DNA of 64,000 bases from Takakia lepidozioides (Eukaryota > Plantae > Bryophyta), in assembly GCA_030704615.1 (NCBI GenBank), contig CM060733.1, positions 6,510,001-6,574,000 on the forward strand, read 5' to 3'. The notes under the pieces are model-generated. The model had not been told where the DNA came from. It saw only the letters and a program-made list of their open reading frames with translations, and did not search any database. Below are positions 1-64,000 of this stretch, piece by piece. A program made the translations under genes and the position numbers. Within the stretch, counting starts at the first letter, position 1. The number at the start of each line of letters is the position of its first letter.

Positions 1-639
1 GTTCCTCTTTTGCGCGCGATATTCATGATGATGATGAAGCATGTGCTTGAACATGAGAGGACTGTCTCGGCACTACAGCCACCATCGTGCATAGGCTTCC
101 ACTATTTTTGCCTTCTTGTTGTGCTTTCGGGAACCTTCGTTTTATGGTTTGGTTCTATGTCATAAATATGGAAAATGCGGACATCTGTCCTCGATAACGT
201 CCTCTGCTTGTGATCCGTCATGATACGTTTAGCCCCTTCGTACTGCATCCCTCATGAAAGCCTTCACAAGTTTAATTCGTTAAAGGAACCCATGGGTAAC
301 ATGGGCGCGAAAATGGCGGAAGCGTATGCACATGGGGGCGTGTATTGCAGATTTCGTATCGGACGATGGGACTGGTTTATGTGACCAAGTTATAGCGGCT
401 TGCATCCGTCGTGCATAAGTTGTGGAAAAGGGTGGAGATGAGAAAAACCCAGCTTTGTGATGGATCCACTGGTATATATATAAGGGATGGCAGCACAAAG
501 AAACAATTCGAGTAATCACGGAACACCATCCCGTCCTAAGGTCCTCAAACATCCACACGCACCTGCTGAATGCAGATGTCTGAGCCACGACGGGAGTAGG
601 TGCAGAATCGGTACATTGTCGCATTTGCCAGGAGACGGA

Positions 640-1230
640 CTAGGCTGAGACAATTGCATCTGCAAATGCGCGTGGATGTTTGAGGTCCGTTGTGCCGCAA
701 GTCTGTTCACAGTGGGTCCGCTGGCCTGTCAGTGCTCCGATATTCCCCTTATCGCGTGCATAACAGTCAGTTTGGAGGCGGTCTGCTAGAAGTCCGTCTG
801 TTGGGATATCAGTCTGTCGCACTTGTGAATTTGTCAGTCTGTTGTGTCGAAGTCTGTTGCACTAAGTCTGTTCGACTTCTTATTTTCCCTCCGGTCAGTC
901 TTTTGGCTTATTCTCCCGCCAGTTTGGCGAAACATCCATCTGCTGGACAGTTCTCCTCTATGGATATCAGTCTGTTGGACGGTGCATGCATCAGTCTGTT
1001 GTGCCACGAGTCTATTTGCAATGGGTGTGTTCGACTTTCTTGTTCTCCCCTTATTCTCTTTTGTCTTCATTCCACCCGTTTTCTTGCAACCAGTCTGCTG
1101 AACTGGAGGTGTGCTGACAATCATTCCCCGATGGATATCAGTCTGTTCGCCTGGTACTTTGTCAGTCTGTTCTGCTGCCAGTCTGAATTTAGTACGATGT
1201 GTTCGTTCAGTGGACGTATTCAATGCGATG
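640..1230. repeat. Low-complexity CAGTCTG(TT) motif-rich tract, probably a remnant of a DNA transposon related to the MULE at 19-40 kb
   Basis: Many copies of (t)cagtctg(t/c)t and ggatatcagtctg (e.g. ~805, ~962, ~1133). The same CAGTCTG/CAGACT word is enriched at 21200-22450 and 34390-35100. No recognisable protein. Confidence 0.4.
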
Positions 1231-2859
1231 ACGGTGGATAGTTGGCGCCCTGTGAAATCACGTCACTTGGCAGTGCCATACCCCGGTTCCCCTTCTACTT
1301 CTACTTTCTTCTCATGTTCCTTGTGTCGACTCCATTCTCTTCACGCCTGTTTCTTCGCACTGTTTCGTTTTCCTCTTTGCGTTTCCATCACCGTATAACG
1401 AAAGACGGCCGTTTCTTCCCTAGGTGTGGAGGTCGCGGTGAGCCGCGAAGCATCGCAAACACACGCTCGCCGTCGAACAACTCAAAGTTCATCGTCTCGG
1501 TGAGTTGCCACTTGCTACGGTGTTTCCATTCCATTCTGTGTCATTTCTCTTGCTTATGGTAGTCTGGTTCATAGGATTATCTGTCTGTCGTTCATTGTCC
1601 TTTGCACCCTCGTTTCATTTCTGGCAGCGCTGGCGGATGCTTGTGAAAAGGTTTAGCGACTGTGTGGATTTTTGTGCACCAAATTAGACTGAAGAAGAAG
1701 CGAAGGTACTGGTACTCACCAGAGGAGTTTGATCATAAAATAGTGTAAGCATTTGTAGACCTCCGCGCCGGAAAGCCAAAAACTCGAATTGGCAGAAGGA
1801 CAAGCTCTTCTGTCCCTTCTATGAAGAGCTTATCAAGGACAAAATCCAACTAAATTGGCATTGTGTTGACACGGGTTGCAAGGAGACTGTTGCAACGATT
1901 CCACGGGATTTCAAGCCTTGGCCGATACTGAAAGAAATGTCGATTGTCAAAGAGGCCACAATGCGCATGCGCGGATCAGTGCTTGACCCCCACTAGAAGA
2001 GAAACCGGCTTTTTCCACGGCTCTGCCATCTCACACCTGACACATTCCACGGCTTTTTATCACGGGGTCTGTACACTGAGCCAAGGTGTGGGTCTAAATA
2101 TGCCCTAACTGTGGGGTGTCTCACATGTGGTCCACACCCAGGCAAAACGAAACGGTGTGAAAACAGCCATGAGCGTGGCAGGGGTTGGCTTAGTTTACAT
2201 GGCATGTTACACACCTGTGTGAAATGGGAACATACAATTATTTCCACTGATTGTGGTGTATGGGGAGTTTGAGAATGATGCCCTTGGAAAATGATTATGA
2301 ACTTCATGTTCATGTTTAGAAATCTGCACGATGGTACTAGCAAGTGAAGAATACACCCCATTTTCAATCTCTATATTATGAAGTCTATAATGCCCTTGGT
2401 GAAATGAGCATGGGGATCGCATTCAAAGGTGGCCCCGTTCCGTTGCAACCTATGACACAACTAGGACAAATAGGCATAGGCATGATTTACACTTTTTGCC
2501 ACAAATCACTTGCATCATCCTTACGTTGAACTCCTTGTTTATGTGACATGCTTGGACTTTGTCATCTCACAATCAAAGAAAAAACAAGAATATTTCGAAA
2601 AAATCCTAACCTAAATTTACTAACAAGTTCAAACCAACCCAATGGTAATATATTTATTACCATTATCAAATGTTTGTCTACGTGGTGTTTTGGTTTTCTA
2701 GACAAGTCTGATAGCAGGACTTTAGCCTCTGACCTAGAATGAATCAAAGTGCAAAAGGTTAAAAAGTCAAAAAGTTGCTAATAAGGTTGCCCACTAGGGT
2801 AATCGTGAACACAGAGGAGGGCTGGGACTTGGCATTTTTTTTTGGTTCCCTGCGCCACA

Positions 2860-4622
2860 CCAAGGGATGGAACGCGATGATTGCAAGATATGCAGGGGCG
2901 TGGGATGGAGGTGTGAGCAAATGATGCAGGAAGGAGGAGAGGAGGAGGAGATGAGACGAGGAGAAGCTCGCAACATCTTGCGAGCTTGCCGTTCTTGGGA
3001 GAGTTAGCTTGGTCATAGCAGACCGTGTTTCATCTCTGCCTACTCAGCTACACGTGGTGGTTTCGATCTCACAGACCAATCCGACATTACCTGACTACAG
3101 ACACAAGCATCACACAAGAGGTCCTTTTGGTTGATGGTCGGTCAAGTCATGACACAACCTCAAGGACAATGTGGTGAGGGCATCTCTTCTTTGACCTATT
3201 TCAACCTGTTTTGCCTCTCACATCATGTTTGTGTGCATTGCAATGCTTGTGCAAGCCTGGCAACCCTTGAGAAGGGTAAAGAGGTGCATGGGGATATCAT
3301 CAAAGCTGGAATTGTACCTAATGTCATTCTAAACACTGCCCTGGCAGCTCGAAAAGGGGAAGGAGGTCCGTGGTGACATCTTCAGAGCTGGATTGGAATT
3401 ACCAAATGTCATTTTGAACAATACCCTAGTGGACATGTATGCAAAATGTGGGTGCATCGGGGATGCAAAGGGAGTGTCAACACTATGGCTGAACGAGATG
3501 TGGTGTCGTGGAGTGCGATGCTTGCAGGGTATGCACAACATGGACGTGGGATGGAGGCTTTGGAGACCTATGAGCAAATGATGGGGGAAGGGTCAGCCCG
3601 GCCACATCATGTTTGTATGCATTGCAGCCCTGGCAGCCCTGGAGAAGGGCAAAGAGGTGCATGGGAATATCATCAAAGCTAGAATTGTACCTAATGTCAT
3701 TCCATACACTACCCTGGCAGTTCCATGGTGACACCTTCAGAGCTGGAATTGTACCAAATGTCATTTTGAACAATACCCTGGTGGACATGTATGCAAAATG
3801 TGGGTGCATCGAGGACTATGGCTGAACGAGATGTGGTGTCGTGGAGTGCGATGCTTGCAGGGTATGCAAAGCAGGGACATGGATGGAGGCTTTGGCGACC
3901 TATGGCAAATGATGGGGGGAAGGGGTTCAGCCCGGCCACATCATGTTTGTATGCATTGCAGGCCTGGCAGCCGTGGAGAAGGGCAAAGCGGTGCATGGGG
4001 ATATCATCAAAGCTGGAATTGTACTGCCCTAGTAGCTCTGGAAAAAAGGAAGGAGGTCCATGGTGACACCTTCAGAGCTGGAATTGTACCAAATGTCATT
4101 ATGAACAATACCCTAGTGGACATGTATGCAAAATGTGGGGCATCGGGGATGCAAAGGGAGTGTTCAACACTATGGCTAAACGAGATGTGGTGTCGTGGAG
4201 TGCGATGCTTACAGGGTATGCACAGTAGGGACGTGGGATGGAGGCTTTGGAGACCTATGAGCAAATGATGGGGAAGGGGTCCAGCCCAGCCAAATCATCT
4301 TGTATGCATTGTAGGCCTGGCAGCCCTGGAGAAGGGTAAAGAGGTGCATGGGGATATCATCAAGCTGGAAAATTGTACCTTATGTCATTCCATACATGCC
4401 CTGGCAGCTCTGGAAAAGGGGAAGAGGTCCGTGGTGACATCTTCAGAGCTGGATTGTACCAAATGTCATTATGAACATAACCCAGTGGACATGTATGCAA
4501 AATGTGGGTGCATCGGGGATGCAAAAGGGAGTGTTCAACACTATGGCTAAACAAGATGTGGTGCGTGGAGGCGATTGCTTACAGGGTATGCACAGTAGGG
4601 ACGTGGGATGGAGGCTTTGGAG
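2860..4622 (+). pseudogene. PLS-class pentatricopeptide repeat (PPR) pseudogene array, left part
   Basis: Repeated PPR motifs NVILNNTLVDMYAKCGCIGDAK / RDVVSWSAMLAGYAQ / ALEKGKEVHGDIIKAGI lie in shifting frames. There are in-frame TAG stops (cag-TAG at ~4226 and ~4596). The array is cut at 4622 by the retroelement. Confidence 0.85.
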
Positions 4623-4686
4623 TGTCAAGTTATTTTACCACTAGTGTGAAACTAGCTAGGAAATAGCTAGCTTTTACATATTGACA
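4623..4686 (+). repeat. 5' terminal LTR-like unit (64 bp, TGTCAA...TTGACA)
   Basis: Has its own 6-bp terminal inverted repeat. It is followed by tt-TGG (PBS-like position) and a hairpin attgacatttggg/cccaagtgtcaat (4680-4710). Confidence 0.6.
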
Positions 4687-5639
4687 TTTGGGATTGGCCC
4701 AAGTGTCAATCCAGGGGTCAAGGCAGATTTAGGCCCTGGAGTGGTTATCTTCACGGCAAGCGCATGAGGCTCATCTTTCTCGAGTTGAGCCTCACCGCGC
4801 CTAGCTATGGCGCCGTAGTGTGGATTCCCCATGGCGTGGGGTGCACTTGGCTTGACTTGTATTTGAGTGATGAGGTTATATATGCATGAGTTTATGCTTC
4901 AGATTTGTGAGCTTGTGCTTGTATTCTTCTTCTTTATCACTCGAGAAAGATGAGCTCGTATCTATGAGTGCTAGATACGAGTTAGTTGTAGCACTTGTGG
5001 TTTTTGCTTGAGATTGAGAGAAACCAAGTTGTTATGCAAGGAGCACCATGGAGCTCTTGGTTGTTAGAAGCGGAGGCGATGTGGGTTACAGGTGGTAGAC
5101 CTTGGCATTCGATCTTCAGCTTCAGAGATGAAAGCACCATGCTGCAGGTAATTCCAGAGCACCTTGATGGTTTCAGATTGTGTACATGCATGAGCAAGCA
5201 CGATTGGGAAGAGGACCAGTCAAGAGCAGGTTATAGTGGCTTTGGTGGCAAAGCTGAGAACTGGACTTGGGAATGCGAGCTTTCATGTGTGAAGGATTGC
5301 AAGACCAAGCGAAAGGGCTGATTTGGCTTGGGGCAAATCAGTGCACTTTGTGGAGTATGGTGAGATGGGTTTCAATCTCGAGCTTCAGCATTGAGAGGGC
5401 TCTTGTCATGGCAAGAGCAGGGCTGGAACAGGAGCTAAGAGGTGCGGCAAGGCCATGGAATGTGCACCTAGGGTTTCAGAGCTTGGAAGAAGAGCCCTTG
5501 CACCACAAGAGAAGTGTCTTGTGGCTGGAAATGTAAGCCTTAGGGTTTCAGGAGCTTGGCAAAGGCTGTGGAGTGCTTAGTCTTGTCTTAGAGAGCATCA
5601 AGGAGCCAAGGAGCCAAGATAGGGGGCTGATATCTCTTG

Positions 5640-5990
5640 TGTGAAGAGGTTGCATGTGTGGAGCATGTATTCAGCTCATTGAAGCTTCCATCTTCAAGCT
5701 TGGAGGGCAAGCAAGGAAGAGGGAAGGGCTGACTTCCCTTATGTGAGGGCAATGTATGTGTGTGGAGCATGCTATCAGCCTGGTGAAGGCTTGCACTTTT
5801 AGGTGTGGGAGTGCAAGAAAGGAAGGAAGGGGCTGGTTTCCCTGTAGGGCATGTAGAGCATGCTTTCAGCCTGCTGAAGCTTGTATTTTCAGGTTTGTGG
5901 GTGCAAGAAATGAAGCAAAGGAGCTGATTCTCTTATGGTGAGAGTGGGGCATGTGTGGAGCATGCCTTCAGCCATTGAGCCTCTGTTTTC
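5640..5990 (+). repeat. ~100-bp degenerate direct repeats (x4) in the retroelement leader
   Basis: gcatgtgtggagcatg...tcagc...gaag(c/g)tt recurs at ~5652, ~5756, ~5848 and ~5948. Confidence 0.6.
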
Positions 5991-6465
5991 AAGCCTTAGA
6001 GAGCTAGAACGGAAGGTCTAGGGCTGGTTTCCACTTGGAGTGAAAGAAAAGCACTTGTAGGGCCTATGTGAGTTGGGGTTTCAACTTCAAGCTTGAAGGG
6101 AGCGCAACTCTTGAAGCAACAGGTGTAGAGGGCTGGAATAGGCTCTAAGATAGATGCTATGGCCAATGAGAGTGCTTGAATGAGTGCTCACAAGGGCTGG
6201 GAACCAGCAGGGCTTGGTTGTTTGCCATTGAGTTTAGTAGCGTGTTTGGGAGGCTAAGTGAGAAAGAAGGCTTGGTTTGTGGCAACCACCTCATGGCTTA
6301 GGGCTACTATGGTGGTGTGTGGGAGCCGAAAGAGCAAGGATACCTTGCTGATTTCCTCACAGCCACCATAGCTCGGTGGAAAGAAGCCTAGAGTCCAAGA
6401 GACACAAACCCTAGCTTGGCGTGGCTAAACCCCTGGAGAAATGGCTAAACTGCCAGAGCGGCCAT

Positions 6466-7830
6466 GTGTGGGGCTGTGACAGGCTGGTGGCAAGCTGTGA
6501 CGGGCTGTGAGGGGCTTGTGTGACAGGTTGTGGCGAGCTGCTGTGACGGGCTGTGACGGGCTGTGACAAGCTGTGGCAAGCTGTGACAGGTGTGCCCTGT
6601 GCCCTGTGGGGCTTGAGGCTGTGACGGGCTGTGCCCAGTGGCCGTGGGGCTGTGACGGGCTGTGACAGGCTGTGTGGCAAGCTGTGACAGGCTGTGATGG
6701 CTGCTGTGATGTGGCTGTGATGGGCTGTGACAGGCTGTGTCAGGCTGTGACAAGCTGTGCCCAGTGCCTTGAGGGGCTGTGACGGGCTGAGGGGCTTTGT
6801 GCAAGCTGTGACGGGCTATGAGGGGCTGTGACAGGCTGTGGCGAGCTGGACCGGCTGTGCCTGTGCCCTGTGGGGTGTGTGACGGGCTTGGGTCGGCTGT
6901 GTGCTGTGGCGAGCTGTGACGGGCTGTGTGAAGGTGCCCAGTGGCTGTGGGGCTGTGACGGGCTGTGATGGGCTGTGACAGGCTGTGCCTGTGGCCTGTG
7001 GGGCTGTGACGGGCTGTGTCAGGAGGCTGTGGCGAGCTGTGACGGGCTGGTGGATGTGAGGGGCTGTGAGGGCTGGCTGTGACAGCTGTGCCCTATGCTG
7101 TGGGGCTGTGACGGGCTGTGCCCAGTGGGCCTTTGGGGCTGTGACGGGCTGTGACAGGCTTTGGCAAGCTGTGAAAGGCGGCTGTGATGGGCTGTGTGTG
7201 ATGGGCTGTGACGGGCTGTGACAGGCGTGTGGCCTGTGGGGGGCTGTGAGGGGATGTGTTGTGTCAGGCTGTGTAGGCTGGGTGCCCAGTGGCCTTTGAG
7301 GCTGCTGTGTGGTGTGGTGGTGTGACGTGGCTGTGTGAGGCCGTGCCTGAGGCCTTTGGGGCTGTGAGGGGCTGTGACAGGCGGCGACTGGGGATTGTGT
7401 GGCTGTTGGGGCTGTTTGTGTGACGGGCTGTGAGGGCGTGTTGGGGTGTGTGGGGGGCTGTGATAGGCCGTGCCTGAGGCCTTTGGGGCTGTGACGGGCT
7501 GTGAAGGGCCGTCGTGCCTGAGGCCTTTGAGGCTGTGACGGGCTGTGAGGGGCTGTGACAGGCCGTGCCTGAGGCATTTGGGGCTGTGACGGGCTGTGAG
7601 GGGCTGTGACAGGCCGTGCCTGAGGCCTTTGAGGCTGTGACGGGCTGTGTGAGGGGCTGTGACATGCGTGCCTGAGGCTTTGGGCTGTGACGGGCTGTGA
7701 CGGGCTGTGCCTGAGGCCTTGAGGAGGGTTGTGTGTGACGGGCTGTGAGGGGCTGTGACAGGCCGTGCCTGAGGCTTTGGGGCTGTGACAGGCTGTGCCC
7801 AGTGGCCTGTGGGACTGTGACGGCTGTGCT
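6466..7830 (+). repeat. 10-bp minisatellite (GGGCTGTGAC)n with variants, ~1.35 kb, in the retroelement 5' region
   Basis: Directly visible tandem gggctgtgac/aggctgtgac/gggctgtgag, with higher-order ~60-bp units near 7450-7800. Confidence 0.95.
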
Positions 7831-8501
7831 GACTCGTGGAGGCACTGGTGGACTGCCTAAGGACTAGCATGTGGTCTGGAAGGCCGAATTTTGAAGCTCG
7901 TGGAGGGCGGTTTGAGGAGTATCTTCATGATATTCCCATGGTCATGCAAGTGAGGGTAGAGAGGAGAGGCAGAGTGTTGGGATGAGAGCATGCTGGGGTT
8001 AGGCATTGCTTTAGCTTCTCTTCCTCGTAGTTTCCACCCTCTCATTAGGCCAAGACCTTTCCGTAGGTGGAGGCAAGAGTCAGTCCGGGTTTGGGCTGGG
8101 GTGTCCTTGCAGGAGCAACACCGTGGAGTTGTTTTTGGTGTGGGGGAGTTGTCGATCTGATTTCTTGTGTTTGGATCCCCTCCATACCTGCATGCTTGAC
8201 TGTGCGCCATGCTAGTTTTGTGTGGGCGCTTGTTTTTATAAGTGATTGGTCCGGATTTGATCACCGGCCAGTCCTAGAGCATGCTGTCGATGGTGAGGCT
8301 GGGGTGATGACCAGCCAGACCATCATTGTTTCTCCTGTGGTGAGGTTGGAGGTGATGACCAGCCAACCATAGGAGTGCTTGCGGTGGATGCAGGTACAGG
8401 TGTAGGCTATGTTAGGAACTTAGTATTCCAAACCATAACCCGCAACAGGTTCTCTACCCGGTTACCTTGTGAAGAGGGGTTAGGGACATGTTCATGACCG
8501 G

Positions 8502-10000
8502 TTGAGTGTCAACACGGAGGTGCCACTAGTTGCTGGGGACAGCGCCGGTTCGAGCACTAGCGATACTAGTGGGTACACGAGACGAGGTGTGCGGTTTAGG
8601 CCACCTTCACCTCCTGTGTCTTCTACGGAAGGTTCTGATTCGGATTGTGAATCGGGAGGACTCATACCGGCGGTGCAAGTTGTTTCTTTGCCATTGTTGT
8701 GGGACACAATGGAGGAGATGTATGGAGCTACCAAGGGGCCACGAAGATACTCTGGGGCGGTGGGCACCATCGAGTTGGATGATTTTATCCAAGAGTTTGA
8801 TAGTTGGTGTGATTTGCAGCAAATGCGCAATCCACAACTATTTACGCCTTTCATGGCATGGAAGGGGCTGTTTCAGCACCTTGAGGGGCCGCCTATGGAT
8901 GATTACCATGAGTTCAGGCGGGGGCATGAGGTTGAGATCGAGGAGTGGAGGATGTACTGGTCACCCGACTATGTCTCCATCACTAGGGGCACTAGAGCCA
9001 CGAGGGCAGTGGCTACACCTGCCGCTGCACCGGCAGCTTCAGCAAGCAGCAGTGGGACTGGTGGTACAGTAGCTACGACGTCCACCCAAGCCACTACCGC
9101 ACCAGCACTAGCACCCGTGCCTGCCTTCAACCCTGTTGTGGAGTTCTTCAAAGAGTTGAGAGGGAACTACCAAGGGGTGAGGACAGAGAAGTTGCGGAGC
9201 TTGCAAGAGTTCCAACGAAGCCGACCGAGAGCTTGAGGGAGGCTTTCACTCGCATGAGGCGCTTGATAAATGTAACCCAACGGGTTACGGAAGCTCAGGC
9301 AGTCCAATTCTGGTATGGGATATTGGACAAGGAGCTGAGGAGAAGGGTGCGGGATGCAACTCTCCTACAAGCGGCCCAACCCACCTTAGCAAATGTGTTT
9401 TTGCTGGCAGAGCGGATAGAGCTCAACATGGTGGAGGAACGAGTGGTCATGGTGGGATTTGCTAAGGAGACACCACGGGGTAGTGGTGCTCCTAGCCAAC
9501 CACTACCTCAACGTGCTCAAGGCAACAAGGGGGCTCAGGTGAAGCTCAGGGAAGGGCAGAGAGGACCTCAGATGCAGGGGTCTCTCCTTCATTTGCTGGC
9601 CAACAACGGGCGGATGTGGTGTGCTGGACATGTGGAGGACCCCATGTCAAGAAGGATTGTCCAGAGGGAGGCAAAGGGCCGGCACATGCACAGCCTGCAC
9701 AGTTACAGTGTGGGCATTGTGGCAAACACGGGCATGGAGAGGCTCAGTGTTATGGTTTGCATCCTGAGTTGCGCCCAGGCCAGTTCCAAGGGAACAATGG
9801 TGGCCGGGGGCGAGGTGGAGCAGCCCAGAGGGGACGAGGTGGCCAGCCACGAGGCCAAGGGCAAGCTCAACGTGGCCAAGGACGCGGAGGTCAGGGTGTT
9901 GACCAAGGCATGGCCAACCGGCTTCAGCAGCTAGAGCAGAGGCTCGCTGCCATGGCTACCGCTCAGGTGGTACCGGCTCTAAGGCCGGATGGTCCACCTC
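8502..10000 (+). pseudogene. Gag-like region (frameshifted) with two zinc knuckles
   Basis: ORFs 8502-9236, 9233-9934 and 9616-. Capsid-like RRYSG...LDDFIQEFDSW. Knuckles CWTCGGPHVKKDC and CGHCGKHGHGEAQC, then an RGG/Q-rich nucleocapsid tail. Confidence 0.75.
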
Positions 10001-10689
10001 CTGCTCCTGAGGGAGGAGATATGGGAGGCATGGGATTCATGTGTGGAGCAACACTACCACTAGTGCAGGTGGAGTCTGCTGCAGCCGTGACTCGAGGAGC
10101 AGCACGAGTTCCTGAGCCACGAGGTGCAGAGGTGGAGTTGGATCCACAACGTGGGGAGGCAAGCCGTCAGGCTAGGCTTCCTCAGTCATTCACATTGGCG
10201 GAGACAGTGTTGACGCCATCCATGGCACCTAGTTCTCGCCCGACTGTTACCGAGGCGGAGCTTACTATGCCATTGGGGAGAGCTACACGGGTGGCACCAC
10301 TACCTAGTGTTGCCAAGGCTACGGCAGCTAGTGTGCTGCTAGGAGCGGCCACATCTGTGTGCCAGGCTCCATTGTTCTCGGCTACCATGATTGCGACGCC
10401 GGGGGTAAGACCAGCTGAGGTGTTCAGGCTGGCAGCTACACTCTGTGAGAGTGGGGAGGTTACTTCATCTTCTGCGGAGATAGTAGGAGGTGTAGTGCCG
10501 GAGGGATCCTCGGATTTGAGGGTTAAGACTGCCACGGCGGCGCCATGGCAAGCTGCAGCTGCCAGGTTGATGGAGCTGCCAGCTAGGCCAGCCATTGAGC
10601 GCGCCATGGTGACACCTGGAGTTGTCATGTTAGACAACCAGGATGGCATTTTCTGTTTGAGTGGACCGGCAGGCAAGAGGTACCGGCCA

Positions 10690-11000
10690 CTGCGGGTCTT
10701 GTTGGACTCGGGGAGCTCAGCCATTGATGCTGGGCAGAGCTGCTATTGCAGGCTTGGGCCTCACGGAGGCGGATATGGAGCCTTGTCCTTTCCAGATACA
10801 GACGTCTTGGGAGGATTGGAGCAGGCTCGGGGCATGACACGGCGTGAGTTGGCTATCAGACTACGGCCGGATCACCCTACAGATGGCTCAGTGATGCGAG
10901 CCAAGGCCATTGTGACAGACGCAGTCTCATACGATGTCCTGGTTGGTGGGGCAGTGTTGTACCCCATGGGCTTCACCCTGGATTTTTGGGAGGAATCAGC
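10690..11000 (+). pseudogene. Retroviral-type aspartic protease domain
   Basis: RVLLDSG(A) catalytic motif at ~10693-10715 and a YDVLVG motif at ~10928. Frameshifts lie between them. Confidence 0.8.
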
Positions 11001-11412
11001 TTCCTATAGGCCTGCATGGCAGTCAGGGGAGGGCCGGCGTGTGCAGCTCCCTGTGACGTTCATAGGAGGAGTTGCGGTTGCCCAGCGAGGCAAGATGCCG
11101 ACACTAGCAGCATTCACAACGGCAGTGAGTTGGCCTAGAGAGTTGCTTGAGGGCAATGCTCATTCAGAGGATGTACCACCTCCGGGAGAGCAGGATGACA
11201 TGTATGGTATGGCGGAGTTGCCTACCATGGTTGCTCAGACTCCATTGTGGGGCACGAGCAAGGATTTGCAGCGGGATGCTGATCGACGGGTGCAACAAGC
11301 CTGGGTGGAGGCTTTTGTACCGTCAGGAGAGGAGGAGAGTGTGGGGATTGCACCAGGACCACCTCAATTGTCTCCATTGGACACCACACCTATTGTGTGG
11401 CAGTATCCGGAT

Positions 11413-12375
11413 GAAGGCATTTGTCTTCTGGACTTGTTTGGCGGGATCAGCACCGGATTGGCTGCTGTGTTACAACAGGTGTACGAGTTCGGCGTTACCT
11501 GTATGTGGAGAGGGATGAGACTGCACGACGCGTTTCACTTCGCCATGTTGCTCAGTTGGTGCAGCGGTACCCTGAGTTGTTGTCGGTATCTGCAATTCGT
11601 GGATATCAGCAGGCCTTGCCAGCAGACATTTCGTTGCTGGGGGCGCAGGATTTGGAGCGGGTTGGCTCCATTGATCTGGTAGTGGCAGGTTGGCCCTGCC
11701 AAGGGCATTCATCAGCCGGGCATGGCAATGGATTGCGAGACTCGAGGTCGGGTCTGTTTTGGGAGATGGTGCGGGTTTTGCGCCACTTGCAGCTTCATCA
11801 AGCTGTATCTCCAGCATACATCTTGGAGAATGTGCCACTGATGGGCGATTCTCGGGCCAGGGTGATGGCCAGTGTGCATCAAGTCCAGTCGTGGCTTGGG
11901 TCAGCAGTGTTGCTAGATGCAGCTACAGTGGGGTCACGAGCTCATCGTCCACGGCTATGGTGGACTAACTTGATGCCACCCGCACTGCTCAAGCGTGCAT
12001 TTGATGGGGTGCAGCGGCCAGCACATCTCACAGTGGATAACATTTTGGACACAGGGAGGCAGTCTCAGCGTGTGAGACACGATGACCGTTCGCCTTTGGC
12101 AGTGGTCAACAAGGTGGGTCAACCACGGCAGCATTACCTACACTGCTCAGCTTCCCAGGATCGCATGCTTTTCGGGATGGTGGACCTGGCCTCCTGTGGG
12201 ATGCTCAGTTGCAGCAGTTAGTGGAGCCTAATGCTGACGAGCGTGAGCGGGCTATGGGTTTTCCACTGGACCACGGCGGTGCCTTCTCTTTCTGAGGCAT
12301 CACGTCGTCAGGTGTTGGGGCAAGCAATGGATCTCAATTGCTTGACCTGGATTGTCAGCTTGGCTATGGCTGAGC
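11413..12375 (+). pseudogene. DNMT3-like C5-cytosine DNA methyltransferase domain inside pol
   Basis: Motif I LDLFGGISTG, II YVERD, IV DLVVAGWPCQG (catalytic PC ~11694), GLRDSRSGLFWE, VI ILENVP (11826), VIII SRAHRPRLWWTNL, IX EPNADERERAMGF (~12223) and X RQVLGQAM (~12303). Three 1-nt frameshifts. Confidence 0.9.
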
Positions 12376-12816
12376 AACGTAGAGTGCGGAGTACACTTCC
12401 CTGATGGTCTCTCTGCCTACCGAGACGGTACAGGCAGTGAGTGGGGGCGAGCGGTGAGGACCACGAGGGTAGACATCCATGGCACACGTGGGAGGTGCTC
12501 GAGGTTCAGAGGGAGTTGGCAGCCAAGGCGGCTGTGATGGATGAGGTTGGGGATTCTTCTCGGGTTGAGGAGGTCCTCAATGATGAGATGATGGGCAGGA
12601 TGAGGCCTTGTCATTGACTGAGCAGGCAGGGAGTACTGCTCAAGAGGTTGCAGCATAGCAACCACGGACGCGTCCTCTACCTCTAAGCCCACTGGACTTA
12701 AGGTTGCAGTTACGGAGGACAATTGGGAGCCTGACATTGGACCCATTGTCACCGGAGGAGAGAGACGACGTATACGGCGGTTCCTGAGGGCTTACAGGAA
12801 TTGCTTTGCCTTCAGT

Positions 12817-14150
12817 TTGAAGGACTTGGGAGCACTGAAGGGTCAAGAGATCCGTATTGAGTTGGCCACTGACACGCCAATCTTTCGGAGACCCTATAGA
12901 TACAGTGACATGGAGAGGTCTTTGATTCAGATGAGGACTCAAGATCTCTGGGAGGCAGGTTTGGTGGAGCTCTCTGGTGGAGAGTATGCTTCAGCCACAG
13001 TGATGCCAGCCAAGAAGGATGTCTATGGCAATTGGACGGAGAGACGTATGTGCGGTGATTACCGGCCTGTAAATCGTCAGACCAAGTCCGATAAGTATGC
13101 CATGCCAACACCAGAGGAGATCTTTGATGCCATCGGGCATTCAAGGTCTTTAGCACTTTGGATTTACGATCCGGATATCACCAGTTGCCAATCAAGGAGG
13201 CGGACAAGCAAAAGACGGCATTCTGGGGGATCAATGAGCACGGCAAGGATTGCCTATACCAGTGGCGGTTCTTACCATTTGGGCTTAAGAATGCTCCTGC
13301 AGAGTTTCAGAGAGTCATGGATAGGATTCTAGCAGGGGTGGACTTTGCTCGGTGCTACATAGATGACATCATCATCTTTAGTGTTACGATGGAGGAGCAT
13401 GAGAGACACCTTCAGGTGGTATTGGAGCGCTTGAGAGCGCACGGATTGAAGTTGCATCCGGGGAAGTGCAAGTTTTTCCACAACCAGATTGAGTATCTGG
13501 GTCACATGATATATCCTGGAGGATTGGGGGTACAGCAACTAAGGTAGAGGCCATTGCACAAATTCCACGCCCCACGGATGTGAGCCGAGTTCGAGCTTTC
13601 ATGGGGTTGGCAAACTATTATAGACGGTTTGTCAAGGGATTTAGTACCATTGCAAAGGCTCTAACCAAGCTGACCAAGGTGGACCAGGAGTGGCAGTGGG
13701 AAGATGAGCAGGAACGAGCTTTTCAAGAGCTCAAGGCGAGGTTGACCTCGGCGCCTATCTTGAGACGACCTATCAGGGGGCGTCCCTTTCAGCTGCATAC
13801 GGATTGGAGCATGCTGGGGCTTGGAGCGGTGTCACACAGGTGGATGATGAGGGAAGAGAGTTCGTAGTGGCTTACGCTAGCCGCTCGAACAACGCTGCAG
13901 AGGCTAAGTACAGCTCATATGAGGGAGAGTGCTTAGCTGCAGTGTGGGCCGTGGCACACTTCAGGTGCTATCTATACGGCAATCTTTTCACCCTTGTCAC
14001 GGATCACCAGCCACTCAAGTGGTTGATGGAGTCAGACAAGCTTACGGGGAAGCTTGCACGGTGGGCACTTATACTCCAGGAGTATGACTTTCAGGTTGTG
14101 CATCGACCGGGTTTGGTCAATCGGGATGCGGATGGATTGAGTCGCAATCC
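12817..14150 (+). pseudogene. Reverse transcriptase and RNase H (gypsy type)
   Basis: RT: RMCGDYRPVN, DLRSGYHQ, LPFGLKNAPAEFQ, YIDDIII, LHPGKC, YLGH. RH: LHTDWS, YEGECLAAVWAV, TDHQPLKWL, DADGLSR. Several frameshifts. Confidence 0.95.
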
Positions 14151-14453
14151 ATGCATGAGCCAGCAGGATGACACTGGAGCTCGGTGGCATGGTGAGACGG
14201 ACGAGGAGATGGTGCCGGGATGGCACGCATCTGCATTTTTGTGTATCTTGGCATGGGGAGGTCAGATTGGACCTACAACAGGGATGACTGTAGACGGAGT
14301 GTCTGAGGACCCTGAGGCTAGTGATGAGCTAGGTGGTGCCAGAGATATACATGAGGATTCGGCTGTGTTGGACTACCTCCGCACGGGAGACACGGCAGCC
14401 ATTGTGACTGCCAGGGAGAGGGATCGGATCCTGCAACGAGCCAAGAGGTTCAA

Positions 14454-15787
14454 GTGGGAGGGGATACACCTACTTCGAGTGTGGGAAATGGTCGGGTGAG
14501 GATTGTGCCTCACCCCACACAGCGTGCACGGTTAGTGCGGCATGCCCATGAGGAGTTGGGGCATTTTGGAGTGCGACGCACTCACAGTTTACTGCAGGGG
14601 CAGTATTGGTGGCGTGGTATGCATACAGAGGTGCAACAGTTCGTGGCTAGGTGCATGGTGTGTGACAGGGTGCGTGCTTCATTCAACGCCCCTACACCAC
14701 AGTTGCATCCTTTACCAATCATGGGATTGGGCTACAGGTGGAGTCTTGACTTCGCAGGACCGTTGCCACTGACTATGCGCCACCACAGATATGTGTTGGT
14801 GATGGTGGAGCACTTCTCCAAGTGGATTGAGTTGGTTCCATTGCCTGACAAGGCTAGTGAGGGGGCTGCGTATGCATTCTTGGATCGTGTGCTTAGCCGA
14901 TTTGGTGCTCCAGCTGAGGTACTCACGGACCAAGGGAGAGAGTTTTTGGGGAGTTTCAGGCTTTGTGTGATAAAGCCTTGATAGACCACCGCACCACTTC
15001 TCGGGATCATCCTGAGGCCGATGGCTTAGCAGAGAGAGTTGTTCAGACGGTGAAGAGGGGTTGCGCAAGTATGGCTTGCAGAAGGGACACCTAGGAGATT
15101 GGGATCTTCAGGTTCCTTGGTTAGCCATGGGCTACAGGTTCAGCAAACAAGCATCACTTGCCTCCTTCTCACCATATTTCCTTCTCTTTGGCCGGGAGCC
15201 GGATTTGCCTGCAGCCATTCGTAGGGACACTGCTCAAGTCCTTAACCTTGACGATCCGGACGTGTGGGTACATGCATGTGATCAGCGTGCAGAGTTGTTC
15301 AAGAAAGTCATGCCCATGGCTTTTGAGAACCTTGCCATTGCACAGCACCGTGATACGTTGAGGTATGCCACTATACGTGGTGGAGGATATCGTCCTGGGG
15401 TTCGGAGGTTTAGCCCTGGTGACTATGTTTATTTGCAGCAGACTGCTCCTACGACTCTGGATGTTACTGCAGGGCGTGTTATTCTGAGGGTTCGAGAGGT
15501 GTTGCCCTCAGGGGTCCTGATCTTGGAGGGTCGGGATGGCATGACTTGGAAGGACCATATGCGTAATTGTGCGCCATGTCACCTTCCCAATGTCGATGGC
15601 AGAGTTGACCCAAACTTGGCAGTGGTACCTACAGGTTTGAGGTGCATGCTTTGTGGGTCTGCCAAAGGGGCAGCCACCATGCTGGTGTGTGATCGATGCT
15701 CAAGGGGTTGGCATATGGGATGCTTGATACCACCTCTTGAGAAGGTTCCTGACGGAGATTGGTTTGTGTCCACACTGCTTGGGATAG
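14454..15787 (+). pseudogene. DDE integrase with HHCC zinc finger and C-terminal PHD finger
   Basis: HAHEELGHFG...CMVC, WSLDFAGP, LTDQG, ADGLAERVV, SPYFLLFGR. PHD at 15643-15778: CMLC...MLVCDRCSRGWHMGCLIPPLEKVPDGDW. Removing one T at ~15763 gives LCPHC-LG-stop. Confidence 0.9.
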
Positions 15788-16036
15788 TGGCAGTGGACAT
15801 GACTGGAGGCAGCTAACAAGACATGGGAGGCCAAGCTCATAGGAGTCAATACATGAGATCCCAAGCTCAAGTTCACAGGTTGCAAGACGGCGACTAATGA
15901 TGGGGCAACTCTTGCACCCGGCCTCTTGATCTATCGAGTTTGAGTGTAGTAGGGATAATGGTGGAGGACTTAGTGAGGCTATGGTCACTATTACATCTTG
16001 TGGCTACCTGGACTTAGAGGGACCTAAGCACCAGCT

Positions 16037-16235
16037 AGGGGGGCGATTGTGTGGACTAGTGACTGCCATAGTGGGCAGCATAATGGCAGCCTAGTGACTG
16101 ACTAGTTGTAGCCTAGTGGTTGGACTAGTGGCTGGACTAGTGGTGGACTAGTAGTATACTAGTGTGTGGTGTGCACATGTGTTGTGTGGTTTTGGACAGC
16201 GATGTAGTTGTGTAGCGATATGTATGCGCACGACA
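16037..16235 (+). repeat. Polypurine tract (16037-16043) and 3' terminal LTR-like unit (16048-16235)
   Basis: agggggg-cgat is followed by TGTGTG...CACGACA (188 bp). Internal GGACTAGTGG repeats. No extended similarity to 4623-4686. Confidence 0.65.
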
Positions 16236-18540
16236 GGAGAACTATGAGCAAATGATGGGGGAAGGGGTCCAGCCCAGCCACATCATGTTTGTATGCATTG
16301 TGGGCCTGGCAGCCCTGGAGAAGGGTAAAGAGGTGCATGGGGATATCATCAAAGCTGGAATTGTACCTTATGTCATTCCATACACTGCCCTGGCAGCTCT
16401 GGAAAAGGGGAAGGAGGTCTGTGGTGACATCTTCAGAGCTGGAATTGTACCAAATGTCATTATGAACAATACCCTAGTGGACATGTATGCAAATGTGGGT
16501 GCATCGGGGATGCAAGGGAGTGTTCAACCTATGGCTAAACGAGATGTGGTGTCGTGGTGCGATGCTTGCAGGGTATGCACAACAGAGACGTGGGATGGAG
16601 GCTTTGGAGACCTATGAGCAAATGATGGGGGAAGGGGTTCAGCCCGGCCACATCATGTTTGTATGCATTGCAGGCCTGGCAGCCCTGGAGAAGGGTAAAG
16701 AGGTGCATGGGGATATCATCAAAGCTGGAATTGTACCTTATGTCATTCGAAACACTGCCCTGGCAACTCTGGAAAAGGGGAAGGAGGTCCATGGTGACAC
16801 CTTCAGAGCTGGAATTGTACCAATGTCATTTTGAACAATACCCTAGTGGACATGTAGGCAAAAGTGGGTGCATCAAGATGCAAAGGGAGTGTTCAACACT
16901 ATAGCTGAACGAGATGTGGTGTCGTGGAGTGCGATGCTTGCAGGGTATGCACAACAGGGACGTGGGATGGAGGCTTTGGAGACCTATGAGCAAATGATGG
17001 GGAAGGGGTTCAGCCCGGCCACATCATGTTTGTATGCATTGCAGGCCTGGCAGCCCTGGAGAAGGGTAAAGAGGTGCATGGGGATATCATCAAAGCTGGA
17101 ATTGTACCTAATGTCATTCGAAACACTGCCCTGGCATCTCTGGAAAAGGGAAGGAGGTCCATGGTGACACCTTCAGAGCTGGAAATGTACCAAATGTCAT
17201 TTTGAACAACACCCTAGTGGACATGTAGGCAAAATGTGGGTGCATCGAGGATGCAAAGGGAGTGTTCAACACTATGGCTGAACGAGATGTGGTGTCGTGG
17301 AGTGCGATGCTTGCAGGGTATGCACAACAGGGACGTGGGATGGAGGCTTTGGAGACCTATGAGCAAATGATGGGGGAAGGGTTCAGCCCGGCCACATCAT
17401 GTTTGTGTGCATTGCAGGCCTGGCAGCCCTGATTTAAATCAGACACCTCAACCATACCACAGCTTCTAAAAGAGGATCAAGAGAGGGAGTCCATAATGCC
17501 TCTTCTTGCTCTTCTGGGCATGTGAAGATGCTTTGTGAGGCAGGCAGAGTGAAAGAGGCTCTACAACCTTTAAACCAAGGAGCATTTCAGTCACATTATC
17601 CAAAGTGGATTCACACCAAGTGTTTTTCTCCTCAACCCCCTTGTGAACATGTATGTTAAGTGCAGGAGCATCATGAATGCACACCGATGTGTTCAACGGA
17701 ATGCCTCAACAAACTTTGATCACGTTGAATATAATGTTGGCAGGATTTAACATGGTGTGGTAGGAATGCTTTGGAGACCTATGAGCAACTGCTGCGCGAA
17801 AGGGGTGAAGCCAACCACATCACATTTGTTTGTAATGCATGTGCAAGCCTGGGAGCTCTGGAAAAGGGCAAAGAGGTCCATGGTGACATTGTCAAATCTG
17901 GAATTGTACCCAATGTTGTTCTGAACACTGCCCTGGTGGACTACATGTATGCCAAATGTGGTGCATCTTGTGAGGGCAGCAGATTGAAAGAGCTCTAACC
18001 TTTAACCAGTGAGCATTCAGCGTCACATATCCAAAGTGGATTCACAACCAAGTGTTTTTTTACTTTCCTCCTCAACCCCCTGTGAACATGTATGTTAAGT
18101 GCAGGAGCATCATGAATGCACACCGAGTGTTCAACGGAATGCCTCAACAAACTTTGATCACGTTGAATATAATGTTGGCAGGATTTAACATGGGTGTGGT
18201 AGGAATGCTTTGGAGACCTATGAGCAACTGCCGCGCGAAGGTGAAGCCCAACCACATCACATTTGTTTGTAATGCATGTGCAAGCCTGGGAGCTCTGGAA
18301 AAGGGCAAAGAGGTCCATGGTGACATTGTCAAATCTGGAATTGTACCCAATGTTGTTCTGAACACTGCCCTGGTGGACTACATGTATGCCAAATGTGGGT
18401 GCATCGAGGATGCAAAAGAAGTGTTTGACAGTATGGCTGAACGAGATGTGGTGTCGTGGAGTGCGATGATTGCAAGATATGCACAACAAGGGCGCGGATG
18501 GAGGCTTTGGAGACCTATGAGCAATGATGCGGGAAGGGGT
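16236..18540 (+). pseudogene. PLS-class PPR pseudogene array, right part (three ~372-bp units plus two further duplicated gene starts)
   Basis: Unit starts at 16236, 16606, 16978 and 17351. Shared ATG-TAG stop at 16855 and 17226. N-terminal 'LCEAGRVKEAL'-type starts at ~17530 and ~17968. No E/DYW domain seen. Confidence 0.85.
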
Positions 18541-18563
18541 GATTCCCCGTGGAAAAATAGCTC

Positions 18564-19282
18564 CAAGAAACCTGCATGGGTAGATGGTCAACTGGAAGCC
18601 GCAGCAGCAGCGGCACAATTGATAAAATCAAGCAATGCTAATCAAGGCACCTTCTTCAACCCATTTCACTCTGTTTTCCCCTCTTATCAGAATCGCCCTA
18701 AATTTTCATGTTTTAAGAATTCTGCAAGTTAGCTGGTTGAGTGAACCTTTGATAGTTTGGAGTGACTTTGACATGATACTGCCAAAGTGACAATAGGAAA
18801 GTATCCAGAAATAGGTAACAGAGAGGAGAAGCTGTGGAATGAATACTTTTTTGACCCCAGTCAATGTTGGGACAACCGTCTTGGAAGGTAAATGCCTTTG
18901 GATTACAGAGTGGTAGATGCAATTGAGAATAGGAACTGGTGTGATAAGTTGAGTTGGGTGTTTGCTGGAACAAATCTAGGCTGCCATTTGTCAGCTGTTA
19001 ACAGCAATGCAAGGATGTAAGCATGATCTGTCCATATTACTTATGATTCCCTGTGGAGGGTTAGCTACAAGAAACCTGCATGGGTAGATGGTACATAGTT
19101 TGGAGTGATTTTGACATGATATTGCCAAAGTGACAATAGGAAAGTATCCAGAAACATGTAACAAAGATGAGAAGAAGTTGTGGAATGAATGCTATTCTGA
19201 CCGCAGTCAAGGGTGGGACAACCAACGGAAAAAGGTGAATGTCTATTAGATTACAGAGAGTAGGAGACGCAACTCAGCATAG
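18564..19282 (+). repeat. Local direct duplication
   Basis: aagaaacctgcatgggtagatggt at ~18566 and ~19069. The block atagtttggagtga...gattacagag...atag at ~18752-18931 is repeated at ~19096-19282. Confidence 0.7.
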
Positions 19283-19982
19283 ACACTAAGGCAAACTCTC
19301 CTTCCCTGCAAAGGGTGTGTTTTGGTATCTGAGTGAATAAATATAATTTCTAAAAACATAATTTCAATATTTTGTTATTTAATAATGTTCTCATCCAGGC
19401 CACTGTTCATTTTTCCTATAATAATAATAATAACAATAATAACAATAAATTAAATCCATTAATATTCAAACTTAATATTGGAAAGCAAATAATTAATTAA
19501 TTAATGTGTACCACCACACAGGAACGAACACGTGTTGCATAGTGACTTGTCGAAGGTGTGAAATATGACACGTGTCGCATAGTGGCTTGTTCAAGGTGTG
19601 AAATCCGCCGTGAAACATGCCACACTGGCCTTTTTCACACTCTGCCATGTCAGCTATGCCATCGGCCATATCAACGGCCATGTCACCATGCACCCCGTGA
19701 AAAAAGCCCACCCATGGAAAAAGCCTCCCGTGGAAAAAGCCACCCGTGGACTTTTCCACAGGGCCACCCGAGAGCCAGGCCGTCCACAGGGTGTCCGAAA
19801 GCACTAGTCGTTCCTTACACCCACGGCAGGTGTGGACTGCGGCTGATTCCACAGCAAAAAGTGTGGAAAAAGCTGTGGAAAAAGCCGGTTTCTCTTCTAG
19901 TGCCCCGCACTTTGGAATTAGACGAAGTGCGCGCACGGTAGCAGATTCCCAACAAGCAGCCTGTCATCATAAAAACTCCTCT

Positions 19983-20280
19983 TCAGGAGCCCATCATGCA
20001 GCCCATGCCAATGGGAAGACCTGTCATCCAACAGACTGACAGCCATCGATATGGTGTCCTCACTCGATCTCCCCATATTTTCCAATTCTGGGTTTTGACT
20101 ATCTTTCGACGCCAATCAACATCAGGGTTGTGAGATTCCATCCAAGACATGCCTAATATTACGTCATATCGAGCCAGTCTGACGACTCGCCATTCTATGG
20201 TTTCTCTATATGTATGCACCGATTTTTGCGTACTCGGCAAGTTCTTGAAGTCATATGTCCCCTACCGCTAGTCTGAAGGT
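19983..20280 (-). pseudogene. Ty3/gypsy aspartic-protease C-terminal fragment
   Basis: YRETIEWRVVRLARYDVILGMSWMESHNPDVDWRRK matches the typical gypsy PR tail (D-ILG-W--HNP-IDW). Confidence 0.7.
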
Positions 20281-23174
20281 CGTCAGATCTCGTAGGGTGA
20301 CCAGCAGACTGCCTTTCTCCCACATAGCACGGCGCTTTTTGCAGTTTGGCGATCGCCATCATCGGTAATTCGACCCGAAGCTGAAGACCTCACACTTAGG
20401 GTGGGATAAATTAATCCCCATTTGGATTGGCATAATGAGCTCCACTGGATTGTTGCGGACCGCCGGTGGTCATTTGTACCCTTTCATTATTCCATGGAGT
20501 TTTCTATTGAGGAAGCCAACCATGTTCTGGAAGCCGCCTCTGCTATTGCCATTGAAGCCACAACCGTCCACAATGCGCCGCCTCTACTTGTGCAGCTGAT
20601 TCTCATGGCTGACCCACGGCCTGAAGACCTCAGACATATGCCTATGACACATCCAACCTTTGGGGTGCGAAGAAAGCACTTGTTCGGATTGACTGAGGAG
20701 GACTTTGAGCGCATGGCAGCTTCCTTCCTACAACACAGATGGATGCAATTTGGCAATTTCCGCTCGTACAGCAAGTTGATAAAAGATTTGCATAGTTTGA
20801 GGATGGACTTACTCCATGGAACAGACCATTCACAAAAGTTTGTACTGGATGACGCATTGCAGTGGTTTGCATTGGTGATGGAGCGAGCAGTATTCGACAT
20901 TGTTTTGCAGAATCCCAATGTTTTCAAAGTCCTGTGGTGTGAGACCCCAACTGAAGACCGCATCAGCGCCATTGCTCATCTCGATGGAGCATGCATGTGT
21001 CGGCAAATCAAGGACATTGGCCTCGTCGGAAATCTCTTGGAAGGTAAAATGTTCTGGGCAACTTTCGTGTTTCAGCTCCATTTCTTTTGCCAACTTTTTT
21101 AGAAGTTCACATTTGTAGAAAACATGTGTTGTAGGGCGAGTAAGTGCAGGCTGCTTTCGACTCTTTTGCCAGAGGTGCAAGGGACCTTGTCCTGGCTTTA
21201 CAAGGAGTTTGGGAGACTGTCCAGCAGACTGGCCACGAGAATGTCCAACAACATATTCCCCACGACACATGTGGGCAAACTGCCCAAGTGCTGGAGACCG
21301 AGCATGTGCACTAGACCGTCCCGGGTAATAGGCCAGACCACTCCCAGCAGACTGCCCCGCACACACATACTCAATATGTGCAAACAGTACTGAGCGGGCA
21401 GCGAACTTTGCAGACTTTGCAGCAGACCGGAGAACAGACCGGCCAACAGACTGCCCCTCAGCCGACTGTGCAGCAGACCAGCGAACATGGCCAGCAGACT
21501 GCCCCTCAGCAGACTGTGCAGCAAACCGGCCAATCCAGCCAGCAGATTGCCCCTCAGCAGATTGTGCAGCACACTGGCGAACCCACTCAGCAGATGACCA
21601 AGCAGACTGTCCAGGAGACTAACAGCCAGTCTGTTCCCTGGATTGTGCAACAGACTCGGATGCACTGGCCTCACCGGGACCCTGTGGACAAATTTCTGCT
21701 GAGTTCCCAACAACATGTTTTTGGATCTGCCAGTATGAGTGTTTTGAGCGAGTCCACTTTTCCCCAGGCACATTCACTGACGACGTCATCAGGTCACTGG
21801 TAAAGCATTCTTATCCAGCTCCCCGTGGCTTGCCTTCTATGACCTTCCAGCTCAGTCCCGTTTTCGTGCGCTCAGTGGCGAAAGCCATAGATGAGTCTTA
21901 CGTGATGATCGAACTCAATCTGGGAACGCAAAACCGTATCATAGATCTTACAGAAGAGTCTGAGGAAGCAATTGCCGGTGGGTCTTCCATACATGTTCTT
22001 GATGTTTCCCAAGTCCATGGAGATCCGAACACCCGGCCGGCTGTCCACCAAACTGACCAGCACACTGAACAGTCGACACATGGAAGGACTGTTGAGCAAC
22101 CTGCGGCGGGGCAGCAGACTGTCTTCATTGATGAGCAGACTAACCAGTAGACTGCATAGGTCATAGAGGGAAGGACTGACCAGGATGGCTCGGAGCGGCA
22201 GACTGCACAGCTCAGCTTTGACTGCACAATTCAGACTGCATGGCCTGATCAGCACACTAAACACTTCACAGAGAGAAGGACTGATGACCAACCTGCCACC
22301 GAGCACACTGGCCACATTGAGGAAGAGACTGAACTGCAGAGTTGCCAGCAGACTACACAGTTCACAGACGAAAGGACTGACGAAGAACTTGCGGCCGAGC
22401 AGACTGCCCACATTGAGCAACAGACTGAACATGCTGGCAGGCATAGTGACGAGGAACCACATGCGGTGCAGACACCGTCTGGTATAGCGCTGGATTACAT
22501 GGAGTCTCCCTCACCCCTTGGGCAGGTTGCAACGACGCAATGGCGTGAGCGTTGCACGTGAGCGCGCGAGCGTACGCTCACGCAGGAGTGACGTGGCGTG
22601 AGCGTACGCTCACGCCAGCTGACGTGGCGTGAGCCTGCACACACGCTAACGTGGCGTGAGCGTCATGTCAGCATGTTGATGTGGCGGTAAATGATGACGT
22701 GGCACTGTCCGTCAACTGCCACGTCAGCATTAACATGCGCCGCCTATAACCGTGGATGGTCCTATGACCGTGGAATTAATGCAGGGAATCTTGCCTAAAT
22801 AGAATCAAGACGAGCGTTGAGGCCTACAATTGCAGCATCCAACATTGTGCAATTACAAATGCTTGTTTCACTTTTACAATTACGAAGACGACAAAATATC
22901 CTCACAAAGTGTGCGCCATAAAGGCTGCCACGAGAAGACTTCCTCCCTCCTCAAATAACAATGAGAGTTATGATCATCTTCAAAAGATGATTGTAGTGCA
23001 TAGCGACAGCAAGACATGTAGACTTCGAACGGTGCAATGACAAATGTGCACTACCTAAAAGTTGTCACTCAGAGCTCACTCCGTATAGTTGGAGGCCATA
23101 TCATTGCACAGCCGACGAATTGATGTGAATTACACATTTCAAATCATGGTCATCCACATACCACATTACATAGT

Positions 23175-26100
23175 TCATGCTACCCATGTGTTGTATCCCG
23201 CTGCAAAAGAGTATCGACCTCGTTGAAACTCATAGTGGCCTGGTGAATGTTTGGGATCGCAAACCATCCTCCTCAAAAATATGAAATACAAATGTTTGCA
23301 GGGTATGAATTTACCTCTCTTGCCCAAACTGGTTGATAGCATATTCACAAAATCAGGACATGTGCAATTGGGGAAATTGGAAACCGTGATGTCGTAGGTC
23401 CTGTCATGAACAGCAGATGTGGAAGTGATGATTGTGAATACCCGACCATATCCTGGATCGGGTACTTCCGTGGTGCTTCCGACACGAGCTTGGAGCATTC
23501 TTGCGGACTCCACTTTGCCAAAGTGTTCAGCGGTTGGAGGGAAACGCCGAACGAGCTTTCCATCTCGTTTGGTTGGCCACAAGTCAGGATTTGCCGGGGG
23601 GACCCGGGAGGACGCAGAAGTAGTAGCACATGCATGGAGTTGGGGTTGTCTCGCAAGGGAAAAACCTGCCTCCTCCAGCATTTCAATCTCCTGAAAGCTG
23701 AGATGTGTTCCCACCTTCACGGGCCAAACGGTTGGAGGAGATGGCTTCATCACTACGGAAGGACGCACAGTTCCATGCACACATCTGGCACAATCATCTG
23801 CGCAGAACCAGAACTTGTGGTTCTTGGCTTCTGGTTGACCGTATGGACGCATCAAGCCCGTGAAAGTCGGAGCAGGAGTTCGGGCACCACCTCTGGATAT
23901 AGATGAAGTGCACTTCTCGAAATTAGTTGCCCTGATCGCTGTACATTTCACACGAGACCCGACACTTGTGCGTTCTATGTGCCAAACGTGGTCGGGGCAT
24001 GCGGACTCAAGCACATCAAGGGGGTTGTTTCTCTCCTGCACCATTTCAGTGGCACGGTTTGATGCTGGAGCTTGCCGTCGTGTTGGAGGTTCCTCCACAA
24101 TGGAGGTTCCGGACATGGAGCTGTCATGCAGGGGAACACGAGGCTTCGAGAAGTTATCACGGTCTGCCCTGTGGGAATCTGAATCCGAACCAGGTGGAGT
24201 GTTCAATTTCCTCTTACAGGAGCCGAATCTCTCCTCCCCTTCAAGATGTGGAACTCTAGAAACAAGTGGCGTTCCCTGGGCATACATGCTCACCGCCCGT
24301 GCTATCTTGATTGGATCCCCAGATCTGTTTGCAGCACGCAACATCAACTCCCATTTGTCCGGACCCTTGCCACCAACCCCACCTCGTAAGAAATCACGGT
24401 ATCGGGTTTGTTGTTGCAAGGCACGTATCAAATCATCTGTTGTTGCCACATACAAATCCCGACCTCGTTTCCCAGACTGCTGCAACCATGCATTGTGCAC
24501 AGTTTCTGCCAAATTGCAAGATGGCATGTCCGCCATTTCCTCAATGGACATGTTCTGCAAAGAGGATAACCACACTTCAGAACAGTGCACAGGAAACAAC
24601 ATAAAGAAAGCAATGAGTCAAAAATATGGAAAGCAAATGTATGAATAAAGCATGAAATAGAAGCCTCGTACCATTGTCATGGCTGCTCCCCACTGTCTAT
24701 ACCGGAAGTGCCAAAACGCCAGCCAATCTTCCAATGCTCTCATACTCTCAAGTGATGCAGCTCCAGAAGAGAACCACCAGGCACGAATTGTCTGGAACAA
24801 AGTGTCCGCCTCCTTCATTGTTCTAGCATCTTTGTACTCTTTGCACAATTTACGGTGCTGAGTCTGCATCTCTGGTTTGATGTCCGACTTTGTATGTTTT
24901 TCCAGAGATTGTGTCCAATGGAATAGACATGTACGCTCTCTTCCTGGCATAGGCACTTTTGGGTCGCCCGATCCGAAGACAATACGAATAGCATTGAAAT
25001 TTGCTTGAGCACTATCCGCCATGAAACCTGCGAAATTTGGAGATGGCAGCCCATGGCAGCCCATGACACGTATCAGGGAATTCCACATGAGCTTCTGGGA
25101 TTCCGTATCCTCGGATTGCATGTCACAAACTGCAATTGTCATAACTCGTTGGTACACTGGATCGTAGACATGACAAGCCATTGTCGTCCAATCCTTCACT
25201 CGTTTCACATGATCAAACATAAGAAAACAGTTCTGCAAGTCCCCAGTCTTCTGCATCCGCTTCACGAGGCTAACCCCACTGCCCTCCCCAACAGTCGACA
25301 TTTTGAAAAAAAAAACTTTGATGGCACCTTGACCTGGGAATACATTGTCCTGGATGTAATCGTACTTGCTCACTCGTTTCAATTCCAAAATATTGTCTAT
25401 GTATGATCCCAGAGCCCATCAATGATGCCGGATGTTAGGTGAACTTAAAGTGGAGAAATGATCCATGACCAGGTCCAATGCTGCACCGTCAAGTTTAGTC
25501 CCCACAGAATCTCCTTCACTCAAAATATGGCTTTCCAAGAAGGACTTGCTTGCGCCAAGAGCAATTGCAGATGTTGTTGCGGATGGGTTTCTCCCGAACT
25601 CCTATTTGATCAACCTCGATACTGTCTCAACACTCTCCCTGTAATCCCCCTTCGAGACAGGATGGTTATGGAATCCAAAATGCACACAAGCTCTCGTCAT
25701 TGTATTCAAACGGTGGACAACATAGTACATTCTTGCTCCGCAGAGCGTCAAACAGGATGACACAAGTTTGCAGAATTTGCAGACGAAAGTGTTTGCCGGT
25801 GGAGGGGCAGTCCCAGGCTGAAATGGATTTTCCGCCAGACCCTCCCATTCGCTTTGATTATGAACCCCAGACTGAAGAAAGTGTCTGCAATTCAAATTAT
25901 CACACCTAAGGTGTCCATTGCAAACTGTCCTCCTGAAAACAAGCTTGTCATCATTCTGAATATTGGATGTTTTTGTTCTGCACCACGGGTGCCCGTCGTG
26001 TTTCTTGTCCATTCCATGCATCATGATTGTTACACCTCCAACTCGCGGAGGAGGAGGCAGCTCGAATAGGATATCGCCATCAAAAGTCTCCGACAAGAAC

Positions 26101-26665
26101 TTCACAGGCACCTGCTTCAAAGATTCCCAATCAATTCCCGCAACTCACTTTTGAATCCAGCCATTCCTCCCATCGCCCGCAATTTTGGAATGACACTACA
26201 AATCTCTTCTTCATCAGCTTCTGCAACCACAGTAGGAAGGACTGGATTTGGAATTTCACTTATGTCATCATCGGAAGAATCCGAAAGCTCAACGATTGGA
26301 GTGGAGGAAGTCTGTTCTTTTTTCACCACCACCTCCCTCTTGTCTTCAACGACCGAAGCAGCAGTCCCGGGCGTCACATATGACCCAAGGGACTTTGGCC
26401 GAGGCTCTCCAAGTACTCTGTATCGACCAGGACGCACTCTCCACTGGCTGATATGAGCCGTCTCATCACGGTTTTGGAAAGAATATTTCACCAACTTCCC
26501 TTTCAGATCGTAAACCTCTTTCTCCAAAAAGATGGAGCCATTCTGCAGCTGAAAACGGGTAGCCAAGACATGTTCCAGAACAATTGCAAATCCATTGTCA
26601 AGGACTTCCTGGGAGAACGGCACTGGTTTGTCGTCTGAGAAGAACTCCGCTTCAGAGGAAGCCAT
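23175..26665 (-). pseudogene. MULE-family DDE transposase with N-terminal WRKY/GCM-like Zn domain and C-terminal SWIM finger
   Basis: CDNLNC...CKFC...CGARMYY...ACVHFGFHNHP; FDHVKRV (D1), FMADSAQA (D2), TCLFHW (CxxH), NLAETVH (E); SWIM CTCPDF...PCKHL. Intron at ~24557-24672. Frameshifts near 26120 and 25400-25600. Confidence 0.8.
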
Positions 26666-27514
26666 CTTCCTTCCTCGAGTATGTTTGTACCTTGCTATCG
26701 CAGATCTAGTGTAAATCGGTTTACTGCTGTCTCCAGAACACAGTTGAAGAATGAGCAGAGAATATGCCGGAGGAAGCTCAGATAACGACTGTGCATATTA
26801 TGTTATTCTTTCCAGATATGCAGCCGTCCATTTTAATTACTTTTCTTGTGGGCCCAGTGGTCAGAGTATCCCTAGGGGCAGTGTCGGCAACTGTTAAACC
26901 GTTAATCAGAACCTCATCAATAAACCCAATAACAAAGCCGACTTCCTGGAAGCATGCCACAGGATCTGAGAATGGGATTGCAGATTAAGTAAATGTATCT
27001 ATATACTACTACCAATGATCATGCGCACCTAGAAAGTTCCAAATGTGAAACGAATGTGGGGTTTGGCTAACAAGGATGACCGTGTATGATATTCCAAAAT
27101 TTGTCATCAAACTCTCGTTCATTTATATTTATTTGTTTAAGACTGCGCATCAATTTCTGGGATTCGCTGTTCTTTTTAAATATTGAACCCGTTCTAATAA
27201 AGAACACGCCGTTTTTTTGGGCGGCACACGTCAGACATCCATAACTGAATACGAACAGCTGTACACCAATTGCTGGCATGTGCACTAATAAGGAAACGAC
27301 TATGTGTAACGGTCACGCGGGAGGGAATCCGATGCTTCTAGAGACACGCAAGAACGCAGGCAATCCCGCAAGAAATCGGGAGTCACTGCGTTTTTCTACT
27401 TTTCGCGCTTAGAGGGAGAGTGGTAGTCAAGCTGGAGAGGGTTCTTTCTAGAATACGAAAGAGAAGAAAATTTATTTTACTTCCCTTAGAGAGAGACGCA
27501 GAGCAAGAGAGAAA

Positions 27515-30500
27515 ATGACGAGGCGTCGTTTGTTGGAGAACACAGGGCCAAGGCAGCAGGTGAACGCGGAGACTGATTCACAAGAGCAGACGGAGACTGA
27601 GGCAGCGGCTGCGACACAGTCGGCGATAAGAGTGCGCCAGCCTGTGGAGGCAGAGATGATTCGCAGGGACACTGAAGAAGGTGGAAGCACGCGGAATGCC
27701 GAACCTGGAGAAGGTCAAGAAACCCTTGCGCAGACAGAAACTCCAGCAGATGTGAGAGGGAAGAGGAAAGCTGCAGAAGGGGATCAAATTTCAAAACCTA
27801 AGAAGGTGCCAGTAAGTTTTATCATAAAGTCTGTCTGATTGCCTTTCAAGGAGTCCTTCTTCTTCCCTTCTTTAGCAGGAACTACTGATTTGCGAGCGTC
27901 GTTAACGCCATTCGATTCTCCTCATGAGATTTATGTACTTATGTGTTTGAAGAGATAGTCTGCACTTACTATTCTCCCTAAACTACACTGAATGTCGTTG
28001 CCGCCAATCAGTTGCACATGTATGTCATTACACAACACCGATTCGGCATGTCGTTATCTTTTGTGATTGTCGTTAACGCCATTCGCTATCGCTCTCGCTT
28101 TTGTTTTGAATACGGCAGTCTCAGCTTTGCATGTGTAGATTGTGCTGAATTCTTTCACACCATTCATGGTGAGTTTCCTTGATACAGAGTGATGGTCGTT
28201 ACCGCCATTCACTATTTGCAAATCACTCAGTCAGAACTGAATGGCATCGTGCAGAAAACTGTGAGGTCGAAGCCTACAGGATCAGAGGGGAAAGGATCTG
28301 GAGATGGGGACGAGTCCGCAAAAAGCTCTGAGAATACAGATGAAGCAGATGAATCCGAAGTGCACTACCTTGACAAGGTGAAAGAACTCATGTCATTCCA
28401 GAAGGTAAACTCTCAGGAGGTTATAAGGGACATGCTCGTATCTGGAGGGCGTCTGGACATACCTCTGTGCCGGATGATATCAATGCCTGTTGTGCGTCCA
28501 CCTCTTTCCCATGACATAACAAAATTGGAGAGTGATTTTGTGCATGGATATAGACTTGGTGCACAAGTTTTTTATGTGTCACTGACGGATATAAATGGGA
28601 AAAGCACATTAGTGTCTCCAGAGATCAGTGATAACTGGGATGAGTGCTGGAAAGATGCCAATGAGGAGTTCGAGCTGGGCCTCATGATGGGAAAGAACAC
28701 CCAGCAATTCTGCAACCACATGTTCTACGTCTGGGACGGCAACCACCGATTGCTGGCATGGATGGGATACATTCAGAAACACCATTCGAAAGACAAAGAC
28801 AAGCATGTTGCTGTGGAGGCAATGGTTTTGGATCCAGGAAACGACATCGCTAGGCTTCTTACAGCTATGCACGACGTGAACAAGTAAGTCATCCAGGAGA
28901 TTTCATTGCCTCTGTAGTGTCTTGTTAATCCTCAAAAAACAGTGTTAAGGAATGCAATGTTTCCAATGTTTTTGCAGATCGACAGAGAAATCGCATGTGA
29001 CAACAAGCTTGGTTCACACACTATTCCGAATTCAGAGGATTGGTATGATGAAGCTGGATGATTTTCGGACAGTACTACCACCCAATATCATCAAGAAGTG
29101 CGAAACAGGAAGAGCTGCAGGCACTTGGTATTCTTTGACACGAGAGGCGTTTCTGGAGTACATGTATGCGGTAAGCCCGAGTCTGTAATCTGTTTACTTT
29201 TCGAATACATGTTTGTAGTCCCTTCGGAGCTAATCACTACTTGAATGAATGCAGCAAGAACTGGCAGAGGCAGCTGAGAAGGGAAAATCCGAATATTACC
29301 GCACTACACCAGAAGAACTAAGGACATCAAAGGGTGTGGAAGCTGCAATAAAGAAGGAGTTTGAAATGCGAAGAACCAAATTGATGTCAGCCTTCGGAAA
29401 GCAACTTAGAATAGTAGATCCTGGACTTGGTCCTGAGTTCCTTCAGCAGATCAAAACACACTATGACAAGCATGTGCATCCGGAGATGCAGCAGGAGAAA
29501 TTGCACCGGCTGGCCATATCGATGGTCGACCCACAAACAAAAATAAGGTGGCTGGAGATATGGAACTCAGATCAAACAGTAAAGGACTTGAATCAGTTCC
29601 CAAAGAGCACCATACAGCCTGGCACAAAGGTGGAAGGAATCAGTGATTTGGTGTTTGATAACTGGCTCCACAAGGCTACATTTTGGAGTCAGGTGTGTAT
29701 TCGAACATGCTGTTTCTTCTCTTCAAGTATGTGATGTGTATCTTTTTTGCAATTCTGACAAATATACTATTTGCAGCTCGAAAAGCGCGCCGTCATTGTG
29801 CTGGATCAGACTTTGAAGGACCTGAACATTTCGATTGTTTCCCCTCCCCAAATGTCATTGGAGGCATACATAAGGAAGTGGAGAGGTCTCACCTGGAGAT
29901 ACTGTTTTTTCCGGGAGTTCTCCAAAGATGGTAACATTTTACGGTCCAACGACTTTGACAGTCAGGTTGGAGGAGAGTGGGCCATGATGCGAGTTGTGTA
30001 CAGGTGCAATGTCATACTTGAAACTCTACTGTTTTTTTGGGAAAAAATGTGGCTTCATATGGATTGAAATCTTAGATCCAGATTGAATGTCGTTGACGAC
30101 ATTCACTTCTTTGTCTGAGTCATTCTTAAGCGAGTATATGAATTCACCTGGTTAGGATCTAAGGGTGCAATTATATTGTCCCTGATTAGAATTGATAATG
30201 TCCTTGAATGGCGTTGACGACATTCACATACGGAGTTGTTGAGAGGTCCTCAGAGTTATTTAAATTTTTGTAATGTCCATAGAGGTTACAGTGAGGGTTC
30301 CTCACTTCATTTTGCTGAATGTCAATGCAGACATTCAGTTGTTCTGCATTGTTTTTGCCTCTTGCGATGAATGTGGAGGCTTGATAAGCTCTGTTTTAAG
30401 AAATCCAAAGTGAATGTCGTTGACGACATTCACAGCTGTGTCTGTATTATTCAACAGCGACAAATTCAATTTACATGGATTGGGGAGCTAAGTAATTGGT

Positions 30501-32819
30501 TTCTTTTTTGTATTTTTGTGAATGGCGTTGACGCCATTCACATACAGTGATGTTGTGAGGTCCTCAGTGATAGGTTCGTTATGAATGTGCATTGAGTTTG
30601 CCTGGAGGGTTCCTTACTCAATTTTTTGATTTCATCCTGTGATTTTGCTTCATTTAGTAATAATTTGGCTTCATTAGTGAATGTCGTTGACGACATTCAC
30701 TTCTATGTCTGTGTCATTTCTAAACGATAATTTGCATTCACCTGATTAGGGTGTATTTACAGTATCATTGAATGGAATGTTCTGAATGGCGTTGACGACA
30801 TTCATATCTGGAGCAGTAGTGTGGTCCTGAAAGGTCCTTGGAGCAGTTCTCAGAGCCATTTCAATCTATGTTTTATTCTTTCTGTTCTACTTGCATCTTA
30901 CTCACTGAGCGCTTTTGTGGGTTGGGATTTATCTCCTTTTTTCAGGTACACGAAATATGTGCTTATGGAAGGAAATCACCTGAGCGGAATTCCCGACTAT
31001 CTTGACATGTGGTCGGACCCTGCAAACGATCCAACCATGTATACTGCAGGGATATTGAAGGACTGGAGTCCTTCTCACTTCAGAGACTGTGGGTGGTACC
31101 TTGACTGCCCACCTGAGCACACGACCTTTCAAGAACAACATATGAAATACTTGAACAATAACGCTGAGATGCTGGCGCCTTTGACTGACGAAGAGTATCA
31201 ACGAAACATAGCAACATTGGCTGCCAAGGAGCCTGATGCTCAGGGAACGCCGCAGAAGGGAAAGAAGGCGGGCCGCAAACCAAAAGACAAGGCTGTTGAT
31301 GTCATAGCCATCTCACCAGCAAAGCCAAAGGACAAAGACAAGTCCAAAGAGAAGGAAAAAGACAAGGGGAAGGAGAATGAAAAGGAGATGGAGAGTGGGC
31401 AGGACTTTACTGCTGGAAGATATACCCGCACTCTTCAGTGCGTGTTCGATGCCAAGCCACACCCTTCCCGTTCTGATTCAGCAGGAGAGATGAAAATTGT
31501 TAATGAGGGTTGGCTTTCGATGATGCAGAGTCGAAAGAGAGGATACACTGGGGTGCCATCCCCTACCTGGGACAATATAATCTCATTCCTCAATCTGGTG
31601 AGAATTCCAGTTTCTTTCCTTTTTCTTTGAAAGTTTCGTTGGCAGTATTTCAGTCTCGTTCTTTGAAAACAATCCTGCCATCGTTCTTATAAAAAACATG
31701 TCTGTTGCAGGTGAGCACAGGTCCCACCTTCGTGTGCGGTGTGCAGAAAACTTATGCGGCCGACATTGTCATTCTCGACATCCCGGATGGCTAGGACTGT
31801 GCCAGAAGTTCTTCCAAAGGGCAAGACGCCAGGCTGGAACAAATTCGAGGACAACTACTGGAGTTGGGTGTTCGGGTTCTGTAACAATTTCCTCTCTGAT
31901 GCAGGGACACTTCTGCTTTTTCAGTCATGTGACAATGATAGTCGTCGGGCATTGGCATCATACCTCAAGTCTTCAGGGTTTGAAGTTTTGCGCACATGGA
32001 ATTGTGTGAACAGCCTATACCTTGTGAAAGGGGGTTTCCCTGGTCAGCTGGTATGCCGTCTCCCTTCTGCTTGTGCTTTGATCATGAGTTTCAATTTTCT
32101 TGCAGCTCCACTCTAGTAGAATGTTTTATGATCGACACCGATCATCACCGATTCATGATTTTTTTGTGTCAGAGTTCTGAATAGCCGATGTACACACTTC
32201 CACTATAGATTGTGTTTACCACACTAACCTGCTATCTTTGCCGGACGAGGATGTTCGAGGCGATCTGTCTGCGGAGGATTCGCACATCAAAGACACCATC
32301 CTCCATCCGCAGCTTTGAGATTTCTGACCAGGGTTGTTTCGTCAACCCCCCCTATGAGCCCCATGTCGATGACATTTTGTACAACTTCATGCAGTCCAGT
32401 CAGACTCTGAAGAGACCAGATGGCACTCCCTGGAGAGGTGCAAAGGAAAAGTCACCAGCATTCATGCAAATACTGCTGGAGTCATGCAGCCACCGCTCTG
32501 CACGGGTGGTCGATCTTTCTGTGTCCACAGGTTCGTTTTTTCCCTTCCGAATTGGTTTCGTTTCAACAGTTTCATCTGCTTAAATCCCCCCCTCCAAACT
32601 GTTCATGTTCTCCTGTCTGGTGCAGGAGCAACTTACCACGCATGCAAGGCAGGCGGAAGAAGCCTTTTTGGCATGGAGGGTGATTCTGACCTCTACAACA
32701 CCGTGCTCCTCCCCCTTTTGTCTGGCTCCACTTCAGGCACACAGACTGATCGGATTCAAATTCGAAATGATGACGATCCCGAAGATAAGCAGGTCGACAA
32801 CGACTTTTCATGTGAGTAA
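27515..32819 (+). CDS. Spliced gene: ParB/Srx-like domain plus beta-class N6A/N4C DNA-methyltransferase-like domain (one apparent frameshift at ~31791)
   Basis: Approximate exons 27515-27805, 28254-28883, 28978-29170, 29256-29692, 29777-30003, 30946-31597, 31711-32050, ~32240-32530 and 32626-32819. ParB-like VRPP...FYVWDGNHRLLAW. MTase ADIVILDIPDG (motif IV position), FLSDAGTLLLF, GFEVLRTW, WRGAKEKSPAFMQILLE (X), RVVDLSVSTGATYHAC..GRSLFGME.D (I-II). Confidence 0.7.
27893..28211. repeat. Four degenerate copies of the 22-bp palindrome in intron 1 of the ParB-MTase gene
   Basis: cgagcgtcgttaacgccattcg (27893), tgaatgtcgttgccgccaatca (27989), tgattgtcgttaacgccattcg (28064) and tgatggtcgttaccgccattca (28190). 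Confidence 0.75.
30084..30804. repeat. Array of seven 22-bp palindromes TGAATGTCGT-TG-ACGACATTCA in intron 5 of the ParB-MTase gene
   Basis: Copies at 30084, 30205, 30316, 30411, 30519, 30678 and 30783, spaced 95-159 bp. They sit within a ~270-330 bp higher-order repeat. Confidence 0.92.
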
Positions 32820-35800
32820 GTGCTAAACCCTCTTTGGGAGTCATACTCAATTTCTCGATAACATCAAAGTTACAGTAATAACTTTTTCAGGCTGTCTTTC
32901 AGGAAAGGCAGCGGTGGATCTTCAGGAGATACAGTCATTTCTGGCGAGTCTGTTTTCGACAGCCCCCTTTCCAATTTTCTGCTTCTTGTTTATGCCGAAG
33001 CAATGGCACTTCACGCGGCCAAGTCCCTATCCCCTGACTTTTTACTGCCCAGCCGTAGGTGTATCCAGAGTGGATCCGGTGTTCTAAAATACTTAGACTT
33101 AGATGCAGAGGAAGAGGGGATACATTGTACTGACTCTGAGTCAGACTGAACTGTATTCTTTTAATATTCATTTTCATATTATCTGGAAAACGTTGAATCC
33201 CCTTCCTCCACCGTAGTTGTTCCTTTAGAACAAATAATAATCACAGAATCAACTTTTGTTTAAATTGCTATATGTATGAATCCATCTCACAAACCTTCCT
33301 GACTCTTCTCATATCCATTGTGCATTCATCTACACTGTATTCATGCGTGCTCCATTCATGAAAGCTTCCTTTGTACAACATCCATTGTACATTCATCCTC
33401 TGTACTCTTTAATCCACCCCACAAACCTTCCACACTCATTTCATATACGTTGTGCATTCGTCAAAAGATTTGGTCATGCATCTTCCTGTCATGAATTTTT
33501 GTCATTGCTCAACATCCATTATACATTCATCCATTTTACTCTTATCCATCCGTCATTCATCCATCTACATACATTTTTCACACTCATCCATCTGTTTATC
33601 ATCCAACTGTACATTCATCCATCCTTCATTCAATGTCTTTTATTATGTCGTCCAGCTTGTTTCCGCGGTAAAGGGTGCCAATCCGCGGGAATACACTCCA
33701 CTTCTTTCTGGGCGCGTGGTGACGCGGCCTTCACGTGTGATGACGTGGACTGAGCCCCGTGACGTGGCATTTGCGCAAGGTGACGTGGCGTAAGCGCAGT
33801 TGCGCTCACGCGCTCACGCGCTCACGTGACCAGGCTCACGCCGAGGCATCCCTGGGGCAGGTTGTGCCATTTCCTCTTTCAGCACTATTGTTTATATTTT
33901 AGCACATTGTGAAATTGGGCTAATTCGCCATTTTGCTCGGTATCCTCACAGGATGTTCGTCCCTCCGTCGGTAGACTGTCTACTTCTGAGGACATGACAT
34001 CTTCCGCCCATGCTGCAAACGTGGGATCGACAACAAAGAAAGGTGTGGGGGTGAGCACGTCCCCCCATGCGCGGGTCAGTTCTACGCATGCGACCCACGA
34101 AGCTGCAAAGACAGGTCCAGCAAGTGTAAACAAACCTGCTGACCAGCCTCTGTTGCAAAGTAGGGCGGCAACGCTGCGTTTGTCTTCTCTATCCAGCCCG
34201 CCTACAACTGTCCCTGCTTCCCAGGGGAGAGGCAAAGCCAAGAAGCGGACTGTGGTGGACCATGCGAACAAGAACCGCAAGTTGGCCTTGGACATGGACA
34301 AAGATGTGGGTCGTTTCCTGGAGCAGCACAGGTGAATATTGTGCTTAGTCTCCTCATCTATCTTTGTCGTTAAGTGCTTTGCGATTAGTTGTCTCAGTCT
34401 GCTGCTGGTTGTCATCATTGTCTGTTGTGGTTAATCTTGTCAGTCTGCTGATGAATTGTTCAGCCTGTAGAGTGTTTGGTACCATGTTGATGTCAGTCTG
34501 TTCAGTACATGAGGCTTCCCGAATGATGGTCTGCTCTGTGCAGGATGGGTGCTCGGTTTGGCAAAGCACATGCTCTGCACGTCAAGGCGGGTAATTCCAT
34601 GCTGATGTTTTTTGAAGGGGACCCACGGTTTGAATGCGGACTGTCGCCGGATGACATAAAGGCGCTCTAGAAGGTTGAGTCGGAGTGCACAGATAGACTC
34701 ATGGAGCTGTGGTGTCGATTCTATGAGAAGTCGGTTGAGGTTGCGTTCACCAACACTATTGCTGTTCTTCCAACGTCGACGTGGACGGTGTTGAAGTCAT
34801 TGGGGGTGGGGCAACGTGAAAGCCTTCTGGAGGTCATCAAAGGTTGCCTCAGCACTAAACGACTGGGCAAGGACTTGAAAGAATGCGATTTTATTTTGGT
34901 GCCAATTGGGGACGAGTAAGAACTTTTCCGAGTCTGCTGAGACTGTCTCCTGAGTCATAGTCTGGTTTCGCAGTGTCGTCTTGACTCTGAGCGATTAAGT
35001 TGACCTCTGTATTTGTCCAGTGGACTGGGTTTGAAGATTGAGTCTGCTGAGTCAGCTGAGTGCTGAGTGGTCGGTTTGCTGAGTGTCAGTCTGCTGAGTC
35101 TGCCCATCATGATTGTGCAATGACGCCATGTTGTTTGATACCATTGCAGGGGGCACTGGAGTGTTTGTATCATCGACCTCCGCAAGGGCTGTTACACTCA
35201 CCTGAACTCTATCAAGGACTCGCATAGTTGTCCCTTTGTTCTAGGGTGGATTCAGAAGCTTCATGCTGAGTGCTTAGGGTACTCGATGGACTCACCGGAG
35301 TGGCACAAGATTGTCCAAGCATTTCAGTTCTACACGCCTGATGTGCCCCATCAACCATTCAGCTGGGAGTGTGGCTTTTACGTCATGTCATTCATTCAAG
35401 TGATTTATGAGTGGGTAAAAGTCAGAGGAAATGTTTCCAAGACTGCAAAGCCAGAGAGAGGAACACCTTTCACGAAGGACTGGTTTACTTTCAAGTTTGC
35501 ACTTGGGTAGCGAATGCAGTGTGCCCAGTATATCGTGCGGGGGTTGGACAATCTAGAGAAACTGCTCTCATGAGTATGATGTACTTGTCCTATGAAGTCT
35601 ATGTACCGAAATAAAAAATGCGAGTCTTTTCGCTTACTATTCCAGTGGTGATGAGCACTTTTGTGTACTGTGGGTGCTGGCATGTTTTGTAATGTTGTCA
35701 CTAAACTCAATGGACACAATGGTGTCAATTTTTCCATGCACTGTGCACTCGAGTCAGCTGAGCTTGAATGTGCAAGCAGTATGCTGCCGAGGCTGGGACT

Positions 35801-35905
35801 GGTGGGTCTGGTACCTAGTCTGGTAGGCACCATGTCCATGAGTCCGCTGGGACACTGGATTGGCATGAGTCATTAGGGAAGTAGTCCACTGGGAGCCTGG
35901 GTTTT

Positions 35906-38900
35906 TCAGGCCTCCACGAAATCTCGTCTCCTTTTCAGAGACATGTTGTTGTTGTCGTTCAGAGGACGGAAAGCCTTCGCTGCCGCAGGGTGCAACATTC
36001 CAGCCGCACTTTTTGCCAGGACATCAACGAGCTGCCCTCTGCACATACGAAGAGCAGATCGGGCATGTGCCTCCAGGTATTTGTCATCACCTACAATGCG
36101 AAGTATATCCGTGAATTCTTGTTCCATTGAGGCTGAGACCTCTAGAGGTGCCTCGTCGTAGGGGAAGTCATCCGGAGGATGTCTTTCCATGAACTGATTG
36201 GATTCGTCGTTGCCGCCGGCACCATTGCCCAAGAGCAAGTTAGGTAATCCTCCATAAATGATTCCCAGCGCCGTGCCACAAACGCGCACAAGGAGGCCAT
36301 CCTGCAGGTCAGGGTAAAACATCTTCAGGACACGGACCTGGTGCTTGCATAAGTTTCCCTTCATTGCCCATGGGCACGTGCAACAAGCCCAATCGCAATC
36401 AGGATTGTAAACAATGTATGTTGTGCCGGGGTGGTTGTTGCTGAGAACGTAGGCTGGTTCACCAGGACCCAAGGGAAGAGTAACATTCTCAGCAGGAATG
36501 TCTCGTGCCGCAAGTATAGAACTGGACAGTGTACTTTTCGTGTTTGTCATTTCTTATGAACCCGTGGGTCTTCAAATGGATTGCGTACCAGTAGTGTGTT
36601 AGCACATGGCCAGTGAGTTCTCATATAAGCCAGTCCACTCTACGACCACTCATCTTGCCTTTCCCCATGACAAGTCTTACCTTCAGATTTCGATGGTATG
36701 CCTCAATGCTTGCGTTTGTGTCTTGGCTCGTATGAGGGACATGGCGGGCTGCTGTACACCACATTGCTATTTTGGGTTTCCAGTACTGCTCGATATAGTC
36801 AAGAAATTCATGTCCTTTCGGGTATTTTGACCTCATATGACGGATTCTCCTTGCAACCCACCGAAGCGCTCTTTTCTCGTTGCGTGGTCCCCCTCTACAG
36901 TACATGAGGTCTCCCATATCCTTCAACAAGTTTACAGTGGTCACCAGATCCTTTGTTTTCTTGCATGATTGCTTCACCCATGCCTTGCGGACATGCCAAA
37001 GGCAGAGGAAAATGAGTACTCCTTCAAAAACAATTCTGCGCAACACACATGGTACACATTAGAGTCTTGGGATCGGACTGCAATGGTGGACTGCCGGAGT
37101 GGACTGTAACAGCGACCTGTATCAGCGGGTAGAGCCACTGGACTCGCCCAGTGGACAGTGCAATGCCACGACGTTGATGTGCTGGAATAACCCCATTGGA
37201 CTACCCAGTGGACTTCCCCGTTGGACTTCCCCCTAGCTAGGACTGGGGCAGCGGACTGCCCCATTGGACTGCCACAATGAACTACCAAGCGGACTTGTCA
37301 GGGACTGCCGAGTGGACTTGGCAGCGGACGGCCGACCCCAGGGACTGCTGAGTGGACTTGCCAGCGGACTGCCGAACGGACTTGCCAAGGACTGCCGAGT
37401 GGACTTGCCATGGACTGCTGAGTGGACTTCCAGCGGACTGCCGAGCGGACTTGCCGGGGACTGCCAGCGGACTTGCCAGGGGACTGACGAGCGGACTTGA
37501 CAACGGACTACCAGTGGATTTGCCCAGCGAACTGCCATCGGGTTTCGCCACAGGAGTCTGCCAGTGGACTGTAGCAATGGACTGCTGCAGTGGACCTCGA
37601 CAATGGACCGGTGCTGTGGACCAACAGACTTACCGAATAACATTGATTTCTGCTTCGGCATCGTCCACAATGAAGGCATTGGGTCGCCAGCTCGGCAAAT
37701 ATGCGAGGAGTGAATCGCGCAAGGCTCTCATCCACGGCACCAGGTCTGTTGTCCGATTCCTCGCGGATAGGATATATGCAATTGGTATACCGTTCAACCA
37801 CTCGTCAAAGACCATCAACGTGTACAATGGGAACTGTTGAAATGCACAATGTCAGATGGTCAGAGCATGCAAATTCCGCTCAGTTCTGCACGAGTAGACT
37901 TCATAAGAGTGATGAGGTCTGCAGCGGTTCACAGTGGGTCTGCCCCTCGGTCTTCCACAACGTACACATGAAAACATATAGAAAGGGTCAGCACACCAAA
38001 TTTTATGTGAATGCTGCATAGTACTATGCTATCATGCTCCTACAAGTCCATGGAATCGTTCGAATAGTACCTTGTCATGATTTGTCCCAAAGGTTGTATC
38101 ACATGCAACGATACGGTCATGTCCTAATTCCAGCATTCGTCGTTTCTGCCACGGAATCTGTATGCCAATAGTGAATGTCAAATCTCCATCAAAATGCTCG
38201 AATGTTGGCTCTAATTTCTCCTCTTGATAGAAAAAAACGGACGCAGTATTCGGGTCTCTCCACATGCGCACACTCTTCGCATCATCGGCGTGTTTTTTGA
38301 AGGTTTGTCACGCACGTTTCTCGGCAAGGTTGCGAATATCTTGCTCCAACAAAAAATCATTGCGGGTCCATGCATCGCCCAAGCCGGTGTAGTTCATCAC
38401 GTGCTCTTTATGCTCCATCATGATTTGGGCGACCGACAGGCCTCGGCACAAACACTCGACGACCCAGGCTTTCAAATCCTCGCTAATGTGTGGTGCATAG
38501 GCGTGGCGGGTGTTCCTGAACTCTGCGGACTTCCCATGCGAGGGTTTCCCTTGCGCATCTGTATGCTCCATGTTGTTGTAGTACGTGATGACATAGATGT
38601 TAGGGGCGAGATAGCATTGCTGGACCTTGAAACAGCATTGGCAACCACGCTTGTAAGACTCTCCATACTCCGACTTCTTTCTCCTTGGGCCTTTATGAGG
38701 GCAAGATGTTCCAGCACCCACAAGAGGTCCTCCACGCTTCTGTTTTGGATCCTCCACTATTGCCTTGTTGGTGCGCTTATCATCAGGACCGTAACAGCAT
38801 TGATACCTGGACAGAAAATTCAAAAATCGATATCCAACGACTTGAGGAAGCATAAAATCAGAGAACTCGTGAAACAAAAAATGACAACAGACATGTAATG

Positions 38901-39247
38901 AAACGTCAAAATGACTGAGGATGGTGCACATATAATACTGGACAGAAATGTGTTGGCTCTGGGCGCTTTTCGCGAACCAGGTTCCACTTAAGAATGGACA
39001 TTCACCCAAAACTGAGTGGGGTAGTCTTCCAAAGTCTCCTCTCCCAGGACAAAGTCACCAACTCTATCCCAAGGTATGCAGGCCTTTTCACTCGCACACC
39101 CATAAACCCATATTGCGTCTCACTCTTCCAATGGAGATCCTTCCTGTTGAAGGGTCCTGGTTTTGCTGTTTGCAAACATTGTCGAAGAGGCCGTATAAGC
39201 GGATTTTCCGTGATCAGTATATCATCGAGTTTTGCTTCCACGTCCAT
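35906..39247 (-). pseudogene. MULE-family DDE transposase with WRKY-like Zn domain and SWIM finger (outer element)
   Basis: KRGCQCCF...EHTD; CDTTFGTN (D1), LMVFDEWLNGIPIAYI, FIVDDAEAE (D2), LCLWHV (CxxH), DTNASIEAYH (E); SWIM CTCPWAMKGNLCKH. Introns including 37039-37630, plus frameshifts. Confidence 0.82.
37060..37625. repeat. 10/11-bp tandem repeat (GCGGACT(T)GCC) filling a transposase intron
   Basis: Visible run of (g/t)ggact(t)gcc(a/g) units. Related gcggactggc units lie at 39460-39605, upstream of the same transposase. Confidence 0.9.
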
Positions 39248-40074
39248 GCCCTATACAGTACAAAGGACACGCTTCTGAACATGCAAGAAACGCGCCGCAG
39301 TACCCAGGACACGATCGACAACGTGCCAGGAGAACAGTGCGCACGTTCGCGGGTGCTGACAAGTGGCAGACGGCAGGGATGACGGTTTGAATTGCAGCCC
39401 TAAAAATAGAGGGCTCGGATGGGTTATGGGAATGGACGGTGGAGATCCTGCGCCGTTAGCGGACTGGATGGCAGGGGACTGGCGGGCAGATTGGCGGACT
39501 GACAGACTGCTAGGCAGCGGACTGGCCAGCACCGGACTGGCAGGCAGACTAGCGGACTGGCCAGCACTGGACTGGCTGGCAGACTGGAAGGCAGCGGACT
39601 GGCCGCGCGGCGGGCGCGGGCGGGGCGGGCGGGGTGGGGGGAGCCGGGCATCCGTGAGCGGGGCCCACCGGCCACATTGCACGTGCCCATTGAAAACCCT
39701 ATTATCGTAAAATGAGAGGCCAAAAAAATATCTTAGATCTCTCATTTACGTTTTGGGCCTGAAAAGGGCTTGTTGACTGCTGACGTGGCAGGTAAACAAG
39801 CCCAAAACAGGTTGCACTCCAAAGGCCATTTTTGGCAGAAAATTAGCAATTTTAGAAAAAACACTTCACCTTGTGGTGTGTGAGCATTACATACACACAT
39901 CCACCATTGGCTTTAAAAAATTGTAGAAAAAAAAGTACTTCATTTGGAGGCACATTTTCTCTTGTCAATTTTGAGATTGGAATCTCTGGATGATTTTTGG
40001 TAGGTTTCTAGGGGCAATTTACTGCAGCTGGGTACCCAAAATTGGTAAAAAGTCAAAAAAGGGCTTGGGAACTT

Positions 40075-40180
40075 GAGCGCAACCGGCAGGTTATTAGAAA
40101 GTCAATAGATTGAAAGAATTGAGTTCCAATGTAACCGCAACCGCCTGTTAGCAAAAAATATAAATAACCGCCCAACACTG
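40075..40180 (-). mobile_element. Possible single hAT/MITE terminus
   Basis: Ends ...taaccgcccaacactg (rc CAGTGTTGGGCGGTTA, a hAT-like CAGTGTT start) with subterminal aaccg repeats. The partner end was not found. Confidence 0.3.
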
Positions 40181-40890
40181 ATATCACCCTGTAGGATGAG
40201 AAATTAGGGTCTGGTCTGCCTATTGAATTTCAGAGGTGCTTGGAGGTGTTTTTTTGCAGTGTTCCGAAGTCTGCAAGCTTCGTCATCCCAAGGTTGAGCT
40301 GTACTTAGTGACTTGTTCACAGGTGAACCCATAGCAGTTGGTTATCTGTACAACTTCATCTCCAACAAAGATGCATGTTGTAGTGTGGATAGTGCTATAA
40401 CCAGAAATCGATGTAGCACAAGCTCCTCAGGTTTATAAATACCTAGAAATGTTTAAGAAAGAGCATGTAAAGGCATTCTCAAGTGATATGCATGAGACCA
40501 AGTTTGGTAGCAGACGTGCAAAGCCACAGTTTCTCATGCTCATATCATCAGTGATAGCGGGATCCTTGGTCCCTGCTGACAGAACAGGTTGAGGCTCTGC
40601 CCGCTTAGGCTGGTGCAGAAATGCAATCCTTGTATTGTGGATGGACTACATGTCCTCACACTCCATTAAAGAATTAATATGGGAACTCTTGATACTGGCC
40701 TGCAGAGGTTCTTTGATATGTCTGACTTCTACACATGTACTGCTAGTATCTCACAAGAAGAACCTGTTTGAAGTTTTTTCTTGAAAACAATCATGCCTGC
40801 AAAATCTGGTTGTCTGCGGCAGTCATGCATGATGTTTGCACCATGTGAACCTCTTCTAACAGAAGCAAGGACAAGTCTCCCGATGAGATG

Positions 40891-42716
40891 TCATAGAGGG
40901 GGAGCTAACGACTGCAAAAGGTTGAAATACGCGTACTTTATGTCAAATTGCATGTCATACCCTGCAGACAATGCCAGCACCCCTGTTATTCATGGTGCAT
41001 CCAACTGGTCATTGGTAAAGGTTTTGAGACACACAAATAACTGACTAATATCCAAAACAATGTGGACTCACATATGAAATGCTGCACTGACTGTATGGGC
41101 ACACGGTATCAAACAAACAACAGAATATCCATACAGTGGGTAAGGTAGGTAGAATACAGTAGTTGAGAGCAATAGTACGGCCCTGCCAGTCAGGTGTTTG
41201 GCGCACATGATGAAACCACATGCTGGGCCTGTCCAACCACCAAACAACTCAGTCAATAGCTCAGTCAGTAGCAGCAGCCCTCAAGTCAACATCCTACAGA
41301 AAGAAGTTGGCAGCCAATTTCCGCCTTTGTAAAAAGCGGCACAGCACATTCAACAAGAACCTCTCTAACTCTCCTTATTTGCCAAACATCATACATACTT
41401 GCCATTGACTTCAGCTGGCAAATGAGAAAAGGGATTGCCTGGCTCTCTTGCACTTACACATCCCCCCCATGTATCCCTCCATTTTGGTGTGCAAGAAACG
41501 CTACCACATGGTCATGACTAAAATCAAGCTTAATTCCCCAGGGGACAATGCAGAAATGCTTCAGTTCAATCCTTTATCCCCCTTCGAAGAAGACATGGCA
41601 ATATAGCAATGGGACGATACAAAGAGATCCATCAACCTGGTCAGGGTAGTGCGACGTACAGGTAAAGTAACTCCCCTGCCCGCACTGTGCACTCAAAGGG
41701 CTTTGGCCCTCCGAAATAACGTGGGAACATTGCATGTGCTTCCTGTAAGTCCGAAGGCCCAGGAAATGGATCCACACTAACCCACGGCACCTTAGTAATT
41801 GGGATGTCTTGCTTCATCACCAGCTTACCACTGTCCTGCATGCACATTCAAGGTGGAAACTGCAACTCATACACTCCCTATAGCATGCGATGAGAGACAA
41901 GGAGACGAAGGGTCGTGTGACAGAGAGACTGACCACCCGGGCATAATGAGCAGCAGGGTAGCGGCGAATGTACATGCGATGCATGTCAGTCGGAGGTAAT
42001 AGAGTGAAATGCTTTTCCCCTGTTATCACTGCATACAAATTCTCGTAGTGATCTTTATGGAAAGATGTGACTGACTTTTCATTCCCAATCCACAGATTCA
42101 CCGCCTCTGGCATGCACCCCAGGGCCTCAGTCGCCCAGGCTATGTGCGCATCTGCATCGGCAGCAAGCAAGCCATATTCGGACGTGAAACACCCATTCTG
42201 CTGTTGCGCATAAGCCACTCCAGGTCTTCCACTGTTACCAACAATGTAGTCGAGCGCCCGTGGAAATGGCAACTCCTCCACATGCGCACTCACGAACACC
42301 TTTTCCGTCCCATGCTTGTCCCCCACACCCGTTGGAAAAGAGCACGAGCAACCAGGGGAAGAGAGCGAGTCAGACGGATTGACAAGAGCATCAGCCCGGC
42401 CATCAGGTGTGAAATGAAGGGATATACGTTGGTGCTTCAAGACTTTACACAGATACTCATTGGACCATCGGTGCAGGGCCGCCCAATGCTCTATGGCATC
42501 TGTGATGACACAGGGCCGCCCTGGCATCACAAACTCTCTCAAAAACTCGAGGGGCTGGAGAGGACCCTTTACTCTTTGCACCTCTCCCGAAGTACCCAAC
42601 GAAAGCTCTCGAACATCCTGTGACAACCCGTCCAGAATTGCCCATCTTCTCTGCTCCTCGAAGCTATCTGGTGCTTCAAGCCCATCGTCCTCCCCTACCA
42701 TATCCATCCACTGCAA
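40891..42716 (-). CDS. JMJD7: JmjC/cupin-8 protein, JMJD7-like (Arabidopsis JMJ32-like)
   Basis: NLWIGNEKSVTSFHKDHYENLY (HxD), LYLPSMWFHHVRQ, NYWYDMQFDIKYAY. Four exons: 42716-~41937, ~41832-41660, ~41229-41158 and 40961-40891. Confidence 0.92.
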
Positions 42717-43620
42717 GACTTAACCCTGCCTAAGCATCCACAAGAGTCACACTGCAGAGTAGAAGTTGATCCGAGAGCTCACATTTCGTAACTCAACGGA
42801 CAGAGCAAATACCAGAACATTGTCAATGGCCTCAATCGGCCCTGACCTTTGTAAGCAACGCGACTAAACAAAGCTTTGTGGTCCGATTCCAACTGCTTTG
42901 AAGGCATCAATGTTTCTTTCAGACCTCCCTATATAGAGTTGCAAAAACAGGAAATGCTACTTCATATCAGACATGCACAATCGCTCATCGCTTGAGGCTT
43001 CGCTTGTGGACATACCGAATTGTATGTAGGTGAGATGGAAGAGAACGCTTGATGTAATGAATGCACGATGGTTACTTTTACCAGGTTGTTGGATGCACAG
43101 TCACAGGAACAGCCAATGTGAACCCAGTGTGTAGTTTGGAGATTCCTACATTAGAAAGCATGATCCCCAACTTCACTGAATAGTGGACTTTGCCCAGGAT
43201 GCTTGAAAATATGTTGAGCTGTATGAATACTGTGCAAATGCAGCTTTTGGACTGATTATTCAATGTTCTGTGGTGTACTTGAGTTTTACCAAAAACAATG
43301 CCGATCTACTTACTTCCATAACTTTTAAGAATCAACTTCAATAGAGCAGTTGTAACAAAGGCATGATAGCTGCCACACACGCACACTGGCTCTCAATACA
43401 GGGATGGAGCTAAGAGAAAATATAGCAATGCATGGAATGGAGATGAATGCACTCACAGCTGCTTCATAAGTGTGCCTGGCCCTCACTGTCCTACCAAAAC
43501 ATAACAATAATGTCGAACGCACTCACAGCTGCTATATAGCTGTGGTTGGATTACAATACTTGAATAAGTTGTTTTCAAACAGTATTCCCAACAACAGCGC
43601 CCAAGCCCAAGCACCACACC

Positions 43621-44925
<1,305 letters not shown>

Positions 44926-46874
44926 CTAAACAGCAATTTGCCACCGTACAAGCCCTCTGAACACCAACAAACTGATTCAAAGGACAATCAATTACTGCAT
45001 AACTCGCTGTCAAAGAGGAGGGGAAGCAGCCATGCAGTTTTGGACTTTCACAGATGCAGGGCTTGTGGACTGTTCATTCCCAAGACTGGACTTATAATTG
45101 TCCGAAGAGGCAGCCATGACCAATCTCAAGCCAAAACTCAGCTCACATTTGCTCGAAGCAACTAGACATGACCAGGTAAACTAACACCCATTCACTGCTG
45201 AAACCTACACACATGATGTGGATTCCAATAAAGGGTTCCTAATTTAGACAACTGGGTGAATCGGAGTAGCTTAGCCCCCCACAAAGTATGGGAAAAATCT
45301 GATGTGAGCCAGACTGATCGTCAGCACCCACCCACTCAGAAGTGGCCAATTTAGGTGGGTGGTGCTGGGCTCTCACCTTAGTGATAAATTACATCTTCCT
45401 TAATAATCAGAAACTCACTTGACGTGTGACCATGTGTGGGGAAGGAATAAGACATGCAAGACATTTACAAAACTACCCAGAAGGCCACGCTACCTAACTA
45501 GTGAACTACTCAGAGATCATACCCGACCAATTCTTCATGTGCTTCGGAAACATTTCAGTTTTTCGATCGCGCGGTGGATCGGAATGGATTGGCAGCAAAC
45601 ATCCACACGCCAGAAGGGAGGAAGAGGGCAGGGTAGTGGAGCAGTCCGGGACAGCGGGACACGTGATACAAGAGGAAAAATCAGAAACAAAAAGAAGAAA
45701 AGGAGACTGAAGAAGAAGTGGGTCTACCTGCACAGACGGGCAAGGGCCGAGGGCGAGCAACGTCAGGGGATCAGCACCAGCTTGCCAGTTGTTGGGTGCC
45801 TAGGAAATGGGCTGTGTGTGCAGCTGCTGGACTTGGGAGGAGTCAAGGACGAGGTGTCGCAACCTACCGGCACTCAAAGAGTAAGGCGAGGAAGACGAAG
45901 GTTAACACTGAACACGCATCTCATGGTCCCTGTCACGACACCCCTATGCCAACCTTCAGCTCCACCTGGCACCACTTCACCAGGATAAATCTGCTTTCTT
46001 ATTCGACAAAAGGAGACTCTACTTTAACCATCATCTGCTGGCAAATTCGTGGCACGAGGTGTGTCACTTGCTTATCCCAAGGAAGCTCGAGGGACTGTGC
46101 CCTTTCCACTTTCCGTGCGTTTCCGCTCTACACGTCTTCAGTCTGCAAGCTTCCATGCTAGTTCGTAGTACTGGGACACACTCCAAGCATCCTCTATAAT
46201 TTACGCATTTGGTTCCAATGGAATGAATCCAGCTCCGTCCTCTCCTCTCCGCCTGGGTTCTTGGTTTCTCGTGCCTTTGGCCACTGCACAGCTAATCTAA
46301 GAATCATGTCAGTGCAGTTGAAGCTTGGTTGTGGAAGATAGAAGTCACTTTTGTAACAAATGACATAACTTAGGGCAGAACTTCCTGAGAAAAAGAGATT
46401 TGTTTCAGCTTTTCAAAGCTATGCAATACACGGGCTTGCGAAATTGCATACTGTTTAACCAAGGCCAACCACATCCCTCAAACAATTTGGCTTGGACTGA
46501 ATGCAGGAATGTGCATGCGAAGAATTCCAATGGGCAGCAATAGATGCTCGGCCAAGAGCTTGTACTTCTCACTGACTTTGTGACAGGCATGGTTATCAGT
46601 GAGAATCCAGTAGTCTGCTACCCTTCTGCAATCCGTTCCAGACAATCCAAATTGCTTCTCTTTTTAGGAATGTCAGAGCACTGACATTTGGGGACAGGAT
46701 GCCTCCTATGCAGAGGGCATGTGTGTGTTTTGGTTTGGTGTAATATAATCTCCCTTTAGGAATGTAAAAAATGAATTGAGTTCTCTGAACAAAGGTTAAA
46801 CTAGTGCCGAGATGGAAGCAAATATGATTGAACTCATCTGCCTGACCTAGATGGGTACTTAATCCCGAGAGCCT

Positions 46875-49800
46875 TCACAGTTCATCCTTGAATGTAACAT
46901 CGTCCTCAACTTGGGAACCCCCATCATTCTCTGTCACTTCCTCTGTCACTTCCTCTTCTGGTTTGGCATCTCCAACCTTGTTGTCGCCGTTGCTTTGCTG
47001 ATTACTCTCACTGTTGGGAGATCCTGCCTCACTGGGTTTCTCTACCTTGGGTTTGGGTTTGGGTATATGATCCAGCTTGGTAACCTGATCAGCCCGGGCC
47101 AAATATTAGATGCCATCCTACATGTTTGCCAATTCACAAGGCATGCATGAATCTGGCACAGAGAAAAAGAAAAAGGTGAGTCGCACCAACCATACCTGAT
47201 CCATCACTTTTGCAAGCTTTGAAAATACTTGTTCAGATGTAAAAACTGGATCCTCGTGGCCCACCACTCTGCACTCATGCCCACACCATGCCAGCACTCT
47301 GAGCATGCACGCAAGTGCATTGCAAATAATGTGAAAGAAGACCAAAGAGAGAAACATACTTCTGTTGCTGGGATTCCTTCTCATCCAACCATTGTTGTGC
47401 TATCTCCAGCTCTTTGCGCACCTGCACACATTTGGCCACCCCATTCATTCTTCTTTTGTTCCATGCACCAAAACTTCAATTGATTTCAACACCTCAACTG
47501 ATCCTATAGCCATACAATTTTACCAGTCCCTACATGCTCTAATGCACTTGATGGTGGAAAAAGTTCTTAAATGTCCGGTATCTGGTGCCTCTTACAAGCA
47601 AACATCCCCTAAGTTTTATTTTACGCACTTCGTCTCTGCTGTTCTCGCTGAGCCAAGGTTTGTTCACTTTCCATCCTTGCAGCACCTGCCACCGACAATT
47701 AGATATAAAAAGTGCTTCAAATATTTCACCTTCAAGGAATCCACACCATTCTAAGATTTCACTCAAAAGTTATCAAGACTTGACCTGAGACACACCTTGT
47801 TCATGCAGAAACAACAACTGTCTTGAATATGGAATGAAATTGGAAATATGGGACAAGCAAAACAAACATAGATTAGGCACCTGCTTCACATCCTCAAAGT
47901 AAGTGCGAGCATTTTGTACTGCTGCAGGTCGAGCCTTCAGCTCCTCCAATCTGCAGTTCTCCTAAACCAGTATTAGCCTGATACTCAACCATTTCGGAAC
48001 CCTAGCCACGCAAGCAGTTTCCTATTTTTAGGGCATTCTTAGAGCTGTTCTGCTTTGCCGCTTATTACTTTGCTGTGGGTTCAGACTGTAAAGAGAATAT
48101 ATAAGTCACCGATTTCAACTAACATGCCAGTCACCAGTAGAAACTAGCTCAAGCCTGTGTCTTTATTTCAACGAAGGTAATTGGTTGAGGGCCTTTAGTC
48201 TCCCTCCCTTGACTCACTTTCCAAATTGCTGAGAGAAGGCACCTACTGAATAAAGGGTACAGCACATTCCATATCTAGGGGCAGTGATCAGACTAAAACA
48301 TGCGAGTGGCTGGAAGTACCGAGATACACAACGGCAGTTTACAGGCTATGACCTCGGAGCTCAGGCACAAGTGTGTCTGTTACACACCTAAAGAATATAG
48401 ATTCTCCAGTTGACTTGAGAGCCGCAAGGCGATCTTTGAAATGTGCTGCTGTGGCATCTTCTCCATCAGTATACAGCCAATCTTCTGCCTGCCATACATG
48501 CATCATTGTGTCACGTTGCCTACTACTAAACACACCTGTCTTAGACAACACACCATGATCCACTACAGAATTCATCAAATAGGAGGCATATCCACCTGAG
48601 CTAATATATTGTCAATCATAAACTAGTGCTATCACCACCCATGAAGAACTCACCTCACCAAGCTCGACTCGAAATGCATCCCGCTGCTGCTCTGTTGACA
48701 CCTTATCCAGATTCTCCATGGACTCCAACTGCAAGACTCCATGAATTAATAGATTATGAAAAGCACACTGGAGCTTCTCTGACAGGAGGCATCCAAAGTG
48801 CCTGAGAATGACTGCCAAACTTCTAATACCAATATAAGCATGGCACCCCAATCGCCATTCTCTTACCTGAAGTTGAAAGACAAATCTTAGGGGCACGTTG
48901 GAGTTTTCATCCTCAAATGCTCATTACCTGATCCTTAGTAGCATAGATGTATGCTTCCAGGCTATTTTTCGCCTCAGCTGTCTGTTTCTTCTCTGCATCT
49001 TTCAGATTCAGCTTTCCCAAGCGATGAATGGCCTCTGCAATAGCTTTGTCTGATAGAGCCATTGCAGGCCCCTCTGTGACATCTTTAATCTGCACAAAGT
49101 CCCAAACACAACACTCTCAACCTTGTGACCCCCACCTCCACCTACAGCTAATTCATCAGGTGCAAGTGACCAGTATAACTCTGGCCACAGGTCAGCATGG
49201 TAAACACTGAACAAAACAACAATGCAGATGACATCACTAATCCTGAGAAGCCTGTCAACACTAAACTGGCAGAATTGAAAACTGTGCATCTACTTGCCTT
49301 GAGTGGAATCCGGATAGTCCTCTTTCTCAGCTTTTGCTTTACAGGAGGTTTCAGATCGGCCCCGCCTGCTGAGTCACTACCAGTGTCACTGGCCTGATTC
49401 CCAATGTCATTTGCTTCCGTCGTATCAGTACTATCGTTGGTGGACACACTGACAGGAACTGAGGTGATATTGCTGTCCACGACAGGCACATCTACCCACT
49501 CCGAAACTTCCACCACAGTCTCTGCTTTATCCAGATCTATTAACCCACTCCGGCTCAACGAGAAATGAAGGTTGCTTTTGACAGGAGCTGACAAGTTGTG
49601 ATTTGCATATCTGCTCCCACAGTACTCATGAGTCATGATCGGACTGAGGAAGGCAATTATTAGAAACAAACCTACAATAATGCCCCTGGAGGGGAACCAG
49701 ATACATGTAAGAAACGTCATCTGGAAGGTGATAATTCAAAAATTTACTGACCACCCCCAACTAAAGTATGCTCTTGGACTACAACATACTTGATTCTCCC

Positions 49801-52800
49801 TCACCACTGAAATATATGCATCTGTGAGGAGTATGAAGGGTGCCAATACAGAGGTGGAAAGCATGTCTATAAACATGTAGCCTGAGGAAGATTTACAAAG
49901 CGGCAGACAAAGCCATGAGAACGTACTTGGCAGCTGCCTCTGCGACACCAGAGATCTTGAAAGCCGCAATGAGCGAGGATGGAATACCAGGTGGCAATGA
50001 GTCTGCCTCATCATAGTGAAGAGTCACCGTGAAGTCCTGCTTTTGATTCTTCAGGGATCTGAAGAGCTGCACACAATTCCTACTCATTAGACAACAAGTC
50101 CCAGCAGTATTACCAAACATCAGGAGGATACTGCACAACACGTAATGACAACACCAGGGCAGAACCAGTCTTGTCTGCTGCAGCACAGTACATAGAACCA
50201 AACAAGAGTGAGTGGCTCACCTTACTGGGCAGTTTCTTCAAGCGAGGTACCAGCAACCGTTGATCCTCTGGATCCATGGTAGCTCCATCAAATTGAAGGA
50301 TTATGCCATACAGAGCGCCATCCAACATGCCTATCTTACGGTTAAGCTTGATCCCATCACTTAGGTTGGCAGCTTGCAGTGCTGCTCCCAGTGCAACAGC
50401 TTCATCTGCATCCAGATGCCTGGCGAGTGCCGCCTTCCCCACGTAGTCTGATAACACAGCCTACACCCTTACCCTGAAACCGTCAATATGTTCCTAGCTT
50501 GTCACTACACCAGCACAAAATCGGAAATGAAGATGTGAAGGAGCCCTAACAGTTCACAAGAGAGGTGGGCAGAGCATGTGTACTTAAAGCCAGAGGGCCC
50601 TTATGCTCAGTGCAAGCCCATCCTATTGTTGAGCTAAAGGTTTACAGTGTCCACAGTTAATATAACCCTTAATAGTCCTTCATACAACTTCCAGACACAG
50701 GAAAGCTGTCCTGTTAGACCTTAACTAAACAGGTTGTTGCCTCTTCGCAGCAAACAACCACAGGACAAGAGAGTTACAGAACCTGAAGCCTCGGCACACG
50801 GGTGGCACCGCCAATAAGCTCCATGGCATGCAACTGCGATGGCGTCAAGCCCGTGTCAGCCAGCACTTGCTGCAGTGGTGTCAGTGCATGCTGCCATATG
50901 TCGTTACACAACTCCTCAAACTTCTCCCTGCTGATGCTACTCCTGCAATTTCCATTCCATGTGATAGAAGACCCGGTCATGTCTAGCACAAGGCCCTCAT
51001 CAGTGCCTACCTGTGGCTATACATAGATTGGACATAATCGTCAGAGATCTACCACATAGTTGATGCTGCAGCACTATCACAAACAGTCACACCTTACGTC
51101 TATCTGGCCCTACCACAATATGCATAATGCGTTTACACACCTGAACATGACTGTTATATGTGCATGAATACCTAGACATGCAGCCTAATAAGACAAGTTG
51201 TGGAATTCAACCTGAAATCTCTGTCATCATGCAGGGCTTCCACTGACAATGGAGCTTCGGTGTTGGCACTGAGGATATGCTTAGTCCGCTTCACTTGCTT
51301 CTTGAGCTTGGCCATCGCCTTAGGGCAGGTGCGAACATCCACACCAGTCTGCTGTTTAAATTCATCTGCAAAGTGCTCCACCAGCCGTTTCTCCATACTC
51401 TGTCCCCCAAGGCTTGCATCCCATCGCACACCTTTCACCTGTGCCCCAATCAAGTCATACTCTTCATTCACCATATTTCCGTAGTCAGTTCATTTACCTG
51501 CGTACTTCGCACCATTGATGTAAGTCCAGCAGGCACTGCTCTCAGGCTGGCATGCCGTCCTATCAACTGGACGGAAATATTACTGGTCAACCTTCTTCAC
51601 AATCATGCTAACATGAGGAAAGAGAGTAATATTGCAGAAGACCTAAGCAGCATTGACTGACTGTGCCTCTTGATTCCGGCCAATTAGCTTTACTCCCTCA
51701 ATCTCTGATACCTTCAGACATTTGAAATATGGAATGGTTGCTCTGAGGGAATGTGCTAAGAATGTAGTCCTCAAACTATGACTCGTGATTGACAGACTGT
51801 GGACAAGTAAGTCACTCCATGACTGCCTTTCGACTAGAACCAATTGATTAACATAGTGACATGAATTACCCCACACAAATTCTTAAAGCACCACAGCCTG
51901 CTGCACTCTCTCTGGCTACTAGCTCTGGATCCAATGGGACAGTAGCACAACTCTCATTTGGAAATGACCATTGAATTGGCTCTCTGTCTCTCTTTCTTCC
52001 ACGCAGTCCCTCCTCGTCCTATTCATCCCCCAGGTCTGCTTATGATTGATTCCGCTGACCTGAAACTGCTGGTAGGTGACATTCTTGCCTCGGTCCTTTC
52101 CAGGATAGGCTGAGAAATGCACCATAGCAGCATACACACTATTGGCGCCCATGTCGTAGAAAACCACGTCCTTGGACTGATCAGAGAAATCCTTGTCAAC
52201 TCCATACTGCAAAGCTGCACCGGAGTGTTCGTTTATCAGCGACAACACAGTGAGGCCTGCAATTTGGGCAGCATCAAGCACGCCTTGACGCTCTGCCTGT
52301 CCGAAGTACGGGGGTACGCTGATTACTGCGTCCTTAACGACACCCTTGGTATGAGACTCTGCCAGATCGCGCGCATAGGTGAGCAGCATAGCCAGCAGCT
52401 CCTCGGTGCCATACACCTCCGACGCGTCATGTATCCGGATGCTGGCACGGCCGCGGTCATCTGCAACCACCTCATAAGGGAGGTACTGCGAGTCTAGAAG
52501 CCCCCGAACTGCTTCGATCGGTTTTCCTCCCATGTCCCGCACTTGTGCATACACCCTCTCAGGATACCTGGCTGAGATTCCAAGAGCTTCTTCTCCAAGG
52601 AGACGGTCGCCATTGGAAAATGCTACCAATGCTGGAGACTTCCTCTTTGACATTTCATTGATCGCGATCGAAATTGGGCTCTGCCCCGGCTTTAAGTTAA
52701 CGACTGCCACCTTCAACCATTCCGACCCTAGATCTACACTTAGCACTGCGGAGTGTGCGGGACATATGGAACACAGAATGACCAGAACTGCAGCAAGAAT

Positions 52801-52848
52801 TGCAAGCATTGGATTCTCTCTCTTTCTCCCCCATTGCAGGGCCTTCAT
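46875..52848 (-). CDS. HYOU1: ER-lumen Hsp110/GRP170 (HYOU1; Arabidopsis HSP70-17-like), multi-exon, C-terminal KDEL
   Basis: Signal peptide then SVDLGSEWLK, INEMSKRKSP, FYDMGAN, LIGGATRVP, HLDADEAVALGA, AEAKNSLEAYIY and EDWLYTDGED; ends FKDEL-stop. Confidence 0.95.
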
Positions 52849-53584
52849 TTTGTTGCCTCAAATGCTAAGCAACAAATGCATACACTCCCCAGCAGAAAAG
52901 ACAAACCCAGTCAAATTCACTCAGAACCTCAAGACGCGAGGAAGACGATCGATGAAAAGATACAAAAACCCACAATCACGAACACAGAGACAGGCCCCAG
53001 AACCTCAAAGGTGCCAGAAAGTGAAAGCAAAATGGAAATCCAGGGCCTCCTGTGGCATCTAGGACCTAGAACATTAACATCTATGGGATTCTTTGCTTTC
53101 ACAGCATTAGAAGCTCACGTAAGAAGCTATATGCAACTCCACCCATACAAGAACATTGAAATGTCGGCCACTGTGGCATATGAATGGAATCGAATCACTG
53201 TAAACAGTGCCGCCAACGAAACATTCGATGTCATTGCCGTCCTCTGATTGGTCAGGCAAGCTCCTGGACATTACTCATTGGCTGATCGACCTCTGAATTG
53301 AATCATAGTTGCGTCTTGGAAGACGTGTCCCAGAAATGCACAACAAGGCAACCACCTAGTAGCCTAATTCCACGCAATCCAGACGAATTGCAAGTTCGTC
53401 GTGAATCTCAACGGAACCCAATGAGCATTGGAAGGAGGGGGGGAAGATGGGCGGAAGCAGGTCGTGTCTTACTGCTGACAAATCACGAAGCCCTAGCGAC
53501 TGAGCCCTAAAAGAGCTTCGTCCCCAATTGACTCCTAAGTTACTGCAATCACAAGCTGGGTCGAGGGCGAGGGCATGGTGTGCC

Positions 53585-55871
53585 ATGGCATCCTGGGCGG
53601 CTCGGGCATTGCGCAAGAGATTATCCTCAAGCTCTCTCGACTATTTTGTGCATAGAAATCCGGCTCCTCTGGGTCAGGTGTGTAGATTTTATAGTGGCGC
53701 TCCCTACGCAATGACATGGCACATGAACGTAGCACGGAGTCGATGGCGACCGTTTGTGGGAACATCCAGTGTACAGCATGTTTTTCCTTCAATTGTGAGG
53801 TGCCTCTCCCTTACCTCTCTTCCATTTTCGACTATGTCTGCAGAGTCCTCTCTTCTCAGATGAACCTTTCGGAAGCGGGAAGAATCCATGCTAGTCGTTC
53901 TGTCTAAATTTCTCCTCTTTGTCTTCGTCTTGTCGACTTGTCTACAGATCGAAGTTGAAGTGATGAAGGAAAGTAGGGTATTCTTGAGTTCTACCGAGCC
54001 CCAGATTGGCGATGCTTCTCTTGGCATTTCGTTGTGTATGTCCATCCACACATGTTTCATGTGGCGGGAGTCGTTCTAATTGAGCCTTTGGCTTGTGTTT
54101 TGTTTTTATGCAGTGGGGTTGAACTAGGAAGAGGATATGCTACAAATTCTAGAAAGGTCAACATAGGGGACAGGGCAAGACAGTTGCAAGCCCGGCGCTT
54201 GTGGACTCTCGCATTGGGTGGCTCACTGGTGGCTGGCTTCGTAATTGTGGTTCTGAACACCTTCCAGGAGAATCTCATGTTTTACGTCACACCCTCACAG
54301 GTCTGTTGACAGGAAGATTGAGATCAGATACTGTAGAATGTGGCTCTTCAAGAAGAGTATCATGAAGGTTACTTGTCTCCCTCTGACTGTGCAGGTCATG
54401 GAGAAATTCTTTGCTGATCCATCTAAGAACAAGTTTAGGCTCGGAGGTTTGGTTCTTGAAGGCAGGTTAGTCCCTCTTCCCTCCCTTGGTCAATCAATGC
54501 CTCACAATCTTTGGTATGGTGTGATTTTAATCCCTTTGGTGGATGCTGGAGATATTGTCGGTAGAGATTGTGATAGGAACTTGTTTGTTACCAGCTTGTT
54601 GCCAAGGAGGATAAATCAGGAGTGTTGGTGGGCAGTGTGCAGCATTTCAAGAATTCTGCTGAAATGGAGTTTGTGGTTACAGATCTTGTCAATGAGGTAT
54701 GGTTTACATTGCTTGCCTGAGGGTCACTTTTGTATGCGTTCAGATAATGATAGGAAGATCTGTGGTCATCTCTATGAGCAATGAAGAATTAGGGAAGTGC
54801 TTCTCTATGGTAGTCTTTGGTACATGTCTAGTTGTTTACTTTGTCTGGAAACCTTTGAGAGCATTACTGAATAGGACACTGGCACTTGTGGTGTGATGTG
54901 GAGGTGCAACTAGTGAATAACAGTCTGTGAATAATCTCCACCTATCATCCAATTGACGAGCATTGATGACATTTTAGAAGATCAACTTGCCGAAGTCAAG
55001 AGGCATCAATGGGGTTTTGTTTTTCTGTTAGGAAAGTGCTAGCCTTCTTTACTCACATGTAAGTCTCTTCCCTTCGAGACCTATGAAGATCATGAAGTCA
55101 ATTTTCAAACATCTCGGGTATTCTAAAACAGATGTCAATTCCCACAGCAGTCAGAGTGTATGTATTACTTTTTAGTGAATGAGCAAAGCCTCTGCCTTTT
55201 GATTGCAAACTTATGTGCTGTGGATGAAGACCGCAATTTATCAGTAGGTATAGTTAAAAGGCTGAGAGTGTACAATGGCAGATTCTTGTGAGGTATCGAG
55301 GAGCACTGCCAGACTTGTTTCGGGAAGGGCATTCGGTAGTTGCCGAAGGCTTCATACGACCCATGTCGGCCTATCCAAACAATCCAGCCTCAAGTCCCGA
55401 CTTCCGTTCAACCATCACTGAGAAAGCAATGCAGTCTGGTTGCTATTTTATAGCCACTGAAGTTCTCGCTAAGCATGACGAGGTAAGCTATATGAAGAAC
55501 ATGTTAACTCTTTCATGGGATGATAAGAGCTGTGACTCACCTGCAATTGTCTTAGTATTGTCGATGAGCAGTTGAAAGAGAATGCTCCCCATCGTCAGGG
55601 TTTCAGGGAAGGCTTGTGAGGGTGCAATTTATCAGTTTTGAAACATGGATGTCTGGTGCAGAAGTATATGCCAAAGGAGGTGGCAGCAGCAGTTGAGAAG
55701 AACAGAGCCATGTTGGAGGGACAGGCTGCAGTTGCCACCATGGAGGAGGCACCTGCTGCAGTTTCCGCTGTGAAGGAGGTGCCCCCATCATATGCTCCAC
55801 CTCCAGCAGGAACGAAAAAGAAAGGCGTTGCACAAGCACCAGCTGTTGCCCAGACGTACGAGATTAAGTGA
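53585..55871 (+). CDS. CCME: Mitochondrial cytochrome c maturation heme chaperone CcmE
   Basis: TM segment then [47 protein letters not shown] and VLAKHDE|KYMP. Six exons with GT-AG borders. Confidence 0.93.
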
Positions 55872-56943
55872 TATTGTTCGGTTTCCTTAGAACCCATTTT
55901 GGTGAGGATGCACATGCTAGATAGACTGATGGGCGCCAACACCTGCCATTTATATCCAATAATATGCTCCCCTGCACACTCTTATTCGTTTTGAACAGGT
56001 GGATAGGAAGGAGGAACAAGCAAAGCTTATACTAGCGAAGATTTTTGTTAATCCAGGGTGTGCCCAACATCTGACACCATTGCTTTAAAGGTGAATCCTG
56101 CAGCATTGTGTCCTGGAAACAATCCATCTTGCAAAGATGGCTTTAACTGCAATCATGTTGATAGGTGATCTGATGTGAACATTTCCCACAATTACTGCAG
56201 ATGTGGCTTGGTTATTTTACTCTGGAAGCAGTCTCTATTCAGACAGTCCTTGCTGTACATTTACAATCTTTGACTCATAAACACGTCTACTTAACTGCAC
56301 TCCAGAAATTGAGGTGAAACCTTTGCTTGTAAGGCCAGTGGGAAGGTAACTTGCACCCAGTCACCTCCATCCTCTATTTCTCACCCGCTCAGCTCTTTCC
56401 AGGAGAAGATCGCCCTGTTTGTACTTAGACTGCGAAGTCAGCTCAAAATGTGACCACGACTGATGAAAATGTCAATCGGTAACCAGAAATAAGATTAGTT
56501 GACCCTCGGAGGCTGGATCTGGAGGAGGCCTCAGTTCGACCAGGAGTGCATGTGATGCATATTAATATGGGGCAAGCCTAATGAAGGAATCTCCAGAAGC
56601 TAAGCAGTACATGGGCATAGATACTTCAGCGCCCAAGCTGGTGGCCTTAATTTTCTTATGCTACATGTCCTGAGGTTCAGACTTCAGACTGCAGACCATC
56701 GGTGGAGACACTTTAAGCAAACACTATCATAGGCTGCAATGATCATCAATGGAACAAAGCTGGGGTATCCATCATTGTAAGCAATTCAAGCCAACACTAC
56801 ATCATCAATGGTACAGAGAATGAACGATGGTATCAATTGTCAAATAACCAGATCCATTGGCAGACAAAACATAAGATCCTCCCAAGCTTCAAGTTTTATT
56901 GCTGTTCAGACACTGAAGAGAATTCAATGTAAACAGACACTAC

Positions 56944-59900
56944 CTAACATAGGAACTTGGATGCTATTTCTTGCACATGTGCCAGGCTTGCCTTCTCTTT
57001 GAAGGTCAAGGCTGGCCGGGCCCCAATTCCATTGGCCTGTACACGGAGCCCCCTGGCCTGTGCCTGAGCATAACTTGCCTTTCCTGCATTGATGCCCACT
57101 GATTTCTTGCCACTCTTGGTCTTGCTACTACTGGTTCCAGAACTGAGTGTGTTCATTTGGTTCTCAAGAGGACGGAAAGGGACACCAGCTCGGAAGGGAG
57201 TGACAAATAGGGTATGGGTTAAGGGTGGTCGTAAACAAGCAAGGCGGCTGCAACGATTGTTGAGACAGTCAGGCAAAGACACTACCCTCATACTCATCTC
57301 AAGCTCTTGATCCACTGGCGCTCCACCAATCTCCTGCAGTTTTCAGAAGGCTTGCATGTCAAATTCAACGGTAATCTATGCTGAGAATGAAGGATGAACC
57401 AATTCCTGCCCCATTCAACGAATGGAGAAGGCAAAGTTGTGCTGACCAGCTGTTTTTTATTTATACGCGAATTCAGTCATCATGCAATCGCTACATGGAA
57501 CTGGAAAAGGTGATGAACTTACTCCTAGAATTAGGAAAGCGAAGTTACGCCGTGCAATGGGGATGTGTGCCTCCACTTCCTTACGCAAGTCTGCGAGGCT
57601 GGCACTCTTCACTGTGTTGATGATGCAAATGAGCTTTCCTCCTGCTGAATCCTTGGATGCCTCCCATTTCACATAGACGTCACATTTCTCTTTCTGGTAT
57701 TCTTGCTCAGGTACATTTTCATTTGCAAAGCTTCTCGCCAAAAATGATCTTTTAGGCCTACATGGTGATGCCAGCCATTGAGGTGAAACTGATGGCAGTG
57801 GGGAGGGCAATGAGATGTCGGTGAATGCTGTCTCTGAAGGGCAAGGTGAGACAGAAGCCTGGCGGCTGTCATCATACCCTTGTGTTGGGCTCTCCCTGGG
57901 AAAGTGGGATGGCCGAGTCCATGACGAAGGTGATGGTACTGAGACAGGCTGCCTTTTATTATGAGACAAACGCCCCATGAGATGGGGGGAACCAGCCAAC
58001 ATGTCAGAGGTGTTCCGGTCCTCACATGTAGAGTTACCACTGGCCAAATTCTCGGGCTCTCCTTCATCCTCATCTGTTGAATTAGCACTGCCCAAATTCA
58101 CTGGCTCTCCATCATCCTCATATGTAGAGTTAGCACACGTCCAATTCACGGGCTCTCCTGCATCGTATCCTATCTTTGGAGGACTAGGAGGCCTCCGTGC
58201 GGCAATCTCTCGGCGGTCCCCACAAAGCATAAATATAGTTTCAATACGGGCCCTTCGGGCTGCTGCTGAATGGTCTTGCTCAAACGCAGTGGATTCCAGC
58301 TTTGAAAGAGACTCTTCAGCGACCCTCTTATGTCCTCTCCCTACTGGGCTCACATCAATCAAAGCATGTGAGGTGGCAAGATATGGTTCGCTCTTGATCT
58401 CAGCTTTCATAGCATCTGCTGGTAGATCGTGTCTGATGATACCATGTTCAGCCTTCCAGGCATGGAGACCATCATCTTCTTGAGTTCCTCCCAGCAATGG
58501 TTTCACATCAACGTAAGCTGCTGGACTGGCTGAATATGTTTCACTCTTGACCTTAGCATCTTTTTGCACATCAACCTTCAAGGCATTGTGAGCATCATCT
58601 TCTTGAGTCCCTCCCAAGAATCCCCCCACATCTGCTGAGATGGCTGGATATCTTTCCTTTCTGACCTCATCTATCAAAACATCAACTTTTACATCATGTG
58701 TGATGTTAAAATGTTGAACCTCCTCAGCATCTTGGACGCCTCCTGAGCATTCTTCCATTGTTACAAAAGGAACCACGGCAGCCCCCACATAGTGGCAGGA
58801 TTGCTGCACTGTACCTGCAACAATATCGGTAACAGGCTCTTCCTTCACATTGCCCACCGCATCATATCCAATCCAAGCATGTCCCCTCCCACTGAGTTCC
58901 GTCAGGTCAGGAGAAGTTCGGTTATCTTGGCAATTAGTTGATGCTCCATCAGTGGAAGGGTACAACCCTGCCACGTCCAACTCATCTTTTGCCATCGAAA
59001 GAAATGTATCTCTGTGTAGATCTCTTGGGGAAACGGCTTCATGCCAAGAAGCATTTGAATCCGGGTCGCTTGAACCAGTGTCTGTGGAGTGGATTGGACT
59101 AGAACTAGAAGCTTCACTGTCTTCAGAAGTGTCCACTTCAGACACTGAGGCATCATTGTTACAAACCTTCACAGGGTCCTTAGTTTCATTGTACTCTTCT
59201 TCAAAAATGGGTGGTAGCCACCCTTTCCTGTGAAGCCTTTCCTCACTCCATGTCAAAGGCTCCTTCTGATCATCTGAGGTCACAGAACTCCCTCCTCCCC
59301 TGTCAAAGTCTGAAGTGCCCAGAATAGGCCGTGGAGTATCATCCTCTACCTTAGGCTGCACAGTAGAGCAAGGATGCATGAAGTCGAGAGAAGCAACAGA
59401 CTGAAAACCACCATGTGATTGATCATCTGTGCTGCCCTTGATAATGTCTTTCACCAGGTCTTGAACGTGGACGATAACAGAAGCTTCCTCAGTAGTCTCG
59501 TTCTCAGCAGGTAGTGGGTTACAAGCACCACCCACTTCCACCTGCAATTCCCTGGGACCTGCAGACTCTCCCACCCCAAGAGACAATCAGCAGGTCCCCG
59601 TTTTGGCTCAAGCACATGATATACTCACCGACTTCTAATTTGTGCAAACTTCTGCTTGTCCAGAATGTTTCTGTCATTGATCCTGGCGAACCAGGGTCCC
59701 AAGGCATTTCAGAGTCATATAACTCAGCTAGTGTAGGGATAGTAGCTACCTCAGCCAGCCTTCTGAGCCAGCCTTCTGGCTAATGCAAGGTTCAGGAAGC
59801 AGGTGCTACCAATCTAACCACACATCTTTACAATCTCATTTATAGTATCTGAGCATGCATCTGGCGAAGAAGTGAGGCCTAAACACTGCTTACTGTAATC

Positions 59901-62900
59901 AGAAGGTATGAAACTTGGGTATCATTCAGTAGATGCATGAGTCACCCCAATTTACTTCAAGAAAATCCATGTGATGAGCTCCACAACTTCGAAAATCGAC
60001 CCTTACTTTTGAACCCTGAAGCACAACACCATATTAGGCACAAGGTCACATGAATTAGACTTACTCTGGCTGCAAGGAGGTAGCTTGCCAACTGAAGTCT
60101 CTGATGGAAGATCCAATGCTCTAACCAGATTACCTCCCCCAGCATACCCAAGCAATTTTCCAGGATCGGATTCAACTTGCAAGTCGACAACCTGTGCATT
60201 GCTACCACAGCTGTAGCTTCTTTGCAAATGCAGGAGCTCTGCCTCAGCCTTCTCAGCGCGAACACGCATCACATCGATCAACCTCTGCTGCTGCCCCACT
60301 AAGGCTTCTAGTTCTTCAATCCTCCTCCTTCCAATCTCTGAATCTTCATCAGCAACATGCTGGTCCTCTGTCTTTCCATTTCTCTCCATTTTCAGCACCA
60401 TCTCTTCCCACATGGCCTTGCTTTTCTCGTGCACTCTCTGCTCCATTTCAAGCTCCAATTCCTCCCTCCACTTATTCCCCCTCTCCCTCAGATCAGTCAA
60501 CTCTCTCTCCCTCTTTTCCAATTCCATGTTCTTGTTTTCCAACTCTCTTTCCTTCCACTTGTTATCTTCCCTCAGTGTGCGAATAAAGATGTCCTTCTGG
60601 GAAATGCAGGCCTCTAGAACCCCTAGTGTCTTTCCACCTTGCAATGCACTCTGTTCTTTGGGAGGCGAATTGGGCAGACGAACAATGCACTTCGCTTTTG
60701 CTCCATACTCAAATGTACATAAGGTTTTATGAAGATCCCTGATATCTGGGCTCGCACAAAGAATCATCAAAATCTTTGCCCCATCATCCTCAAAAGAGTC
60801 CTGCTTCATAAACACCAATGGTCACTTACAGAGACAGTCGACCTTCTGAATACTGTTAGACAGAAGTACCACTTGTGGATAAGATTCCATCAACTTGCAG
60901 TGCATGATATCTATGGACATTATGAAGACCCAACCCTTTGGTTTGGAGAGAATAAGTAGAGCTGTGACTACCATCCAGATGCACAAATTCAAGGGTTGGA
61001 GACAATACCTGAAGCAGCGTAGTAAGTTTACTATCCCGATATGGAATGTGAGAATCGTTATTCGCAATAGCCTCCACCACCCGCTTCAGAGCTCCATTTC
61101 CTTTATTAATTTTTCCTGTCTGTCAATCAATCATTGATTCAGTATACTGGCACCATCCACTTCAAACACATAAATGTGACATTCAGCACGTTTATCACAC
61201 TCAGTTTGTGCTCCTGAGTTTACATGACCTAAGCAGTCACACTCAGATACTGTATCAAAAATTGGGGGAAATCATGGATGAGTTGGGCAAGGGACACAGA
61301 CAGACAGCACACTGCAAGGCCGAGAGAGAATAAACAAACAAACAAACAAACAACCTTCCTATGTCCCTGGGTGGGACCATGGCCCGTGGACTAAGAAATG
61401 ACAGAGAGACTGAACGTGGGGTGGGAGAGAACCTGCAACTTGAATTCCTTTCCGAGACCAGCTTGTTCTATATTCTCCGAGCCAGCCATATCCACAAGGA
61501 CCAGCTTGCCACCTACTGCTGGTATGTCAATTGTCACCTGCATTAATTCAAAATCAAGAGTTGTTTATGGGATGTTTCAAGAAGCAAGATGTACTTGTAA
61601 AGGTACCTTAAGGGACACCAAATTATCGCTGTAAAGGCTGCCTGGAACTTTCATTGTGTGGTCAGGTCTTCTTCAGCCACATCTAGCCACTGAACAGAGC
61701 CTGCACTTTACCATAAATGATACATCCCCGTCTGATACCAATGTGAGTAGAAGCTAGTAATGTGGGCACAGTTCTTCCAAAAAATTTGTGGAAATATTCT
61801 ACCAGATTGACAGAGATGATTATGAAGTGCACTGGAACAATTCAGTCTCAATGGTCCACAGTTTCAACCAGCTCATTTCTCCACTCTTGTGGAAGGAGGT
61901 GGATAGAACTTACAGATTGCTATGTCCTCTGTTAAATGTAGTAGAACATAACTTGTCAAAACGAAGTATTACCAAACAGTGGCTTCGGGAACTCCGGTCA
62001 TTGCAATTGGTGCTCTTCACAATCCTCTTTCTCTCCAATGCTGAAATCTCACGAATAAGTTTTTCAGGGTCAGTGCCTGTAAGGGACATCGACTTCTTCA
62101 CTTTCCTGCCCATCATCTCTAATTTGGCCTGCACATTACACGGAGCAGCTTTGATTACTCGTGTGTAATTGTAGCCAACCAGAATGCATTTCACAAATGA
62201 AGTAGACAATATTGAGTAGAGTTTCTTCACTGGAGAACACAAACCTGGCAAACCTTTTGCTACGAAAACCCTAGTTCAGACCCATTTGCAATCCTGAAAG
62301 ATCCGTCAGATCCTCGTTCTATTATGCAAAACGCTCTGAGCTGGTTTGTACTTGGCCCTGGGACAACCCTAAACTTCATTTGGCATGTGGGATGACCCCT
62401 TTCGCTTGTTTGCAATGAAGAAACTTATTGTTTTCTTTATCATGTCGCAAGAATTGCATTCTTTTCAACGAGTAGCAAAAGGGGTCGATGACTTACCCGG
62501 TGTCCACTGATCTTGAAAAGCGATCCGAAAGTAGAGCTGTTTTCAGAGTTCGAAAGGAGGTCAAAAATCTCCTCATTGTAGATTTCCCAAACAGTTGCCC
62601 TAACCTCAACTCCCTGATCAGCATAGGCTTCACCATCTCCACTGCTGTCCGTGCAGCTCATGAGTTGCTGAAGTGCATGAGAAGCAACCCCTTTTTCGCA
62701 TGCAGACCCAAACATGGTGTAACTCTTTCCGGCCCCGGTGGGACCATACATCATGATAGTGCATCGCCCACCGCTCTTCACATCTTCCACCCTCGCTTCC
62801 ACGTATTTTAGGTAGAACGCCAGCAGATTCTCAGTTGTGGCTTGTGATACTCCGTCAAGAGTAAACTCTCGACATAATGCATGTGCTCTCACGACTACGT

Positions 62901-63132
62901 TCGCACCTTGCACACGAATTGCGGACTCCTTGCCTCCCCCCTCTGGATGTTCGCGAATACGCCCCACCACTTCCACTGGATGATTCCCCACGCCACTCGG
63001 CACGCAGGCCGACGGCCCACGACTCACAAACGATCCAACTCTCCCTGATGTTGGTGTCCTTTCCGAAGCCGCAAGCTTCATCGGAGACGCCCTCGGATTT
63101 GGTGACATGGGCGTCAACACACCTGGAGCCAT
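56944..63132 (-). CDS. Kinesin-10 family motor (PAKRP2/KINID1-like), multi-exon
   Basis: P-loop YGPTGAGKSYTM, NDRSSRSH, LVLVDMAGSE, HIPYRDSKLT and DSFEDDGAKILMILCASPD. Coiled coil, long acidic linker and a conserved C-terminal VYVKWEAS...ASLADLRK block. Confidence 0.9.
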
Positions 63133-64000
63133 AGCCCGATACCCTCAAGGACAGCCCACTGTACACTCACCCCCCTTCACAAGGATGGAACCCCCATTGT
63201 ACACATCCCACCAACATTCGCTGAAAAGTGTGCGGTTTGAAGAAACAAGAGGGATGGGTAGAGAGGACAGAGAGCAGTGAGGAACAAGGAGGGGAAGCAG
63301 ACAAGAGAGAGTGGCGAGTGCAAGCATCGCAGAGCCGTTGGAGGGCAGTCCGTTATGATTTGAATTCTACACATCGCCGTCCTTTGCCTCTCTTTGGGTT
63401 TTAGGTTTTCTTTTCTTTTTTCCCAAAAGGCTGTGAAGCCATATTCCGGTACCGTCGGTTGGGCCAGGGGGTATTCCTCCTTCTCCTTTTTTTTTTTCCT
63501 TTTTTTCTTTTTTTTTGTTTATACAGAACAGGGATTGCAGCCCAGAGGCTGTTCAAGTCAATGGAGAAAATGTGGTCAACGGACCTTACACCGTGTCAAG
63601 AGTATGATTGGTCTAAAAAAGCTCTTAATGTAAACCACGTGACAGCTTGTGAAAATTGTTGCTTCAATGGTGAGAGCCTCTTGCGGTTTGCGGCTTGTTA
63701 TAAATTATAAATTATTGAATCTAACGTTGGTAGGTTGTGGAGGCTACTTTAAACTCAATCCGTCCCTTCTCAAGCACCAAGACTTGGTCAATGTTCTTGC
63801 TCAAGTATGGTCCTCGACCGGGAATAATTTTGTCTCCCCCACTCTTAGATTTCTCTCTAAGCTGGAAGGCACTAGAGCTAAAGCAATAGTTCTGTCTAGA
63901 GAGCTGACTCAAGCTAGATCTCAAAGGGAGAAATCCTTGCTAAAATGTCTCCAGCTCTGTCAGCAACTCCTTGAAAACGAAGATGAGGGCCCTTGTACCC

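Follow-up and report, generated by a model that had tools for sequence, protein, structure and literature searches.

The closest described relative of the element reported here is KnitGypsy-Dnmt3 of Klebsormidium nitens (de Mendoza et al. 2018, PMC5890265). According to the available text of that paper, an unrearranged, intronless Dnmt3-like domain with conserved key residues lies within its Gypsy coding region and is under purifying selection, while DIRS-like repeats in the order A-coding-B-A-B are mentioned in a figure legend. The domain showed no DNA methylation in yeast; since human DNMT3B failed there too, this result is considered inconclusive by its authors. The same paper describes SymbioDIRS-Dnmt3 and SymbioLINE-Dnmt of Symbiodinium, in which a cytosine methyltransferase is likewise carried by a retroelement, although of other classes (tyrosine recombinase and LINE). 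SymbioDIRS-Dnmt3 was reported to methylate CG de novo in yeast (PMC5890265). A retroelement-borne cytosine methyltransferase is also found in the EpiLTRs of Cymbomonas and Euglena, but there it belongs to a DNMT clade sister to DNMT4 and is accompanied by DAM and a chromodomain (bioRxiv 10.64898/2026.05.21.726589). Among host enzymes, PpDNMT3b represents the DNMT3 of non-flowering plants, with a DNMT3-type domain in canonical motif order, a C-terminal DUF3444 and a proven ability to methylate CG and CHH de novo (Yaari et al. 2019, PMC6453930).

Later papers cite it as streptophyte Gypsy-DNMT3, with reference to the K. nitens element (bioRxiv 10.64898/2026.05.21.726589, PMC12344493). The preliminary description of this locus knew of no well-described land-plant example, and none was found in the literature searched here; the supplements of these two papers may list such sequences. 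There was no match to KnitGypsy or Marchantia in the text supplements of PMC5890265 that were searched, and the available text of PMC8226300 and PMC3350952 made no mention of Gypsy elements that bear a methyltransferase or split repeats. The Gypsy-Dnmt3 kind is known, published as KnitGypsy-Dnmt3 (PMC5890265). What is new here is its range in land plants and chlorophytes, the place of the methyltransferase on the Gag side before a stop of leaky type, the PHD finger on the integrase, and an anatomy in which self-priming goes with split repeats.

The window, a stretch of 64,000 nucleotides from Takakia lepidozioides, contains a Ty3/gypsy element at 4623-16235, inside a PPR repeat. All of its features lie on the forward strand. 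It is flanked by a 4-bp target site duplication (TSD), GGAG, with the left copy at 4619-4622 within the PPR repeat unit and the right copy at 16236-16239. The domain order is gag, protease (PR), methyltransferase (MTase), reverse transcriptase (RT), RNase H (RH), integrase (INT) and PHD finger. A long 5' leader, holding a satellite with a 10-bp unit (6471-7829), precedes gag (8709-10600), which is 59-64% identical to the N-terminal part of Marchantia P0008 and has zinc-knuckle-like motifs at 9622-9660 and 9709-9750 and two frame breaks. The aspartic protease was located at 10615-11061 (LLDSG at 10699; Pfam Asp_protease_2 in the relatives P0032 and P0034), RT at 12712-13511 (YIDD at 13356; PF00078, E=4e-32), RNase H at 13523-14142 (PF17917, E=9e-29), a DDE integrase with an HHCC zinc finger at 14487-15513 (PF17921, PF00665) and the PHD finger, at the integrase C-terminus, at 15637-15780 (PF00628, E=1.2e-8). 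Unlike in the EpiLTRs and the SymbioDIRS element, neither DAM, nor a chromodomain, nor a tyrosine recombinase was found in the window element or the scanned relatives (for the last two, the window pieces and 20 element proteins were covered); the integrase ends in a PHD finger, and an rve integrase and a TSD are present.

The methyltransferase (11413-12383; PF00145, E=1.7e-13) is intronless and forms the C-terminal domain of ORF1. Motifs I, II, IV, VI, VIII, IX and X follow one another in canonical, unrearranged order between PR and RT, as the preliminary description had them: LFGGISTG (11434-11457), YLYVERD of motif II (11496), DLVVAGWPCQ (11673-11702), SGLFWE (11748), ILENVP (11820), AHRPRLWWTNL (11940), ERERAMGF (12239) and LGQAMDLNC (12315). 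Its statement that the catalytic residues are intact was also borne out, with Cys at 11697, Glu at 11826 and Arg at 11946 and 11952. Among 105 element domains Cys is kept in 103, the other two being gaps, Glu in all 105 and the two motif VIII arginines in 103 and 104, respectively. The catalytic residues and the SAM-binding motifs are nearly invariant among domains which are only ~35-40% identical. Pro of the PC motif is replaced by Glu in 42 of the 105 domains; the window keeps Pro.

When a profile of 17 family sequences was compared with the PDB, human DNMT3A ranked first (E=2e-23), ahead of DRM (4e-14) and of DNMT2 and HhaI (~1e-8 to 1e-7). DNMT3A/B were also the first Foldseek matches of a model of the relative P0011, which was of modest quality (pLDDT 63.6). 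Based upon this ranking and this model, the enzyme is best classed as DNMT3-like, nearer to DNMT3A/B than to DRM, DNMT1, DNMT2 or bacterial enzymes, in agreement with the preliminary description. It differs from host plant DNMT3 (PMC6453930) in that DUF3444 was absent from 20 of 20 scanned element proteins and from the window pieces. The "DNMT" domain labels which our own profile gave to P0326 and P0309 are probably spurious. A viral donor was also considered: a low-sensitivity search found no giant-virus or phage donor, and one of 21 pattern matches in viral contigs was a weak (32%) match to a phage-type enzyme.

Frame-break-aware alignment revealed 15 one-base frame breaks in the whole element (13 with a base fewer, two with a base more), four of them in the MTase domain (~11477, 12130, 12264 and 12272). 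Premature in-frame stops were absent from its 1,902 aligned codons. The preliminary description had asked for the frameshifts to be corrected from reads or other copies; at the MTase breaks, the length differs between the window and contigs from three of four sequencing runs. In 14 decayed peat copies the opposite pattern was observed, with 40 stops and no frame breaks in 4,533 codons, these copies being the best-scoring loci, a choice which disfavours frame breaks. Because of the lack of premature stops, the differing contigs, the unbroken MDAR gene of the window and the opposite condition of the peat copies, the frame breaks are read as mostly long-read errors within a repeat. We infer that the window copy is young. 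The MDAR gene encodes 434 aa in an intact frame, with 77% identity to Sphagnum and 75% to Diphasiastrum, which marks the host as a land plant without seeds. The family is high-copy and very abundant in the window's host, where summed contig depth does not equal copy number.

A search for longer proteins with the MTase gave 76 matches, of which 61 were strong and element-like. An organism was named for 22 of the 76: 17 from Marchantia, two each from Calypogeia and Sphagnum, and one from Klebsormidium. A representative protein library yielded 480 clusters at E<=1e-10, and look-up of 20 of these named Closterium (2), Klebsormidium (1) and Scenedesmus (1). From metagenomes, 246 relatives were reduced to 80 loci. 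In 73 of the 80, gag/PR lies upstream or RT downstream of the MTase; no other order occurs, and the remaining seven are short or cut. This search starts from the MTase and is therefore blind to copies without it. As an independent check, contigs from three of four runs span PR, MTase and RT evenly and without gaps. The domain is family-wide and no one-off capture; a lack of it in other copies, which the preliminary description had named as counter-evidence, was thus not observed.

Two architectures were distinguished: PR-MTase-RT in streptophytes, and RT-RH-MTase-INT-PHD in Scenedesmus and other sources. They separate in both the MTase tree and the RT-RH tree. In the RT-RH tree (113 rows, built without REXdb references) the 35 rows with the MTase after RH form one side of a branch with support of 97, and in the MTase tree (120 rows) one change suffices per architecture group, with support of 77-83. 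Both trees were made by FastTree only and carry long-branch warnings; cluster duplicates and partial domains were excluded. The MTase tree contains only element domains and 15 weak prokaryote-like fragments, which fall outside the element clade. The two trees give concordant distances (Mantel rho 0.71, 45 elements, 0/999 permutations). The simplest reading is one old capture followed by relocation of the domain, though there may have been two captures.

The K. nitens proteins (KFL_009030040, KFL_013780020/10) were placed in the same MTase and RT trees as the window family. In the former they stand among the "before RT" elements, and they belong to the same RT-RH set (deep nodes 80-90). Based on this placement, the window element is assigned to the KnitGypsy-Dnmt3 lineage, and the kinship to Klebsormidium elements claimed earlier is supported. 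The lineage is green-plant-wide, as it includes Marchantia, Calypogeia, Sphagnum, Closterium, Klebsormidium, Scenedesmus and the window's host. The host is indeed a land plant, unlike that of KnitGypsy-Dnmt3, but the lineage is no land-plant novelty. With members also in liverworts, peat moss, Closterium and Scenedesmus, the domain was not captured in the K. nitens lineage alone, contrary to the framing in the available text of PMC5890265.

Selection on the MTase was assessed by comparing the window with the peat loci L003, L004 and L019 over unfiltered codons. The dN was 0.18-0.19 and the dS 2.0-2.5, and the pN/pS was 0.22-0.23 (CI 0.17-0.29), as against 0.19-0.23 for RT and 0.38-0.41 for PR. 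With L028 and L063, the MTase pN/pS was 0.27 and 0.46, respectively. The MTase is under purifying selection, about as constrained as RT and tighter than PR; the neutral evolution that the preliminary description had listed as a possible outcome was not found. Within the peat family omega, computed with an identity filter, was 0.46-0.62 for the MTase and 0.33-0.54 for RT, values which are inflated by post-insertion decay and therefore do not form the main test. Since dS is near saturation, it is unlikely that the element passed horizontally between peat moss and the window's host in recent times.

The preliminary description had placed the methyltransferase within a gypsy polyprotein. It does lie between PR and RT and, across the family, in the frame of RT; however, it ends the gag-PR ORF, and because of a conserved in-frame stop at 12656 (TAG CAA CCA, 12656-12664), MTase and RT are not one uninterrupted ORF. 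The frame shared with pol, on which the earlier proposal depended, was therefore confirmed, although a stop separates the two. Of 48 linkers between MTase and RT, 34 are in frame and 14 are shifted by decay. Among the in-frame linkers, stop-Gln-Pro/Leu occurs at one position in all 25 from subfamilies nearer to the window, L063 has a double stop at that position, and eight belong to a distant family in which MTase and RT are fused and the stop is missing. A DNA-level pattern, which left the stop free but demanded Gln or a stop next, matched 47 of 72 loci and the window, with a stop in all 48 (35 TAG, 13 TAA); given this demand, the unbiased count is that of the in-frame linkers (25/25). The 25 loci missed by the pattern comprised seven cut loci, ten of the fused family, L063 and seven which were decayed or divergent.

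The context TAG CAA CCA is shared by the window and L028, and TAG CAA CTA is found in L072 and L073, so that in these four the UAG is followed in frame by CAR-YYA (type I, TMV-like). The main peat subfamily has TAG CAA CCC ATG, one base from CARYYA and with Met next, and the linker of peat copies is fixed at 549 nt with the stop in frame. The departure from CARYYA, like the TAA in 13 of the 48 copies, weighs against the proposed leaky stop. Only 13 of 696 decay stops were followed by CARYY. The ORF1 proteins P0002, P0005 and P0008 of Marchantia and Calypogeia end 98-100 aa past motif X, and 59 of 67 new RT-nearest proteins, some of them cut by contig ends, start at most 227 aa from RT. MTase and RT are fused in Klebsormidium P0046 and in L066-type loci and split in K. 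nitens KFL_013780020/10. As the fused distant family and P0046 show, not every member of the lineage needs expression at Gag level.

A UAG followed by CAR-YYA is known as the readthrough signal of TMV type; it works in plants and with UAA too (PMC2754532). The Gag:Pol ratio that retroelements require is about 20:1 (PMC2194720). As in TMV replicase, SIRE1, MuLV and Tca2, where an in-frame stop sets the protein ratio (PMC2754532, PMC2194720), the window has a stop of this type, and its hexamer CAA CCA fits the TMV signal CAR-YYA (PMC2754532). As in Ogre, which is split into gag-pro and pol, its ORF1 includes the protease (PMC6317226). Unlike in all of these, the stop sits past an added enzyme, which places the methyltransferase on the abundant side; a conserved leaky-type stop ending gag-PR-MTase and a very high copy number also set the window family apart from KnitGypsy-Dnmt3. 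Since it ends the gag-protease ORF ahead of a readthrough-type stop, the MTase is likely made at Gag level, with Gag-PR-MTase as the abundant product of a putative leaky stop. No report of readthrough in these elements was found in the literature searched, to which most subscription journals, theses and Repbase did not belong.

The stop might instead be bypassed by Ogre-like splicing or by reinitiation, which would be compatible with either function of the enzyme considered below. The stop region is left out of the gene models P0055 (Sphagnum) and P0014 (Marchantia), and the peat subfamily has an ATG three codons past the stop. However, these models are predictions, the ATG is missing in the window, L028 and L072, and both the fixed peat linker with its in-frame stop and the retention of CAR-YY across subfamilies near synonymous saturation speak against a bypass, which we regard as rather unlikely.

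The ends of the element differ from those of canonical LTR retrotransposons. It has the DDE integrase, the TSD of 4-6 bp and the polypurine tract (PPT) of LTR retrotransposons but lacks their two identical LTRs, since its two ends share no repeat. The left end, repeat A (4623-4938), starts with TGTC. The right end, repeat B (16046-16235), ends with GACA and is preceded by the PPT at 16037-16045 (a 52-nt stretch here is 90% identical to the PPT region of the peat family). In eight related loci (L003, which is cut, L007, L036, L045, L055, L067, L070 and L079) a long form, A1-ORFs-PPT-B1-(2 nt)-A2-B2, was recognized; the others have the short A-ORFs-B form, as does the window copy. A 4-bp TSD was present in six of seven related loci checked at both ends, as in the window. 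The B1|A2 junction of the peat family reads GACA-GC-TGTC or GACA-AT-TGTC, both palindromes, while two distant copies have AC as their spacer. From these split repeats, joining of B to A was predicted for the window's family. This was confirmed in three of four runs (23, 4 and 1 contigs), where the sequence of 4623 follows B and a 2-nt spacer; the runs come from three studies, one of them possibly the source of the window itself. The end of A stands before the start of B in two of the four runs. The view that this A|B junction is sloppy and end-joining-like was weakened, as three of four peat junctions join flush or almost flush, the fourth having ~20 extra bases.

Directly after A lies a putative primer-binding site of 17 nt (4939-4955), a perfect complement of 4769-4785 within A; none of 2,000 random draws gave a match longer than 8 nt. 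A self-complement of 10-17 nt is present at the same place in 11 of 17 loci, elsewhere in two and absent in four, and its letters differ in three families. From this we infer self-priming of the Tf1 type, which Tcn1 shares (PMC6317226). In a comparison with the chromoviruses (Chlamyvir, Tcn1), self-priming was thus common to the window family and Tcn1, and a PHD finger but no chromodomain match was seen with the integrase. With the self-primer site behind A, B+A would serve as the LTR during reverse transcription, and the integrase site would lie inside it. A circle cut at the palindrome by integrase is the likely explanation of this layout, by analogy with the foamy-virus integrase, which cleaves palindromic 2-LTR junctions (PMC1180852). 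The mirror-image product A-B-A-ORFs-B, predicted by a simple 2-LTR-circle model, was found at none of 15 distinct left ends. Short forms may arise later through B1-B2 recombination.

The nearest solved relatives of the PHD finger were the PHDs of CHD4, KDM5B/KDM5A, ATXR5, DPF3 and BAZ2A. PHDs of the CHD4, KDM5A/B, ATXR5 and BAZ2A type read unmodified H3 tails. PHD-bearing Gypsy elements have been described in Chlamydomonas, e.g. Gypsy-7a_cRei (PMC9940879; also PMC8557442), and were not found beyond Chlamydomonas in the literature searched.

Each of these traits has a counterpart. Split direct repeats (A-ORFs-B-A-B) occur in PAT/Ngaro-type elements, a palindromic junction flanked by CA and TG in foamy virus (PMC1180852), a self-complementary primer site in Tf1 and Tcn1 (PMC6317226) and a PHD accessory domain in Gypsy-7a_cRei (PMC9940879). 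Unlike in these four systems, all four traits are united in the window family in one DDE-integrase element making 4-bp TSDs, with the integrase site located within the part that would act as LTR when the element is reverse transcribed. For KnitGypsy-Dnmt3, the available text of PMC5890265 mentions neither PHD nor self-priming, 4-bp TSD or palindromic junction, and the literature searched gave no split repeats with Gypsy and integrase beyond its figure legend. The PHD finger, the split repeats and self-priming were missing from the preliminary description.

The most likely function of the enzyme, to which we assign a probability of roughly 55%, is methylation of the element's own newly made cDNA, an activity predicted from sequence. 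In favour of this reading, the enzyme falls on the abundant side, both architectures place it beside proteins of the particle, and its relative SymbioDIRS-Dnmt3 is a CG methyltransferase. The MTase precedes RT in land plants and lies between RH and INT in the sister clade, and both positions keep it with the particle and the cDNA. Most ribosomes would stop at the TAG and release Gag-PR-MTase, while a minority would read through and add RT-RH-INT-PHD. The protease would free the MTase inside the particle. Self-primed reverse transcription would then give a B-A-ORFs-B-A cDNA, to be closed into a circle by end-joining or recombination, and the abundant, likely packaged MTase would methylate this naked DNA. 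Integrase would cut the internal palindrome (GACA, 2 nt, TGTC) and insert the element, with the PHD finger probably steering insertion to unmethylated H3K4. The likely benefit is that the new copy would be premarked like host repeat DNA, with less detection and a lower cost to the host, and the premade mark would be maintained by host MET1/CMT.

Against this reading stand the negative, though inconclusive, yeast result of the algal Gypsy enzyme, the missing mirror-image product, the Glu for Pro in 42 of 105 domains, the modest quality of the model and the base composition. Element-specific CpG loss was not found, the CpG o/e being 0.48-0.62 in the coding parts versus 0.54 at window positions 19000-64000. 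Decay in the peat copies was 0.19 at CG, 0.18 at CHG and 0.05 at CHH, the pattern which host methylation alone would give. The CpG o/e of the element equals that of the rest of the window, the peat decay is ordinary CG/CHG decay, and CpG/CHG depletion is uninformative on self-methylation.

An active enzyme could also work mainly on chromatin in and near the insertion site, to which the integrase with its PHD finger would bring it. In mammals, DNMT3 is directed to unmethylated H3K4 by its ADD domain, and the kinship of the PHD finger to those of CHD4, KDM5A/B, ATXR5 and BAZ2A, together with the position of the MTase directly before INT in the chlorophyte-type clade, fits such a role. In the land-plant elements, however, the stop separates the MTase from INT-PHD and would leave it in large excess over the integrase, and we regard this analogy-based reading as unlikely. 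Slightly less credit is given to the idea that the domain is kept for a role other than 5mC, such as RNA methylation, or binding and protection of nucleic acid as a structural part at Gag level. The lack of a CpG scar, the inactivity of the algal homolog in yeast and the change of PC to EC in 42 of 105 domains speak for it, and Gag-level expression would suit a stoichiometric role. Against it stand the near invariance of the catalytic Cys, Glu and Arg and of the SAM-binding motifs, the DNA enzymes DNMT3A/B as nearest structures, far above DNMT2, and again the CG methylation by SymbioDIRS-Dnmt3.

It is hardly conceivable that a host DNMT3 was captured just once, in this copy, that the domain is an insert in neutral decay, or that the assembly is chimeric here. 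The 15 frame breaks and the missing LTR pair of the window copy might suggest it, but the same architecture is found at 73 of 80 loci and also in proteins from named liverworts, mosses and algae, the domain is under purifying selection, and the TSD, the family-type ends and the junctions seen in three of four runs likewise speak against it. Methylation of the element's own cDNA remains the preferred reading. A much larger proposal may be built on it, namely that an ancient green-plant-wide lineage combines an active, Gag-level DNMT3 in its particles with integrase cleavage of the palindromic junction in a circular, self-methylated intermediate, in place of integration from linear ends, that it writes its epigenetic marks before insertion, and that it has been a second, mobile source of DNMT3 activity for the genomes of algae and bryophytes since before the chlorophyte-streptophyte split. 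As a whole this proposal is tentative, and we think it will probably not hold in every part.

For annotation, these elements will be missed by finders which rely on LTR pairs, and bryophyte DNMT inventories include element-derived entries, as shown by the 17 Marchantia gene models among the 76 matches. The split repeats and 4-bp TSDs point to integration from an internal junction, for which no Ty3/gypsy description was found in the literature searched. Why a transposon carries an enzyme that silences it has been an open question since 2018, and the known carriers, dinoflagellates and Klebsormidium, are hard to work with. Marchantia, a genetic model for which methylation mutants exist, harbours this lineage, and in the window's host it is very abundant, so that this question becomes directly testable. 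The conserved stop predicts that the methyltransferase is a major protein of the particle.

The element of the window (4623-16235) is flanked by a tandem array of PPR repeats (3219-4622 and 16236-18700). The repeat units are nearly identical, at approximately 370 nt each, and the array contains numerous one-base indels; Pfam matches to PPR were found at 18013-18729. The 5' leader of the element (4956-8700) is unusually long at approximately 3.7 kb, compared to about 1.2 kb in the peat copies, and includes a 91-nt repeat (5762-5953) and a 1.4-kb satellite of the GGCTGTGAC type (6471-7829).

Elsewhere in the window, monodehydroascorbate reductase is encoded by a single unbroken, intronless frame of 434 aa (43621-44925, minus strand), and host genes for cupin/JmjC-like, Hsp70 family and kinesin proteins were identified at 41817-42719, 51919-52857 and 60003-63144 (-), respectively. 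Zinc-finger motifs resembling SWIM occur in two further elements, both decayed, at 23175-26800 and 35906-39054 (-), which are probably Mutator-like DNA transposons; a weak Pfam SWIM match was located in one of them, at 35906-36550.

Among the related metagenome loci, rearrangements were seen in L042 and L043, with partial A repeats inverted in L042; L026, in which the linker between methyltransferase (MTase) and RT holds an 825-nt insertion; and L010 and L017, in both of which B is inverted and lies upstream of gag. The catalytic PC dipeptide was replaced by EC in 42 of 105 element MTase domains, with retention of the catalytic Cys; in the RH-MTase-INT clade EC was found in 30 of 57 domains.

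Since the ORF1 and ORF2 proteins occur in pairs on contigs of equal size (P0049/P0290, P0146/P0288, P0032/P0267 and P0084/P0296) and those of K. nitens have adjacent locus tags, the algal elements are suggested to share the same ORF1/ORF2 split. ORF1 of P0049 and P0146 terminates immediately after motif X, which perhaps reflects a different recoding route.

The RT domains of Marchantia P0004 and peat-moss L003/L004 are 87-88% identical and nearer to each other than either is to that of the window's element. A second, distant sublineage (loci L066-L080; proteins P0289, from Calypogeia, and P0046, from Klebsormidium) carries an MTase-RT fusion without the stop. This fused sublineage is found alongside stop-bearing elements in the same metagenomes and its RT clusters with a liverwort protein; therefore, several sublineages of the element seem to be older than the bryophyte split.
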